Source: Terriglobia bacterium
Lineage (GTDB): Bacteria > Acidobacteriota > Terriglobia > 20CM-2-55-15
DNA: 64,000 bases
Direction of reading: 5' to 3'
Assembly (NCBI GenBank): GCA_965198225.1
Contig: CBDAOY010000009.1
Span: 544,001-608,000 of the forward strand
Part shown: piece after piece, positions 1 to 64,000 of the stretch
How the letters are laid out: every line of letters begins with the position of its first letter
How positions within the stretch are numbered: position 1 is the first letter of the stretch
The notes under the pieces: model-generated
The model's input: only the letters and a program-made list of their open reading frames with translations
What the model was told of the DNA's origin: nothing
The model's database searches: none
Translations under genes and position numbers: made by a program

Positions 1-681
1 ATGCTGGCCTACGACTCCACCATCTCTACCGTTACGGCCGACACTTCCGGTACGGGCGGTTTCGTGGCGGCCAAGATCGGCCCGGTGGATGTCGGCAAAG
101 CCGCGACCGCGGGAACGATATTTGCCCGCCAGGAGATTCGGGACAAGTACATTCCCGATTACCTGAACAAGCTGGACCAGCTTGCATACGATGTCGCTCA
201 GCAGGTCAACGTGATTCATTCCGTCGGCTACGACCGCAGCGGCAACACCGGTGTCAACTTCTTCGACCCGTTGGCCTCCTCCGCGGATGCGGCCCGGCTG
301 ATCAAAGTGAACTCGGCGATCACGGCGGACTTGACCAAGATCGCGACCGCCAAGCAGTCGGCCGGAAACGACAATGAAGCGACGACCGACATCGGGAATC
401 TGCTTCACAAGAAGGTCTTTACCGGCGGATCTGTAATCGATCAGTACCGAGCCCTTGTCTTCACTCTCGGTAACGACACGAGCCGGGCCGAGGACCAGCT
501 GAACGAGCACACCGCGCTGCTGCACCAACTCGAGAATAGGTGGGATTCGATTTCGGCCGTGTCGGTCGACGAAGAGACGATGAAGATCCTGCAGTTCCAG
601 CGCTCCTACCAGGCGTCGGCGACGGTGATCCGCATCGTCGATGAACTGCTGCAGACGATAATGAGTCTTGGAGCGAGATGA
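1..681 (+). CDS. flgK: Flagellar hook-associated protein 1, C-terminal part (gene starts before the window)
   Basis: C-terminal SAVSVDEETMKILQFQRSYQASATVI motif; overlaps the flgL start (ATGA). Confidence 0.93.
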   Translation: MLAYDSTISTVTADTSGTGGFVAAKIGPVDVGKAATAGTIFARQEIRDKYIPDYLNKLDQLAYDVAQQVNVIHSVGYDRSGNTGVNFFDPLASSADAARLIKVNSAITADLTKIATAKQSAGNDNEATTDIGNLLHKKVFTGGSVIDQYRALVFTLGNDTSRAEDQLNEHTALLHQLENRWDSISAVSVDEETMKILQFQRSYQASATVIRIVDELLQTIMSLGAR

Positions 682-1559
682 GGGTTACCGAATCCATGGC
701 CCTGCGTGACTTCATACGCGACATCTCGGGTGCCCGCGACGCGATGCTCGACGCTCAGAACAGGGTCTCGTCGGGCCGCAGAATTCACAGGCCGTCGGAT
801 GACCCGAAGGACATGTCCGACATCGTGCGCCTGCACGCCGACAAGATCGAAGAGGAGCAGTACAAGCGCAACCTGGAGTTCGGTCGTTCGCGATTGGAGT
901 TCACCGATACCGCTCTGGAAGGCCTTCAGAACATGGTCGAGCGGGTGCGGTTCCTGGCGTTGTCAGCAATCGGCAGCTCGTCGACGGGGGACAACTTCAG
1001 CACGGAAGTTGAGGGTTTGCGGGACCAGATTCTCGGAACCGTCAACACCGCGTTCCAGGGTCGGTTCATCTTCGGCGGTAGTGTCACCGACAAGATTCCG
1101 TTCGATAAGGACGCGGTAACCAGCGTCGTGACCTACAAAGGAAACTCTGATGACGTAAAGCTCCAGGTAGGGCGCGCGTCGAAGCTCGAGACACAGATCG
1201 CCGGCGATGATCTCTTCGGTACCGGCAATGACGTGTTCAAGGCGATCAGCGACCTGGCGACCGCCATGAAGTCGGGCGTCAAAAGCGACATCGACGCAAA
1301 GCTGAAGCCGGTCGTGAGCGCCTGGGAAGGCCTTTCGGTGAGTCGAAGCCGTGTAGGAAACTTCATTAACGTTGCAGATTCGATTTCCAATGAAATGGGC
1401 GCGCTTTCTCTCGCCCGCGAGACGAACCTGGTGGACCTGGAGTCGGCCGATCTCACCGAGACGCTGACGGAATTCCAGTCTTACCAATCGGCTCTACAAT
1501 CCACCCTGGCCGTCGGAGCCAGGATTTCGCAGCTATCGCTGCTTGACTATCTGAGGTAG
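678..1559 (+). CDS. flgL: Flagellar hook-associated protein 3
   Basis: MRVT..SSGRRIHRPSDDP N-terminus and QLSLLDYLR C-terminus; follows flgK. Confidence 0.93.
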   Translation: MRVTESMALRDFIRDISGARDAMLDAQNRVSSGRRIHRPSDDPKDMSDIVRLHADKIEEEQYKRNLEFGRSRLEFTDTALEGLQNMVERVRFLALSAIGSSSTGDNFSTEVEGLRDQILGTVNTAFQGRFIFGGSVTDKIPFDKDAVTSVVTYKGNSDDVKLQVGRASKLETQIAGDDLFGTGNDVFKAISDLATAMKSGVKSDIDAKLKPVVSAWEGLSVSRSRVGNFINVADSISNEMGALSLARETNLVDLESADLTETLTEFQSYQSALQSTLAVGARISQLSLLDYLR

Positions 1560-1565
1560 GAAACC

Positions 1566-1994
1566 ATGAAAGTAGTTGAGTCTCTTGACCGTAGTAGCCA
1601 GTCGGATGTTCAGGGTCAGGAAACCATCATCCACTTCGAAGAGGGGTTGATTGGTTTTTCAGACTTTAAGAACTTTAACCTGTTGGAAAACAACTACCTG
1701 GCGCCGTTCCGGCTGCTCCGGGCCGTCAATTCTTCCGAGGTCGGATTCCTGGTCATCGATCCTTCGACGCGGATTCCGGACTACTGCCAGTTGATACCCG
1801 CGAGGGAATGGGAATCGATCGGCGTGACCAACCCGGCCGACCGCCTGGCCTTCGTGACGGTTGTTCTGGGTCCGACAGCCGAGGAGAGCACCGGTAATTT
1901 CCAGGCGCCCCTGCTGATCAACCACAACGAGATGATCGGGAAGCAGGTGATTCTGACTGACTCCGGTTTCTCGGTTCGGCAGCCGTTGCTGTAG
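1566..1994 (+). CDS. fliW: Flagellar assembly factor FliW (CsrA antagonist)
   Basis: IHFEEGLIGF, FLVIDP and TGNFQAPLLIN..GKQVIL motifs; lies upstream of csrA. Confidence 0.93.
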   Translation: MKVVESLDRSSQSDVQGQETIIHFEEGLIGFSDFKNFNLLENNYLAPFRLLRAVNSSEVGFLVIDPSTRIPDYCQLIPAREWESIGVTNPADRLAFVTVVLGPTAEESTGNFQAPLLINHNEMIGKQVILTDSGFSVRQPLL

Positions 1995-2154
1995 TGTTGC
2001 GCCTCCTCGGGCTGATGTACCCCGAGAAGCGCAACACTCGGTGCGGTTGGCAAGATTTGCTTTGCTACCCGACGGCCTTTCGGATTATCATCTCGCGAGT
2101 TGCTAACCGAGCAGCGCTGGGAAGGCGTTGCTGGTGCTGGGTTACAGAACAAGG

Positions 2155-2409
2155 ATGCTCGTTGTCACTCGCAAAAAGGATGAACGGCTAATCATCGGGA
2201 ACGAGATTGAAATCCAGGTTCTCAGAATTGGTCGCGACAATGTCCGCCTTGGCATCAAGGCGCCGGCGCACATCTCTATCTACCGGTACGAGATCTACGA
2301 AGCGATCAAGAACGAGAACGTGTCCGCGGTAGAATCCCAGATTCCCGACAAGGATATGCTCGAGAAGATCGCAAAAGATCTTAACCCCGAACCGAAGCCC
2401 GAAGGCTAG
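2155..2409 (+). CDS. csrA: Carbon storage regulator / translational repressor CsrA
   Basis: MLVVTRKKDERLIIG..VRLGIKAP..IYRYEIY; ATG at 2155 preferred over TTG at 2128. Confidence 0.95.
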   Translation: MLVVTRKKDERLIIGNEIEIQVLRIGRDNVRLGIKAPAHISIYRYEIYEAIKNENVSAVESQIPDKDMLEKIAKDLNPEPKPEG

Positions 2410-2559
2410 TCCTTCCCTCACGGTCATCCGACCGATTGTTCGTCAAATCCCCTTGAAACGATCCACCGGCTTGGTGCGTCCATTCCCGCAGGCTGGGACA
2501 AACAGGCTCAATAAATTGTTGAGCGCAAACGGCGGTCGGACCGGGGTCGCGGGCAGTTC

Positions 2560-5058
2560 TTATTCGTAGCGGAGCGCCTGCATCGGGTCGACCCGGGAAG
2601 CCCGAAGTGCTGGGACGAAGCCCGCGCCCAGTGCGACCATCGCGAGCAGGACAGCGGCCCCCGCCAGGACCGTGAGATCGGTTCCCTCCAGTTCGAAGAG
2701 CATCGACTGTGCCAGACGGGCCAGGCCGAATGCCAATGCCAGGCCGATCGCTCCGCCGATCAGAGTCATCAGGCCGACCTGACGGAGGACCGTTCCGCGA
2801 ACCCGGCCGGGCCCGGCGCCGAGCGCCATTCGGACGCCTATTTCCCGTGTTCGCTGGGACACGGTGTAGGCGAGGACACCGTAGAGCCCAACGGCCGCCA
2901 GAACGGTCGCCAGCCCGGCGAAGGCCGACGACAGAACGCCGATGATGCGGTCGACGATGATATTGTCCCGGACCTGCTGTTCCATCGTACGCAGGTCTTC
3001 GACCGGAAGGTTCGAGTCCAGTTTGGCCACGACCGGCCGGATGGCCGGCAGCGTGGATTCCGGATCGAGTGAGCTTCGGACGTAGAAATAGATCGATCCG
3101 ATCGAATCGTCCTGGCGATAGGGCAGGAAGAACAGAGGCGGGATCTCGGCTTTTACCTCGCTGTACTTTGCGTTCCGTGCCAGTCCGACGATCTCGATGT
3201 CGAGTTCGTCGCCTTCCCCGACCCTCATCCGTTTCCCCACTGCCTCGCGTCCAAGTTCGAATTTCTGCGCGAAGCGTTCATTGACGACAACGACTTTCGG
3301 AGCGTCCCCGGCGTCGGAGGGAGTGAATTCCCGGCCCGATATGAGTGGGACCCCCAGGGTCTCGAAGTAGTCCGGGCCCACCTGGCTGTATCGTGAGCCC
3401 GTATCGGTGTCCGGCCCTGCCTCGAAGCCCTGGACTCCGACGCTGCTGCCCCAGTTGCTCCCCGCGAGCAGAGGCACCCTTGATGCGGTTACTCCTGTTA
3501 CGCCGGGTATGGCCGAAAGCTCTGCCTCCAGCCGCTCGAACAGGGCGAGAGATTGTTCAGGCGTGTAGGAATTCAACTCAGGCGAGATCCCGAACGTGAC
3601 CAGGTTGCTGGCATTCAACCCCAGATCCACGCGGCTGACATTGAACAGGCTCTTGATGAACAGCCCGGCAGATATGAGAAGTGTCATCGAAAGCGCGATC
3701 TGGGCTGTGGCCAATGCGCTGCGGAATCGAGCGGCGCCCCGGGCTCCGGACGGCTGGCCGGCTTGCCCTTTGAGAGTCGAGAGCACATCCGGCCGCGAGC
3801 TTTCGAGGGCCGGAAACAGGCCAAAGAGGATCCCGGTCCCTAGCGTCAACGCCACGGCGAAAGCCAGCGCCGTAGGATCGAGGACGAATGCGATCGAGTT
3901 CGCCTCTTCGGGCGGCAGCAGGGATATGATCAGATCGAGCGTCCAGCGGGCCACCAGAAGGCCCGCCAGCCCGCCGAACGCGGCCAGCAGGCACGACTCG
4001 ATGAGCAACTGGGTGACGAGCTGGGGCCGGCTGGCCCCGATCGACAGGCGCACCGCCATCTCGCCCGACCGTGCAGCGGAGCGCGCCAGCAGGAGGTTGG
4101 CGACGTTCGCACACGCGATGAGGAGCACAAAAATAGTTACTCCCAACAGGAGAAGCAACGGTGCTCGCGCGTCGCCGTGGAACGAGCTCTGGCCTCGTCG
4201 TCGCGATTCAAGCCGGATCTCTCTGGCCCTGAACCGCTCCATGGTCTGTTCGCTCATGCCACCCTGGAGAGGCGCTTCCACGTCGTTGATGATGCCGCTG
4301 TAGATCACGTTTGTCGCCGTATGCGCCTGCTCGATCGAAACGCCTGGCTGAAGACGCGCAAAGAGGTAGGCCCAGTAGTTGCGCCGGTTGTCGAAAGCGT
4401 CGAACCCCGGCTGCATGAGAGCACGCATCGTGATAGGGACGAAGACCTGGGGCTTGGAGGCCATCGTCGTCCCATCGAATCCCTGCGGTGCGACGCCGAT
4501 GACGGTCATCGGCTGACCATTGACGATTAGCGTCGCTCCCACGGCGGTGGAACTCGCTTCGAATCGGTCGCGCCAGTAGGCATGGCTCAGGACGACCACC
4601 GCCGATTCACCGACGCTCGCGTCGTCCAGTGGCGAGATCAGCCGGCCCAGGGCCGGCGTCAGACCAAGAACCGGGAAGTATCCGCCCGAAACCAGCAGGC
4701 CGCGGCCGCTCATCGTCTGTCCGCGGTGAGCGAGATTTGCCCCGAATGACCGATGCGCCGCGATTTCGGAAAATACCGACTGGTCCAGTTCCTGAAGGTC
4801 GCGAAACATCGGGTAGCTGAAGACAGCGTCGCAGCCTCCCGCGTTGTTACACGACTGGGAGCCGGGCTTCGGCCCCGGCGCCGCGAGGTTTACCAGATCC
4901 TCCGGCGCTTCGACGGGTAGGGAGCGGATGATTATCTGGTTGAAGAGCGAAAAAATGGCCACGTTGGCCCCGATTCCCAGGGCGAGCGATGCGATAGCCA
5001 CGCCGGTCACGGAGGGAACCTGCAACAAGGTCCTGAACGCGTGTCGAAGTCTGATCAC
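2560..5058 (-). CDS. ABC permease of MacB/FtsX type, acidobacterial duplicated orphan permease (ADOP)-like
   Basis: LALGIGANVAIFS, LLIACANVANLLLAR, SQRTREIGVRMALGA and RASRVDPMQALRYE motifs; no ATPase adjacent. Confidence 0.9.
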   Translation of the reverse strand: MIRLRHAFRTLLQVPSVTGVAIASLALGIGANVAIFSLFNQIIIRSLPVEAPEDLVNLAAPGPKPGSQSCNNAGGCDAVFSYPMFRDLQELDQSVFSEIAAHRSFGANLAHRGQTMSGRGLLVSGGYFPVLGLTPALGRLISPLDDASVGESAVVVLSHAYWRDRFEASSTAVGATLIVNGQPMTVIGVAPQGFDGTTMASKPQVFVPITMRALMQPGFDAFDNRRNYWAYLFARLQPGVSIEQAHTATNVIYSGIINDVEAPLQGGMSEQTMERFRAREIRLESRRRGQSSFHGDARAPLLLLLGVTIFVLLIACANVANLLLARSAARSGEMAVRLSIGASRPQLVTQLLIESCLLAAFGGLAGLLVARWTLDLIISLLPPEEANSIAFVLDPTALAFAVALTLGTGILFGLFPALESSRPDVLSTLKGQAGQPSGARGAARFRSALATAQIALSMTLLISAGLFIKSLFNVSRVDLGLNASNLVTFGISPELNSYTPEQSLALFERLEAELSAIPGVTGVTASRVPLLAGSNWGSSVGVQGFEAGPDTDTGSRYSQVGPDYFETLGVPLISGREFTPSDAGDAPKVVVVNERFAQKFELGREAVGKRMRVGEGDELDIEIVGLARNAKYSEVKAEIPPLFFLPYRQDDSIGSIYFYVRSSLDPESTLPAIRPVVAKLDSNLPVEDLRTMEQQVRDNIIVDRIIGVLSSAFAGLATVLAAVGLYGVLAYTVSQRTREIGVRMALGAGPGRVRGTVLRQVGLMTLIGGAIGLALAFGLARLAQSMLFELEGTDLTVLAGAAVLLAMVALGAGFVPALRASRVDPMQALRYE

Positions 5059-5221
5059 TGATCACCTCGCCGGGTATTGTTGCGGTCGTCGAGCTTCCAG
5101 CCCAGAACCTGCCGCTCGAACCCGGTTGCTCGGCGCCTGATTCTAACGCTGATCGCTGATAAGTACGATTGCAGTGTCGAAAATGTTCTTTGGAGGGTCA
5201 AGCAGCCACGGGCTGCTTGTC

Positions 5222-5263
5222 AAAGAGAAGAGGGCTCGGCCTGTGCCGAGCCCTCTCTTTTTT
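5222..5263. terminator. Intrinsic terminator hairpin downstream of flagellin 1
   Basis: AGAGGGCTCGGC-ctgt-GCCGAGCCCTCT stem flanked by A-rich and T-rich tracts. Confidence 0.75.
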
Positions 5264-5356
5264 GGGTCAGTGTCCGAATACCGCGTGGGGGGGGGGGGCG
5301 AGCTTGCTTTTTCGGGCCAGGGACGGTAGTCGCCCCCCCCTGTTGAGATTCTGTTA

Positions 5357-6184
5357 TTACCGCAGCAGCTGGAGCACGGACTGCGAAGACTGGTTCGCCT
5401 GCGACAGTGCGGCCAAACCGCTCTGTGTCAGGATGTTGAACTTCGTCAACGAAGCCGCTTCCTCGGCGATGTTGGCGTCACGGATCCGAGATTCGGAAGC
5501 CCGCACGCTGACCGACATCGTCTGAGCCTGCGAGATGGCGAACGTCAGCCGGTTCATCGCCGCACCGATCCGACCCTGCACCGTACCAAGAGTACCGATG
5601 GCGGTCTGGATGGAAGTGACCGCGGTGTTGGCATTGGCCTGGTTGGTGATGTTCTGGGTGCTGATGCCCAGTCCCTGAGCATCGACAGCCGTCGTCAGCG
5701 CGAAAGAGACGTAGGTGACACTGGCGGAAGTACTCGTCTGCGTGTTGCCGACGAAGACCGACCGCGCGTTCAGGTTGGCGTTACTGGTCTCGATCCCGGC
5801 CGCCTGGGCGTTTCGGGTGATTTCCGAAAGCACCGACTGGAACTCGGAATCCAGGGTCGCCCGGGAACCGGTGAAGGTGTCCGAGGACGCCTGGCTGGCT
5901 AGAGTCAGGGCCCGATCGAGCAGCGACGCGATGTTGCTCACCGCGCCGTCTTCGATCTGGAGCTTGCTGACGGCGTCATTGGCGCTGCGGATACCGATGG
6001 TCAGACCGGTGTTGTCCAGCTTGTGCCGGTTGGCCACGGCGAGACCGGCGGCGTCGTCGGCCGCGCTGTTGATGCGCAGTCCCGAGGTCAGTCGCGACAG
6101 TGTCCGCTGCAGACCCATCTGGGTTTGGTCCAGCGTCGCCTGGGCGTTGATCGAGGAAAGGTTCGTTACAACTGAAAAGCTCAT
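5357..6184 (-). CDS. fliC: Flagellin 1 (275 aa, short type)
   Basis: RLTSGLRINSAADDAAGLAVA and SRIRDANIAEE..QANQ..VLQLLR; ATG at 6184 follows a GGAGG SD. Confidence 0.95.
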   Translation of the reverse strand: MSFSVVTNLSSINAQATLDQTQMGLQRTLSRLTSGLRINSAADDAAGLAVANRHKLDNTGLTIGIRSANDAVSKLQIEDGAVSNIASLLDRALTLASQASSDTFTGSRATLDSEFQSVLSEITRNAQAAGIETSNANLNARSVFVGNTQTSTSASVTYVSFALTTAVDAQGLGISTQNITNQANANTAVTSIQTAIGTLGTVQGRIGAAMNRLTFAISQAQTMSVSVRASESRIRDANIAEEAASLTKFNILTQSGLAALSQANQSSQSVLQLLR

Positions 6185-6210
6185 TAATCTAATCCTCCGT
6201 GAAATGTGGG

Positions 6211-6231
6211 GCCGGACCATCCTTGGCCGGC
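6211..6231 (-). promoter_or_regulatory. Putative CsrA-binding hairpin in the flagellin 1 leader
   Basis: GCCGGCCAAGGATGGTCCGGC with AGGA in the loop; a second GGA lies in the SD. Confidence 0.7.
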
Positions 6232-6280
6232 GTTCGTCCCTGAAATTACCAAACCGGGCCATCCAAGCCAGGTATCTTTG

Positions 6281-6308
6281 CTATCGGGCTTCCGTTCCGC
6301 GACCTTTA
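6281..6308 (-). promoter_or_regulatory. Sigma28 (FliA)-type promoter of flagellin 1
   Basis: TAAA-N16-CCCGATAG. Confidence 0.75.
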
Positions 6309-6675
6309 GATCTCATTCGGTGCCTTTTCCACCAACGGATCACAGGGTGCGGCATCTACCTAAGCCATTCTATCTAAACACCATGACGGCACTCACAGAG
6401 AGCCCGGCATGTATTCCAAGATTCAAGGGCGCCTCGTCCATACCGACGCCCTTCCACCCGGTCGATCGACCGGAGCTGGAGCGATGCTGGGGAGCGCGAC
6501 CTGACCCCACCATCGCTCATACTGTGTCGTTACCCAGCTGTCGCGACATCCCTGTTTTCGCTGCCTTCTCGCTATCGAGGAGCACCTCCAGGACATCGCT
6601 CCGGAAGTCCAGTGCCGTTGCGCTCTCGGCGCGCGTCTCGCTATAGCTGAGACACGACACTAGGACGGCGGTTTA

Positions 6676-7503
6676 TTACCGGAGAAGCTGGAGAACCGCC
6701 TGCGACGACTGGTTCGCCTGAGACAGTGCGGCCAGACCGCTCTGGGTCAGGATGTTGAACTTCGTCAACGCTGCCGCTTCCTCGGCGATGTTCGCGTCGC
6801 GGATTCGAGATTCGGACGCCTGTACGCTCACCGCCATCGTCTGTGCCTGCGAGATCGCGAAACCCAGCCGATTCATGGCGGCTCCGATCCGGCCCTGGAC
6901 GGTGCCGAGAGTCGAGATAGCGGTCTGGATGCTCGAGATCGCCGTCGCGGCATTGGCCTGGGTCGTGATGTTCTGGGTGCTGATACCGAGCCCCTGAGCA
7001 TCCGCGGCCGAGGTCAGCGCGAACGACACGTACGTCACGCTCGCCGACGTGCTGGTCTGCGTGTTGCCGACAAAGACCGACCGCGCGTTCAGGTTGACGT
7101 TACCCGTCTCGATACCGGCCGCCTGGGCGTTTCGGGTGATTTCCGAAAGCACAGACTGGAACTCGGAATCCAGGGTCGTCCGGGAACCGGTGAAGGTGTC
7201 CGAAGCCGCCTGGCTGGCCAGAGTCAGGGCTCGGTCGAGCAACGATGCGATGTTGCTGACCGCGCCGTCTTCGATCTGGAGCTTGCTGATGGCGTCGTTG
7301 GCGCTGCGGATTCCGATACTCAGACCGGTATTGTCCAACCGGTGCCGATTGGCGACGGCCAGACCGGCGGCATCGTCGGCGGCGCTGTTGATGCGCAGGC
7401 CGGAAGTGAGCCGTCCCAGCGTCCGCTGGAGGCCCATCTGGGTACTGTCTAATGTTGCTTGGGCGTTGATAGACGAAAGGTTAGTGACTACTGAAAAACT
7501 CAT
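6676..7503 (-). CDS. fliC: Flagellin 2 (275 aa)
   Basis: Same flagellin N- and C-terminal motifs; ATG at 7503 follows GGAGG. Confidence 0.95.
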   Translation of the reverse strand: MSFSVVTNLSSINAQATLDSTQMGLQRTLGRLTSGLRINSAADDAAGLAVANRHRLDNTGLSIGIRSANDAISKLQIEDGAVSNIASLLDRALTLASQAASDTFTGSRTTLDSEFQSVLSEITRNAQAAGIETGNVNLNARSVFVGNTQTSTSASVTYVSFALTSAADAQGLGISTQNITTQANAATAISSIQTAISTLGTVQGRIGAAMNRLGFAISQAQTMAVSVQASESRIRDANIAEEAAALTKFNILTQSGLAALSQANQSSQAVLQLLR

Positions 7504-7529
7504 TGCGGCAATCCTCCGTGATTTAAAAA

Positions 7530-7550
7530 GCCGGACCATCCTTGGCCGGC
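7530..7550 (-). promoter_or_regulatory. Putative CsrA-binding hairpin in the flagellin 2 leader
   Basis: 21-nt hairpin identical to the one in the flagellin 1 leader. Confidence 0.7.
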
Positions 7551-7584
7551 GTGGGCTGGCGCTAGTGCACCAGCTACACTTTCT

Positions 7585-7612
7585 CTATCGGAAGGCCGGA
7601 TCCGAACCTTTA
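7585..7612 (-). promoter_or_regulatory. Sigma28-type promoter of flagellin 2
   Basis: TAAA-N16-TCCGATAG. Confidence 0.75.
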
Positions 7613-7657
7613 GCTGAAGAATGCTGAAATTCCGCGAGATTGCGCTTTTTCCCCTGT

Positions 7658-7921
7658 GTAGGTGCGGTCTATGACCGCACACGGGGATGCGAAGATGTGC
7701 GCTCGTACAAGCTGTGAACGAATTATGGGAACGGAAAATCGGGTGGCGGGGCTTTTCAAGTGTAGGCGCGGTCTATGACCGCACAACTTGTGGTCCCGCG
7801 GGCATTTGTGCGCTCATAGAGCGCACCTACACTTGAGGATCGAAGGTTCTTCGTGAAAAGCCCCGCCACCCGATTCTCCAACAAATGACATTCGTTCACA
7901 GCTTGATAGGGCGCACCTACA
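7658..7921. repeat. GTAG-type REP doublets (an outer doublet interrupted by a MITE and an inner doublet at 7762-7831)
   Basis: GTAGGTGCGGTCTATGACCGCAC and inverted GTGCGCTCATAGAGCGCACCTAC units; same family recurs at 18260-18322. Confidence 0.8.
7708..7905. mobile_element. MITE-like element (198 bp)
   Basis: 16-bp perfect terminal inverted repeat CAAGCTGTGAACGAAT/ATTCGTTCACAGCTTG; 22-bp subterminal inverted repeat (7737-7758/7854-7875); flanked by GTA/ATA. Confidence 0.7.
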
Positions 7922-8058
7922 ATGCGGAGAAATCCAGTCGAAGAAGTAGAAGGAAGGTCTGCCCGACCCTCAGGCTGTCGGAATACCTGAGGATCGGTGC
8001 AATTTTTGCCGGGACGGCAGATTTTTCAAGGGGTTTGAACGATTGGTGTGTGCGTGGC

Positions 8059-8493
8059 TCAGGCGTCGAAGTCGAACCTTGATGGAAGCCGGAGAGTGCG
8101 CTCATACTGGTTCAAAGCCTGAGCGCTAGTGTTGATTTCTTTCAGTTCAGCGCGGGTCCTCTCCCGGATCAGATCCAGTCGCCAGTGCGTTTCGGCGTCG
8201 ATTGCCACGACTTCCTTCGCCATCTGAACGATCTCATCGTTCAGCATTCGCAGTTCGTGCATCATTTCCGGCGTGACCGAAGGATCATGGCGGATCTGGC
8301 TGATCCACGTTCCCAGCGTGGCTTCGATCGCCGTCAGTTCGACCATCAGCTCCGCTCGGCGGCCCAGCAGGCTTTCCACGCCGTCGATGTTCTCGTCTTC
8401 GAGCAGCCGTAGCTGCTGCTCGGAGAGGCTGCGGAATTCTTCGAGTAAGTGTCTCTCACGTTCGAGAGTTGTCAATATTTCCACGGAATTCAT
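8059..8493 (-). CDS. FliT/FlgN-like flagellar export chaperone
   Basis: Helical coiled-coil protein of 144 aa in the fliD-fliS-X position. Confidence 0.65.
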   Translation of the reverse strand: MNSVEILTTLERERHLLEEFRSLSEQQLRLLEDENIDGVESLLGRRAELMVELTAIEATLGTWISQIRHDPSVTPEMMHELRMLNDEIVQMAKEVVAIDAETHWRLDLIRERTRAELKEINTSAQALNQYERTLRLPSRFDFDA

Positions 8494-8523
8494 CTCTGTC
8501 TCCTGATTCTTTGGTGTTCCGAT

Positions 8524-8964
8524 TTATCCGTGCAACGCCACCCGTTGGTTGGCCTGCTGGATGAGCAGCTCAGTGGGGACCGACTCCTGGTTCTCCTTCT
8601 GAGCGACTTCAGCCCAGGCTGGTCGCAGAATACCTAGCACTTTGATCGCCTCTTCCAACTTTCCGGCGTCAAACTGGCCCGATCCCTCGACGATCTGAGC
8701 GATGACGAAGCTGTACAGACGCTCCAACTCACTCGATATCTCTTCGCCGCGCTCCATGTCGAGCGAGAGATGCAGGTGCTGGACGATTGCCAGCGCGCGA
8801 TCGCACGCGGTCGATTTGCCCTCGATGTCGTTCCGCCGGATGGCCTCGACCCCCTGATGCAGGAAGCGGAGGGCACCGTCATAGAGCATCACGACCAGTT
8901 GGGTCTGGTTCGAAGTCGTGATCGATGTCTGCTTGTAAACTTCCGATTGATCCAAATAGCTCAT
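8524..8964 (-). CDS. fliS: Flagellin chaperone FliS
   Basis: LVVMLYDGALRFL, SLDMERGEEIS..LERLY and LRPAWAEV motifs. Confidence 0.95.
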   Translation of the reverse strand: MSYLDQSEVYKQTSITTSNQTQLVVMLYDGALRFLHQGVEAIRRNDIEGKSTACDRALAIVQHLHLSLDMERGEEISSELERLYSFVIAQIVEGSGQFDAGKLEEAIKVLGILRPAWAEVAQKENQESVPTELLIQQANQRVALHG

Positions 8965-8987
8965 AGTATCCTCTTGTAGTCAGTGGA

Positions 8988-10342
8988 CTAGAATCCAGCG
9001 ATCGACGACAGCGCGCTACTCTGGTTCGTGAGCCGCGACATCGCCAGGTCGGCCGCTGAAAACATCCTCTGGAGTTCCTGCCGCCGGAGTTCCAGCCGCA
9101 GTTGTTGTGCAAGGATCTGATCTCGAACGTTCTTGATCGACGTGTCGAGCGAGGTTCGCGTCGTCTTGATCAGTCCTGCGGTGCCGTCGATGCTCTCGAG
9201 AGCCGACTTGAGGTCGTCGAACACGCCGTCGACCGACCCATCTCCTTGGAAGAGTTTCTGCAAGTCCGTCACGGCCGTATCGAGGGCGGTGTTGAACTTC
9301 TCCTCATCCAGTTTAAGTTTCCCGTCCTGTTCGCGAACTCGACGCCCACCTCGGTCAGGTAGGAGTACTGACCGTTGTTGGTGTTCGCCGTCAGGATCGT
9401 GTTTCGGACGTCCGACAGCGCCTGGCGCAGAATCGAGTCGTTTGCGAGCGGTCCGGGCTTCCCCGTGATGATGTCGTTCTTGCTCTGCTTGTCGTAGAAA
9501 TCCTTCAGGCCGTTGAACTCGGTGATGAACTTCTTGACGTGTTCCTTGAGCGCATCGTAGTCGTTCGTGATGTTGATCGAGGCAGTGCCGGCCTTGACCA
9601 GCGTCACCGTGGCGCCGGGGACCGCGTCGGTTACCGCGTTCGAAGCACTCGTGATCGAAAGGCCGTTGACGGTGAACGCCGAATCCTGAGCATCCTGGCT
9701 GTTGCCGACGCTCGGGCTCTGGCCTACGGCGAACGCGACGACCGGGCCGACGCCGTTGGTCAGGCTGTTGTTGATCGTGAAACCGTTAGCGGCTCCGGTT
9801 GAACGGCTCTGGATGACTAGCTTGTTGTTCGTCCCGTCGTTGACCACTGAAGCGGCGACCCCTGAGTTCTGGTCGTTGATCAGGTTCTTGAGCTCGGTCA
9901 AGCTCGTCGCCGAGCCGATGTTGATCGCGGTGGTCGTCGTGACGCCGATCGTGAACGAAATCGAGCCGCCGTCGGCAGCGGTATCGGTCGTGTTCGTGTA
10001 GCCGTTGGTGGACGCGGTGACCTGCGCCTTGGCCAGTTGCGTGATGTTGAGCGCATACTCGCCGGCGATCGCTCCGTCGCCGAGCGTGACGGTTGCGACC
10101 TCTTCATCGGTCGTAGTGGCCTCGAGGGCCGTAAATGCCGTTGCTACAACAAGATCCCCTACTGGCGTCAGGACTTCGGAAACTTCCGTTCCGAACGTTC
10201 CCAGCGTGGAGTCCTTCTTCTTAAGGCCGATCTCTCTCTGCTGGAGTGACTCTAAGGGTGCGCTTTCGGCTTGGATCGTGACGTCGATGATCTGGTTGAA
10301 ATCGAAGCCGTTGAAACCAGAGAAGTTAATCTCACCAGGCAT
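8988..10342 (-). pseudogene. fliD: Flagellar filament cap FliD, frameshifted near 9331-9336 (real lesion or assembly error)
   Basis: ITQLAKAQ, QDAQDSAFTVNGLSITSASN and TDAVPGATVTL motifs; C-terminal part continues in another frame (DGKLKLDEEKF..LQKLF); removing 2 nt from TTCGCGAA restores the frame. Confidence 0.88.
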
Positions 10343-10383
10343 TGGAATCTCCTCAATCTCTCTCAAACTCGGTTGCAACCATC

Positions 10384-10411
10384 TTATCGGCGACCTCCGG
10401 AGGCCCCTTTA
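10384..10411 (-). promoter_or_regulatory. Sigma28-type promoter of fliD-fliS
   Basis: TAAA-N16-GCCGATAA with consensus boxes. Confidence 0.85.
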
Positions 10412-10462
10412 GAGGCCCCCAGAGGTTTTTTCGCCGTACTTCGAGTTATTACCAAGTTATTA

Positions 10463-11290
10463 CTATCTGAGGAGCTGGAGCACGGCCTGCGACGACTGGT
10501 TCGCCTGAGACAGTGCGGCCAAACCGCTCTGTGTCAGGATGTTGAACTTCGTCAACGATGCCGCTTCCTCGGCCACGTTGGCGTCGCGGATCCGAGATTC
10601 GGAAGCCCGCACGCTGACCGACATCGTCTGGGCCTGCGAGACGGCGAACGTCAGCCGGTTCATCGCCGCACCGACCCGACCCTGCACCGTACCGAGAGTA
10701 CCGATCGCGGTCTGGATGTTCGTGATCGAGGTGTTGGCGTTGGCCTGGCTGGTGATGTTCTGGGTGCTGATGCCCAGTCCCTGAGCGTCGACAGCCGTCG
10801 TCAGCGCGAAAGAGACGTAGGTGACGCTGGCGGACGTACTCGTCTGCGTGTTGCCGACGAAGACCGACCGTGCGTTCAGGTTGGCGTTACTGGTCTCGAT
10901 ACCGGCCGCCTGGGCGTTTCGGGTGATTTCCGAAAGCACAGACTGGAACTCGGAGTCCAGGGTCGCCCGGGAACCGGTGAAGGTGTCCGAGGCCGCCTGG
11001 CTGGCCAGAGTCAGGGCCCGATCCAGCAGCGACGAGATGTTGTTTATCGCGCCGTCTTCGATCTGGAGCTTGCTGATGGCGTCGTTGGCGCTGCGGATAC
11101 CGATGCTCAGACCGGTGTTATCCAGCTTGTGCCGGTTGGCCACGGCGAGACCGGCGGCGTCGTCGGCTGCGCTGTTGATGCGCAGTCCCGAGGTCAGTCG
11201 CGCCAGTGTCCGCTGAAGACCCATCTGGGTTCCATCCAGCGTCGCCTGGGCGTTGATCGACGAAAGGTTCGTTACAACTGAAAAGCTCAT
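10463..11290 (-). CDS. fliC: Flagellin 3 (275 aa)
   Basis: Flagellin motifs; near-identical to flagellins 1 and 2; stop followed by TAA TAA. Confidence 0.95.
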   Translation of the reverse strand: MSFSVVTNLSSINAQATLDGTQMGLQRTLARLTSGLRINSAADDAAGLAVANRHKLDNTGLSIGIRSANDAISKLQIEDGAINNISSLLDRALTLASQAASDTFTGSRATLDSEFQSVLSEITRNAQAAGIETSNANLNARSVFVGNTQTSTSASVTYVSFALTTAVDAQGLGISTQNITSQANANTSITNIQTAIGTLGTVQGRVGAAMNRLTFAVSQAQTMSVSVRASESRIRDANVAEEAASLTKFNILTQSGLAALSQANQSSQAVLQLLR

Positions 11291-11319
11291 TAATCAAATC
11301 CTCCATGAAATTACTGGTA

Positions 11320-11337
11320 GCCGGCATCCCTGCCGGC
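11320..11337 (-). promoter_or_regulatory. Putative CsrA-binding hairpin in the flagellin 3 leader
   Basis: GCCGGC-AGGGAT-GCCGGC plus further GGA motifs. Confidence 0.65.
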
Positions 11338-11355
11338 GCGATCCTCCAACAATCC

Positions 11356-11462
11356 GTTTCTTGGAGTGTCATCATTCGTATCGAGCCTGAGTTTCTCGTC
11401 CACAGGTGGTGTTCCCGCACGCCCGACGGTTTCTTGGAGTGTCATCATTCGTATCGAGCCTG
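11356..11462. repeat. 34-bp direct repeat (11356-11389 and 11429-11462)
   Basis: GTTTCTTGGAGTGTCATCATTCGTATCGAGCCTG occurs twice, 39 bp apart. Confidence 0.9.
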
Positions 11463-11478
11463 CCCCCGGCGAACTTTA
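11451..11478 (-). promoter_or_regulatory. Sigma28-type promoter of flagellin 3
   Basis: TAAA-N16-CTCGATAC. Confidence 0.6.
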
Positions 11479-11559
11479 GCGGGAATGTCAAAAAAATGGC
11501 ACCCACCTGGAGCCCGTAGAGAAGTGGGCGGTTGGAGCAGATGAGCAGCTTGGCGGCTT

Positions 11560-11575
11560 TGGCTTCCCGCTTGCA
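11560..11575 (+). promoter_or_regulatory. Possible sigma54 -24/-12 promoter of the glycosylation cluster
   Basis: TGGC-N7-TTGCA with canonical spacing, just upstream of ATG 11587. Confidence 0.4.
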
Positions 11576-11586
11576 CTTCCCGGGGT

Positions 11587-13365
11587 ATGGATGACGGCAT
11601 ATCTCTGTGCATGATCGTTAAGAATGAAGAAGATTGGGTCGAACAGGCCATCGACAGTGTCATTTCAATAGTCAACGAAGTCATAATTGTGGACACTGGG
11701 AGCACCGACCGGACGCTGGAGCGGGTCGAGAAGTTCAAGCCCCGGATCATCCATAGCGAGTGGAAGGACCACTTCGGCAACGCCCGAAACGTCTCCCTGG
11801 ATGCCGCGCTATACTCCTGGATTCTGGTCCTGGATGCGGACGAGTGCATTGCACCCGCCGACCTCCGTTTTCTCCAGGAAGCCATGGCCGAGCCTGGCCA
11901 CGGGTACCACCTGACTCAGAGGAACTATGTCTACCAGAATCAGGTCCACGGCTGGGAGCGGAATACGACGGCCTACGAGGAGGGTCGGGATTACCCTGGA
12001 TACGTCGATAACCCCCTGATCCGCTTCTTCCGCAACGATCCCGAGCTCCGGTTCCATGGAGCCGTGCACGAAATCGTCGATCCGACCCGGCTTCCGAAGG
12101 AATTCCGCTTCTCAAATCTGCCGGCGGTCATCCACCACTACGGCAAAGTTCGAGGAGAGGAGCGTCTCCAGGCTAAACAGCACCTATACCTGAGGTTGGG
12201 GAAGAAAAAACTTCAGGAAGACCCCACTAACGCCAAGGCCTACATGGATTACGGCATCCAGCTTCAGGAGCTCGGCCGGCATGACGAAGCGCGGGAACCC
12301 TTCCTCAAGGCCTTCGAGACGGGAGGGAACCCGCTGAGCCTGCTCCATTGCGCCGTATCGGAGAAGACGCTCGAAGGGCTCCAGTCGGCCGCGGAACTGC
12401 TTGAAAAAGCGGCCCGCCATGGTCTGGACTCCTTTGAGCTGCACCTCGAGCGGGGCAACGTTGAGCTCGCCCTCGGTGACTTCCAGAAAGCCCAGGATCA
12501 TTACTGGGCCTGCCTGGAGCGAAGCGTCGGATCGCCGGTCGCGACCTTCAACATAGGCCTGACGTATAAGAAGATGGGGAAGCTCGATAAGGCCGAAAAC
12601 TATTATGAGCGCGCGCGGAGCCTGGATCCCGCTTTCCCAGAGCCCGCCCTGGAACTCGCCGCCCTGTGGACCGATCGGGGCCAGTTCCGTGAAGCGGCGG
12701 CGATCCTGGAGCCCATCGTGGAGGCCAATCCCGGGAGACGGGAGTCGCGCCTGGCGCTTGCGAAGACTTACCTTCTCCTCAAGGAACCCGATGACGCCGT
12801 CAGCCTTCTGGATAACCAGTTAGACGACGACCCGGTGGCTGAATCACTGCGTGGAGCCGCGCACCTCGAGCGCGGGGACCACGATACCGCCCGAGCACAC
12901 CTCGAGAAAGCGATCCGCGCCGACTCCTCTCTCGTCGATGCCCGGATCAACGTGAGCCACGTTTACGGCCACACGGGCGAGTTCGCTCGCGCCGTGAGGC
13001 ATCTCCGACAGGGGTTTGAACAGACGGGCAACAGGGCGCTGCTGCCGTCGCTGAGTATTTACGAGGCCCGCGCCGGCATGCTCGACGATGCGCTCGCCCA
13101 CCTGGATGAAGTCATCCAGTCGGAGGAAGCCACCAGCGATCACTGGATTTACCGCGGCCTGATCCTCGAGCAGAAGCAACTTTGGGACGAAGCCCGATCC
13201 CATTATCGAACCATGGCGGAACGACTTCCCGAGCTCGTCGACTGGGTTGGTCAGAAACTTCAGGGTCTGCCGGGCACCGATGTGGTCGTTGGAATCAGCG
13301 AGAATGTCGCGGTCTGGAACGAATCCGAGAATGCCCTTAGGAACGATGAGAGTCGCCATATATAA
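11587..13365 (+). CDS. GT2 glycosyltransferase with TPR repeats (probable flagellin glycosyltransferase)
   Basis: ISLCMIVKNEE, IVDTGSTDRT, LDADE and FHGAVHE motifs; C-terminal TPRs; divergent from flagellin 3. Confidence 0.9.
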   Translation: MDDGISLCMIVKNEEDWVEQAIDSVISIVNEVIIVDTGSTDRTLERVEKFKPRIIHSEWKDHFGNARNVSLDAALYSWILVLDADECIAPADLRFLQEAMAEPGHGYHLTQRNYVYQNQVHGWERNTTAYEEGRDYPGYVDNPLIRFFRNDPELRFHGAVHEIVDPTRLPKEFRFSNLPAVIHHYGKVRGEERLQAKQHLYLRLGKKKLQEDPTNAKAYMDYGIQLQELGRHDEAREPFLKAFETGGNPLSLLHCAVSEKTLEGLQSAAELLEKAARHGLDSFELHLERGNVELALGDFQKAQDHYWACLERSVGSPVATFNIGLTYKKMGKLDKAENYYERARSLDPAFPEPALELAALWTDRGQFREAAAILEPIVEANPGRRESRLALAKTYLLLKEPDDAVSLLDNQLDDDPVAESLRGAAHLERGDHDTARAHLEKAIRADSSLVDARINVSHVYGHTGEFARAVRHLRQGFEQTGNRALLPSLSIYEARAGMLDDALAHLDEVIQSEEATSDHWIYRGLILEQKQLWDEARSHYRTMAERLPELVDWVGQKLQGLPGTDVVVGISENVAVWNESENALRNDESRHI

Positions 13366-14599
13366 CAACGGAATCCCCTTCGATGGTCATACGCCGCTGA
13401 GGGGTCCGCTGGGAGGCAGTGAAAGCGGGATCGTCTACATGGCCCGCGAGCTCGCCTCGATCGGCCACGACGTTTCGGTCTATTCGAACTGCTCCAATCC
13501 GGGCGACTACGACGGGGTCGACTACAGGCACTACCATCGCTTCTTCGACGAGTTCCCTTCCACCCCTTGGGATGTTTTCATCTCCCTCCGGTCGTTCGAC
13601 CCGTTTCTCGTAGGCAGGGTCGCGCCGCGAACGATCTTCTGGACCGATGACGCCCACGATCAGCCCGCGATCGCAAACCTCGGGCACAGCGTCCTGCAGG
13701 ACAACATCGACCTTCATTTCTGTGTCAGCGAGTGGCAGCGCGGGACGTTCATCGAGACCTTCTCGCTGCCGGGTGAGAAGGTTGTGGTGACCCGCAACGG
13801 GTTTCGCGCCGATCTGATTCCCGAACCCTCGGAGAAAGTCTGGACCAACGGCGTCTATTCGAGCACCCCGTTCCGGGGGCTTCAGGGGCTTCTGGAGATG
13901 TTTCCACGCATTCGACGCGACGTTTCCGACATGACGCTCGACGTGTTCAGCAGCATGAAGGTCTACGGATGGGCGGAAGACAGCGACCGCGATACCTATG
14001 GAGCGATCTACCGCACCGCCGATCAGGATGGCGTCACGATGCACGGCAGCGTTCGGCAGACTCTGCTGCTGGATCATCTTTCCAGAAGCGGCTTCCTGCT
14101 GTACCCGAACACGTTCGAAGAGACCTCCTGCATCGCCGCGATCGAGGCTCAAGCCTGTGGGGCGGTGGTCGTCACTTCCGCCAAGGCCGGGCTCAAGGAG
14201 ACAGTAGAGAACGGATCGACGGGGGTGTGTATCGAGGGAGACCCGGCGTCGGAGGACTATCGCCGGGCCTTCGTTCAGGCTGTCTCCCAACTGGCCGGCA
14301 ACCGGGAGCGTCTCTCGTCGATGTCCGGGGCGGCCCGCCGGCGAGCATTCGACCTCTATTCCTGGCGTTCCATCGCCCGGGAGTGGATCGAACTGTTCGA
14401 GGCAATCGCGCCGCGTCCGGTGCCGGGCCGATGGTCGGGTCCGCTCGTGATGCTCCAGAAAGCGCACGAGTACCTGGCGAAAGGAAACATAAATGCATCT
14501 CAGAAGATTTTGGGCCGACTCGAAACGCAGCCCTTCTTCGAAGCGGAGATCAAAGATCTAGGGCAGAAGTTATTGAAAACGGGGGCCCGAGCCTCTTGA
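13346..14599 (+). CDS. GT4-family glycosyltransferase
   Basis: LGGSESG, YSSTPFRGL and FEETSCIAAIEAQACG (EX7E) motifs; ATG at 13346. Confidence 0.88.
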   Translation: MRVAIYNNGIPFDGHTPLRGPLGGSESGIVYMARELASIGHDVSVYSNCSNPGDYDGVDYRHYHRFFDEFPSTPWDVFISLRSFDPFLVGRVAPRTIFWTDDAHDQPAIANLGHSVLQDNIDLHFCVSEWQRGTFIETFSLPGEKVVVTRNGFRADLIPEPSEKVWTNGVYSSTPFRGLQGLLEMFPRIRRDVSDMTLDVFSSMKVYGWAEDSDRDTYGAIYRTADQDGVTMHGSVRQTLLLDHLSRSGFLLYPNTFEETSCIAAIEAQACGAVVVTSAKAGLKETVENGSTGVCIEGDPASEDYRRAFVQAVSQLAGNRERLSSMSGAARRRAFDLYSWRSIAREWIELFEAIAPRPVPGRWSGPLVMLQKAHEYLAKGNINASQKILGRLETQPFFEAEIKDLGQKLLKTGARAS

Positions 14600-14672
14600 A
14601 AGAGGAACCGGCACCCAACAGCTCAGACGTCGAGATAATGACGTCGACAGAGCTCTCAACTGGAGCGACGCA

Positions 14673-15263
14673 ATGAATATCCGAATGAACCAGGACGTGA
14701 TCGACGTGCCTGGAGAGCTGGCCACGTGGGGCGAACTGCTGGACTGGCTCGAGACGGACTATCTGAAATCAGGTCAGTGCATTACGAGAGTTTCATTCGG
14801 CCGGGAAGAGGCCATGTACTACCGCGATCAGGGACTCTGCGGACAGGAACTTCAGGAACTGAGTGAGATTGACATCGAGAGTGGAGACTTTGACAGTGTC
14901 GTTCGGGAGTCGCTCCTGGAGCTCGATCAGGAGCTGATCCGCGTTGCAGAGACCGGGTCCGAGATCGTTCGTCTGTTCGAAAACCGTGATCAGGAGGGGG
15001 CCTACACCCTGCTGGGGAAGTACCTGGAGTCGCTGCGCGTGCTGTTTGCGATCTTTAGCGAGATCGGCTGGCCCGCGCAGGACGGGGAAGAAACGAGCAC
15101 GGCCGCACTCACGGCCTCTCTGGAGCAGGCGCTGGCGCAGTTGATCTCCGCCCAGGAAAACGGTTTCTGGATTTCTGTGTGCGACGTCCTGGAATACGAA
15201 ATCACCCCGATTCTGGATGGGTGGAAGAGTCTTGTTCAGAAAACAAGTGTCCACATCAACTGA
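14673..15263 (+). CDS. Hypothetical acidic protein in the flagellar glycosylation cluster
   Basis: 196-aa ORF with GGAG SD, co-oriented with neighbours; C-terminal AQENGFWISVCDVLEYEI. Confidence 0.7.
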   Translation: MNIRMNQDVIDVPGELATWGELLDWLETDYLKSGQCITRVSFGREEAMYYRDQGLCGQELQELSEIDIESGDFDSVVRESLLELDQELIRVAETGSEIVRLFENRDQEGAYTLLGKYLESLRVLFAIFSEIGWPAQDGEETSTAALTASLEQALAQLISAQENGFWISVCDVLEYEITPILDGWKSLVQKTSVHIN

Positions 15264-16197
15264 CAATCAGACCGAAACGCGCGTGGGTTTTGTCGTCGAC
15301 GCCGGGCCGGAACTCGGCTATGGCCACGCGGTGCGTTGTCTCCGCATCGCCCGCCGGCTCGCGCGGGAAGTCGGGGTCGTCTTCTATCCGCTTTCCGAGG
15401 AATGCCGCCGGTTCGTGTCGGGCCAGGGTGCTGAGATCCGGTCCCAAGAGCCCTTCCCCGAACTCGTCATCACCGATCTGCGACAGCAGGACGGGATCAC
15501 GGCTGAGATCCGCCGACAGGGTTGCCGGCACGTCAGCATTCATGATCTCGGACTGGCCCAGTGCCACTCCGACGTTCTCATCGACGGCAGCATCACGACG
15601 CTTTTTCCCTACTCCGATGATCGCCACCGAAAGATGTTCGTGGGGCCCAGGTACATGATCACCGAGCCGCGTTCCACCAGGCGCCATGTTGCTCCGAACG
15701 TCGCTTTGATCAGCCTCGGCGGCGGCGCGACACACGAGTTCACCGACTCGGTTGCGGATGCGCTCCGCGCAGCCGGATTGGACGTCTATGCCACGACGGG
15801 CTTCGGACCAGGCCGCCCTACACCGCGGAACTCTCGCATTCGTTGGATAAGAGACGAAGCCGACATCCGCGATGTCGTGGGGCGATGTGCCCTGGCCATC
15901 AGTGGGGCCGGTGTTTCCCTGTACGAAATGCTGGCGTCGGGGGTCCCGACAATCGCCCTCAGTTTCGACTGGCTTCAGCTGCGGACGGCAGAAGCGTTCC
16001 AGGAACGGGGAGCGACGCGTAGTGCCGGATTGATTTCAAAACTAAGTCCCGCCGAGCTTGCGGAATTTGCCAGAGATCTGCTCGGGAACAGTGCACTGAT
16101 GAGCCGACTTGCCGAGGCCGGTCGAAAACTGGTGGACGGCAAGGGCTTGCTCAGAGTGACCGAAATAGTGAGGAGAGAACTATGTCTGACAACCTAA
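15217..16197 (+). CDS. PseG/SpsG-like UDP-sugar hydrolase
   Basis: VDAGPELGYGHAVRCL, ISLGGG, AISGAGVSLYE..SGVP and LVDGKG motifs; start may be GTG 15247. Confidence 0.82.
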   Translation: MGGRVLFRKQVSTSTDNQTETRVGFVVDAGPELGYGHAVRCLRIARRLAREVGVVFYPLSEECRRFVSGQGAEIRSQEPFPELVITDLRQQDGITAEIRRQGCRHVSIHDLGLAQCHSDVLIDGSITTLFPYSDDRHRKMFVGPRYMITEPRSTRRHVAPNVALISLGGGATHEFTDSVADALRAAGLDVYATTGFGPGRPTPRNSRIRWIRDEADIRDVVGRCALAISGAGVSLYEMLASGVPTIALSFDWLQLRTAEAFQERGATRSAGLISKLSPAELAEFARDLLGNSALMSRLAEAGRKLVDGKGLLRVTEIVRRELCLTT

Positions 16198-17225
16198 ACA
16201 ACAACCTTTTCGACAGGCTGACGAGCGAGACTCAGAAAGTCTATTTCGTGGCGGAGGCCGGTCTCAATCACGGCGGGTCCAGAGAAAAGGCGGTGGCGAT
16301 GGTGCGGGCGGCCAAGTGGGCCGGCGCGGACGCTATCAAGTTCCAGACCTTCAAGACCGAGAAACTGACCTCGCGGAGGCGTGCGGAGCTTACCCACACC
16401 AAAGGGAAGGATCTACAGGAGCTTTTCAAGAAACTGGAGCTGGACTTCGATTCCTTCCGTTCCCTGCACCGCGAGGCGAACCGCCTGGGCATTGAGTTTC
16501 TCTCCACTCCTTTCGACGAGGAAAGTGCGGACTTTCTCGCCGAGCTCGGCGTGGGCGCCTATAAGATCGCCTCGGGAGACATCACCCATCGCCCCCTTAT
16601 CAAACACGTCGCCGCAAAAGGCAAGCCGATCCTGCTGTCGACCGGTATGAGCACCCCCGAGGAGATCGAGAAAGCGATCGATTGGGTTTACACCCAGGAA
16701 AATCAACAGGTGATCCTGCTGCACTGCGTGTCGGCCTACCCGCCCCGGCTCGACGAGTTGAACCTCAAGTCGGTGGAGTTCCTGCGAGATCGGTTCGGAC
16801 TTCCCGTTGGTTTCTCCGATCATAGTGACAGCACCATTGGCGCGATCATCGCTGTTTCTCTCGGCGCGCAGATTATCGAGCGTCATTTCATGCTCGATAC
16901 CCGAGGGGACATCCCCGACCGCGCGGTGTCGTTCGACGCCAAACACCTGCGTTCGCACATCCAGGAACTTCGGGCCATCGGTCCGATCCTCGGACAGCGG
17001 GACAAGTTTGCCACCGAGACCGAAAGCCAGAACATAACGGCTTCGCGCCGGGCCCTGTACGCGAAGCGACCGATCGCTCCGGGCGAGACGATCTCCCGGG
17101 ACATGCTCTACGCTCTGCGACCGGCTGACGGCATCTCGCCGGAGTTCGTGGATGACGTCGTGGGGCGTCAGGCGAACAGCTCGATCGACGAAAACGAACC
17201 TGTTCAGTGGGATTCAATCGGATGA
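16182..17225 (+). CDS. Nonulosonic acid synthase (NeuB/PseI/SpsE family) with SAF domain
   Basis: AEAGLNH, ADAIKFQTF, STPFD, KIASG, LHCVSAYP, GFSDH and IERHF motifs. Confidence 0.93.
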   Translation: MSDNLNNNLFDRLTSETQKVYFVAEAGLNHGGSREKAVAMVRAAKWAGADAIKFQTFKTEKLTSRRRAELTHTKGKDLQELFKKLELDFDSFRSLHREANRLGIEFLSTPFDEESADFLAELGVGAYKIASGDITHRPLIKHVAAKGKPILLSTGMSTPEEIEKAIDWVYTQENQQVILLHCVSAYPPRLDELNLKSVEFLRDRFGLPVGFSDHSDSTIGAIIAVSLGAQIIERHFMLDTRGDIPDRAVSFDAKHLRSHIQELRAIGPILGQRDKFATETESQNITASRRALYAKRPIAPGETISRDMLYALRPADGISPEFVDDVVGRQANSSIDENEPVQWDSIG

Positions 17226-18253
17226 AAAAAGTCAACGTACTTGTAACTGCAGCGTCGCGAAGAGTCGGCCTGGTCCGCGCCTTTCGTCACGCCGTCGAGA
17301 AATTCGGCAAGGGGCGTGTTGTAACGACCGACATCAACTCGATGTCCCCTGCCATGTATTTCGGCCATCGGAACCACATCGTGCCCTTGACGACCGATCC
17401 GGGCTACATCCCCATCATCGAGAGTATCTGCGACGTAGAGGACATCCACCTGATCGTTCCGACGATCGACGACGAGCTGACGATATTGGCGCGGGAACGT
17501 GCCCGTTTCGAGGATGCAGGCGTACGGATTGCCGTCTCGAGTGAAGAGACCGGGCTGATCTGTAACGACAAGTACCGGACTTACGAGTTCGCCGTCCAGA
17601 ACGGGATCGAGACGCCCACGACGCGACTCCCCGAAGAGCTTGATTTCGGACAGCTCCAGTACCCGGTCATGGTGAAACCCCGCCACGGCCGCGGCGGCAT
17701 CCAGGTGTTTCAGGCCTGGGATGAGCGCCAGGTGCGTTTCTTCTGTGATTACGTTCCCGAACCGATCATTCAGGACTTCCTGGAGGGTACCGAGTTCACG
17801 GTCGATGTCTGTTCGGACTTCGAGGGTCGGGTACTCTCGGTGGTTCCCCGCGAACGGTTGGTGATACGTGCCGGTGTGAGCGACAAGGGGATTACACGCA
17901 AGAATAAGGACGTGCTGGAGTTTGCCCGGAATGTCGCCGAGAGCCTCGGGACTGTGGGCGCCGCCAACATCCAATGTAAATGGGACGGGAGCAGCGTTAG
18001 CCTCATCGAGGTGAACCCCCGTTTTTCGGGCGGTATACCGTTGACGATCGCCGCCGGCGCGGATTTCGCTTCATGGCTCGTCCAGCTGAGAGCTGGAACC
18101 GAGGTGCGTTCCCAGATCGGTCGATTCCAGGAAAACCTCACGATGATGAGCTTCGAGGACAGTGTCTTCGCGCGTGAGGACCAGCTGAACATCCGAGGGA
18201 GTCAATCGCCGCGGCGATTCGCCCGGACTAACACGACCGCGTATGTGAACTGA
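17222..18253 (+). CDS. ATP-grasp protein (carbamoyl-phosphate-synthase-like)
   Basis: VPTIDDEL, ICNDKY, VKPRHGRGG, EFTVD and IEVNPRFSGG motifs. Confidence 0.88.
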   Translation: MKKVNVLVTAASRRVGLVRAFRHAVEKFGKGRVVTTDINSMSPAMYFGHRNHIVPLTTDPGYIPIIESICDVEDIHLIVPTIDDELTILARERARFEDAGVRIAVSSEETGLICNDKYRTYEFAVQNGIETPTTRLPEELDFGQLQYPVMVKPRHGRGGIQVFQAWDERQVRFFCDYVPEPIIQDFLEGTEFTVDVCSDFEGRVLSVVPRERLVIRAGVSDKGITRKNKDVLEFARNVAESLGTVGAANIQCKWDGSSVSLIEVNPRFSGGIPLTIAAGADFASWLVQLRAGTEVRSQIGRFQENLTMMSFEDSVFAREDQLNIRGSQSPRRFARTNTTAYVN

Positions 18254-18259
18254 GGAACT

Positions 18260-18322
18260 GTAGGTGCGCTCTATGAGCGCACAAATCGTCGCTCTGTGTG
18301 TGCGGTCATAGACCGCACCTAC
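18260..18322. repeat. GTAG-type REP doublet (REPIN/BIME-like)
   Basis: GTAGGTGCGCTCTATGAGCGCAC ... GTGCGGTCATAGACCGCACCTAC in inverted orientation. Confidence 0.85.
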
Positions 18323-18367
18323 ACCCAAATTGTTCTACAGGGCGCGGCAAAGCGGTTCCGGAGTGCA

Positions 18368-18395
18368 TAAAGGTTTGATCTAAAACATCCGATGA
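18368..18395 (+). promoter_or_regulatory. Sigma28-type promoter of the hybrid kinase
   Basis: TAAA-N16-TCCGATGA; it overlaps the ORF-track ATG, so the true start is downstream. Confidence 0.7.
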
Positions 18396-18484
18396 GTACG
18401 AACGTAATGTCGTATCTGGTTCCATCAACGCCACAGGCGGCGACTCCGCCGTGGGTGGAGCCGCCAGCGCCGGAGCTGGACTTC

Positions 18485-20092
18485 ATGAACCGGCTGATGA
18501 CGGGCCTGGTTCGTACGGTTTCGGTGGAGCGGATCGCCCACTTTGCCGTGAAGCTTCTGGTCGAGGACACAGCGGCCCAGAACTGCTCGCTGATGCTATT
18601 GCACCGGGACTCCGGCGAGTTGCGAATCGCCGCGGCGACGGCCGGCTTCGGAACCGCGAACGGGTCTGAGAGGGCAGATTCCACCGAACCGCTGAAACTG
18701 GGCTGTGGCGTAGCCGGCTGGGTTGCGTCCGAACAGGTTCCGGTCCGGTTGGAGGAGGCCTCCAAGGACGCGCGGTTCATCTCGCTGTCAGCATCGGATG
18801 TCGTCGTCAATTCACTGATGAGCTTTCCCCTGGTCGCCAACCGTGAAGTCCTGGGCGTGATGAACCTGAGCAGCCCGGCGCCGGGCGTCTTCTCGGAAAA
18901 AGATGAGGAGCTGGTTGCCGTGGCAGCCGACCACATCGCGTTCGCACTGGACCGTGCGACGCGTTTCGAGAACGCAGAACATCACAACCGAGAGCTCCTC
19001 GAACAGGTGTCGGGCTACCAGACCCGACTTTCTCAAGCGGAGAAGATGTCCGCGGTTGGAAGCCTGCTAGCCGGAATCGTGCATGAACTCAACAACCCCC
19101 TGACGACCATTCTGGGTTTCTCGCAACTCCTGGCACAGACCAGTGGCGGGGACCGGAGAGACCTCGAGCGAATCGTTTCCGAGTCGGAGCGATGCGCCCG
19201 CATCGTCCAGAATGTCTTACGTATGTCACGCCCCGGCAAAGGCGAGCGCGAGCTGGTCGACGTGAATTCCTGCATCCGAGAGACCGTGGAGCTTGCCGAA
19301 TATCAAAGGCATCTTCACCGGATCGAGCTGACCCTGAAGCTGGCAGAGTCGAACCCCAAGATCTACGCCAACGACTGCGAGTTGACGCAGGTCGTGCTGA
19401 ATCTCGTCACCAACGCCATCCAGGCCATCGCTGCGGATCGTACGGAGGGCAAGATCGAGATTGAGACCCGCGTCGACGATTCCCGGGTGTCGATCCAGGT
19501 GCGCGACAACGGCCCGGGCATCGAGGCGCCTGCGTTGTCACACATTTTCGAGCCGTTTTTCACGACCAAGGAGACGGGCACAGGCCTGGGATTGAACCTC
19601 TCCCGCGAACTTGTACGAGCCAATGACGGTGAGGTGACCGTCGAGAGTACCCCGGGCGTCGGGACGAGCTTCGCACTGCAATTCGACGTGTCGGAGGAGG
19701 ATCCCGGAGATGAGGTCAACTGCACCAAGCCGACAGTACTGGTTGCCGACGATGAGCATCACATCCTCGACCTCGTCAATACAGTACTGACCGATTCCGA
19801 CTACCGTGTGGAATGTGTGGGCAGTGGCGAAGAGGCGATGGACCGGCTGAAAAGTCAGGACTTCGACCTGCTGATCAGTGATCTGCGGATGCCGGGCATC
19901 GGCGGCCGGGAGCTGGTCGAGTGGGTGCAGCAGTATGACACCAATGCAAAAGTGTTGCTGCTGACAGGCGACGTCGCCAGTCGTGAGATGAAAGAGTTCA
20001 TCGCCGGTTCCGGGGCCCAATGCTTGTCGAAGCCGTTCCGGATCGGCGAATTGATCGAGGCGGTCGAACAGGTGTTCTCATCCAGCCATTGA
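18485..20092 (+). CDS. Hybrid sensor kinase, GAF-HisKA-HATPase-REC (cytoplasmic)
   Basis: GAF (GCGVAGWVA, FPLVANREVLGVMNL), HELNNPL, NLVTNA, DNGPGI, FEPFFTTK, GTGLGL and REC (VADDE, DLRMPG, KPF); ATG 18485 has a GGAG SD. Confidence 0.9.
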   Translation: MNRLMTGLVRTVSVERIAHFAVKLLVEDTAAQNCSLMLLHRDSGELRIAAATAGFGTANGSERADSTEPLKLGCGVAGWVASEQVPVRLEEASKDARFISLSASDVVVNSLMSFPLVANREVLGVMNLSSPAPGVFSEKDEELVAVAADHIAFALDRATRFENAEHHNRELLEQVSGYQTRLSQAEKMSAVGSLLAGIVHELNNPLTTILGFSQLLAQTSGGDRRDLERIVSESERCARIVQNVLRMSRPGKGERELVDVNSCIRETVELAEYQRHLHRIELTLKLAESNPKIYANDCELTQVVLNLVTNAIQAIAADRTEGKIEIETRVDDSRVSIQVRDNGPGIEAPALSHIFEPFFTTKETGTGLGLNLSRELVRANDGEVTVESTPGVGTSFALQFDVSEEDPGDEVNCTKPTVLVADDEHHILDLVNTVLTDSDYRVECVGSGEEAMDRLKSQDFDLLISDLRMPGIGGRELVEWVQQYDTNAKVLLLTGDVASREMKEFIAGSGAQCLSKPFRIGELIEAVEQVFSSSH

Positions 20093-20110
20093 TCGTCACG
20101 GGAAAAGCCG

Positions 20111-20818
20111 GTGAAGCAGAAAACAGTCGCGATCATTCAAGCCCGAATGGGCTCATCCCGCCTTCCCGGCAAGGTACTGCTGCCGCTGGGCGGCCGCTCC
20201 ATCCTGACCTATCTGGTGGAGCGCCTTTACCGAACCCGTACCGTCGATGAAGTCGTTGTCGCCACGACGGTTCACCCCCGCGACGACATCATCGTGGAAG
20301 AGTGCCGACGCCACGACGTCGCGTGTTTTCGGGGAAGCGAGTATGACGTCCTCGGTCGCTACCTGGCCGCTGCCACGGTTTCCGGCGCCGACATCGTGGT
20401 TCGGGTGACGGCCGACAACCCGTTTACCGATCCCGAAAGTATCGACCTCGTGGTGGAACACATCATCGAGAACGGCGTGGAATACGCCCTCGAAGACGGT
20501 CTGCCGGTCGGGACGACCGGCGAGGCTGTGACCCGCAGGTTGCTTGGCCGGATGGCGGACCTGGCCCACCGGGTCGACGAGCCGCGGTGGCGTGAGCACG
20601 TGACGCTGTACGCCAAAGAAAACCTCAAGGAAGCACGGGGGGAATTCCTCCAGCCCAGGCCACGCTGCGACAGGCCGGAAATCCGCCTGACCGTCGACGA
20701 ACTGCCCGACTATCTGCTGGCTCAGGAAGTAGCGAGAAACCTGAACGATCTGGATTTCGACATTTCCGCTCTGATCAGCCAGGCCGAGAGCATATCGGCA
20801 GCGCCTGCGGCGCTTTAG
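20111..20818 (+). CDS. SpsF-like acylneuraminate cytidylyltransferase
   Basis: IIQARMGSSRLPGKVL, FRGSEYDVLGRY, VRVTADNP and REHVT motifs. Confidence 0.9.
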   Translation: MKQKTVAIIQARMGSSRLPGKVLLPLGGRSILTYLVERLYRTRTVDEVVVATTVHPRDDIIVEECRRHDVACFRGSEYDVLGRYLAAATVSGADIVVRVTADNPFTDPESIDLVVEHIIENGVEYALEDGLPVGTTGEAVTRRLLGRMADLAHRVDEPRWREHVTLYAKENLKEARGEFLQPRPRCDRPEIRLTVDELPDYLLAQEVARNLNDLDFDISALISQAESISAAPAAL

Positions 20819-20998
20819 CACTCAGCCATCTGCCGTCGGCTGTCAGCTCAATCGGATGCGACTGTCGTCGCGCGTGGGAAGTTGCTCTCGGGACGGCTCA
20901 ACTCGTTGATTCTACGACAGGCCTACCCGGAGCTGGACGCTGATAGCCAGCACCTGATGACTGCTCCTTCATTGACCGCCAAAATCCTCAAAATAGAC

Positions 20999-21026
20999 TG
21001 AAGAACGGACCCCCGCCGGCCGATGA
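20999..21026 (+). promoter_or_regulatory. Sigma28-type promoter of flbD-motAB
   Basis: TGAA-N16-GCCGATGA. Confidence 0.55.
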
Positions 21027-21070
21027 GTTAACCATAGGGCGCACAGTCTGCGAGCCCGGAGGTGCATATC

Positions 21071-21316
21071 GTGATCACGGTTACGAAGATCAACAAGAAG
21101 CCGATCGTACTGAATTGCGAATTGATTCAGACGGTTGAGCACGTGCCGGATACGGTCATCCACCTGACGACGGGAGACAAGCTGATTGTCTCCGACCATC
21201 CCGAAGACATCGTGCGCAAAGTGATCGAGTACAGGAAAAGTATCAACTGTTCCGGTATCGACGTCTACGTTCATTCAGAAGAGAACGAGGAGACGCCCGA
21301 GCCTGTTGCGGAATGA
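21071..21316 (+). CDS. flbD: Flagellar FlbD (SwrD)-family protein
   Basis: ITVTKIN..IVLNCELIQTVEHVPDTVIHLTTGDKLIV; GGAGG SD before GTG 21071; lies upstream of motA. Confidence 0.88.
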   Translation: MITVTKINKKPIVLNCELIQTVEHVPDTVIHLTTGDKLIVSDHPEDIVRKVIEYRKSINCSGIDVYVHSEENEETPEPVAE

Positions 21317-21365
21317 AACGAACACGACTCGGGCGGATGAAGCCGGTTTGTAGGGGAATACACTC

Positions 21366-22154
21366 ATGGATCTCGGAACCATACTTGGCATCTCTCTCGC
21401 ACTGATTGGAATCCTGTTGGGCCAGTTGCTGGAAGGCGGATCGATTCTCCAGATTCTGCAGCCGACAGCGTTTTTGATCGTGTTCGGAGGGACGATCGGT
21501 GCAACCATGATCGGCTTTCCGCTCTCGGCCTTCATGAAGGCGACGAGCGATTTGATCTATGTCTTCATGGAAGAAAAAACGCAGCCGAACGGCGTGATCG
21601 ACCAGGTCATTCAGTTCACGAACAAGGCGCGGCGTGAGGGGATCATCTCACTGGAAAAAGACGCCGAAGGCGTTGAAGATCCGTTCTTCAAGAAGTCCAT
21701 CATGATGGCCGTCGACGGCATCGAGCCCCGCGAATTGCGCGAGACGATGGAAATGGAGCTGCAATACATGGAGGAGAGGGGGGAGATTTCATCGAAGATA
21801 TTCGAAGCGGCCGGCGGCTACGCACCGACGATCGGGATTATCGGCGCGGTGCTCGGGCTGATAGTGGTGATGCAGCATCTCGACAACATCGACGAGGTCG
21901 GACACGGTATCGCCGTGGCTTTCGTCGCCACGATCTACGGAGTTGGTGCCGCCAACATCTTCTTCCTTCCCGCCGCGGCGAAGCTGAAACTCAAGGCCCG
22001 GAAGCGGATTATCATCAAGGAGATGATGCTGGAGGGAACACTCGGAATCCTGGAAGGCCAGAACCCCCGTGTGATCGAAGGCAAGCTGACCTCGTTCCTC
22101 GACGAAAAGCTGCAGAAAGCCCGCGAGGAATCCGGCAAGAAGGGCGAAGAATAG
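21366..22154 (+). CDS. motA: Flagellar stator protein MotA
   Basis: LIVFGGT, ARREGIISLE, GGYAPTIGIIGAVLGL and AFVATIYG motifs. Confidence 0.95.
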   Translation: MDLGTILGISLALIGILLGQLLEGGSILQILQPTAFLIVFGGTIGATMIGFPLSAFMKATSDLIYVFMEEKTQPNGVIDQVIQFTNKARREGIISLEKDAEGVEDPFFKKSIMMAVDGIEPRELRETMEMELQYMEERGEISSKIFEAAGGYAPTIGIIGAVLGLIVVMQHLDNIDEVGHGIAVAFVATIYGVGAANIFFLPAAAKLKLKARKRIIIKEMMLEGTLGILEGQNPRVIEGKLTSFLDEKLQKAREESGKKGEE

Positions 22155-22155
22155 A

Positions 22156-23064
22156 ATGGCGCGAAAGAAGAGACACGAGGAGCACGCCAACCACGAACGG
22201 TGGCTGGTGTCCTATGCGGATTTCATTACCCTGCTCTTCGCCTTCTTCGTCGTCATGTTCGCGGCGTCCAACGCCGACGAGCAGAAGGCCGGAAAGGTCG
22301 CCCAGGCGGTCGAAATGGCGTTCTCGGAGCTGTCGGTGTTCAGCCCCTCCGGCAAAGTATTTCCATTGTACGATACGGGAGGTCTGCCGTCCGACAACAT
22401 GAGCATCATCGGTAACCTGCACTCGGGTTTCACCCAGACACAAGTGGTTGCGGCTGGCCGCGGTCACGGCGAGGGTGAAGGCAAATACGACATCGAAGCC
22501 GTCCAGGAACGACTCGAGAACCTGCTCGGTCAGGAGATAGCCGAGGGACAGGTCCGGATGAATATCGACGAACGCGGCTTGACGATCAGTCTGGCGGAGG
22601 CTGGTTTCTTCGATCCCGGCTCGGCGGTGATTCAGCGCAAGGCGCTGCCGGTCGTCGACGGGATCGCCGGAAAGCTGCGGGATCTTCCCTGGGATGTTCG
22701 CGTCGAAGGACACACCGACGACATTCCTATCAAAACCGCCCAGTTTCCCTCGAACTGGGAGTTGTCGACGTCCAGGGCGACTTATGTTCTCCAGCACCTG
22801 ATCTCGAGCAGTCAGGTTCCACCAGAACGACTCTCGGCAGTCGGATATGGCCAGTACCGACCCGTCGCCTCCAACTCCACGCGGGAGGGCCGGGGCCTGA
22901 ACCGACGCGTCGACATCGTGGTGCTCAGCACGACGGCTCAAGCACTCGAACCAAAGGCAATGCCCGAGAGCGGCGAAGCGAGCGAGGTGGACCAGTCGGC
23001 CCGCTCAGGTGCAGTCGAACCCGCCCCCGAGACCAGCTCCGTGCATGCCGCCAGTAGTCCGTAG
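22156..23064 (+). CDS. motB: Flagellar stator protein MotB
   Basis: WLVSYADFITLLFAFF; OmpA-like domain with EGHTD, NWELS..RA and NRRVDI. Confidence 0.95.
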   Translation: MARKKRHEEHANHERWLVSYADFITLLFAFFVVMFAASNADEQKAGKVAQAVEMAFSELSVFSPSGKVFPLYDTGGLPSDNMSIIGNLHSGFTQTQVVAAGRGHGEGEGKYDIEAVQERLENLLGQEIAEGQVRMNIDERGLTISLAEAGFFDPGSAVIQRKALPVVDGIAGKLRDLPWDVRVEGHTDDIPIKTAQFPSNWELSTSRATYVLQHLISSSQVPPERLSAVGYGQYRPVASNSTREGRGLNRRVDIVVLSTTAQALEPKAMPESGEASEVDQSARSGAVEPAPETSSVHAASSP

Positions 23065-23333
23065 GGGCCGCTGTCGCGGCCAGTAGTCAGTAGTCAGTTG
23101 CCAGTTATCAGTTGCCACCGCGCTAATTCGATCCCCCCTCGACCTACTCAGAAAAGAAAACCACTGATCCTATTGCAAGTTGCGACATTTGAACAAGCCG
23201 CCTTGTTAGGTTTCTCATTGCTGATTGCTTCATCTCAGATCTTCGGCCGATGAGAAATTGAGCAATTATCCAATCTCCAATTTCGAATGAGGCCCCCTCC
23301 ATCGTCCCGGTGCGTCATATAATCATTCCCACC

Positions 23334-23468
23334 ATGACCTGCGACCTCTGCACCAGTGACGACGGCAAGGGTACCCACTACCACGCCTTCATCGACGGCA
23401 AACATTACTGGGTTTGCGCCAACTGTAAGTCCCGGCTCAAGATTGAATCCGAACACACGGACGAGTGA
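23334..23468 (+). CDS. 44-aa Cys4 zinc-finger-like mini-protein, copy 1
   Basis: MTCDLCTSDDGKGTHYHAFIDGKHYWVCANCKSRLKIESEHTDE; TATAAT 10 nt upstream; differences between copies are mostly synonymous. Confidence 0.75.
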   Translation: MTCDLCTSDDGKGTHYHAFIDGKHYWVCANCKSRLKIESEHTDE

Positions 23469-23713
23469 AGAAGTAGGCGCTCTCCTCTCTGACCCACCCC
23501 AAGAAGACCCTGAGCCGATCGCAGATTGCGATATTTGAACAATCCACATTGCAGGTTTCTCATTGCTGATTGCTTCATCTCAGATTTTTCGGCCAATGAG
23601 AAATTGAGCAATTTCCAATCTCCAATTTCCAATGCGGATTCGTCCATTGACCAATTTGCGATAGATCCGATTCCCCTTCACCGTCCCAGCCATGTCACAT
23701 AATCATTCCCGCC

Positions 23714-23848
23714 ATGACCTGCGACCTCTGCACCAGCGACGACGGCAAAGGTACCCACTACCACGCCTTCATCGACGGCAAACACTACTGGGTGTGCGCC
23801 AACTGTAAGTCCCGGCTCAAGGTTGACTCCGAACACACGGACGAATGA
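23714..23848 (+). CDS. 44-aa Cys4 mini-protein, copy 2 (I37V, E38D)
   Basis: Differs from copy 1 at 7 nt: 5 synonymous and 2 conservative changes. Confidence 0.72.
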   Translation: MTCDLCTSDDGKGTHYHAFIDGKHYWVCANCKSRLKVDSEHTDE

Positions 23849-24093
23849 AGAAGTAGGCGCTCTCCTCTCTGACCCACCCCAAGAAGACCCTGAGCCGATC
23901 GCAGATTGCGATATTTGAACAATCCACATTGCAGGTTTCTCATTGCTGATTGCTTCATCTCAGATTTTTCGGCCAATGAGAAATTGAGCAATTTCCAATC
24001 TCCAATTTCCAATGCGGATTCGTCCATTGACCAATTTGCGATAGATCCGATTCCCCTTCACCGTCCCAGCCATGTCACATAATCATTCCCGCC

Positions 24094-24228
24094 ATGACCT
24101 GCGACCTCTGCACCAGCGACGACGGCAAAGGTACCCACTACCACGCCTTCATCGACGGCAAACATTACTGGGTTTGCGCCAACTGTAAGTCCCGGCTCAA
24201 GATTGAATCCGAACACACGGACGAGTGA
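24094..24228 (+). CDS. 44-aa Cys4 mini-protein, copy 3
   Basis: Protein identical to copy 1; 5' half has copy-2 codons and 3' half has copy-1 codons. Confidence 0.72.
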   Translation: MTCDLCTSDDGKGTHYHAFIDGKHYWVCANCKSRLKIESEHTDE

Positions 24229-24256
24229 AAGACGTAGGATAACGGCCTACGGACTA

Positions 24257-25258
24257 CTAGTCCCTGAACCGTCGTAGGAACTTCACCACGCGAAAGCCCA
24301 CGATGGCGTAGAACGGGAAGTGAGCCATCGTGTAGTGTCCGCACGGCAGTGTAGTCAATTCGTAGTCGAGGCCATGGCGGTCGAATTCCCTGAACGACTT
24401 CCGTGACAGCTCGTAGGGGAAGCTCAGGTCATACCTGCCGGCGAGAACCAGCAGCTTCTGCCCCGTGCCTCCCAGGCGATGAATAAAGGGGTACGGGCTG
24501 ATCGGTGACCAGAATCGGCGAAGGTCATCCAGCGTCGTCGAGCGTTCGAGTGACTCCCGAACGTGGGACGTCGACAGGCCGTCCCATACGACGTCGGCGA
24601 AATGCGACGAGACATGTATGAAGGCCCCGCACTCGAACCGCTTGTCGTGGGCCATCGTTAGAAAGCCGATACAGGACCCGATGCTGGTACCCAGGATGCC
24701 CAGCCGCTCATAACCGCGCCTGGAGAGCCAGTCGGCGGCCCGCCTTACGTCGAGCACCGCCTGCCGTGTGGAGGCGATCGTTTGCCCGACATTGGGCCCG
24801 ATCAGGTATTCCGCGCGCTCCAGGTGTTCGGGGCGGCGGTGGTCGTGGTACGGCAGACTGAGGCGAAGGGCCGTGATCCCGAACCGCTGCAGGACGCGGC
24901 ATAGCCGAATCTGGCTGTGCCACTTCGCGTTCCATTGCGGCAGAACGATGACGGCGAGCTTGCTCGTTGAGGGGAAGAGCCGTCCCCAGACAGTGTTGTT
25001 GACTTCGTGAGGCGTTTGGATCGCGCTGGGGAACTTCAGGGTCGTGCCGTCGAATTCATGGCTGGGCGCCGGCTCGGACGCGTAGAAACGATCGCTGTCT
25101 GCCAGCGCCGCCTCGACGTATCGCTCGAGGGCTTCGGTCGGGCTGACGCCGTTTTCGAGACCGAGGTGCTCGACTCCCCATTCAAACTTGCGGGGATAGC
25201 GGTTCCTGTCCCTGTTGTGCCAGCGCCGTTCACGTCGTTCGATGTGGTTACGCAGCAT
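24257..25258 (-). CDS. Alpha/beta hydrolase (ABHD18-like)
   Basis: GTSIG nucleophile elbow, RQAVLDVRRA and C-terminal CGHY. Confidence 0.82.
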   Translation of the reverse strand: MLRNHIERRERRWHNRDRNRYPRKFEWGVEHLGLENGVSPTEALERYVEAALADSDRFYASEPAPSHEFDGTTLKFPSAIQTPHEVNNTVWGRLFPSTSKLAVIVLPQWNAKWHSQIRLCRVLQRFGITALRLSLPYHDHRRPEHLERAEYLIGPNVGQTIASTRQAVLDVRRAADWLSRRGYERLGILGTSIGSCIGFLTMAHDKRFECGAFIHVSSHFADVVWDGLSTSHVRESLERSTTLDDLRRFWSPISPYPFIHRLGGTGQKLLVLAGRYDLSFPYELSRKSFREFDRHGLDYELTTLPCGHYTMAHFPFYAIVGFRVVKFLRRFRD

Positions 25259-26363
25259 CGACTATGGCCCGTATGGTTTCAGGCGAAACGGCAGGCACCT
25301 TTGCCAGGTAGAGGTTGTCTTCCACATGATCGATGCTGCTCATCCCGACCAGCGCCGACGCAACCCCGGGTGTGGAACGCACGAATTGGATAGCCCGCTG
25401 GGAGTCGCTCTGGAGATTCGGCAGAAACCCATCGATCCCTTCCGGGAGATGGCGGCTCAACTTGGCCTGCATCATCGAGGCGCTGGCCATGACTGCAATA
25501 TCCAGTTCCGCGGCCGCTTCGAGGGTCGAGCGCGCCGTATCGCCGATCTTCTGGTTCCGAAGCCCGAAAGCTTCGCGCATTGCCAGGTTGTAGGGAAGTT
25601 GGACGACTTTGAAGTGATGTCGGTCGCCGGCGACCCCGCGGGCGCATTCGACGACCTCCGACAATGAGAGGAACCCACGCGTCTGCGGCAGAGTGCGGTA
25701 TCCGTTCCAGGTGGCCGTTCCATATGCCGAGATCTTGCCGTCTTCGACAGCGGACTCCAGGAACTCGAAGGCCGACCGCAGGCGGTCGATGAACAAGTCG
25801 TGGGGAATCTCCTCGAGTTGGGTCTCGGGGTTGTGAATGTAGAAGAGATCGATCGTCTCCAATCCCATATTCTCGAGGCTGCGGTCGAGCTGGTTGGCGA
25901 GGTACTTCGGGGCCATCGTGTGCGAGCCGGCCGCGATCTCCTCAGGTTGGAGCATCCCGGAGTCGAGGTAGGTCTTCACAAGATAGTCCCTGGGATCCGC
26001 CGGGTAACTGCCGTCGAAACTCAGGAAGCCGGCCTTGGTCGCGATCACGAGTTCGTCCCGCGCCGCCGTTCCGGCCGATCGTAGATCTTCGAGTGCGGAG
26101 CGAATCGACCGCTCGCTCCGCTGGAAGCGGTAGTTGATGGCAGAGTCGATCACGTTGACACCCAGCTCGACGGCACGCCCGATAGATTGCCGGTAGAGCT
26201 CATCGGTCGTGTCGTCCGCTTCGCCGAGGTATGTGCCTATGCCGATCGACGACATCGTCAGGCCGCCGTATTCCCGAAAGTGTGCCGCCGCCGCCGGGCC
26301 AAACCTGTCAGCATAGCGCCTGGTGCCCGCAGCCGTTGCTTTCGTAGCGTTGTCGTCTGGCAT
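25248..26363 (-). CDS. Aldo/keto reductase
   Basis: IGIGTYLG, IDSAINY, IATKAG, IDLFYIHNP and VQLPYN motifs. Confidence 0.9.
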   Translation of the reverse strand: MPDDNATKATAAGTRRYADRFGPAAAAHFREYGGLTMSSIGIGTYLGEADDTTDELYRQSIGRAVELGVNVIDSAINYRFQRSERSIRSALEDLRSAGTAARDELVIATKAGFLSFDGSYPADPRDYLVKTYLDSGMLQPEEIAAGSHTMAPKYLANQLDRSLENMGLETIDLFYIHNPETQLEEIPHDLFIDRLRSAFEFLESAVEDGKISAYGTATWNGYRTLPQTRGFLSLSEVVECARGVAGDRHHFKVVQLPYNLAMREAFGLRNQKIGDTARSTLEAAAELDIAVMASASMMQAKLSRHLPEGIDGFLPNLQSDSQRAIQFVRSTPGVASALVGMSSIDHVEDNLYLAKVPAVSPETIRAIVDAA

Positions 26364-26384
26364 GAGCCCAACCGATCGATTCCA

Positions 26385-29246
26385 CTATCCGATGAGAGCA
26401 GGTTCCGCCATCGCGGATATCAGCGCTTCAGCCGGGTGCAGTGCCCTGCGGCCCGTCGCATGCTCAATCTGTTGCCGGCATGAGATGCCGGGCGCGACGA
26501 CGACGGCTTGGGGCTGGGCCTCTACGCGGGGGAAGAGTCGTTGACGCCCGATGTCCATCGAGACGTCGTAGTGTTCCTTCTCGTATCCGAACGAGCCAGC
26601 CATTCCGCAGCATCCGGAATCTACGTCCTCGACATCGTAAGCTGGGGACAGCGCCTCCTTCAACGGTCCGTTTCCGACGAGCGCTTTCTCGTGGCAATGG
26701 CCGTGGATGAGCGCCTTGGGTCGCGGGTGGCTGTAGCTGAGGCTCCATCGCCCGGCCTCGATCTCACGGACGATGAATTCCTCGAGCAGGAAAGACGCCT
26801 GCCCGACTTCCTTCGCCGCAGAACCCCCGACGAGATCGACGTACTCATCGCGGAACGTGAGCACGCAGCTGGGTTCGCATCCCACGATGGAGTATCCCGC
26901 GCGGACCAACGAGTGCAGACGTTCGACGTTCGTGGCTGCGTGAGCGCGTGCTGTTTCAGCCAGCCCCTTGGAGATCATCGGACGTCCGCAGCAGACACGG
27001 TCTGCCAGGCGTACGTGATATCCGGCAGCCTCGAGGAGGAGAGTTGCAGCCCGTCCGATCTCCGGATAGTTGAAATTGAGGAACGTATCGTGGAAGAGGA
27101 TGACGCCGCCGTTGGAACCGTCTTCTTCCGACGCCGACCGGGAGCGTCTCTTGAACCAGGTCTCGAAGGTCTGGTCCGCGAAGGGCGGCAAGCTGCGGCG
27201 CTCGTCGATGCCGAGGTAACGATCCATCAGCCGCCTGAGAACCGGATTCTCCAGAGATCGATTCGCAAGCGCGGGCCACATTGACGCGACGCGGCTCAGT
27301 GCGTGGATCCGCGCGAACAGGATGGACCGCAGCGGGGTCCCGTTCGCCTCGTTGTGACCGGCGAGGAACTCGTACTTGAGTTTTGCCATGTCGACGTTGG
27401 AAGGGCATTCGGCTTTGCAGGCCTTGCATTCCAGGCACAGGTCCAGCGTGTCGTGAAGCATTTCCCCGGTCGATTCGTGAGCCGGCAGCTTGCCCGAAAG
27501 GATCGCCCGCATCAGATCCGCGCGTCCCCGAGTCGAGTGCTGTTCCTCCCGCGTCGCCATGTAGGAGGGACACATCGTGCCTTCTGATGTCTTCCGGCAG
27601 ACACCGGCCCCGTTGCAGAGCTCGACGGCCGTCGCGAGACCGCCGTCCGCCGAAAAGTCGTAGTGCGTGCTCAACCGGATAGTCTCGTAGTGCTGTCCAT
27701 AGCGAAGGTTTTCGTCCATTTCGGGTGCGTCGACGATCTTTCCGGGGTTCATGCGATCCTCGGGGTCGAACGCTCCCTTGACACCCTGGAATGCTCTGTA
27801 GATCGTCGGTCCGAACAGTTTCTCGTTGAGGTGGCTCCGTGCCAGGCCATCTCCGTGCTCCCCGCTCATCGCGCCACCAAACTCCATGACCAGATCGGCG
27901 ATCTCGACGGTCATGTTCTTCATCTTCCGGATCTCGGAAACCTGCTTGGTGTTGATGAGAGGGCGGATGTGCAGGCAACCGACACTGGCGTGTCCGTAGT
28001 AGCCCGCGCTTGTGTCGTACTTCTCGACGACGGACCGGAAGCGGGTGAAGAACGCGGGTAACTGTTCCGGCTCGACGGCGCAATCCTCGACGAAAGCGAT
28101 CGGTTTCCGTTCTCCCTTCATACCCAGCAGGAGCCCCAGTCCGGCCTTCCGGACCTTCCAGATGCCCGCCTGTGCGGCGGGATCGAGCGCCCGCGGGTAC
28201 GCGTAGCCGAAGCCTCCCTTCCGGAGCGCGGCCTCCAGGCGGTCCAGCTTGTCTGTGAGGTCGGCCCGATCCTCCCCGTAGAATTCCACGAGTAGAACCG
28301 CATCCGGATGTCCCTCGATGAAGCCGACTTCGCGCGACAGCTCCAGCGAACCGCGTGCCAGGTCGATGATCATGTCATCGATCAGTTCGATAGCGGCCGG
28401 CTCCAGCTCCAGGATGACCTCCGAAGCCCGGATGGAATCGACGATGTCGTCGAAGTGGGCCACCATCACGGCCGTGGCGGCGGGTCTGGGCTCGATCCGG
28501 ACCTTAGCGCGGTGAACCAGCGCCAGCGTGCCTTCGGAACCGACGATCAGTTTGGCCAGGTTGAACTTGCCGTTCCGGACGAACTCGTCCAGGTTATAGC
28601 CGCTGACGCGCCGCATCAGTCGCGGAAAGCGGGCTTCTATCTCGCCGCGGTTGGAGTCGATGATGTCGGCGATGCGGCCCTCGAGACCAGGCATCCCCCG
28701 AGCCTCGTCAAATCCGATCTCCTTGAAAAGCTTACGTTCCCCGGACGCGAGGATAGCGTCCACTTCCAGAACGTGATCGATCGTCTTGCCGTACAGGATC
28801 GAGTGAGACCCGGCCGAGTTGTTTCCGATCATCCCTCCCAGCGTTGCGCGGTTCGCCGTCGAAGTGTCCGGTCCGAACAGATATCCGAGAGGCCGCAGAT
28901 GTCGGTTGAACCGCTCCTGGACGAGTCCGGGCTCGACCCATGCCCAACCCTCTTCCGTGTTCACCTCCAGAACGCGGTCCAGATGCTTGGAAGTGTCGAT
29001 GACGACGGCGCGGCCGACCGTCTGGCCAGCCAGGCTGGTGCCGCCGCCTCGCGCCAGCAGGGGGACTTCGAACTCTCGGGCGGTCTCGACCGTCGCAAAA
29101 ATGTCCTCGGGAGTACGCGGGATTACGACGCCGATCGGTTCGATTTCATAGATGCTGGCGTCCGTGGCGTACATGAGCCGCGTCGCCCGGTCGAAACGGA
29201 CTTCACCGGCGATTCGTTCCTGTAGCGCGTCGGCCAGATCTCGCAT
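26385..29246 (-). CDS. FAD-binding 4Fe-4S oxidoreductase (GlcD/GlcF fusion, YdiJ-like)
   Basis: RGGGTSLAGQ, GGMIGNNSAG, GEHGDG, CLECKACKAECP and CCG domains. Confidence 0.92.
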   Translation of the reverse strand: MRDLADALQERIAGEVRFDRATRLMYATDASIYEIEPIGVVIPRTPEDIFATVETAREFEVPLLARGGGTSLAGQTVGRAVVIDTSKHLDRVLEVNTEEGWAWVEPGLVQERFNRHLRPLGYLFGPDTSTANRATLGGMIGNNSAGSHSILYGKTIDHVLEVDAILASGERKLFKEIGFDEARGMPGLEGRIADIIDSNRGEIEARFPRLMRRVSGYNLDEFVRNGKFNLAKLIVGSEGTLALVHRAKVRIEPRPAATAVMVAHFDDIVDSIRASEVILELEPAAIELIDDMIIDLARGSLELSREVGFIEGHPDAVLLVEFYGEDRADLTDKLDRLEAALRKGGFGYAYPRALDPAAQAGIWKVRKAGLGLLLGMKGERKPIAFVEDCAVEPEQLPAFFTRFRSVVEKYDTSAGYYGHASVGCLHIRPLINTKQVSEIRKMKNMTVEIADLVMEFGGAMSGEHGDGLARSHLNEKLFGPTIYRAFQGVKGAFDPEDRMNPGKIVDAPEMDENLRYGQHYETIRLSTHYDFSADGGLATAVELCNGAGVCRKTSEGTMCPSYMATREEQHSTRGRADLMRAILSGKLPAHESTGEMLHDTLDLCLECKACKAECPSNVDMAKLKYEFLAGHNEANGTPLRSILFARIHALSRVASMWPALANRSLENPVLRRLMDRYLGIDERRSLPPFADQTFETWFKRRSRSASEEDGSNGGVILFHDTFLNFNYPEIGRAATLLLEAAGYHVRLADRVCCGRPMISKGLAETARAHAATNVERLHSLVRAGYSIVGCEPSCVLTFRDEYVDLVGGSAAKEVGQASFLLEEFIVREIEAGRWSLSYSHPRPKALIHGHCHEKALVGNGPLKEALSPAYDVEDVDSGCCGMAGSFGYEKEHYDVSMDIGRQRLFPRVEAQPQAVVVAPGISCRQQIEHATGRRALHPAEALISAMAEPALIG

Positions 29247-29514
29247 GAACTGAAGAGTTTAGCACGCGAAATGTAGTGGTGGTCAGAGACGGCGGTTTTT
29301 TGGCGTGGCTCGTTGTCGATCAGTGAATTGGAGTCGAACCGTTGCGGTTTCCAGCAGGTCGTGAACCTGATCGGCCGCTATCGGCTTTCGCATCGAACCG
29401 GGAGGGCGGGATGTCGGTGGGGCTATTTTCGCCGATGGTTCTGGTCTGTAAACATTGTTGGAGGAATCAGAAGGGTCCTCAACCGGGTCCGTGAAGAAAG
29501 CAGCATCAGCATAT

Positions 29515-29994
29515 CTATATCTTTACATCTTCTTCTTCATTGAAGTGTTGCCTGAATTCGTAAGAAATAATGGTTGGAATATAAAAAATAACATCGGCAA
29601 CCAGCTTTCCTATCAAGACTCCCAGTCCTCTTCCTATGTATCTGGCTCCCAAACCCATGGTCAAGGGCCTGATTATGCCCAGATCCAAAACCTCACTGGC
29701 GCCAAACTCCAAGAACAAGTTTTTGATGGTCCTCAATCTCCCTTGCGCACCATAGCTTTCTCCTCTTTCAAGAGCTTTTCTCTGATCTTGCTTAAAATCT
29801 CTCGACAAGAGAGTTCCGTAATAACCAATGTTGTCTCCTATCGCGCCTCCGAAAGCTGCTGCTATCTCGCCACCGGTTAATCCAAGCGCAAAAAAATACC
29901 CAATGATCGCGCTAGTAGCTGCAACTAGTTCTGCAGGTCCATATCTCCTGGCCCATTCGGCCTTCTGTTTGAACCTTGATTGTCTATGAGCCAT
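29515..29994 (-). CDS. Small multi-pass membrane protein of unknown function
   Basis: Hydrophobic segments; RRYGPAE, NIGYYG, LEFGASEVLD and GKLVADVIFY; directly downstream of the decarboxylase; AT-rich DNA. Confidence 0.75.
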   Translation of the reverse strand: MAHRQSRFKQKAEWARRYGPAELVAATSAIIGYFFALGLTGGEIAAAFGGAIGDNIGYYGTLLSRDFKQDQRKALERGESYGAQGRLRTIKNLFLEFGASEVLDLGIIRPLTMGLGARYIGRGLGVLIGKLVADVIFYIPTIISYEFRQHFNEEEDVKI

Positions 29995-30048
29995 CTGATC
30001 TTCCTAACGAGTAAGGATGCATCGATATGAAACCATCCGAATGGTTGC

Positions 30049-31419
30049 TCAATTAAGGACCTTGAAGGTTTGAAGGGACGGATCGGCGGCACCCTTAAGT
30101 ACAGCCCCGCTGGCCTTCATACATTGCAAGTACTCAATAACCTCCAGGGAGACGATTTCTCCAGGAGCAATGATGGGCGCGCCGGGTGGATACGTCGCCA
30201 CGCTCTCACCCGAGATCTTCCCGACGGCGTCTTTAATAGGCACAGGCTGCTTGGTCGAGAACTTCCCTACACGGGGAGCTACTGCGATTTCGGGAAGAGC
30301 CGGCGGTGGCGGTGCGACAACGCGCTGCTTGTGCGGGCTCCCGTCGGCTATACCCCTGAGAGCGCGAAAGAGAGCATGGAGATCCTCCTCAGTGGTACCG
30401 GGAGTGAGAAGGAAAAGAACGTGTTGGAGCGAAGCCATTTCAGGGTAAATCTTTTCTCGGTGAAGGCGGCGCTCAAAATCGAAGCCCGTGAGACCCGTTC
30501 CGGAAACATCCAGGGTAATTCGGGTCGAGTCGAAATCCACAAAGCCCGGCCGCACCTGATCGTGACCAAAGCACGTCACCCCCAGCAAACCTCGGGATGC
30601 TTCCCGGAACGCTGCAGCACTTTCGATGGTTTCGCTCCAGAGCGTTTCTCCTTCTTCGACGAGCTGCCCGACACCGAGTTCGATCGAGGCCAGGATGGGG
30701 TAGGAGAAAGAGGTGCTGACAAGTCCCAGTTCGTTAACCTGCTCATAGAGCGATTCGATAAACTGTTCGTTTCCCACAAGGAGAAGACTCCCTTGAGAAA
30801 GCGCACTCGCGACTTTATGAGTGGACTGCGTAACAAGGTCCGCACCCATGTCCTCGGCTCCGGTGGGCAGGGACTTGCAAAAGTGAAAGTGAGGGGCATG
30901 CGCCGCATCAACTACCACTGGAAGTCCGCGCTCGTGAGCCAGCGAGATGATTTCGGCGAGTTCACCGACGATGCCGAAGTAGTTGGGTGAAGTCAGGAAA
31001 ACGCAGTCGACCGGCTCTCTGCCGAGTACCTCCGTGAAACCAGCCAAAGTCGGTCCCAGAGAAAGGCCGAGATCGGAGTCGTACTCGGGCACAAGGTAGA
31101 CCGGCTCCAGGCCACCCTGAACCATGGCCGCAGTCACTGACGTGTGAGCATCCCGGTTGACGAGGACACGGCCGCCCGCTGGACAAGCGCTGAGCAGCGC
31201 CAGGGTGTTCAGCGTGGTCGTTCCCTGCGTGGAGGGGAAGCTCCAGGCAACATCATACGCGTCAGCCAGTTGACGTTTGAGCCGCTGTAGAGGCTTATCG
31301 CCGTGCCACGTAAAGAGGCTGCCCAGCTGGGCAACCGAGATACTGTGGTCGAGCTCACACGCTCCCGCAAGGCGCTCCCAGCCTTGACGGAAGATCTTTT
31401 CCTGCGATGCGGTCAACAT
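30049..31419 (-). CDS. PLP-dependent Orn/Lys/Arg decarboxylase family protein
   Basis: NRDAHTSV, TSPNYFG, VDAAH, QSTHK (PLP lysine), STSFSYPILASI and YPPGAP motifs. Confidence 0.9.
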   Translation of the reverse strand: MLTASQEKIFRQGWERLAGACELDHSISVAQLGSLFTWHGDKPLQRLKRQLADAYDVAWSFPSTQGTTTLNTLALLSACPAGGRVLVNRDAHTSVTAAMVQGGLEPVYLVPEYDSDLGLSLGPTLAGFTEVLGREPVDCVFLTSPNYFGIVGELAEIISLAHERGLPVVVDAAHAPHFHFCKSLPTGAEDMGADLVTQSTHKVASALSQGSLLLVGNEQFIESLYEQVNELGLVSTSFSYPILASIELGVGQLVEEGETLWSETIESAAAFREASRGLLGVTCFGHDQVRPGFVDFDSTRITLDVSGTGLTGFDFERRLHREKIYPEMASLQHVLFLLTPGTTEEDLHALFRALRGIADGSPHKQRVVAPPPPALPEIAVAPRVGKFSTKQPVPIKDAVGKISGESVATYPPGAPIIAPGEIVSLEVIEYLQCMKASGAVLKGAADPSLQTFKVLN

Positions 31420-31584
31420 TTACCTTAATCGAAAGCTCCGCCCGCCGCGGTGTCCCGGGGTCGCGAATGTCGACATACAAGACGCAATCAGCGTTATGGA
31501 AGAGCGCTGTCTCTGGTGTCGTGCCGCCTGTCCTCAGATCAGACATTTGTGGCCCCCTTCGTTCGAGTTTGATACTTAACCTAT

Positions 31585-31611
31585 GTATCGGTCGACACTT
31601 CCTGAACTTTA
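31585..31611 (-). promoter_or_regulatory. Sigma28-like promoter upstream of the decarboxylase
   Basis: TAAA-N15-ACCGATAC on the minus strand. Confidence 0.5.
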
Positions 31612-32062
31612 GACTCGATTGTCCAAGTTTCTGGACTTTCGGGACCCAACCTCTCCCGTCTTACGATGGCAGTCCATGCTTAAGGTCCCGGTTTCGTTCG
31701 ACTTAAAAGACTCCATACGTCCAGATGTTGACCCGAGTGAGGCTGAAAGCGTCAAGGCCCTGACTCCATTCCGGATGCGGCCACCGAACCCGCGGCTCCT
31801 CCAAACCCCGTTTGAGTCTGGATCGGCATCTTGAACAGAGCGCCGCCCACATGGACCCAGCCGCCGCGTATCCATTTGAAAATAAGACCAATTCAGAAGA
31901 TCTCATTCCCGCCTCGGCCCCCGGGAGATCCGCATTCTCCTGAGCCGATCCGTTCAAGGTGACTGAGGCGGTTGCCGTAACGGGGACCTCTGCGCCGATG
32001 GAATCTCAATTGCCACCTTCAGCCGCGGAGCATTAGGTGGAATGAATTTCGGAGGTATTTCA

Positions 32063-34099
32063 ATGAGGTACGTGATGAGGATCAGACGAGCACTCAGTGT
32101 CATCTTGCTTATGGGGTGCTCAACCCTTGGCTGGGCCCAGAACGGTGAATTGCAACAAGACTCTCCAATCGAGCTTTCCGGTCTTAGCCTCGAGGAATTG
32201 CTCGAGTTGAGAATCGATTCTGTCTACGGGGCTTCCAGGCACAACCAAAAAGTAACCGAGGCGCCTTCGTCTGTGACGATCGTCACCGCGGACGACATTC
32301 AGAAATACGGCTACCGCACGCTTGCAGACATCTTGCGAAGTGTCCGGGGCTCTTATGTCACGAACGACCGGAACTACAGCTTTCTGGGTGTGCGAGGTTT
32401 CAACCGACCGGGAGACTACAATGCGCGCATCCTGCTGCTCGTCGACGGTCATCGACTCAACGACAATATCTTTGGCGGTGCGCTGATCGGCACCGAATTC
32501 CCGTTGGATGTCGATCTCATCGAGCGGTTGGAGATCATCCGTGGTCCCAGCTCTTCCCTTTACGGTTCCAGTGCGTTTTTCGGCGTCATCAACGTCATTA
32601 CCAAGGATCTGAAAGGAGTGCAGGCTGCGGGCTCGGTGGGCAGCCTTCGCACCGGCGAAGGCCGACTCAGTTATGGCCAGACGTTCGGAAGCGGCCTGGA
32701 AGTGATGCTTTCCGGTTCAGCTTATGACAGCCGGGGACACAAGCGCCTGTACTTTAAGGAATTCGATGCTCCCGGGACCAACAACGGTATTGCGGAAAAC
32801 GTCGACTCCGATGAGTTCAAGAAATTCTTCGGCAAACTGAAGTTCGCCAATTTCACCCTGCAAGGAATGTATGGGGCAAGAGACAAGGACATTCCCACGG
32901 CTTCGTTCGGAACTGTATTCAATGACCCGCGCTCTCGAACCCTCGAAAAGGTAGGGTATGTTGACCTGCAGTACCGGCGTGAGCTCGGCAGCACATGGGA
33001 TCTCTCGTCCCGCGTCTATTTCGACCGTTATGGTTATGACGGGGACTACATATACGATCTTTCAGAAGATGAGAACCCCTTCCTGGTTGTGTACAAGGAC
33101 TTTGCCCGGGGAGGTTGGTGGGGATCAGAGCTGAGACTCACCAAGCGTGCGGAAAAACATACCGTCACTGTGGGTTCAGAATACCGCGACGACTTCCGCC
33201 AGGATCAGTTCAACTACGATGAAGATCCCTTCTTCTCGTACCTGGATGACAAACGCGACCGCAGGAACTGGGCATTCGACATCCAGGATGAATTCAGGCT
33301 GCATGACAAGCTGACCTTCAATCTCGGAGTGCGCTACGATCACTACGATTCTTTCGGCGGAACGACCAATCCCCGAGTTGGGTTGATTTACAATCCGTAC
33401 AAAGCGACGACGCTGAAGATTCTCTACGGCCAGGCGTTCAGGGCACCCAACGCCTACGAGCTCTATTGGACGCAGAGCGACATCGCGAAGGCCAATCCGA
33501 CGCTGCGACCTGAGACCAACAAAACCTCTGAGGTAGTCCTGGAGCACTATCTGAACGATGGCACTCGCCTGTCCGCGACCGGCTTCTACTACAGAATCAA
33601 GGATCTCATCACGCAGCAGACTGATCCTCTGGACGAACTCCTCGTCTACAACAACGTCGAGTCGATTAACGCCAAGGGATTTGAGCTGGAAGTCGAGCGG
33701 GAATGGTCTACCGGTCTGCTGGGTCGATTCAGCTACACGTTCTCCGACATCCGCAACGAACTTACGGGTTCAGGTCTCACTAATTCGCCGAAGCATCTGG
33801 CTCACTTCAATCTCATCATGCCGGTCGCAAACGAATCGATGTTTGCGGGCATCGAGGTCCGGACCATGAGCAAGAGAAGAACAATCGCCGGCAATTTCAC
33901 GGACAGTGTTCTTGTTCCGAACGTGACGATTTCCACCAGCAAGCTCCCGAAGAGACTGGAGCTCTCGGCCGGCGTGTACAACTTGTTCGGCAAGAAGTAC
34001 GGCGACCCGGGGTCTGAAGAACACCCGCCGGACGTCATCGCACAGGATGGGCGGAGCTTTCGAGTGAAGCTCACCTGGACATTTCCGATTGAGAACTGA
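32063..34099 (+). CDS. TonB-dependent receptor (type associated with YfiR-like modules)
   Basis: Signal peptide, LSLEELLEL, EAPSSVTIVT, ERLEIIRGPSSSLYG..GVINVIT and terminal beta-strand; GGAGG SD. Confidence 0.92.
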   Translation: MRYVMRIRRALSVILLMGCSTLGWAQNGELQQDSPIELSGLSLEELLELRIDSVYGASRHNQKVTEAPSSVTIVTADDIQKYGYRTLADILRSVRGSYVTNDRNYSFLGVRGFNRPGDYNARILLLVDGHRLNDNIFGGALIGTEFPLDVDLIERLEIIRGPSSSLYGSSAFFGVINVITKDLKGVQAAGSVGSLRTGEGRLSYGQTFGSGLEVMLSGSAYDSRGHKRLYFKEFDAPGTNNGIAENVDSDEFKKFFGKLKFANFTLQGMYGARDKDIPTASFGTVFNDPRSRTLEKVGYVDLQYRRELGSTWDLSSRVYFDRYGYDGDYIYDLSEDENPFLVVYKDFARGGWWGSELRLTKRAEKHTVTVGSEYRDDFRQDQFNYDEDPFFSYLDDKRDRRNWAFDIQDEFRLHDKLTFNLGVRYDHYDSFGGTTNPRVGLIYNPYKATTLKILYGQAFRAPNAYELYWTQSDIAKANPTLRPETNKTSEVVLEHYLNDGTRLSATGFYYRIKDLITQQTDPLDELLVYNNVESINAKGFELEVEREWSTGLLGRFSYTFSDIRNELTGSGLTNSPKHLAHFNLIMPVANESMFAGIEVRTMSKRRTIAGNFTDSVLVPNVTISTSKLPKRLELSAGVYNLFGKKYGDPGSEEHPPDVIAQDGRSFRVKLTWTFPIEN

Positions 34100-34215
34100 A
34101 ATGTCCATCGCTTTCAGACGATGGACGTTCAGCTGTTGCGAGTACTTACCGGCGAAGTCTTCGAGCCTGCAAATGGCCGACGGATTTTGCAAAACCGCTC
34201 AATCAAATCGGGAAC

Positions 34216-34797
34216 GTGAATACGATGAGAAGCGTTGAACCACGATGGCCGATTGCACTACTGATGGCAGTGCTGCTGCTGTACGGTAGCGCGTTTGGCC
34301 AGACCAGACTCCCAGTCGATCTGGAAACCATGATCCTGCTGCGGGCACTACCCTACGACCGCAACCTGAAGCAACGTGCCGAGGGCGGAATCCATATTGC
34401 AGTGGTTACCAAGAACGACGACCGGACGAGCACCGAGATCGCAAGCGCCTTCCGGAATGCCGGCAAGGACGGAGTAAGCGGCCTTCCGGTAGAGGTCAGC
34501 GTCGTTCCTTTCGAATCGACCGCCCAGCTCATGGATCTGATCGACGACATAGGCTTCAACCTGCTCTACATTCATCCGTCTGTGGAGACAGCGCTGTCAG
34601 CGATCCAGGAAGCGGCGCGAAGCAAAAAAATTCCATCGGTCGGCGGCACGAAAGAGATCGTCGAAAAGGGTGCTTCGCTCGGAGTGTACGTTGTGGACGG
34701 GGTCCCCAAGCTGGTCGTGAACATAAAGACATCGCGGCTCGAGGGGATGGATTTCTCCGCAGATCTCCTGGGTATCGCGACGGTGATCAGAGAGTAA
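34216..34797 (+). CDS. YfiR/HmsC (DUF4154)-like periplasmic protein
   Basis: Signal peptide; ILLRALPYDRNL and C-terminal KLVVNIKTSRLEGMDFSADLLGIA resembling the YfiR family end; follows the TonB receptor. Confidence 0.75.
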   Translation: MNTMRSVEPRWPIALLMAVLLLYGSAFGQTRLPVDLETMILLRALPYDRNLKQRAEGGIHIAVVTKNDDRTSTEIASAFRNAGKDGVSGLPVEVSVVPFESTAQLMDLIDDIGFNLLYIHPSVETALSAIQEAARSKKIPSVGGTKEIVEKGASLGVYVVDGVPKLVVNIKTSRLEGMDFSADLLGIATVIRE

Positions 34798-34874
34798 GAC
34801 GGATTCGATCGAATAGCCAGGCGCAATGAGCCGATCGTTGCCCACTATGCTGTACACGAAAACAATCGAGGTTG

Positions 34875-36818
34875 ATGGTGCCTGACGAGAGTCTGAACGC
34901 TTCGGAGAACCCCGCATCGGGAGAACCGTCCGTCACACCGACTGAAACCCTGACCTCGGAATCGGCCCAGTCGAGCACCGGGTTCGACATCGACATCAGC
35001 GATCCAGACCTGTTGGGCGATTTCATAACGGAGTGTCGGGAACACATCGAAAACGCCGAGGCTGCTCTGCTGGCTCTGGAAACGAACGAAGAAGACACCG
35101 AAGCGGTTAGCACTATCTTTCGCGCTTTCCACACGATCAAGGGTACGTCCGCTTTCCTCGGGCTCGGAGGTATGTCCGACCTGGCCCACCGTTCCGAGTC
35201 GTTCTTGAACCGTGTTCGGGAGCACGAGATACAGTTGACCGGAGGCTACGCCGATCTGGCGCTGTTTTCAGTAGATATGCTCAAGGGTCTACTGCAATCG
35301 CTCCAGACCGCATTGGGTGGCGAACCCATGATCAAGCCCGACGGCTACGATGACCTGATGCTCCTGCTCTCTGATCCGGAAGGCGGGGGGATCTCTGCCG
35401 ACGATCGAGACGACTTGCCTCGGCTCGGCGATATCCTGGTTCATCAGGCCAAGGTCGACCGCGAGGAGATCGAGGCTGTTGTCGCGGACCAGGGTGACGA
35501 GCCGGTTGGCGTCGCGCTCGTCAGGTCGCAGGCTGCATCCGTCACGGACGTCGCCAAAGCGTTGCGCGTGCAGCGGCAAATGTCGCAGCCGGCAAAGGCC
35601 GGAACCGCGGCCACCACAGAATCCTCGGTCCGGATACGCACCAACCATTTGGACCGCCTCATTGACATGATCGGTGAGATGGTAATCGCCCATTCGATGG
35701 TTTCTCAAGACCGTACCGTCGTTCTTGGCCCCCGCCAGGAACTGGCCAAGAAAGTTGCTCACACGGGCGAAATCGTTCGCGAGCTGCAGGATCTGAGCAT
35801 GTCGATGCGAATGGTTCCGCTCCGGGCTGCCTTCCAGAAAACAAGCAGGTTAGTAAGGGATCTCGCTCGCAAGAATTCAAAACTGGCCAATCTCATCACA
35901 GAGGGTGAAGACACCGAGATTGATCGGAAAATGGTCGAAGGCCTCAACGATCCTCTCGTGCACATGATTCGAAATGCACTCGACCACGGCATTGAGCTGC
36001 CTGAGGAACGCAAGCGGCTCGGCAAACCCGCGGCGGGGACCGTCAGGCTGGCCGCGTACCATTCGGGCGGCAATGTTGTGATCGAGATTCAGGATGACGG
36101 CAAGGGGCTGGCCCGCGACAGGATCATCGAGAAAGCGTTGTCGAAGGGGCTGATCGAATCCGACAGAGGTATGTCCGACAACGATGTGGCCAGGCTCATA
36201 TTCGAACCCGGTTTCTCGACCGCTAAAAAGCTGACCGACCTGTCCGGCCGCGGCGTTGGAATGGATGTGGTCAAGAAAGGCATCGAAGCTCTGAGAGGCC
36301 GCGTTGATGTTTCCTCACGGCCAAACGAAGGCTGCACCTTTACGATGAACCTGCCGATGACCCTGGCCATTATCGACGGCATGCTCGTGAAGGTCGGCGG
36401 TCATCGCTATATCGTCCCCACTGTAAACATCCGCCTGAGCTTGCGGCCTGCGCCCGACGTCCTGCCGACCATTGCCGGGCGAGGCGAAATCGTGATGCTC
36501 CGCGGCAAGCCGATCGCGATGATTCGACTGCACCGCATGTTCAACATCGATGGAGCCGTCGAAGACCCCACCGAAGGGCTCATTGTGGTCGTGGAAGAAG
36601 GCAAGAGGCAATGTGCGCTCCTCGTGGATGAACTGCTGGGGCAGCGGCAGGTGGTCGCAAAATCTCTTGGGGATGGTATCGGCACAGTCCGTGGGATCTC
36701 CGGTGGGGCTATCCTCGGCGATGGCCGCGTCGGCCTGATCCTGGACCCGTCCGAGATCGTTGGACTGGCCGGGCAGGGGGCCTATGACACCGATAGTTCG
36801 GTTGCGGTCTTGAACTGA
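34875..36818 (+). CDS. cheA: Chemotaxis histidine kinase CheA
   Basis: FRAFHTIKG (Hpt), LDRLIDMIGEMV, HMIRNALDHGIE, DDGKG, SGRGVGMDVV and CheW-like end GAILGDGRVGLILD. Confidence 0.96.
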   Translation: MVPDESLNASENPASGEPSVTPTETLTSESAQSSTGFDIDISDPDLLGDFITECREHIENAEAALLALETNEEDTEAVSTIFRAFHTIKGTSAFLGLGGMSDLAHRSESFLNRVREHEIQLTGGYADLALFSVDMLKGLLQSLQTALGGEPMIKPDGYDDLMLLLSDPEGGGISADDRDDLPRLGDILVHQAKVDREEIEAVVADQGDEPVGVALVRSQAASVTDVAKALRVQRQMSQPAKAGTAATTESSVRIRTNHLDRLIDMIGEMVIAHSMVSQDRTVVLGPRQELAKKVAHTGEIVRELQDLSMSMRMVPLRAAFQKTSRLVRDLARKNSKLANLITEGEDTEIDRKMVEGLNDPLVHMIRNALDHGIELPEERKRLGKPAAGTVRLAAYHSGGNVVIEIQDDGKGLARDRIIEKALSKGLIESDRGMSDNDVARLIFEPGFSTAKKLTDLSGRGVGMDVVKKGIEALRGRVDVSSRPNEGCTFTMNLPMTLAIIDGMLVKVGGHRYIVPTVNIRLSLRPAPDVLPTIAGRGEIVMLRGKPIAMIRLHRMFNIDGAVEDPTEGLIVVVEEGKRQCALLVDELLGQRQVVAKSLGDGIGTVRGISGGAILGDGRVGLILDPSEIVGLAGQGAYDTDSSVAVLN

Positions 36819-36873
36819 GGGGCACAGCAAACGCCGTATGGCAAAACAACTCGAAACAACGAACACCTGAAGT

Positions 36874-37413
36874 ATGACGATGGATAACCAGACTGCTGAA
36901 ACACTCACGCAAGAAAGAGAAACCGAAGGAACCGTGGCGAGCACCGCGGAGCCGGGGAAAGCCGGAGGCAAGTTCCTCAACTTCTTCCTCGAGCGGGAAG
37001 AGTACGGCATTGAGATCCTCAAAGTGCGCGAGATCATCGGAACGATGACGATCACCCCGGTTCCACGAACGCCGGACTACATGCGCGGCGTCATCAACCT
37101 TCGCGGCACGATCATACCGGTGGTGGATCTGAGGCTGAAACTCGATATGGAGTCCACCCACAGCGAAGATGGCTGCATCATCGTGGTCGAGGCCCAAGGT
37201 GTCCAGATGGGCATCGTCGTCGATAGGGTATCGGAAGTTCTCGACATTAAGGGAGAAGACATCGAGAACGCACCAACGTTCGGCCCGCAGGTGAATACCG
37301 ACTATGTACTCGGCATAGGTAAGGCCAACGACGGGGTCAAACTCCTGCTGGACATCGACAAAGTCCTGTCGCCCGGCGAGATAATCGACATCCGCAAGAC
37401 GACAACCCGATAG
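36874..37413 (+). CDS. cheW: Chemotaxis adaptor CheW
   Basis: EYGIEILKVREII, GVINLRGTIIPVVDLR and GIVVDRVSEV motifs. Confidence 0.96.
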   Translation: MTMDNQTAETLTQERETEGTVASTAEPGKAGGKFLNFFLEREEYGIEILKVREIIGTMTITPVPRTPDYMRGVINLRGTIIPVVDLRLKLDMESTHSEDGCIIVVEAQGVQMGIVVDRVSEVLDIKGEDIENAPTFGPQVNTDYVLGIGKANDGVKLLLDIDKVLSPGEIIDIRKTTTR

Positions 37414-37450
37414 TGATCAAGTGAAAAGGTCTTCAATTAGGAGAAAGACG

Positions 37451-39510
37451 ATGTTTCAACGCTTTCACGATCTGCCGATCAAATGGAAGCTCGTTCTAAC
37501 CATCTCGTTGCTTGTCGGAACGATTGCCCTTTTTGTCTCGCTCTATTTTCCGGCCCAGCAAGAGCGGATTGCCGTGCGGGGACTGGAGAGCAAGGCCATC
37601 AACGTGGCCAAGATGATGGCATACATTTCCAGCACTGCCGTGGAATTCGCCGACGTTGCTTCGATCCAGAGGTTGTTTAGCGCGGTCGAGAACGACCCGG
37701 ATTTCATCTACGCCCAGGTTCTACTGACCGACGGATCTACGCTGGCCTCCCACTCGCCCAAAGGGCGCCTGGGACCGTCGATCGGCGACATCCCCGAGAG
37801 CGCACGACGATTTTCCTCGAAGACGGGATGCTGAACGTTGCCAGCCCGATTGTCTCCCTGGACAGGCAAGTCATCGGGATGATGCAGATCGGTCTATCGC
37901 TGGCCGACATTCAAAGCGAAGTGGCCTTGAGCATTTGGGCGACCCGCCTGGTGGGTCTCGGCATCATGGCCCTGGGTCTTCTCGTTGCCTTCGGCGTCGG
38001 TCAGATCATCCGGAAACTTCTCCTGCAAGTGACCGAAGTGGCCGAGGCGGTTGCCAGCGGGGATCTGACCTGTGAGGTCGTTATTCATTCCCGCGACGAG
38101 ATCGGCACGCTAGCGGTTTCCTTCAAGGCCCTGATCGACTACATCAAGGGTCTCGCAGCGGCATTGGAGGCGCTCAGCAAGAACGATCTCAACGTCAACA
38201 TCAAACCCAAGTCGGAGCAGGACATTCTGTCGAAGAACATCATCCGCACCATCGACACGCTGCGTGATCTGCTGGTTGAGACCAGGGGTCTGACAAAGGC
38301 TGCTCAAGAAGGGAGGCTGACCGAGCGCGGGAACGCCGACAGGTTCCAGGGCGCCTTCCGGGAACTGATAGCGGGCATGAACGACACGATGGACGCCGTC
38401 GTCGCCCCGATCAGTGAAGCATCCGAAGTCCTCCAGAGTGTAGCGGCACATGACCTCACTGCTCGAATGGAGGGAGAATACGAGGGCGAATTTGCCCGAA
38501 TCAAGGACGGTTTGAACTCCGCGGTGGTCAATCTCGACGACGCGCTCGGACAAGTTACGGTGGTGGCGGAACAGGTGAGTGCGGCTTCCGCCGATATCAG
38601 CAGCGGCGCCGGGTCCCTCTCCGGGCGCGCTAACGACCAGGCCGCTTCGTTAGAGGAAGTGTCCGGCAGTCTGCATCAATTGGCTTCAATGACGGATCAG
38701 AACGCAGCCAGCGCGAAGGAAGCCAAAGACCTGTCCGAGATCACACGCCAGAGCACCGAATTAGGCGTGGAGAATATGGAGCGCCTGTCATCGGCCATCG
38801 ACCTGATAAAGGGTTCTGCGGACGCGACTGCGAAAATTGTCAAAACGATCGATGAGATCGCATTCCAGACGAATCTGCTTGCATTGAACGCCGCAGTCGA
38901 AGCCGCCCGGGCCGGTGACGCCGGTAAAGGCTTTGCGGTAGTGGCTGAAGAGGTTCGAAACCTGGCAATGCGAAGCGCCGAGGCCGCCAAGAACACTGCC
39001 ACTCTGATCGACGAATCGGTGGAGAACGCCAAAGGCGGCGTCGCCACCAACGAGGAAGTCCTGAAGAACCTCGTGAAGATCAACGATCTGACAAAGGGGG
39101 CCACCGAGATGATGGCTCGGATCGCGGCGGCTTCCGACCAGCAGAGTTCGGGAATCGAACACATCAATTCGGCGGTCGACAACATGAACCACACGACGCA
39201 GCAGGTGGCGGCCAATGCGGAAGAATCGGCGAGTGCGGCGGAAGAACTTTCAGCGCAAGCGGAAGAAATGAGGAATATGGTATCCGCCTTCGTGTTGAGC
39301 GCGAAGGGCACCCACACGCAGACTCGCACCTCGAACGTTCGATCGATCCTGGAATCCGCGCACAGTTACACAAAGCGCGGAACTCTTCCGGCAGGCACGG
39401 AGACGACGGATAAGGGGAACGGCCAGCCTTCTTTGAATGCGAGCCATCCCGGGGAACTGATTCCCTTCGACGAGTCCGACGACGATCTGGACACTCTACA
39501 GAACTTCTAG
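37451..39510 (+). pseudogene. Methyl-accepting chemotaxis protein (TM-periplasmic sensor-TM-HAMP-HAMP-MA), frameshifted near 37800
   Basis: [20 protein letters not shown] and C-terminal TLQNF; removing GC from AGCGCACG joins 37451-37834 to 37828-39510. Confidence 0.88.
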
Positions 39511-39610
39511 CCCGAATCTATGGCCGGGTGTTGGCGCGAAACGGCCGTTGACCACCAGCCACTCTGCGCTTCGGGCTGGTGACTGTTATTGATTACGCCA
39601 CAGGGAAGCT

Positions 39611-40475
39611 ATGCCCTATGCCCGGGCAATGAAGCAAATGCTAGCGACACTAGACCAGCAGCAGTTTGAAAGAATCCAGCAGATGGTGTACCAGCGGTCT
39701 GGTATCAACTTGCTGTCGGGGAGGGAGGACTTGGTGCAATCTCGATTGATTGTCCAAGCGTCTGGCCTCGGTGGGAATGGACAGCTACGAGCAGTACGTA
39801 AAGTACGTCGACACCGACCCGTCCGGCAAGGAAATGGCTGCGATGATAGATGTTCTGACCACGAACAAGACGGGCTTCTTCCGCGAGATCCAGCACTTCG
39901 AGTACCTCGGAAAGATATCAAGGGACCTGCTAAAGAAAGGACGACGGGTGCGGATCTGGAGCGCCGGGTGTTCCTCGGGCGAGGAACCCTTCTCGGTTGC
40001 CATGCTGCTGCTCGAGCAGGTGCCCGAACTGGACCCGCAGAACGTACAGATCCTGGCCACCGATATCTCCGCGCGAATGCTGGCAAGGGCGCGCGACGGC
40101 GTTTATACGCAGCAAGCGTTGAGCGGTGTGCCGCCCACGCTTTTGAGGAAATACTTCACCCGCATTGACACGGCGCCATCGCGGGTGTACCGGATCAACG
40201 ACAACGTGAGATCGATCGTCAAGTTTGCTCGCTTGAACCTGATAGGAAGTTGGCCGATGAAAGGCCCTTTCGACCTGATCCTATGCCGCAACGTGATGAT
40301 CTACTTCGACGGACCCACCGCCGACCGGTTGGTGCACCGGTTGTGGGCAATGCTGACACCGGGCGGGCATCTTCTTGCCGGGCATGCGGAACATGTCCGA
40401 GATCTGTCGGAAAGGCTTCCCTGCGTGCAGCCGGCCGTTTACGTGAAAGGCACTGTTTGGGATAGTTTAACTTAG
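39611..40475 (+). pseudogene. cheR: Chemotaxis methyltransferase CheR, frameshifted at 39744-39752
   Basis: TTNKTGFFRE, WSAGCSSGEEP, LATDIS and CRNVMIYF motifs; GATTGATTG is a 4-nt duplication whose removal gives LVQSRLSKRL. Confidence 0.9.
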
Positions 40476-40493
40476 TGAGTCTCTGAGGAGCGA

Positions 40494-40998
40494 ATGGCGG
40501 TACACATCGTAGACGTTGCGCAACGCTCCCCAGATTGCCGACATGAAGGTATCCGACGTCAAGGGGGACGTGCTCATCACGCACGCGCTGGGAAGCTGTC
40601 TGGGCATCACGGTATACGATCCCGAGGCCCATGTTGGGGGGCTGCTGCACGTCATGCTGCCGCTTTCCACGATCGACCCGAAAAGAGGAAAAGAGAACCC
40701 TTGCATGTTCGTCGACACAGGAGTACCGAAGTTGTTTCTCGAATGCTACAAGACCGGAGCGAGAAAAGAGAGGCTCCACGTAAAGGTCGCCGGGGGAGCC
40801 TGCCTGCGCAGTGAGAAGGAAGGCGACTACTTTCAGATCGGCAAGAGAAACTTCGTCCTGCTCAAGAAACTTTTCTGGAAGAATGGCGTGCTGTTGAGAG
40901 CCCACGACGTCGGCGGCAGTCAGTCGAGAACGGTGTCCCTGGACATCGCAAGTGGGAAAGTCGAAGTGAAAATCAGTGGCAAGTCAAATACGCTGTAG
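40494..40998 (+). pseudogene. cheD: Chemoreceptor glutamine deamidase CheD with a 19-nt insertion near the 5' end
   Basis: LGSC, GGLLHVMLP, VAGGA, IGKRN and DVGG motifs; deleting 40520-40538 gives MAVHIVDVADMKVS from the SD-led ATG 40494. Confidence 0.88.
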
Positions 40999-41035
40999 AG
41001 CCCGAGTGGCCTGCGGCCGGAGGTAGGGAGGCACA

Positions 41036-41464
41036 ATGGCGCTGGACGTTCTCGTCGTCGACGACAGTTCCGTAATGCGGTCGATAATCATCAGGACCAT
41101 ACGGTTGAGCGGCTTTCCTCTGGGTGAGGTTCACGAGGCTGCCAACGGGCAAGAAGGACTGCAGATGCTGGAGGAGCACAGCGTGGATCTTGCGTTGGTG
41201 GACCTGAACATGCCCGTAATGGGCGGAGAAGAGATGATCGACAAAATTCGGGGGAATGCAGCGATGGCAGATTTTCCTCTAATCGTCATCTCGAGCGAGG
41301 GCAGTGACACCCGAATCGAGAGGCTTCGGAAAAAAGAGGTCCGCTTCCTCCAAAAGCCATTCATGCCCCAGGCTGTTAGGGAAACCATCGTAGACGTCAC
41401 AGGAGTGTCAGATGAGCAATTCGCTGGAGAAGGAACTCCGCAAAGCGGCGGCCTTGACTTTTGA
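41036..41464 (+). CDS. cheY: CheY-like single-domain response regulator
   Basis: VVDDS, DLNMP, SSE and KPF motifs; within the che operon. Confidence 0.88.
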   Translation: MALDVLVVDDSSVMRSIIIRTIRLSGFPLGEVHEAANGQEGLQMLEEHSVDLALVDLNMPVMGGEEMIDKIRGNAAMADFPLIVISSEGSDTRIERLRKKEVRFLQKPFMPQAVRETIVDVTGVSDEQFAGEGTPQSGGLDF

Positions 41465-41888
41465 AGACCTCGGTTTCATGTGCCCGAGTTTGAAACTGGA
41501 CGAACAGCAGTGCACCGCGCCGCTGGAAGCGGCCGTGTGCGTGGAATTTGAGGGACCATCCTGCGGAAGGCTGGAATTGAAGCTTTACGGTAACCTTCTT
41601 GCCACTGTCGTGGCCAACATGCTGGGTGAAGACGAAACGCAGCCCGAGTGCCGGCAGCACGACGCGTTGCGAGAGATCGCCAACGTTGTCTGTGGCAACT
41701 TGTTGCCGGCAATAGCCGGCTCGAGGGCGGTTTTCGATCTGGGTACCCCCCGACTGCTCGATGGAGCAGCCTCTTCCGGAAAGAAGGAGTCACCCGAAGC
41801 AGAGGTACGACTGGGACTGGAGGATGGCCGGGCCGATCTGTTTTTCTTCACCGACGACAACACGGTCTTCAGCCGGGCCGAGGTGTGA
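41412..41888 (+). CDS. cheX: CheX-family phosphatase
   Basis: NMLG..DALREIANVVCGN (ExxN). Confidence 0.85.
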   Translation: MSNSLEKELRKAAALTFEDLGFMCPSLKLDEQQCTAPLEAAVCVEFEGPSCGRLELKLYGNLLATVVANMLGEDETQPECRQHDALREIANVVCGNLLPAIAGSRAVFDLGTPRLLDGAASSGKKESPEAEVRLGLEDGRADLFFFTDDNTVFSRAEV

Positions 41889-41903
41889 AGGGGTATCTTT
41901 CGA

Positions 41904-42878
41904 TCACCCGGTGCGCAGAACGACAATCTTTCCCGCCGGGCAGGGCGCGATAGTCATCTCGACATCGAGGCGCCGCGGCTTCTCGGCCAGCAGGAACGCC
42001 AGCTTGCCTTTTGGGGCGGACTCCAGCTCGCAAACCTCCGTTAGCCGGAGACGCGGCGCGAAGTTGGCGTTGAGCAGGGAACCCGCAATATTCAGGACTT
42101 CGTAGACGTTTGATCGGATTTCTCCGGTGATCACCGCGGCCTTCAGATCTTCGAGGATGACTCCGGGCGCGAATCCCGACAGGGCGCCTGAAGCCGCAAG
42201 AGCCAGTGTCGGGTCGAGTACAATCGCGGCGGACGGCGCAGACACGGGGTCGGTCTGGTAGAGACCGACGAAAAAAGGCCAACCCGCTTTACCCAGCAGT
42301 GTCGTTTGCTTGGACGCCTTTGTTTCCTTGAGCTTACCCATCGTGAGCGTCGTGAAGAGCTCGACGATGTCCTCTTGCTCGGGAAACGGGAGGTTCATCA
42401 CGCTCCCGGCCAGCATCACCCTCAGCTGGACCAGGTTTCCATCGATCAGAGTGGGACGAGTCTCAGATAGCGCTGCCCGCGGGCAATGCTCCGCCGGATC
42501 CCCGTTTATCCACACCGGCAAGCCTACCTTCAACGACGGGTAATCAACGTTCAACTGTTCTTTGACGCCGCCCGCAATGATGTTGATCATTTCGCCAACG
42601 CCATCGGCGACATCCTGTCCGTCAATCTCCTCGTCTTCGTCGGCGCCCAGCAGGGCTTTGGCCAGTTTCGTGCAGGTTTCCACACCCGCGATGATGCTCA
42701 GCCGCAAGGTCACCCTCTCCGACCCGACGGCGATCGAAACGCGCCTGTGAAGTTCCGTTGTGGAATCGGCGGGGGGATCGACTTTCTCGGCGGGAGTCAT
42801 GTCCAGACCCATCGCCGTGGCACAGAGATCCTTAGTGGACTGCAGCGCTGCCTCGAGGACCGGTTGAATCGCGCTCAT
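41904..42878 (-). CDS. CheX-domain protein with a second CheC/CheX-like C-terminal domain
   Basis: DGVGEMINIIAG in the N-terminal half and NVYEVLNIAG in the C-terminal half; coupled to the upstream cheY. Confidence 0.7.
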   Translation of the reverse strand: MSAIQPVLEAALQSTKDLCATAMGLDMTPAEKVDPPADSTTELHRRVSIAVGSERVTLRLSIIAGVETCTKLAKALLGADEDEEIDGQDVADGVGEMINIIAGGVKEQLNVDYPSLKVGLPVWINGDPAEHCPRAALSETRPTLIDGNLVQLRVMLAGSVMNLPFPEQEDIVELFTTLTMGKLKETKASKQTTLLGKAGWPFFVGLYQTDPVSAPSAAIVLDPTLALAASGALSGFAPGVILEDLKAAVITGEIRSNVYEVLNIAGSLLNANFAPRLRLTEVCELESAPKGKLAFLLAEKPRRLDVEMTIAPCPAGKIVVLRTG

Positions 42879-43270
42879 TTGTGTAACAGGGCCTTTTGCG
42901 TGAGTTTTGAAGAATAATCTCCGCCCAGCTCGGCTTCGAAGGTCTCCGCCGTAAAGGGCTTCGTGATCACTGCCGCGGCCCCCTCGCGGTAGGCGAGAGA
43001 GTGCATTTCGTCGGTCGCTTCCGAGGTGATGAACACGAACGGAATGTCCTTGCCTCGCGCGCGGACAGCCCTGAGGAGATCAATGCCGTCCAGACCGGGC
43101 ATGTTCCAGTCGGTGAGAACCAAATCGGGGGGGGACATGTCGATCTGTTCGAGCGCGGCCTGCCCGTCGTCCGCCTGTTCGATCGTATGACCCTCAAAAC
43201 CTGCCTGACGCAGCGTGCGAATGATGATTTTGCGCATAACCCTGCTGTCGTCAACGATGAGTATATTCAT
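42875..43270 (-). CDS. cheY: CheY-like response regulator
   Basis: IVDDS, DWNMP, ITSE and KPF motifs. Confidence 0.88.
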   Translation of the reverse strand: MNILIVDDSRVMRKIIIRTLRQAGFEGHTIEQADDGQAALEQIDMSPPDLVLTDWNMPGLDGIDLLRAVRARGKDIPFVFITSEATDEMHSLAYREGAAAVITKPFTAETFEAELGGDYSSKLTQKALLHK

Positions 43271-43579
43271 TCTTCTAGTCCTTGCAATTTGCCGGAAAGA
43301 GTCTGCCTCGAGGGAGATGGTCTGTTGAATACATCACTCGCTCCCCGCCCTCGTCGGCAGCTGCTCAAGGTTTGTTCAGGTCCGACCTGACCCCGACGAT
43401 CCGTTTTTTTCTCATCCTCCCGCCAGACTCGCCTGCTGTCAGGACATTCGGCTGTTCTTTCGCGTTACCGGCGGTTTTCCAGGAGCTGGAAGAGACGCGG
43501 TTACGCCATCCTGTCTGTCTCGAGCAGGCTCGACGTGACTTCGGACCTCCTAGTCGTCATGTGACGACCCTTAACTACT

Positions 43580-43607
43580 CCATCGGCTCGCGCGATTCGA
43601 AGCCTTA
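43580..43607 (-). promoter_or_regulatory. Possible sigma28 promoter of the minus-strand cheY pair
   Basis: TAAG-N16-GCCGATGG, about 310 nt upstream of the ATG. Confidence 0.4.
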
Positions 43608-44094
43608 GAGTAAGTAATACAAAAGATTCCAGCCGGTGCCAGGTCTGGCCCAACGCCAGTTTCCAATGGACCCTGCCGCACGCTGTTTCGAACCAGCAAG
43701 GTGGCATTGCCGACGCAGGTCTGGGCGCAGGCGTGATGCTTAAACGCCTTTGTGTCTTTGATTTGGCGATGCAGGCATCGGTTGCGTCAGTATCGGGCGG
43801 GGTCGGAAAAGAAGTTCACCGGCGATTCTTCCTGCAGGTGCGGGCCGGATCGGGCATAGCTCCCACGGTCTAGAGTATTGGTAAGACGGGGTTCATTGCA
43901 CCACGGAAGGGTGCAGGGCCGTGAAGAAGTAGGCCGTAGTCCAGTCGACTCTTCATCCGACGTCAGTAGTTCGCTGGCCGTTGCTAGCTGTCACTCGTCA
44001 CTTATCACTTGTACCCACTTCCTCAAAACTGGAGCGAAGGAACCAACGGTGGTAGCCTGCAGCTGAAGCGATTCCGAGAGACAGGAGGTATCAC

Positions 44095-45306
44095 ATGGTG
44101 AGAGGCATCCAAAAGCGACTGATTCGTGCGGGCATCGTTGCGGGGGCTGCAGGGATACTGCTTTGCATGCCGGCGGGCCTGCAGCGTCTCGAAGCGGAGC
44201 AGCGCAGGGCGGAGCTTTCCGGGGACGGTGTCTCTCTTGTGTTCGGGGGAGACGCGCTGTTCGGGAGGTCGTTCTCGGAAAACCAGGACCCTGCAATGGT
44301 CCGACTGTTTGAGATTTTCCGGGGCGCGGACGCCGCGTTCATCAACATGGAGCAGGTCATGTCCACGGCCGGCAGCGAGGAACCTGATTACGGAACTCTG
44401 GTCCGCGCGGACCCGGGACTACTCCATGACATCCAATGGGCTGGGGTCGATGCCGTCTCGCTGGCGAACAACCATTCGATGAACTTCGGGCCGGACGGTC
44501 TGATTGGAACCATCCACGAGTTGGACCGGCTTGGCATACGGTATGCCGGCGGAGGGCGCAATACCACAGAAGCGCGGGCCGCGGCGCTCGTCGAAGCAGG
44601 CGGTTTGAAGGTTGGCTTGCTCTCACTCTATTCCGGAACCGGCTCCACGAGTGGCTCTAACGTCGAGGTGGCCGGCGCCGAGAGACCGGGGATGTTCCTC
44701 CTTCGGGCGAGCGAGGTGAACCTGGGCGGTACCGAGATCGTGGCTCCCGTCGCTGCCGATCTTCAGGCGATGATCGAGGCGATCGAGACAACCCGGCCGA
44801 TGGTCGACATCCTGGCCGTTTCGATCCACATGCACTGGGGGAGCAACACATTCCAGGAGGAATTCGCCGAGTACCATCCCCTCGTTGCCCGATCCGCCAT
44901 CGACGCAGGTGCCGATCTGTTCGTGATCCACGGCCCGCACGTGCCGCGAGGTATCGAGCAGTACAAGCACGGGTTCATTGCCTACAGCGTCGGCAACCTC
45001 TTCTGGAACCTCAAGGATCTCGGTATCGATCCCGAAGGCAACCCGAGTTACGTCCTGGACGAAGCCTTCCAAAGCATCGTCGTGCGAGCCGTGGTTCGGG
45101 ACAAACGCGTCGAGCGGATGGAGGTGATCCCGATTTATATGTACCGAGACGGTGAATACCAGGGGATACCCCGCCTCGCGGATCGCGAGAAAGGCCGCGA
45201 GATCCTGCAACGCGTCCAGCGACTCTCGGCCGAAACGCGCACCGAACTCCGAATCGAAGATTGGTACGGGGTTGTAGAGATCGGCCTCACAGAGTCGCGG
45301 AACTAG
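44095..45306 (+). CDS. CapA (PGA_cap) family metallophosphoesterase
   Basis: GGD, NME, LANNHSMNFG, HMHWG, HGPHV and YSVGN motifs. Confidence 0.88.
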   Translation: MVRGIQKRLIRAGIVAGAAGILLCMPAGLQRLEAEQRRAELSGDGVSLVFGGDALFGRSFSENQDPAMVRLFEIFRGADAAFINMEQVMSTAGSEEPDYGTLVRADPGLLHDIQWAGVDAVSLANNHSMNFGPDGLIGTIHELDRLGIRYAGGGRNTTEARAAALVEAGGLKVGLLSLYSGTGSTSGSNVEVAGAERPGMFLLRASEVNLGGTEIVAPVAADLQAMIEAIETTRPMVDILAVSIHMHWGSNTFQEEFAEYHPLVARSAIDAGADLFVIHGPHVPRGIEQYKHGFIAYSVGNLFWNLKDLGIDPEGNPSYVLDEAFQSIVVRAVVRDKRVERMEVIPIYMYRDGEYQGIPRLADREKGREILQRVQRLSAETRTELRIEDWYGVVEIGLTESRN

Positions 45307-45488
45307 CCGTCAGTTTCCAACAAGGAGTCAGTGGTCAGTGGCCAGTACCGGACCGCGACATGGCTACTCCGACTCCTCTGGATGACTGGAAAGAATGTCG
45401 TGCGATCATCCCTTTGACCACTGACCCTCTCATCGGGACTCGGCTGCGTGTATTGATGAGTGTCATGATCACTGTTAGTATAGATAAC

Positions 45489-45698
45489 ATGACAGACACC
45501 AGGAGAATAACTGCCAACCTGCCGGACGCGCTTTTGATGAAAGCGATGAGTGTGACCGGCAAGGGCATCACGGAGACCATCGTCGAAGGCCTGGAACGGG
45601 TAAGCCGCTCGCGAGCCCTGGAAAAAGCCCTGGCTCTCAAAGGGAAGATCTCCATACAGATCGATCTCGAGGAATCTCGTGAGCGGCGTCATCGTTGA
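45489..45698 (+). CDS. VapB-like antitoxin
   Basis: 69 aa, RITANLPDALL..AM..TG..ITETI (RHH-like); overlaps the PIN gene. Confidence 0.75.
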   Translation: MTDTRRITANLPDALLMKAMSVTGKGITETIVEGLERVSRSRALEKALALKGKISIQIDLEESRERRHR

Positions 45699-46065
45699 TA
45701 CGTCTGTGTGGATCGATTTCTTTGGGGGCGATTCGGCTGAGACGCTCGAGCAGGCCCTCGCCGCCGGCACGGCTGTGTTACCCCCCGTCGTCGTAGCGGA
45801 GCTGATCAGTGGGGCTCGGAGACCCGCCGAGCAAAGCGCTATCACTGACCTGATCGAAAGTATCCCTGTACATCGGACGCCGCTGGCCCATTGGATCCAT
45901 GTCGGGCAACTCCGCCGCCGTCTTGGGGAAAAAGGCCTGTCCGTTTCGACACCTGACGCGCATGTGGCCCAGTGCGCGCTGGACCTCAACGCGCTTCTTC
46001 TCGCCCGCGATGCCATCTTCAAGCGCATCGCAAGACATTCAGGCCTTCGTGTCGATGCCGGTTAG
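45679..46065 (+). CDS. vapC: VapC PIN-domain toxin
   Basis: VDTSVWIDFF, VVAELISG, STPDAHVA and ARDAIF motifs. Confidence 0.9.
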   Translation: MSGVIVDTSVWIDFFGGDSAETLEQALAAGTAVLPPVVVAELISGARRPAEQSAITDLIESIPVHRTPLAHWIHVGQLRRRLGEKGLSVSTPDAHVAQCALDLNALLLARDAIFKRIARHSGLRVDAG

Positions 46066-46115
46066 CTAATAGTAGCCAGTTGTAAGAAGTGACGAGTGAC
46101 ATGGTTGTGCGATCA

Positions 46116-46199
46116 TGACTACTGACTACTGACTACTGACTACTGACTACTGACTACTGACTACTGACTACTGACTACTGACTACTGACTACTGACTAC
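46116..46199 (+). repeat. Perfect heptamer tandem repeat (TGACTAC)x12
   Basis: 84 bp, between convergent vapC and racemase-like genes. Confidence 0.97.
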
Positions 46200-46203
46200 C
46201 CAC

Positions 46204-46986
46204 TCACCCCGGCCGCCTCGACTCCGGCGTCCTGAATGCCTTCACCTTGCTCGTCCGGAGACCGTAGTCCAGAAGAGCTTCGGCCATCTTCACGGCCGCG
46301 ACCACACCATCGATGACGGGTGCGCCGAGTTCCGTTTCAAGCACCTTGTCGAGCCCCGTCAGCGTCGATCCGCCGAGGAGAATAACCTCCGCTCCATCCT
46401 CGACGAGAGCCGCCCTCGCCGCCTCAATCAGGAGCGGATTCGGCTGACCCGAGCTGTCCCGAAGTTCGGCCGCGCGGAGCTCGACGATCCGGATGGATGC
46501 GAGCCGATCTTCGAAGCCGTAGCCCGTCACGAGGTCTTCCAGAAAAGGACGCAGTCGTTCGACGAAAGTGAGGATCGTGAACTTGTGGCCCACGGTGCTG
46601 CCGAGCAGCATTGACGATTCGGCGAGCCCGAGTACAGGAACCGTCAACAACTCGCGCAGAGCGTACAGACCTGAATCGCTGTAAGCGGCGACGATCAATG
46701 CATCGAAGGAATCCCGATCGAGGTCCTCGACCTTCCGAAGCATGGCCGCAGTCGCAAGCTGATCTTCGTAGCGGCCCAGGATAATGGAGGGACCCGCGTC
46801 TGGATTGATCGCTGCGACTTCGGTGCCGGGCCTTGCGTAGCGCCCGGCATTCTCGAGAACCTGGTCGGTTGTCGCCGCCGACGTGTTTGGGTTGACCAGC
46901 AAGAGCCGGTGCGGTCCCGGCCTGACCTGTTGTGGACCTGCCGCCAATCCCAGGGCACCAGTCATCAGTTCTCGACGCGAAAGCAC
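46204..46986 (-). CDS. Hydantoin racemase / Asp-Glu racemase family homolog with Tat-like signal
   Basis: VNPNTS, ALRELLTVPVLG, DGAEVILLG and PVIDGVVAAV motifs; N-terminal SRRELM. Confidence 0.82.
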   Translation of the reverse strand: MLSRRELMTGALGLAAGPQQVRPGPHRLLLVNPNTSAATTDQVLENAGRYARPGTEVAAINPDAGPSIILGRYEDQLATAAMLRKVEDLDRDSFDALIVAAYSDSGLYALRELLTVPVLGLAESSMLLGSTVGHKFTILTFVERLRPFLEDLVTGYGFEDRLASIRIVELRAAELRDSSGQPNPLLIEAARAALVEDGAEVILLGGSTLTGLDKVLETELGAPVIDGVVAAVKMAEALLDYGLRTSKVKAFRTPESRRPG

Positions 46987-47130
46987 CGCCCCCCCCCCTC
47001 AAAATGGATCGTTATCCGATTCGGTACAGATTAAGATAGGTTGCCGACGTTCCGTTACTGCAAAATCGCAATTCCATGCCGGCCGCCGAGACTGCCGGAT
47101 CGTCGACAGGACGGCTTGCAGGAGATCGGA

Positions 47131-48351
47131 ATGAGCACTTCAAAGACTCTCCGCATTCTGATGTTCGGGTGTCTGCTGCTGGTGAGTTTCCATGAAACCG
47201 CAGCAGCCCAGGCAATCGATATCGGGAAAGTCACCTCAAACCTGGAGCGACACATCGAGCGCGAGATGATCGAGGGCCGGATTCCGTCCCTGAGCATTGC
47301 CTTGGTCGCTGGCGACCGAACCGTGTGGAGCAGCGCTTACGGCGATTCGAATCTCTGGGCTCACACGCCGGCCACGACGAGCACCGTCTACATGATCGGT
47401 TCGACCTTCAAGCCGATGGAGACCGTGGCACTCCTCCAGCTTGCGGAAAAGGGAGTGTTCAAACTCGACGATCGCGTTAACGATTACCTCGATGCATTCA
47501 AGATTCGGGGCGAGGATCCGTCGCAACCCATCACGTTCCGTCACCTGCTGACACATAGCTCCGGAATCCTGGGTCAGGCCGAAGCCGGTGCGTTTCCCGA
47601 CGCCATCGACGAGGTGACGAAGAACGTGATCCCATACTGGGACCGGCCTTTCCAGGCGTACCCCGTCTGGGGTTATGTCCTGCCGCCTCCGATGAAGGAG
47701 TACCTGGCGAAGAGTCTCAAAGTCACCCGCCCGCCGCTCGAGCGCGTGGAATACTCGCCCGTGGCATTCACCCTGGTCGCTTACCTCGCGGAGAAATTCT
47801 CCGGCATCCCCTTCATCCAGTACATCCAGGAAAACATCTTTGAGGCGCTCGACATGAACAGTACGTCGTTCATCCCGCGGGCCGACATGGACGAGCGTTT
47901 CGCCATTCCCTACGTCGTCGACCCGGACACCAACCATCACGTGGCGGTCAGCCGGGTGAGGATCTCCATCTGGCCCACCGGCCTGGTCTACGCCACGGCG
48001 CCGGACATGGCGAACTGGCTGATCCTGAACTTCAACGGTGGAGTCTTGAATGGCAGGAGGCTGATCGGACCCGAAGCCATGGCCGATGTGCACACGCGGC
48101 AGTACGAAAAGCTCGCCCGCACGAACCCACGGGGCGAGGTCACCGGCTACGGCCTCGGTTGGAACGTGTCCGACCGAGCCGGAGACCGCTACATCTCACA
48201 CGGCGGAAGCCTTCCCGGCGAATCCGCCTACGTCCTCGGGAACCTCACCCGTAAGCTCGGCGTCGTCATCCTGTCCAACGGGAACCGGGCCGGATCCCAT
48301 CTCCGGAGCATTGCCCAGAAGGCCATCGACCTGATGATGGAGGCAGAATAG
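47131..48351 (+). CDS. Beta-lactamase class C-like serine hydrolase
   Basis: Signal peptide, GSTFK (SxxK), HLLTHSSG, YSP, YGLGW and HGG motifs. Confidence 0.88.
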   Translation: MSTSKTLRILMFGCLLLVSFHETAAAQAIDIGKVTSNLERHIEREMIEGRIPSLSIALVAGDRTVWSSAYGDSNLWAHTPATTSTVYMIGSTFKPMETVALLQLAEKGVFKLDDRVNDYLDAFKIRGEDPSQPITFRHLLTHSSGILGQAEAGAFPDAIDEVTKNVIPYWDRPFQAYPVWGYVLPPPMKEYLAKSLKVTRPPLERVEYSPVAFTLVAYLAEKFSGIPFIQYIQENIFEALDMNSTSFIPRADMDERFAIPYVVDPDTNHHVAVSRVRISIWPTGLVYATAPDMANWLILNFNGGVLNGRRLIGPEAMADVHTRQYEKLARTNPRGEVTGYGLGWNVSDRAGDRYISHGGSLPGESAYVLGNLTRKLGVVILSNGNRAGSHLRSIAQKAIDLMMEAE

Positions 48352-48355
48352 TTGT

Positions 48356-48441
48356 CAGTTGTCGGTAGTCAGTTGGCGGAAAGTCACGAGTGACAGGTGA
48401 TGAGCAAGAGTATGGTTTTTTCAACTGACTACCGACTACTG
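48356..48441. repeat. Inverted repeat built from the TGACTAC/GTAGTCA heptamer family
   Basis: CAGTTGTCGGTAGTCAGTTG vs CAACTGACTACCGACTACTG (1 mismatch); related degenerate heptamers near 23081-23115. Confidence 0.75.
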
Positions 48442-48497
48442 AATACTGACTACTACTTTTCATTGACTCAGAACCCCAAACGGCCTATCTACTAACC

Positions 48498-49496
48498 ATG
48501 TTTCAATTCTTTCTGGTATTCGCCCTCTTCCAGACTCTTCCCCAAGTCCTTCCGAGCCCCAATGTTCGCGCTAGCGTGGGGGACGGCCTGCCCATAGTCG
48601 GACAATTGCACTTCGAGGAAGGGGCCGAACCGGCAATCGTCGACGTCGAGCTGCGGGACGTCGTTGCCTTCAGCATCCTGGACCGGGTGACATCGAACCC
48701 GGCCGGGGTATTCCGTTTCAACGACGTGCCCCTCGGACGCTACCAGGTGGTCATCGAAAGCCAGCGGTACCAGCGTGTTCAGCAGATGCTCGCCGTCGAC
48801 ACCAAGACCTTCGCGATGATCAGCATGGATATTTCGCTGTATCCGCGCCGCGTGGACGTCGACGAAGAGACTCTCGTCAGCTTGGAAGAACTACGCCGAA
48901 ACGTCTCGCGCGAGGCCATCGATGAATACGAGAAAGCCGTCGAAGAGCTTCAGAAGGAGAACCCCGACCGGGCGCTCGAGCGCCTCGAGCGGGCCCTGGA
49001 GATCGCCCCGGATTTCTACGAAGCCCATCTGCAGCTGGGTTTTATCCACCAACGGGAGGGCCGGCGCGCACAGGCCATTTCCTCGCTGGAGCGTGCCGCG
49101 GAATTGAACGGAGCCTCCCGAGAAGCCCGAACATGGTTGGGGCGACTCTATTTCGAAGCCGGGGAGTTCCAGAGGTCAGTCGCGGCTCTCTCCGAGCGCT
49201 TTGAGCTGGGTGCGCCCAGCGCCGATGATCATTTCTACATCGGCTCGTCCTACTACAGGGTGGGGAATCTGGCGGCCGCGGAGCAGAACCTGCTCCGAGC
49301 CGCCGAGATGGAATCAGAAAACTCCGGCCAGGCTCGCTTACAGCTCTTCAACGTCTACATCCGATCCGGGCGACCCCAGCAGGCGCTCGATCAACTCGAT
49401 TCATACCTGGAAGAGCTCCCCGACTCGCCCAATTACGACGCCATCAAGGAACGGGCCGATCAGATCCGCAGGGATCTGGGGCCAGGGAACCGGTAG
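48498..49496 (+). CDS. Secreted TPR protein with carboxypeptidase-regulatory-like N-domain
   Basis: GVFRFNDVPLGRYQV; TPR helices (ALEIAPDFYEAHLQLG). Confidence 0.8.
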   Translation: MFQFFLVFALFQTLPQVLPSPNVRASVGDGLPIVGQLHFEEGAEPAIVDVELRDVVAFSILDRVTSNPAGVFRFNDVPLGRYQVVIESQRYQRVQQMLAVDTKTFAMISMDISLYPRRVDVDEETLVSLEELRRNVSREAIDEYEKAVEELQKENPDRALERLERALEIAPDFYEAHLQLGFIHQREGRRAQAISSLERAAELNGASREARTWLGRLYFEAGEFQRSVAALSERFELGAPSADDHFYIGSSYYRVGNLAAAEQNLLRAAEMESENSGQARLQLFNVYIRSGRPQQALDQLDSYLEELPDSPNYDAIKERADQIRRDLGPGNR

Positions 49497-49628
49497 GGTT
49501 ACTCTCGCCTTCTGGAGTGTGTTAGCGCTTCGCGCGGGAGCTGTACTGCATGAGTCCGATTACCTTTTGCAACGCCAGGCAAAAGCTGTGGATCGCGGCG
49601 AGATCCACCGTCGCAACTCCAGATCTAG

Positions 49629-52516
49629 CTAGAATCGCCACCTTGCGCCCAGACGGAGCAACCGCGGCGACAGAATCGACGTCGGTTGCAGGTACCGCGA
49701 ACCATGGCGCTCCTGGATGCTGGTCACCGTGTTGGCGTTCATCACGTTGTCCAGATCGAGGACGGTTTCAATCGAGTGTTGATCGTTGATGTCGAACGTC
49801 TTCGAAATCCGCTGATCCCAGATCATCACGAAGGGCAGCCGGCCGATCTGCCTCTCCGGCTCGATGGTCACGAGGCTGCGCAGCGCATTGCGTATCCGCA
49901 CCTCCCGGTCGTACCAGTCCTGCGTCTGACCACGAAGCAACGTCGAAATCTTCAGGCCGTACGGCAGCGCGTACACGCCGTGGAGCTTCAGGACGCTGTC
50001 CCACTCAGAAACCTGCTGCGCGTTGACATACAACAGATCGTTCGGATTCTGGGCGTCGTTGGCCCGCTCCTTCCGGTAATTGGAGGTGTAGGAAAGCATA
50101 GCCCACCATCGGTCGGCCGGCCGCCTGCTGAACGTGAACTCGTACCCGGTGTAGGTGTCCTGCCCTTCAGCCCCGATTGACTGGACGACGTGCTTGAAAT
50201 CCGTTCCGAAGTTCGGATGGTTCCGCGGCACCGACCAGATCTGGACCATGCCGTCATCGACGGTCCCTGTAACGTTGTCTCGACCGGGGTCGATGCCGAA
50301 CACGACATCTGTGTAGGCTTCGTACGGTAGGAGAGGGTTGACGATCTTCTGTTGGCGTTTTGTCGGATCTTGCGAAAGATAGCCCACCATCGGTCGGCCG
50401 GCCGCCTGCTGAACGTTGAACCGGACACTGTAATCGACCGGCCGATGCCCTGTAACGTTGTCTCGACGGGGTCGATCGAACACCGACGGTGTGACGACTC
50501 GATCTTGCGGACCGGTGTAAATGGCGTCTTCAGGTCGTCCGCGAGGCTATTGAACATGGGACGTTCGGTGCCTCTGATGGAAATCAGCGCCCGCTGGTCC
50601 GGGGTGTAAGGGATCTCTCCGGCCCAGGCGGCTTCGTCGGGAACCGATGATGAACAGTTCCCGACTGCACAGTATCTTTTCTGGCCGCCGGTCGGTACAG
50701 GGTTGATGCTTCCCGCGCCCGCTCCCGGCAGGATGCCGGGTCCCGAGCCGCTGCCCGCGTACCGGCCGTAGCTGGTTTTCAGAGCAATCCGACCCTGACC
50801 GGTGACGTCATACACCAAAGAGAGCCGGGGCGACCAGGAGTTGTAGATCGGGAACTCCTCCGGCCCCCGGGCCGGACGAATTGCCTTCGTGGCAAACGGT
50901 CCGGTCCCGGGGTTCCCCTGCTCGGGGAGCCACGATGAGTACCGATCCCACCGGAATCCGAAGCTGAGGGTCAGGTTCCGTTTGAGGTTGATCCTGTCGG
51001 TGATGAACCACGCATCGTAGCTCTCTCCGTTCTTCACGAACGATGGATAGTCATAGACGAAGACCGAGTCCGGGTTCGAAAAGAGATCGTCCCCGAACCG
51101 CCTGCTACGGTACCGGTATACCTGCTGGTTCGTGTACCCGAAGATCTCCGTAGCGGTGCTGTAGCCCCATGAACCCGTATAGCCCGTCTTGACTTGGTGA
51201 GAAGTCCCGCCGATGTCCGTAAAAACGCTGTAGTTCGCATCCCACTGCCAGCGCACCGGACGTTCGGCCGACTCCAGGGCGCCGCCCCGGATCTGACCCG
51301 AGTCCCTCATCCGCACCGCATCCGTCCAGGCGTCGGAACGCCGCCAGTAGCCTCCACGTCGGATGGCCGCGTCAAACGTCATCGTCGGGCTAACCAGAAA
51401 CGTCCACTTCAACGTCGGGCCAACTGCCGACCAGGTGTCACGGTTCTGGGTCGCGGTCAGTGGCGTAAAAGCGCTTCCGCGACTGTAAGGCACCCAGCTT
51501 CGTCCGAACTGAGCAGCGGTCTCCAGCCTGTTGTTGTCGTTTACCTGCCAGGTGAGTTTCAAAGCGGGATCCTGCAGCCTGTTCAGGTAATCCTGAGGCT
51601 CGGCACCATTCCGATCATCCACGAAACCATCAAGAACGAGTGAATGGGACGCTTGTCGGTAGGACGCGAAAAACCAGGCCCGTTCCTTCAGGATCGGGCC
51701 CCCGATCTCGGCGGCGAAGTCGGTGTTCGTAAAATCGCGGTTGGGCCGGCCAGATATACCCTGGTCCAGCAGATCCTGGTCGACATTGTTTGACATAAAG
51801 CTGTCGTTGTCCCAGTCCGCGACAACGTTCCCATGAAAGTTGTTGCCGCCGGACTTTGTCACGAAGCTGATCGTCGCGCCCGGATTCGAAAACTCTGCGC
51901 TCTTCGCAGCCAGATTCACCCGCACCTGCTCAAACGATCCGTGGTCCGCCGCGAGCTGGCCCCACATCATTCCATCGACAAAAATCTGGTTGTCGCCGGG
52001 CCGGCCGTAGACCTCGCTACCGTCGGACATGCCGGGAATCATCGTGATCAAACCGGCAAGCCTGCGGCGGTAAGGGATCTCGTCGAACACTCGCCCGTCG
52101 AAGTTCACACCCACCGTTGCCTGTTCCAGGTCCAGCGCCGGCCCCTGGCTCAGCGAAGTGATAATTGCTGGCGCGGTCGTCGCTTCCAGGGTCCCGTTCA
52201 CCCTCGCGATCGCGCCGATCTTCACGCGGACGTCACGGATTTCCAGCGTCTTGAATCCCGGTAAGACGAGCGTCACGGTGAATGTGCCTCCGGGTAGCTC
52301 GGTGAACCGGTAGGCGCCCAGCAGGCTGGTCGTGATCGTCCGGGCGCCGCCGATCAGGGAAGGGCCGGCCAAACGGACTTTTACGCCAGCCAGCGACTCA
52401 CCCGAGTCGTCCATCGCCCGCCCCGTCACAGTACCCGTCGTTTGCGACAAGCTCGGCCCTGTCAGCGCCAGAACCAGCACTACCGAAGCCAGGAGATTTC
52501 GCGTCGAAAACTCCAT
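49629..52516 (-). pseudogene. Oar-like TonB-dependent receptor, frame-broken in a scrambled segment at about 50341-50520
   Basis: Carboxypeptidase-like N-domain, TKSGGNNFHG and IGGPILKERAWFF; C-terminal LGARWRF in a second frame. Confidence 0.85.
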
Positions 52517-52761
52517 TGAAATTCACTCAAGCTAGGGACCGAGATTTGCGCCCGGTCCGTTGATCCACACTCGTCGAGAGTATACCCGTCGTTGGACAGG
52601 AGGCCCGCACTCGAGTGGATCTGCGTCGTCTACAGGCTTTCATCGAAAGTCATCGGCGGGATCACGCGGGGAGTTCGTCTAGCGAGCATCGTATTGCCGG
52701 ACGCTAATGGATCGATCAGCAGAAAATTCGGTCTCCTCCGTCCCCGAATTCATAGGGAGGG

Positions 52762-54567
52762 CTATTGCGAGCCATCCGGGAGCGCCGTGCCTTCGATCGC
52801 TTCTTCACCGGCCTGCGCCTCGAGCCACTGACAGGCCTCATCCATACCGAGGTCGCATCCTTGCGTCATCAGTTCAGCAGCCCTGGCCATATCCTTCGTC
52901 ACGCCGTCGCCACGTTCGTACAGCAGGCCGAGGTCGGTGCAGCTGGTTGGATCGCCCATCGCGCAGGGTTCTTTGAACCCCTCCGCGGCTACTCCGTAAT
53001 CCACCGGGACGCCGGTTCCTGTCAGGTACAAACGGGCCTTCTCGCCGCAACCGACGACCCAACCCTGATCGCAGGCCAGGGTGAAAAGTTCCAGTGCGCC
53101 CATGTTGGGGAGAGGGCCGCGTTGGGGCAGCATGAGGAGGTAATCGGACAGCTTCGGGCTGCTCTGCAGCGCGCTCTCTCCTCCCGATTCGAGCATCGTG
53201 TAATTCTGGCATCCCGGTTCGAAGTTGAAGGCGCAGGCCCGTGCAAAGCTCTCTAGTGCACCCTCCCGGTTGTAGCCTGCCTCACCACTCAGTTGCATGA
53301 TGCCGAACTCGTTACAGGCCCACCCCGATCCTGCTCCGCAGTAGCCTGACTCGATGATCGCCAGCGTGTAGCAGCCGTTTTGCAGATCCTGGTCGCAGGC
53401 ATTCTTCCAGAACGGCAGGCTGTGTCCTTCGTGGGTGTCCCCGAACGCACCCATCACCGATGCGCTGACGAAGAAGGCAATCCAGAGGCCCATGTGCGCC
53501 AGGTTGAGCCGTCGCGGTACGATGAGCAGGCCATCTGTCTCCTGCGTCATACTGTCAAGGAAACGTGCCGCGAAACGATCGATGAGGCGCACGCTCATGT
53601 TCAGCAACGGGATCGCCAGCAGCTTGTCGTAGAAGGTCGGCACGCCGTAGGATCCCAGCAGCCAGTACAAACCCACGACGCTCAGCCCGTAGAACCCCCC
53701 GAAAATCACCTTGCCGAACGGCGTCCTGGGAGAGGTCGATGGATCCGTGACGAGCAGGTGCAGCCCCAGAAAGACCGCGATCGGGATTTCGGAGTCGATA
53801 AAGAAATAGACCCCGGTCAGTGACTGGTAGATCGCGCCCGCCGCAAACAGCGTGATGGCCGCCGTCGCCGTCACGAGCGTGATCGTGAAGAAGTACATGA
53901 CCACCAGGCCGAGCAGGAACAGAGCAATATAGATGTTCGGCGGGTAGTAGAGCGTCGTGGAGATCTCGATGCCCCAGGTCATCCCCGTCGTTCCGGTCAG
54001 CATCAGCACGATGGAGAACAGACCCAGCGAGAACGCGGACGGGTTGAAGATATGCGTGCTCCGGCCCTCCCTGTTCCATCGCACGAACTCCTTACCCATG
54101 AAGCCGACGGCGATCATCAGGAACTGCAGGTAGAACCACTCGTCGCGGAACCAGATGAACAGGTTTGCGCTCAAGATGATCGGGAACGGCCCGAAGCCCA
54201 GGATCCACTTGTCCCTGCGACTCCAGCACAGCAGAGAGTCGAAAGCGTAGGCGAAGACAATCTGCGCGGCGATCAAGGCCGCTTCGTCGTAGACCTCGCG
54301 CCAGTACCAGCCCCAGTACGCATAGACGGCGAGTTGGATCGACGCCTGGATGTAGTGGTGCTGCCGGGGAACGAACTCGAATTCCAGCCGCCGAGGGTCG
54401 CGGGTGGAAGTACGGTAGAGCCAGAACAGGAACACGAGCAAGCCGGCGCCGAAGCCCCAGAACGAGGCGCGAAGGGCGGGAACGTCCCGCAGATACAGCA
54501 GCGAGAAGGTGAGGAAAACGAGGCTTGCTGCCAGGGGAATGCGCAACGCAGGCTGGCGACTCAGCAT
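52762..54567 (-). CDS. RnfD/NqrB-like polytopic membrane protein with C-terminal Cys-rich Sel1-like repeats (paralog 2)
   Basis: HIFNPSAF and LLVTDPSTSP motifs; ACxxGxxxxCxxLGxxYxxGxGVxxD repeats. Confidence 0.75.
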   Translation of the reverse strand: MLSRQPALRIPLAASLVFLTFSLLYLRDVPALRASFWGFGAGLLVFLFWLYRTSTRDPRRLEFEFVPRQHHYIQASIQLAVYAYWGWYWREVYDEAALIAAQIVFAYAFDSLLCWSRRDKWILGFGPFPIILSANLFIWFRDEWFYLQFLMIAVGFMGKEFVRWNREGRSTHIFNPSAFSLGLFSIVLMLTGTTGMTWGIEISTTLYYPPNIYIALFLLGLVVMYFFTITLVTATAAITLFAAGAIYQSLTGVYFFIDSEIPIAVFLGLHLLVTDPSTSPRTPFGKVIFGGFYGLSVVGLYWLLGSYGVPTFYDKLLAIPLLNMSVRLIDRFAARFLDSMTQETDGLLIVPRRLNLAHMGLWIAFFVSASVMGAFGDTHEGHSLPFWKNACDQDLQNGCYTLAIIESGYCGAGSGWACNEFGIMQLSGEAGYNREGALESFARACAFNFEPGCQNYTMLESGGESALQSSPKLSDYLLMLPQRGPLPNMGALELFTLACDQGWVVGCGEKARLYLTGTGVPVDYGVAAEGFKEPCAMGDPTSCTDLGLLYERGDGVTKDMARAAELMTQGCDLGMDEACQWLEAQAGEEAIEGTALPDGSQ

Positions 54568-54583
54568 GGCGAGACCATCCTAC

Positions 54584-56413
54584 TCAAGGTCCCGAGCTGG
54601 CGGGAGGAGCCGGCGCTCCCGACCCGTCCGTCGGTCTTCGTTCTTCGAGCGTCGGGCTCTGCTTTTCGAGCCACGCGCAGGCTTCATCCATCTCCAAAGC
54701 GCACGCGCGCGTCATGAGTTCGAAGGCGCGGGCCGCGTCCCTATCGACTCCGTCGCCACGCTCATACATCAGGCCCAGGTCGGTACAACTGGTCGGATCT
54801 CCCATCCCGCACGCCACCTCGAACCCTTCAGCTGCCAGACGGTAGTCGAGGGGCACACCGGTTCCGGTCAGATGCACACGAGCCTGCTCTCCACAACCGA
54901 CGACCCACCCCTGGTCGCAGGCCAGCGTAAACAGTTCGAATGCGCCCATGTTGGGAAGAGGCCCGTGTCCATCCTGTAACAGGAGCAGATAGTCTGAAAT
55001 CTTGGGATTGCTGTGGATCCTCTTTTCCCCTCCCGACCTCAATGCCGAGTAGTTTTCGCATCCCGCTTCGTAGTTGAGGATGCAGGATTGGGCAAAGCTT
55101 TGAAGCGCCCCACGCCGGTTGAAGCCTATGACGCCGCTCAGGTCCAGGATTCCGAGCTCATTGCACGCCCAGCCCGAACCGGCGCCACACTGCGCGGCCT
55201 CGATGCCGGCGAGCGTGCGGCAGCCATGCCGTAGGTCCTGCTCACAGGCAGCCTGCCAGAATGGTATGTAGTGACCCTCATGCGTGGTGCCCAGCCGACC
55301 CATCGAGAACATTCCACCGAAGAACGCCATCCACAAGCTCATGTAAACGAGATTGAGGCGTGCCGGGTTCAGTTGACCGATTCTCCCGACGTGCAGGCCA
55401 TCCACCGTCGCGGAGGCGAGACGGTCGATCATCCTGACGCTCAGATTCAGCGCCGGCACCATCAGCAGCTTGTCGTAGAAAGTGGGAATGCCGACCCAAC
55501 CGAGACCCACGTACAGGACCAACACTCCAAGCCCGTACATCAGGCCAAAAACTGCCTTTCCGAACTTGCTTCTGGGCGAGGTCGAAGGGTCGGTCACGAG
55601 CAGGATCAGGCCGAGGAAAACCGCGGACGGGATGTCGGAATCGGTAAAAAAGTAGACGCCGGTATAGATCTTGTAGAGCTCGCCGAAGCCCAGCAGGGTG
55701 GCCGTGGCGGTTGCCGTTACAAGCGTGGTCGAGAAGAAAAACATCACGACCAGTCCCAGGAGAAAGAGGACGGGATAAATGTCGGGAGGGGTTTGCTGTG
55801 TGAGGGAGATCTCCACTCCCCAGGTCCTGTCTGTCGTTCCGGTCAGGATGAGCGCGAGAGAGAATACCGAAAGGGAGAAAGCCGACGGGTTGAAGATGTG
55901 CCGGCTCTGGCCGTCCCGGTTCCATCGGACGAACTCCTTACCCATGAAACCGACGGCGATCATCAGAAACTGCAGGTAGAACCAATCGTCGCGGAACCAG
56001 ATGAACAGGTTCGTGCTCAGGATGATCGGAAAGGGCCCGAAACCGAAAGCCCACTTGTCCCGGCGGCTCCAGCAGAGCATCGAATCGAAGGCATACGCGA
56101 ACACCACCTGCGCCAGGATGAGTGGAACATGGTCGTAGACGTCGCGCCAGTACAAACCCCAGTAGGCATAGAGGAGAATCTGGACCGCCCCCTGGATCCA
56201 GTGGTGCTTGAGCGGGGTGAATTCGAACGCCAGTCGGCGTCCTTCGCGTGTTGAGGTTCCGTGGAGCCAGTAGAGGAAAACCAGCAGGCCGACGCCGAAC
56301 CCCCAAAACGAGGCTCGCAGCGCGGGAATGTCCCTCAGATACAGGAGTGAAAAGGTGACGAAAAGTAGAGTCGCCGCGAGGGGTATGCGCAACGCTGGCT
56401 GGCGACTCAGCAT
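54584..56413 (-). CDS. RnfD/NqrB-like membrane protein with Sel1-like repeats (paralog 1)
   Basis: Same motifs; colinear with paralog 2 from the shared MLSRQPALRIPLAA start. Confidence 0.75.
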   Translation of the reverse strand: MLSRQPALRIPLAATLLFVTFSLLYLRDIPALRASFWGFGVGLLVFLYWLHGTSTREGRRLAFEFTPLKHHWIQGAVQILLYAYWGLYWRDVYDHVPLILAQVVFAYAFDSMLCWSRRDKWAFGFGPFPIILSTNLFIWFRDDWFYLQFLMIAVGFMGKEFVRWNRDGQSRHIFNPSAFSLSVFSLALILTGTTDRTWGVEISLTQQTPPDIYPVLFLLGLVVMFFFSTTLVTATATATLLGFGELYKIYTGVYFFTDSDIPSAVFLGLILLVTDPSTSPRSKFGKAVFGLMYGLGVLVLYVGLGWVGIPTFYDKLLMVPALNLSVRMIDRLASATVDGLHVGRIGQLNPARLNLVYMSLWMAFFGGMFSMGRLGTTHEGHYIPFWQAACEQDLRHGCRTLAGIEAAQCGAGSGWACNELGILDLSGVIGFNRRGALQSFAQSCILNYEAGCENYSALRSGGEKRIHSNPKISDYLLLLQDGHGPLPNMGAFELFTLACDQGWVVGCGEQARVHLTGTGVPLDYRLAAEGFEVACGMGDPTSCTDLGLMYERGDGVDRDAARAFELMTRACALEMDEACAWLEKQSPTLEERRPTDGSGAPAPPASSGP

Positions 56414-56423
56414 GGAGAAACTA

Positions 56424-57011
56424 TCCTAGCAGGAAATTCCTTTACACGGTCACACGGAGAAATCCAGCCACAGATTACAGGGACGACTTCAGCCAGACAG
56501 GTTTCTTCCTATCCGTGCAATCTGTGTAATCCGTGGCCTTATTCTTCTATCCGAGTAATCCCCAGCCAATCCGTGAAATCTCAAAAAAAAGGCGGCCCTA
56601 ATCCACAGGGCCGCCTTCTTCAAAGAACAGGCGATCTGTTGACCGCCCCTGGATGTTAGAACGTACAACTCTGAACTCGTCGTATCGGAAGAATCGGTCG
56701 ATTCTCCTCCGAAGACCCTCTCAAATCCCAATCAGTCCGAGTTCTTTGCGCTCTGCCGCGCAGACTCCTAGCAGGAAATTCCTTTACACGGTCACACGGA
56801 GAAATCCAGCCACAGATTACAGGGACGACTTCAGCCAGACAGGTTTCTTCCTATCCGTGCAATCTGTGTAATCCGTGGCCTTATTCTTCTATCCGAGTAA
56901 TCCCCAGCCAATCCGTGAAATCCGTGTTCAAAAAAAAGGCGGCCCTAATCCACAGGGCCGCCTTCTTCAAAGAACAGGCGATCTGTTGACCGCCCCTGGA
57001 TGTTAGAACGT
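56424..57011. repeat. About 240-bp direct repeat (56424-56664 and 56766-57011)
   Basis: Near-identical copies include the last codons and terminator of the receptor and ATCCGTG-type short repeats. Confidence 0.92.
56930..56967 (-). terminator. Rho-independent terminator of the receptor gene (duplicated at 56583-56620)
   Basis: AAGGCGGCCCT-gtggatt-AGGGCCGCC followed by a T8 run on the minus strand. Confidence 0.85.
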
Positions 57012-59870
57012 CCACCTCGCTCCCAGCCGGAAGATCCGGCCCGGAACGAGCTGGGTCGGCCTCTGGAAGGTGGATCCGGAGCGGAGGTTCAGCGCGACCG
57101 GAGCCGACGTGTTCAGCGTGTTGAACAGGTCGAACATGGCGTCCAGGCTGTGCCGGTCGCCCATCTGAAACCTCTTCTGGATACGAAGGTCCAAGAGGTT
57201 TATCTTGGGCGTCTTGTACGTGTCCCGCTCGATGAAGATCCGTTGCGAGCTGTTGTTCGCGTCCCGGAGCCGCACCTCCCGTCCGTAGGGTTGGCCGCTC
57301 TGCGACTTGAAGATGCCGCTGAACTGCATCCCGTACGGCAGCTGGTAGATGCCGTTCACCTTGAAGCTCCACTCCCAGATGCGCAGCGAGGGGTCGTACA
57401 GCTCTTCGTTCGGGTTGTCCGGCATGTCGATACTGCAGTTGAACCCGCTGAAGGTGCTGAATCGCTGGCGCGTGCAGCGTTCCTGCCGGTAGTCCTGGGT
57501 CCAGCTGACCATGAACTGGTGACCGTCCGACATCCGCTTGTTGAGCGTCGCTTCATACCCGAGGTAAGCGCTGCGTCTGCCGGGGTAGTTCGTCCGGTAG
57601 TCGATCCTCTCCCCGAAATTGGGATGACTCCGGGGAACCGACCAGATCTCATAGTCCTGACCTTCGAATTGCCGGGTGATGCTCTCGGTGTAGGCCTCGT
57701 AGGGCAGCGCCAGGTTGATCGTCTGAATGCCATCCCGGTCCAACTTCCGGACGACGTTGACCCGGCCCGCATAGTCATTGCCGAGCTGGAAGTCCAGTCC
57801 CAAGGCGAACTCATCCACGAAGTCGTTCTTAATGTCGGGGTCAAACCTGCGGTCCCGAGCCTGGGAGGTGGAGATCCTCGCGCGTTCATCCGGGACGTAA
57901 GGGATTGTCCCGTCCCAGGCCGCCGCGTCGGGCACGCCCGCCGGACACGCACCGATCGCGCAGTATCGCTTCTCTTCCCCGCCAAATCTGCCGGGGTTGA
58001 GGTCATAGGCGAGACCACGGCCCATATCTCCATAGTAACGCCCGTAACTCCCCTTTAACGCCAGGACGCCGTCACCGGTGAGATCCAATACGAAACCCAG
58101 GCGTGGGACCCAGTTGTAAAACGCCGGGAAATCATCACGGGCCGGAATCGTAAACGCCTCCGCGTAGGGTCCGAGCCCAGCGTTGCCCTGTGCCGGATAG
58201 CGGCTGTCGTAGGTGTCTAAGCGGAGACCCCAGTTGAAGGTGAAGCGGGGTACGATGTTCCAGCGGTCGTTGATGTAGAAGTTGTTGCTGGTCGAGACCG
58301 TGTCGTGCCGGTACGGCGTGTTGTGGACGGTCACGCGATTCGGCTGGACGAAGAAGGCGAACGCCTCCGGCCACCCGGCCTTGGGATCCGCCTCGTCCCC
58401 GTTGCTCCGGTAGTCGTACTCCTGGTGCGTGGAGAAGCCCAGGACGCTGTCCTGGTAGTGGTAGTACCAGCCGCCCCAGCCGAACTTGAACTCGTGGTTG
58501 CCCTGGCCGGCGTCCGTGAAGAGGCTGAGCGTCGTGTTCCACTGCCAGCGGGTCGGCTTGGAGTAGTTCTCGTTCAAAGAGCCACGCGTGTAGCCGGTCG
58601 TGAGATCCGTCTGCAACGGAAGGTCTCGCGTGTTGGCGTAGGACGGCCACCAGTAACCCCACCGGGAGAACTGCACGTCCAGGGTGGCGTTCGGCGAAAG
58701 GATCGACTGCCACTTGGCGTTGCCCAGCATGGACCAGGACTTCTGGTCGCGTGCCGCTTCGGCCGGCCGGAACGCGTTGGACGAACGATACGGCTGGTGT
58801 TTCCAGCCGAACTCTCCCATCGTCTCCAGCTTGTTGTTGTCGGTGATCTGGAACGTGAACTTGTAGGTGGGGTCCGCGATTCGAGTGTAATAGTCGACAA
58901 CATTGCCGGCTTCATCGGTGAGCCCATCGATGGGTTCCCCGTTGTAGGCGTCATAGTGGGAGACGTAGTACCAGATCCGGTCCCGGATGATGGGGCCGCC
59001 GATCTCGCCGTTGTGGCTGTGGTAGCGGGAGAACTTCCGGCCTTCCACGCCCTGGGCGGCGAGTTCGTCAGTGAGGTTGCTCGACTGGAACGTGTCGTTC
59101 TCGTAGTCGCTGTAGATGTAGCCGTGGACGTCGTTCGTTCCGCTGCGGACCACGGCGTTGAAGTACACCCCCGGGTTGGGCACGTCGGCGCCCTTACCGG
59201 CCGGCACGATCTGGATTTCCGAGTAGGCGCCGAAGTTCGTGTAGTGGCCGCCTGTGTAGACCCCGTCGGTCAGGAAGTACGTATCGCCCGAACGTCCATA
59301 GGCGCGGAAGCTGCCTTGGGTACCGGTTCCCACTCCGGAGCCCCCGACGTCGATCGCGCGAGCATAGAAGCCCGGAACGTTGGTCATCAGGGACCGCAGG
59401 GTGCGGCCGCTGGGCAGCTCTTCGAGCAAGGCCTCGTCAAAGTTTGTCTGGACCTGTGCCGATTCCAGGTCGACGGCGGGAGATTCACCCGTCACGGTGA
59501 TGGTCTCGGCCACCGTGGCGACTTCGAGGGTCGCGTCGATGGTCACTGTGCTCCCGGCCGTCACTCGAATCTCTTCGCGAATCAGAGTGGCGAACCCGGG
59601 CAGGGCAAAGGTGACGGTGTACAGGCCCGGAGTCAGCAACGTAAAGCGGTAGACACCGGACTCGTTGGTGATGGCGTTCCGGTCGCCACCGGGCATGACG
59701 TTACTGGAGATGGTCACGTCGACGCCCGGTATCAGGGCTCCGGATGCGTCCATCCCACGGCCGGTGATCACGCCGACCGCCGCCTGCGGCAGTGCCGGCG
59801 TGGCGGCGAGCGTCACGAACATCAAGACGCCTAACGTCATTACTAGGCTCTTGCGAATTCTGTCTTTCAT
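57003..59870 (-). CDS. Oar-like TonB-dependent receptor (intact)
   Basis: Signal peptide, GVYRFTLLTPGLY, ETITVTGESPAVD, IGGPIIRDRIW and terminal LGARWTF; GGAGGA SD. Confidence 0.9.
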   Translation of the reverse strand: MKDRIRKSLVMTLGVLMFVTLAATPALPQAAVGVITGRGMDASGALIPGVDVTISSNVMPGGDRNAITNESGVYRFTLLTPGLYTVTFALPGFATLIREEIRVTAGSTVTIDATLEVATVAETITVTGESPAVDLESAQVQTNFDEALLEELPSGRTLRSLMTNVPGFYARAIDVGGSGVGTGTQGSFRAYGRSGDTYFLTDGVYTGGHYTNFGAYSEIQIVPAGKGADVPNPGVYFNAVVRSGTNDVHGYIYSDYENDTFQSSNLTDELAAQGVEGRKFSRYHSHNGEIGGPIIRDRIWYYVSHYDAYNGEPIDGLTDEAGNVVDYYTRIADPTYKFTFQITDNNKLETMGEFGWKHQPYRSSNAFRPAEAARDQKSWSMLGNAKWQSILSPNATLDVQFSRWGYWWPSYANTRDLPLQTDLTTGYTRGSLNENYSKPTRWQWNTTLSLFTDAGQGNHEFKFGWGGWYYHYQDSVLGFSTHQEYDYRSNGDEADPKAGWPEAFAFFVQPNRVTVHNTPYRHDTVSTSNNFYINDRWNIVPRFTFNWGLRLDTYDSRYPAQGNAGLGPYAEAFTIPARDDFPAFYNWVPRLGFVLDLTGDGVLALKGSYGRYYGDMGRGLAYDLNPGRFGGEEKRYCAIGACPAGVPDAAAWDGTIPYVPDERARISTSQARDRRFDPDIKNDFVDEFALGLDFQLGNDYAGRVNVVRKLDRDGIQTINLALPYEAYTESITRQFEGQDYEIWSVPRSHPNFGERIDYRTNYPGRRSAYLGYEATLNKRMSDGHQFMVSWTQDYRQERCTRQRFSTFSGFNCSIDMPDNPNEELYDPSLRIWEWSFKVNGIYQLPYGMQFSGIFKSQSGQPYGREVRLRDANNSSQRIFIERDTYKTPKINLLDLRIQKRFQMGDRHSLDAMFDLFNTLNTSAPVALNLRSGSTFQRPTQLVPGRIFRLGARWTF

Positions 59871-60183
59871 ACTTTCCTCCACTGCCTCAACAAACGGGAA
59901 GGGCAGTAATAGAAGTGAAGTAGCACAGCATGCACCTGTTTACTGCGTACTTCAGGCATGCTGTTGGTATACAGATCTGTTGGCCGCATTTAATACCGAC
60001 CGGGGGCGGGTGTCAAATCATTTTTGAGGCCGAAATGTCAGTAGTTTAGGGGGAATCTGGAACCACTTCGGCGAGCCCGAAGCTGGAGAATGGCCGGGGA
60101 CAGGGGCATGGCCCGTTGGTGACCAAGCGGAAGCGGCGGTTCGGGGGGCGCCGCTATATCCATGTATCTAATACAAACTATTA

Positions 60184-60402
60184 CTAATTCTGCATCCCGC
60201 ACATACCCGGCTGGGGTGCGCCACAAGTCCCGCAGCCCTCCTGCAGGGACTCACCCGACCCTCCCGAGACGGCAAAGACCGACAGTTGTTTCTCGACCTT
60301 CGGGCTACTGCAGCTCTTGCACTCGACCGCGGTCGTGCTGGTCGGAACGATCTTCTCGAACTGCAGGCCACAGTCGCTGCACGCGTATTCAAACAGAGGC
60401 AT
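60184..60402 (-). CDS. FmdB-family zinc ribbon protein
   Basis: MPLFEYACSDCG..FE..ECKSCSS. Confidence 0.88.
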   Translation of the reverse strand: MPLFEYACSDCGLQFEKIVPTSTTAVECKSCSSPKVEKQLSVFAVSGGSGESLQEGCGTCGAPQPGMCGMQN

Positions 60403-60411
60403 CAGTAACTC

Positions 60412-61506
60412 CTAATCCACCCAGTCGGCGATAAAAACGTTGGTTTCACCCGGGTTTGCCGAGAAACGGTTTGAAGCCCAGATCAGTTTCGAACCATCCG
60501 GGCTGAACATCGGGAACCCGTCGAAGGCCGTGTCGAAGGTCACGCGTTCGAGGCCCGTGCCGTCCAGGTTGATCATGTAGAGCTCGAAGTTCGGCACACG
60601 GGGGTTCTCATTGTCCATGTCGGAAGCAAAGATGATCTTCTCGCCGCTCGGATGGAAGAACGGCGCCCAGTTCGCACCGCCGTGAGACGTAATCTGTCGC
60701 TTCTCACTGCCGTCGGCGCGCATGATGAATATCTCCAGCTCGTTCGGCGCCACGAGATCCTGCGCGATCAATTCCTCGTATGCAGCGACCTCCGCGGGAT
60801 CGGAGGGATGTTTCGCCCGGTAGATAATCCACTGGCTGTCGGGCGAGAAGAACGCGCCGCCGTCGTATCCGAGTTCGTCCGTCAGCCGCGTCTGTTCGCT
60901 CCCGTCGATGTTCATCGTGTAGATTTCCAGGTCGCCATCGCGCGTCGAGGTGAACACGATCTTCGCTCCGTCGGGAGAAATCGTCCCTTCGGCGTCGTAG
61001 CCGTCGGCGTCGGTCAGGCGCCGGAGTTCCGTTCCATCCGGATTGGCCGAGAAGATGTCGAACGTACGGTACAGCGGCCAGAGGTATCCCAGCGACCGGT
61101 CGGGCACGGGAGGGCATTCCGGGGCTCCGAGGTGCGTCGAGGCGTAGATGATGCGCTGCCCGTCCGGAGTGTAGTAGCCACAGGTCGTTCTTCCTTCGCC
61201 GGTGCTGACAGGCGTGAGTTCCGATCCGTCGGTCCGCATCGTGAACTGCTGGTCGCACTGGTACGGCTCCCTCGTGGACTGGAAAATGATGTGCTGGCCG
61301 TCGAAGGAGAAATATGCCTCCGCGTTCTCGCCACCGAACGTCAGTTGCCGCGGGTTCCGGATATGGCCTTCATCGGGGTGGGCCGAAACCGGTCTGGCTG
61401 GAGCGGCGGCCGGCTCCACTTCCGGGGGCGCCTCTTCAGCCGGCGCACACCCGGCGAGGAGTATCGTCGTCGCAGCGACCGCCAGCAGCCGGTTCGAACG
61501 GATCAT
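60412..61506 (-). CDS. TolB-like PD40-repeat lipoprotein
   Basis: Lipobox LAGC; repeated FSPDG..IVFTSTRDG..IYTM. Confidence 0.88.
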   Translation of the reverse strand: MIRSNRLLAVAATTILLAGCAPAEEAPPEVEPAAAPARPVSAHPDEGHIRNPRQLTFGGENAEAYFSFDGQHIIFQSTREPYQCDQQFTMRTDGSELTPVSTGEGRTTCGYYTPDGQRIIYASTHLGAPECPPVPDRSLGYLWPLYRTFDIFSANPDGTELRRLTDADGYDAEGTISPDGAKIVFTSTRDGDLEIYTMNIDGSEQTRLTDELGYDGGAFFSPDSQWIIYRAKHPSDPAEVAAYEELIAQDLVAPNELEIFIMRADGSEKRQITSHGGANWAPFFHPSGEKIIFASDMDNENPRVPNFELYMINLDGTGLERVTFDTAFDGFPMFSPDGSKLIWASNRFSANPGETNVFIADWVD

Positions 61507-63362
61507 TGTCGTGCCTCCAGGAGTACTTCGGCGCTCAGCGTCTCGCCGCCGCGCTCGACGACGACGACGACGACGTCGCCGGGCTTGTGTGCGCGGAGCG
61601 CATAGGTAAAGTCATACAGGTTCTGGATCGTCTGGCCCCCGAACTCCACCATCAGGTCGCCCGCCACGAAACCGGCCTTGCCTGCGGGACTTCCCGCCCG
61701 GACGTCGGCAAACAGGACCCCATCCAGATCGTCGCGGAAGTCCGGAATCGACCCGAAGTAGGGACCGTATCCTCCTCCGCTTCCGCTGACGGGCCGTGCC
61801 TCGAGGACCTCCGTGTAGAGCGGCCGTTCGACGGCACCTGCCAGGTGGTCGATCATGTTGTAGGCCAGCATGAGGACGTTGCGGGCGCCTTCCGCGTTGA
61901 TCTTCTCGGAGGTGTCCGACGGACGGTGGTAGTCGCTGTGCAGACCGGAAAAGAAGAAGAGTACCGGGATATTCTTGATGTTGAACGAGGTGTGGTCGCT
62001 CGAGCCGCTTCCGGATTCGGAATAGTCCAGGGTCAGGCCGATCGGTTCATTGAAGCGATCGAGGAGGCTCTCGAAGTCCGGGGACGTCCCGACGCCTCCA
62101 ACGAACACCCGGTTGTTGTTCAGTCGGCCGATCATGTCGAAATTCAACATGGCGACGGCGTTCTCGAGCTCGATGGTCGGATAGTTGACGAAGTGGTTCG
62201 AGCCGAACAGTCCCAATTCCTCGCCGGCGAACGCCATAAACAGTACAGACCGGTCCAGCCCGCCCCGGTTCTCCGAGATGACACGGGCCAGCTCGAGAAT
62301 GCCGGCCGTTCCCGAAGCATTGTCGTCGGCTCCGTTGTGAATCTGTCCCGCGGCGCTCCGTTCCATCGAATACTCGCCGCCCAGGCCCAGGTGGTCGTAG
62401 TGGGCCCCCAGGATGATCCATTCGCTCTTCAGCTCCGGGTTCGTCCCTGTGATTGCCCCGATGACGTTGCGGACGGGCCTGCGCGCCCGGGTCACGTCGG
62501 AAACCAGGCGTGTTTCGCTGCCCTCCAGTTCGAAGGATCGTGACTCCAGTTCCGTGTCGATTTCACGTTGGATGTCGGGCAGGCTGTATCCTGATTTCTC
62601 GAAATAGGAGAGGACCGGTTCGGATCGGACATAGGCGGCTGCAATCCCCGAATTGTCTTTTTCCGAACGGGCCGTCGTCGACTGCAGTGCCTCTTCGTCG
62701 GGAGTGTGGTTGTTCGGGTCCAGGACAAAGATGATGCCTGTCGCCCCGTGTTGTTTCGCGTTGATTGCCTTGTTCATGAACGACGCGTGGCTGGTCATCT
62801 CCGTGCCGTTGAACGGGCTGTCGGCGTCCATTTCCTGCGGTTCGTGGCGGAAGGCAACGACGATCTTGTCCCTCACATCGACGCCGCGGTAGTCGTCCCA
62901 GTGCATTTCGGGTGCGGTGATGCCGTAGCCCACGAACACGAGAGGTGCGGTGACTTCCAGTGCCGTCGAAAACCGCATCGGTCGGAAGTCCTCGTTGAAG
63001 AGCAGTGTTTCGGTGCCCAGAACCAGTTCGTTACCATCCCCAACCTCTGCGTCGGTGATGACCTCCAGCGTCTGGAAGTAGGATCCGTTCTCGCCGGAGG
63101 GCTGAAGGCCGCGAATCCGGAACTGCGCCGCGACGTAATCGGCAGCTGCCTCGAGTTGCGGGCTGCCGTTGCCACGTCCACCCATGTCGTCGCTCGCCAG
63201 GTAATCCACGTGAGCGGCATATCGATCGATCGAAATGCCTCCCGCGGCCCCATCCGCAGTCTCCAAAGCCGGCCCTGTCGAAATCAGGCCGCTCAGGTAG
63301 AAGGACGGGATGGCGAGAAATGCCGCCAGGAGTGCGGCGACGGGGTAATGACGTTTTTCCAT
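61503..63362 (-). CDS. M28 peptidase with PA and PDZ domains
   Basis: GAHYDHLG, NGADDNASG, GEELGL, NFDMIG, SDH, YH and C-terminal GSPAGKAG. Confidence 0.92.
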   Translation of the reverse strand: MEKRHYPVAALLAAFLAIPSFYLSGLISTGPALETADGAAGGISIDRYAAHVDYLASDDMGGRGNGSPQLEAAADYVAAQFRIRGLQPSGENGSYFQTLEVITDAEVGDGNELVLGTETLLFNEDFRPMRFSTALEVTAPLVFVGYGITAPEMHWDDYRGVDVRDKIVVAFRHEPQEMDADSPFNGTEMTSHASFMNKAINAKQHGATGIIFVLDPNNHTPDEEALQSTTARSEKDNSGIAAAYVRSEPVLSYFEKSGYSLPDIQREIDTELESRSFELEGSETRLVSDVTRARRPVRNVIGAITGTNPELKSEWIILGAHYDHLGLGGEYSMERSAAGQIHNGADDNASGTAGILELARVISENRGGLDRSVLFMAFAGEELGLFGSNHFVNYPTIELENAVAMLNFDMIGRLNNNRVFVGGVGTSPDFESLLDRFNEPIGLTLDYSESGSGSSDHTSFNIKNIPVLFFFSGLHSDYHRPSDTSEKINAEGARNVLMLAYNMIDHLAGAVERPLYTEVLEARPVSGSGGGYGPYFGSIPDFRDDLDGVLFADVRAGSPAGKAGFVAGDLMVEFGGQTIQNLYDFTYALRAHKPGDVVVVVVERGGETLSAEVLLEARQ

Positions 63363-63413
63363 GGGGATACCTTATTACAGAGGATTAAACCGAGCGAAAG
63401 ACAGGTTCTAAGA

Positions 63414-63590
63414 AATCCGCTAAATCCGCGCAATCCGTGGCTGGATTTGTTCGTGCAATCCCGTGCCTGGACTAGCCGTAAGCCACTGATTACCCGGATA
63501 TGAAAGCCACGGATTAAACAGATTGCACGGATTGGAAGAAGCCTGTGGTTTGCTGTCCGAAAGACATGTGATCCGCTAAATCCGTGTTTC
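63414..63590. repeat. Intergenic inverted element made of AATCCGTG-type short repeats
   Basis: AATCCGCGCAATCCGTGGCT opposed by AGCCACGGATT..GCACGGATT; same motif family as in 56424-57011. Confidence 0.6.
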
Positions 63591-63639
63591 GTCATGATAG
63601 CGGGAATCAGCACGGTCGCGCAACACACGGAACGGTCTC

Positions 63640-63948
63640 TCAGAAAGCGTCCTGGCCGGCCTGATCGAGAAGCGAGATGACGCCCGCTTCCTCGAATTCA
63701 GCGAAGGTCTCAGGATGTTTCTCGATCAGGACGAGAACGGCGCGCGTCGCCAGGTGCCGGAGGAAGAGGCCGTATGGGACCATGAAGCCGAAAACGACGA
63801 AACTGGCCACGTAATAGCCCTTCCAGACCAGAGCCAGAGGGACGGCGATGAACAGCAGCATCAGTCGATGCAGCAGAGCCCCCGAAACTGCGTTGGTTCT
63901 CCACCAGTACGAGGCTTCGTTTGCGACGACCTCAAACTGCCGCGACAT
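63640..63948 (-). CDS. Small hypothetical membrane protein
   Basis: 102 aa with two hydrophobic segments; AGGTGG SD; co-oriented with the peptidase. Confidence 0.6.
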   Translation of the reverse strand: MSRQFEVVANEASYWWRTNAVSGALLHRLMLLFIAVPLALVWKGYYVASFVVFGFMVPYGLFLRHLATRAVLVLIEKHPETFAEFEEAGVISLLDQAGQDAF

Positions 63949-64000
63949 CCACCTGAGCCCCTTGGCCCCAGTAGACCTTCAGATCGCGGATTCCGGTCAT

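Follow-up and report, generated by a model that had tools for sequence, protein, structure and literature searches.

The YfiBNR systems of P. aeruginosa and E. coli (TpbB/AwsXRO) and the HmsCDE system of Yersinia share a DUF4154 protein that adopts the YfiR fold and is soluble in the periplasm, an inner-membrane sensor in which a CHASE8/PAS-like domain stands between two transmembrane segments (TM) and is followed by HAMP, and a third component, located in the outer membrane and encoded alongside. The locus described here has counterparts of all three, its DUF4154 protein being putatively periplasmic. A similar three-part architecture is represented in NCBIfam by the models NF053590 (TOL_0244 TonB-dependent receptor), NF053591 (TOL_0243 YfiR-like protein) and NF053592 (sensor histidine kinase); a literature search combining DUF4154 or YfiR, TonB-dependent receptor and histidine kinase turned up no paper on this trio. 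The first-pass annotation of the locus had presented it as the best candidate for an undescribed system. This was too strong, as the trio exists in NCBIfam and the in silico study of Malone et al. 2012 (PMC3375315) had noted histidine-kinase, GGDEF/EAL and MCP outputs attached to the YfiR-YfiN[PAS/HAMP] core.

The locus lies in a stretch of 64,000 nucleotides, referred to below as the window, from a Terriglobia bacterium that lives in soil and is flagellated. Our preferred reading, to which we give a probability of about 0.55, is that the cluster constitutes a chemotaxis-output version of the outer-membrane receptor/YfiR-like/CHASE8 sensor module, which is probably inactive in this strain.

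Organization of the locus

A run of nine co-oriented genes had been annotated, and all nine were found on the plus strand at the annotated positions. Two convergent genes on the minus strand follow; they are syntenic in two other genomes of the genus (G002 and G003) and probably belong to the same chemosensory locus. The features are as follows.

32042..34099, plus strand: TonB-dependent receptor (TBDR), 685 aa, with Pfam Plug and TonB_dep_Rec_b-barrel domains
34216..34797, plus strand: YfiR-like, putatively periplasmic protein, 193 aa, Pfam DUF4154
34872..36818, plus strand: CheA, with Hpt, H-kinase_dim, HATPase_c and CheW domains
36874..37413, plus strand: CheW (Pfam CheW, 127.2 bits)
37421..39510, plus strand: MCP in two frames (ORFs 37421-37834 and 37828-39510), with CHASE8, HAMP, HAMP_2 and MCPsignal
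39611..40475, plus strand: CheR methyltransferase in two frames (39611-~39748 and 39750-40475), with CheR_N and CheR (197 bits)
40516..40998, plus strand: CheD (Pfam CheD, 95.3 bits)
41036..41464, plus strand: CheY-type receiver (Response_reg, 72.8 bits)
41412..41888, plus strand: CheX phosphatase (Pfam CheX, 44.3 bits)
41904-42878, minus strand: convergent CheX-domain protein, 324 aa (CheX, 41.5 bits)
42875-43270, minus strand: convergent CheY-like receiver (Response_reg, 95 bits; NF007901 CheY, 84.7 bits)

The cluster is the sole chemotaxis locus of the genome (G000), which encodes one CheA (a single H-kinase_dim match and a single tblastn match) and one MCP (a single MCPsignal match); CheB was not found in this 97%-complete genome. 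FliG, flagellins and MotAB are present, and positions 1-23064 of the window carry the genes for FlgK/L, flagellins, FliS, FliD and MotAB. The OmpA domain detected in the window is that of MotB (22156-23064). The flagellum, encoded in the same window, is the most likely target of the Che pathway.

The sensor, the YfiR-like protein and the receptor

The MCP consists of TM1, a CHASE8 sensor, TM2, HAMP, HAMP_2 and an MCP signalling domain (MCPsignal, 133.7 bits in ORF 37828-39510). The search of its sensor against CHASE8/Cache models that had been suggested gave a match to Pfam CHASE8 (PF17152, Cache clan) above the cut-off of 27, at 30.2 bits in the window fragment 37421-37834 and at 28.9 and 28.6 bits in the intact MCPs of G002 and G003, where model positions 6-98 of 102 are covered. 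The TM helices, at about residues 13-33 and 164-186, flank CHASE8 and lie ahead of HAMP. A structural model of the sensor (pLDDT 78) shows one long and one short helix together with five strands, and Foldseek aligns it with CitA (TM 0.66-0.75) as well as with the sensor domains of WalK, KinD and LapD-like proteins. The TM-CHASE8-TM-HAMP layout agrees with the resemblance to YfiN-type sensors noticed in the first-pass annotation. The sensor models as a single-Cache/PDC-like fold and not as the four-helix bundle (4HB) that the annotation had named as an alternative. The sensor also matches the domain termed "YfiR-like protein-associated" in NCBIfam, over model positions 2-217 of 223 (66.6 bits).

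The expected affiliation of 34216-34797 with DUF4154 was confirmed: the protein scores 36.1 bits against a Pfam gathering threshold of 24.9 (PF13689), its residues 52-188 corresponding to model positions 19-142 of 143, and the same family is matched by 49 of 50 clade sequences aligned in A2. The DUF4154 and CHASE8 scores of the cluster lie barely above the Pfam cut-offs, which weighs against the preferred reading. Inspection of the sequence reveals a hydrophobic N-terminal leader followed by "AFGQ", kept in relatives, which suggests a putative export signal. The AlphaFold2 model (pLDDT 93.2) matches the YfiR structures 4yn7, 4zhu, 4yna and 5eb1 with target TM scores of 0.71-0.77 (0.73-0.77 for 4yn7 and 4zhu) and E values between 2e-05 and 2e-04. 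A profile search places the protein in a separate clade of 2082 cluster representatives at E<=0.001; NF053591, searched at 1e-5, found no match among the L023, L032, L022 and L029 members of this clade.

Both plug (Plug, 75 bits) and beta-barrel (TonB_dep_Rec_b-barrel, 161.5 bits) are present in the TBDR. The mature N-terminus extends ~38 residues ahead of the plug, and the motif "LSLEELL" occurs upstream of the latter; no FecA-type N-terminal signalling (STN) domain was detected among Pfam families at E<=0.01. Over residues 46-679, the protein is 35.6% identical to the receptor of the TBDR/YfiR-like/CHASE8-kinase trio at L023, while its best paralogue within its own genome scores 50 bits only.

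Conservation and gene neighbourhoods

A survey of gene neighbourhoods, as proposed in the first-pass annotation, found the adjacency in two of the three other genomes of the genus: G002 and G003 each carry the entire cluster in synteny, with proteins 64-84% identical. The genome itself holds exactly two DUF4154 and two CHASE8 matches, and each DUF4154 gene lies beside a CHASE8 gene. By our own arithmetic, a gene would land less than 3 kb from a particular locus with a probability of about 0.001. Given the synteny and the position of both DUF4154 genes next to CHASE8 genes, the arrangement goes beyond chance. The second pair, in which the CHASE8 kinase gene is directly downstream, passes the NCBIfam cut-offs (140 versus 125 and 220.2 versus 194).

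The neighbourhoods of distant relatives were located using the YfiR-like protein alone as query. The TBDR/YfiR-like/CHASE8-sensor trio is conserved in other families of the phylum. It occurs with a CHASE8 kinase at L020, L021, L023 and L032, and at L026 with a plug fragment. In these kinase versions, the sensor gene comes directly after the yfiR-like gene; in the window, in contrast, cheA and cheW intervene and the MCP gene lies 2.6 kb downstream, which counts against the preferred reading. In other lineages, diverged yfiR-like genes adjoin MCP or Che genes at L029, L031/L051, L044, L047, L048, L053, L054/L056 and L059, and are directly adjoined by a TBDR gene at L031/L051, L052, L053 and L054. 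The support from the L048 clade (MCP-YfiR-like-TBDR) is weakened by the fact that its MCP has TM2-HAMP only, and not the sensor, in common with the window MCP. A TonB C-terminal domain, which is the one that engages the TonB boxes of receptors, is fused to each of two diverged YfiR-like relatives (L058/P0179 and P0108) whose mutual identity is just 26%. Because no receptor accompanies the relatives at L022 and L024, and none adjoins the second DUF4154/CHASE8 pair of the genome, the receptor is dispensable for the DUF4154/CHASE8 core. This, too, speaks against the preferred reading.

Proposed function and alternatives

How might such a module work? The inner-membrane sensor, the organism's sole MCP, would feed the sole CheA-CheW-CheY pathway, with CheR, CheD and CheX contributing adaptation and signal termination. 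At rest, the YfiR-like protein, soluble in the periplasm, would sit on the MCP's CHASE8 domain and fix it in one signalling state. One can envision that the TBDR, once loaded with ligand, captures the YfiR-like protein through the TonB-box region on its periplasmic face, much as YfiB sequesters YfiR. Release of the MCP would then alter CheA activity and, through it, swimming. The analogy with YfiBNR, the gene context and the two domain fusions suggest such a putative relay from TBDR to YfiR-like protein to MCP. The receptor and the YfiR-like protein probably control the sole chemoreceptor.

A different reading, possible although somewhat short of an even chance, is that the module is a decaying relic, in the process of being lost from the genus and functionless in this strain. 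This would bear on present activity rather than on how the system is built. The frameshift in the MCP gene of this strain is real and lies inside the sensor domain. Alignment with G002 and G003, whose orthologues are intact (644 and 646 aa), reveals a 2-nt (GA) surplus near 37797-37800 that splits the gene, and the insertion is present without differences in Logan contigs from three runs belonging to three studies (X2, X4 and X5). Since the insertion breaks the MCP frame, the chemosensory pathway is probably not working in this strain. Runs X4 and X5 also contain a second, diverged strain without the 2-nt surplus, whose MCP frame is intact; this argues against decay. As for the cheR break, the 4-nt tandem surplus near 39744 is absent from all four public runs and from G002 and G003, where cheR is in frame; a misassembly or a change private to this genome probably accounts for it. 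Signs of decay are also seen in G003, where three IS elements lie within cluster genes or next to them: cheW and the receptor gene each contain a DDE transposase, and an IS21 pair separates the receptor gene from the yfiR-like one. The cheA of this genome further shows frame changes, and its cheD a gap. Other such signs include a frame change in the receptor gene of G002, a split FliD in the window and, in the remaining genome of the genus (G001), a CheA only 39% identical and no match to the YfiR-like protein. With the MCP broken here, IS elements in G003 and the receptor frame changed in G002, it is doubtful that the genus keeps the cluster under selection, and the damage weighs on the preferred reading as well. 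However, identities of 64-84% without further stops over nine genes favour recent purifying selection, and the frame changes in G002 and G003 could be assembly errors, as the cheR break in the window appears to be.

We consider it unlikely that the locus encodes a ligand shuttle, in which the TBDR imports a solute and the YfiR-like protein serves as a small periplasmic binding protein that docks, loaded or emptied, on CHASE8, in the manner of binding-protein-dependent chemoreceptors. No contact between TBDR and YfiR-like protein would then be needed. In Foldseek, small substrate-binding proteins (6k1x, E 4.9e-09; 3lft, with L-Trp) indeed rank ahead of YfiR as matches of the YfiR-like model, and two of the 50 sequences aligned in A2 also match Pfam ABC_sub_bind. 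The complete plug and barrel of the receptor, together with 11 TonB_C matches in the genome, are consistent with import, and YfiR itself binds vitamin B6 or L-Trp according to one report (PMC4887326). On the other hand, the YfiR fold amounts to just half of a two-lobed binding protein, and the TonB C-terminal fusions of relatives suggest docking on the receptor rather than free shuttling. Nor did a ligand clue emerge from the search for an upstream riboswitch or from the NCBIfam models, which indicated no decisive receptor subfamily.

Finally, it is quite improbable that the TBDR and the YfiR-like protein serve uptake or some other sensor, with the Che genes forming a separate unit and the juxtaposition being a lineage-specific accident: this would accommodate the intergenic gaps between TBDR and yfiR-like (117 nt) and between yfiR-like and cheA (75 nt), the confinement of the YfiR-like gene to the genus among the relatives searched (three of 40 genomes plus one weak match) and the nearest Che clusters of other families (CheA 49-50% identity), in which gene order differs and receptor and YfiR-like gene are missing, an absence that also tells against the preferred reading, but the sole other CHASE8 gene of the genome directly follows the sole other DUF4154 gene, no other CHASE8-type sensor lies nearby, three genomes share the gene order, G002 having a gap of 9 nt between yfiR-like and cheA, and diverged relatives show independent associations with MCP/Che genes.

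Comparison with known systems

Sensors whose state depends on a protein partner and not on a small ligand have precedents among single PDC/Cache-like domains, namely those of WalK with YycH/YycI and of LapD with LapG. The extracellular domain of WalK and a LapD-like periplasmic domain are among the best structural matches of the MCP sensor model; the likeness is at the level of the fold only, with no sequence family link, and partners and outputs differ. In FecA-FecR-FecI cell-surface signalling, an outer-membrane TBDR provides the signal input for a cytoplasmic response. The TBDR of the window would likewise signal to the cytoplasm, but it has no STN domain, no anti-sigma or ECF sigma factor accompanies it, and the proposed route runs through a soluble periplasmic relay to a chemotaxis output.

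The proteins of the window match the NCBIfam trio above noise, yet all of them fall far under the curated cut-offs, a point against the preferred reading: the TBDR scores 136.9 bits against 645 for NF053590, the YfiR-like protein 22.9 against 125 for NF053591 and the intact MCP of G002 66.6 against 194 for NF053592. The output of the trio is a kinase, whereas that of the window is an MCP.

The locus also differs from YfiBNR. YfiR has redox-sensitive cysteines at disulfide positions, and its crystal entries are titled oxidised and non-oxidised; the mature YfiR-like protein of the window contains zero cysteines. The outer-membrane partner in YfiBNR is the OmpA/Pal-like lipoprotein YfiB, whereas the window has a 22-strand-type TBDR and no OmpA-family protein in the cluster. 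The gene for YfiN adjoins yfiR, while cheA and cheW separate the yfiR-like gene from the sensor gene of the window. Lastly, the cluster contains no GGDEF protein: where YfiBNR acts through a GGDEF cyclase, the output here would pass from an MCP to CheA.

The cluster and its host genome

The first-pass annotation had described a single co-oriented run of nine genes, and this run is present, with each of its members identified.

32042-41888, + strand: TonB-dependent receptor (TBDR; Plug and barrel), DUF4154/YfiR-like protein, CheA, CheW, chemoreceptor (MCP), CheR, CheD, CheY-type receiver and CheX, in that order
Following the cluster, - strand: convergent pair made up of a CheY-like receiver and a 324-aa CheX-domain protein

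Neighboring genes of the cluster are separated by 8 to 117 nt, the CheY and CheX frames overlap, and the YfiR-like protein is 193 aa long with a hydrophobic leader. Scanning positions 31300-42300 gave 5 promoters against 3.2 in shuffled sequences and 10 terminators against 11.1, counts that cannot be told from those of the shuffles and are silent on operon structure.

In the genome of the window strain (6.4 Mb, 97% complete), H-kinase_dim and MCPsignal each match once, in both cases inside the cluster. The MCP and Che pathway of the cluster are the only ones in this flagellated Acidobacteriota genome. Since the window also carries genes for FlgK, FlgL, FliW, CsrA, two flagellins, FliS, FliD and MotAB, and FliG is encoded 24 kb upstream of it, the cluster most likely represents the chemotaxis pathway of the flagellum, served by a single receptor. 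An "alternative function" Che system unrelated to motility was considered and set aside, as the genome has no other Che system and motAB is only about 9 kb away. A search of the 97%-complete genome for a CheB methylesterase gave no match; the adaptation and termination enzymes seen there are CheR, CheD and the two CheX-domain proteins only.

Other features of the window deserve mention. The FliD gene (8988-10378, - strand) is divided into two ORFs of 369 aa (FliD_N and FliD_C positions 1-136) and 94 aa (FliD_C positions 152-235), and its orthologues in two same-genus genomes, G002 and G003, are open frames of 456 aa; the split may be genuine or an artefact of assembly. Positions 11587-20818, which separate the flagellin/FliD genes from motAB, encode glycosyltransferases, NeuB, a cytidylyltransferase and an ATP-grasp protein, and resemble an island for flagellin glycosylation; within this candidate island lies the gene of a GAF hybrid kinase (18392-20092). 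Two large outer-membrane proteins with CarboxypepD_reg and OMP_b-brl_4 domains (49988-52516 and 57003-59882, - strand) flank two Sel1-repeat proteins of 600 aa.

Integrity and origin of the cluster

The adjacency of receptor, yfiR-like and che genes recurs in other genomes, the whole cluster being syntenic in G002 and G003. In the window, the MCP and cheR genes are each split over two frames. Alignment with the two same-genus genomes traces the first break to a 2-nt (GA) surplus near 37797-37800 and the second to a 4-nt tandem surplus near 39744. We compared window positions 37400-40500 with Logan contigs from four public sequencing runs. The MCP surplus appears without any difference in X2, X4 and X5, runs belonging to three studies, and this reproduction establishes that the MCP frameshift is real in the lineage of the window strain. 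The cheR surplus is missing from all four runs, so that a misassembly or else a private change is its most likely source. At 39332, 39744 and 40454 the assembly departs from the public read contigs by indels of 1, 4 and 13 nt, and the window consensus may carry small tandem-duplication errors. A junction of 37813 with 40172, seen in one X2 contig only with a 30-letter side and a depth of 6, was too weak to count as a deletion variant.

The MCP break falls within the periplasmic sensor, leaving a 137-aa N-terminal piece that retains the first transmembrane segment (TM1) together with roughly two thirds of the sensor. In the G003 cluster (locus L007), DDE transposases sit inside cheW and the receptor gene and an IS21 istA/istB pair separates the receptor gene from yfiR-like (8077-9255, 12634-15026 and 17260-18714). 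These insertions are solid; apparent frame changes also occur in cheA and cheD of G003 and in the receptor gene of G002. Such damage gives weight to the idea of a module in decay that no longer works in the window strain, a reading that cuts across all others and that we place somewhat below even odds. X4 and X5 also contain a second, diverged strain that lacks the 2 nt and in which the MCP frame is restored.

In a search of 40 relatives, the YfiR-like protein was confined to the genus (the window strain, G002 and G003), apart from one weak match. Beyond the genus, the closest CheA proteins belong to other families (49-50% identity) and are encoded in CheW-MCP-CheA-CheR-CheD-CheY clusters devoid of receptor or YfiR-like genes, while MCPs with the cluster-type sensor occur in close relatives only, the next-best sensor matches being kinases. 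For these reasons, the CHASE8 sensor, the YfiR-like gene and the receptor look as if they were recruited to a Che cluster in the window lineage. Word-based searches, which say little on distribution, reached close relatives only: for the YfiR-like protein there were 8 homologues, and for the MCP there were 11 with at least 71% identity, after which came kinases with 34% at most.

Sensor, YfiR-like protein and receptor

Intact MCP orthologues (644 and 646 aa) comprise TM1 (about 13-33), a periplasmic domain of 130 residues, TM2 (about 164-186), HAMP, HAMP_2 and the MCP signalling domain. The periplasmic domain lies narrowly above the Pfam CHASE8 cut-off (28.6-30.2 bits versus 27), and it matches the NCBIfam model "sensor histidine kinase, YfiR-like protein-associated" over nearly its full length at 66.6 bits, below the cut-off of 194. 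Its predicted structure (pLDDT 78) has one long helix, one short helix and five strands, with structural matches to CitA, WalK, KinD and a LapD-like domain. The fold is of the PDC/single-Cache type, as opposed to a four-helix bundle.

The YfiR-like model (pLDDT 93) superposes on YfiR crystal structures at TM 0.71-0.77; past the leader, the sequence contains no cysteine. The model fits small substrate-binding-type proteins slightly better than YfiR, as one would like to see if the protein were a binding protein that shuttles ligand. We consider this reading unlikely. Complex prediction with the G002 YfiR-like protein (residues 27-189) and MCP sensor (34-163) scored 0.20 and 0.14, short of the 0.32 mark, and is evidence neither for nor against their binding.

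The receptor shares 35.6% identity over its length with that of L023, a locus with a receptor/YfiR-like/CHASE8 trio, and has no comparable paralogue in its own genome, which counts 29 Plug and 11 TonB_C matches. NCBIfam models were not decisive on its subfamily (best TonB-hemin, 179.7 bits versus a cut-off of 316.85; B12, 146.9), and Rfam gave no match at E≤1 within 31200-34900, hence no riboswitch clue to its ligand. Receptors encoded beside YfiR-like genes have in common a motif, [LI]-[SP]-L-[EDG]-[EDQ]-L-L, that directly precedes the TonB-box position (about residues 45-60 of the window receptor, 32140-32190; also loci L020, L023, L026, L051, L052 and L054).

Two YfiR-like relatives, P0179 (L058:23-883) and P0108, the latter found in the YfiR-like profile listing, carry a C-terminal TonB_C domain and are 26% identical to each other; a word search with P0179 revealed no further fused proteins. 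TonB_C is the domain that binds the TonB boxes of receptors. Although two proteins are little to go on, the fusions hint that the YfiR-like domain may work at the periplasmic face of a receptor, and could serve as a "Rosetta stone" that ties the YfiR-like family to TonB-dependent receptors. They offer a concrete idea of how the two might meet.

Neighborhoods of YfiR-like genes

At E≤0.001, the YfiR-like profile picked out 2082 of 1.84 billion cluster representatives. Of 50 aligned family members 49 passed the DUF4154 cut-off, and those tested against NF053591 gave no match at 1e-5. About 30 neighborhoods were examined.

Gene arrangements at relatives' loci selected with the YfiR-like protein alone (short contigs L045, L046, L049, L050, L055, L057 and L060 left out, as was L033, too weak)
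TBDR-YfiR-like-CHASE8 kinase: L020, L021, L023, L032; same layout in L061; L026 with a plug fragment
YfiR-like-CHASE8-GGDEF, without receptor: L022, L024
YfiR-like-kinase, cut contigs: L030, L043
YfiR-like, IS1595 transposase, then MCP-CheR-CheB-CheW-CheW-CheA: L029
CheR...CheA-CheB-YfiR-like: L044
MCP-YfiR-like, then TBDR and/or PLP enzyme: L031/L051 (apparently one sequence), L047, L048, L053, L054/L056 (one common layout), L059
Neither partner, beta-helix protein downstream: L025

An MCP or Che gene lies near the YfiR-like gene in 8 of 19 metagenome loci (L044, L047, L048, L051, L053, L054, L056 and L059). In the MCP-first clade, the MCP has only TM2-HAMP in common with the window sensor. 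The order MCP, YfiR-like, (TBDR), then a PLP-dependent enzyme (PALP) recurs in L031/L051, L048, L052, L054 and L059; this arrangement occurs in Vicinamibacteria-type and metagenome contigs, and its MCP sensor is larger and not CHASE8.

The host genome has exactly two DUF4154 and exactly two CHASE8 matches. The second of each pair forms a module of its own:

C9:1120408-1125167, outside the window (L001): DUF4154 protein, then CHASE8 hybrid kinase, then REC-PAS-GGDEF-EAL protein

Here the DUF4154 gene directly precedes the CHASE8 gene, the products scoring above the cut-offs of NF053591 and NF053592, respectively; no receptor adjoins, and the upstream gene is divergent and without assigned family. 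Within the genome, nothing argues more strongly for pairing the YfiR-like protein with the MCP than this two-for-two co-location. That the receptor/YfiR-like pair and the Che genes are mere neighbors, as the outside Che clusters lacking both might suggest, is the least likely of the alternatives.

A possible route across the envelope

With YfiBNR as a tentative working model, the YfiR-like protein would keep the CHASE8 chemoreceptor in one state until captured by the ligand-loaded receptor, as YfiB captures YfiR; capture would then alter CheA output and swimming. We infer all these contacts, and give the scheme a probability of roughly 55%. One could go further and imagine the receptor as a surface antenna for chemotaxis: ligand would expose its periplasmic TonB-box region, the YfiR-like protein would be captured and the MCP freed, and the cell would swim up or down gradients of large or scarce substrates that do not get into the periplasm freely. 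In some lineages such capture might be hard-wired, given the fusion of TonB_C to the YfiR-like protein. This extension is speculative and rather improbable; if true, TonB-dependent receptors would have a third route for trans-envelope signalling, and for the first time one that leads into a Che pathway.

Comparison with known systems

The first-pass view of an undescribed system goes too far. The receptor/YfiR-like/CHASE8 trio occurs widely and has been catalogued, with NCBIfam models for the version with a kinase, and Malone et al. 2012 (PMC3375315) report divergent Yfi homologues with kinase, GGDEF/EAL and MCP outputs, YfiB being mostly missing; their text makes no mention of TonB. Our literature search found no study of the trio, nor of a YfiR-controlled chemoreceptor. 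What sets the window system apart is a chemoreceptor that has no counterpart in the organism, a separate YfiR-like clade with frequent MCP/Che association, relatives fused to TonB_C, and a chemoreceptor gene that is verifiably broken.

In the usual view, chemoreceptors sense only what has entered the periplasm. Coupling of an outer-membrane receptor to a chemoreceptor through a YfiR-like protein would allow a cell to direct its swimming by substrates attached to its outside. With a sole chemoreceptor and a sole Che pathway, the whole swimming behavior would depend on this module: its MCP, rather than being one among dozens, stands alone.
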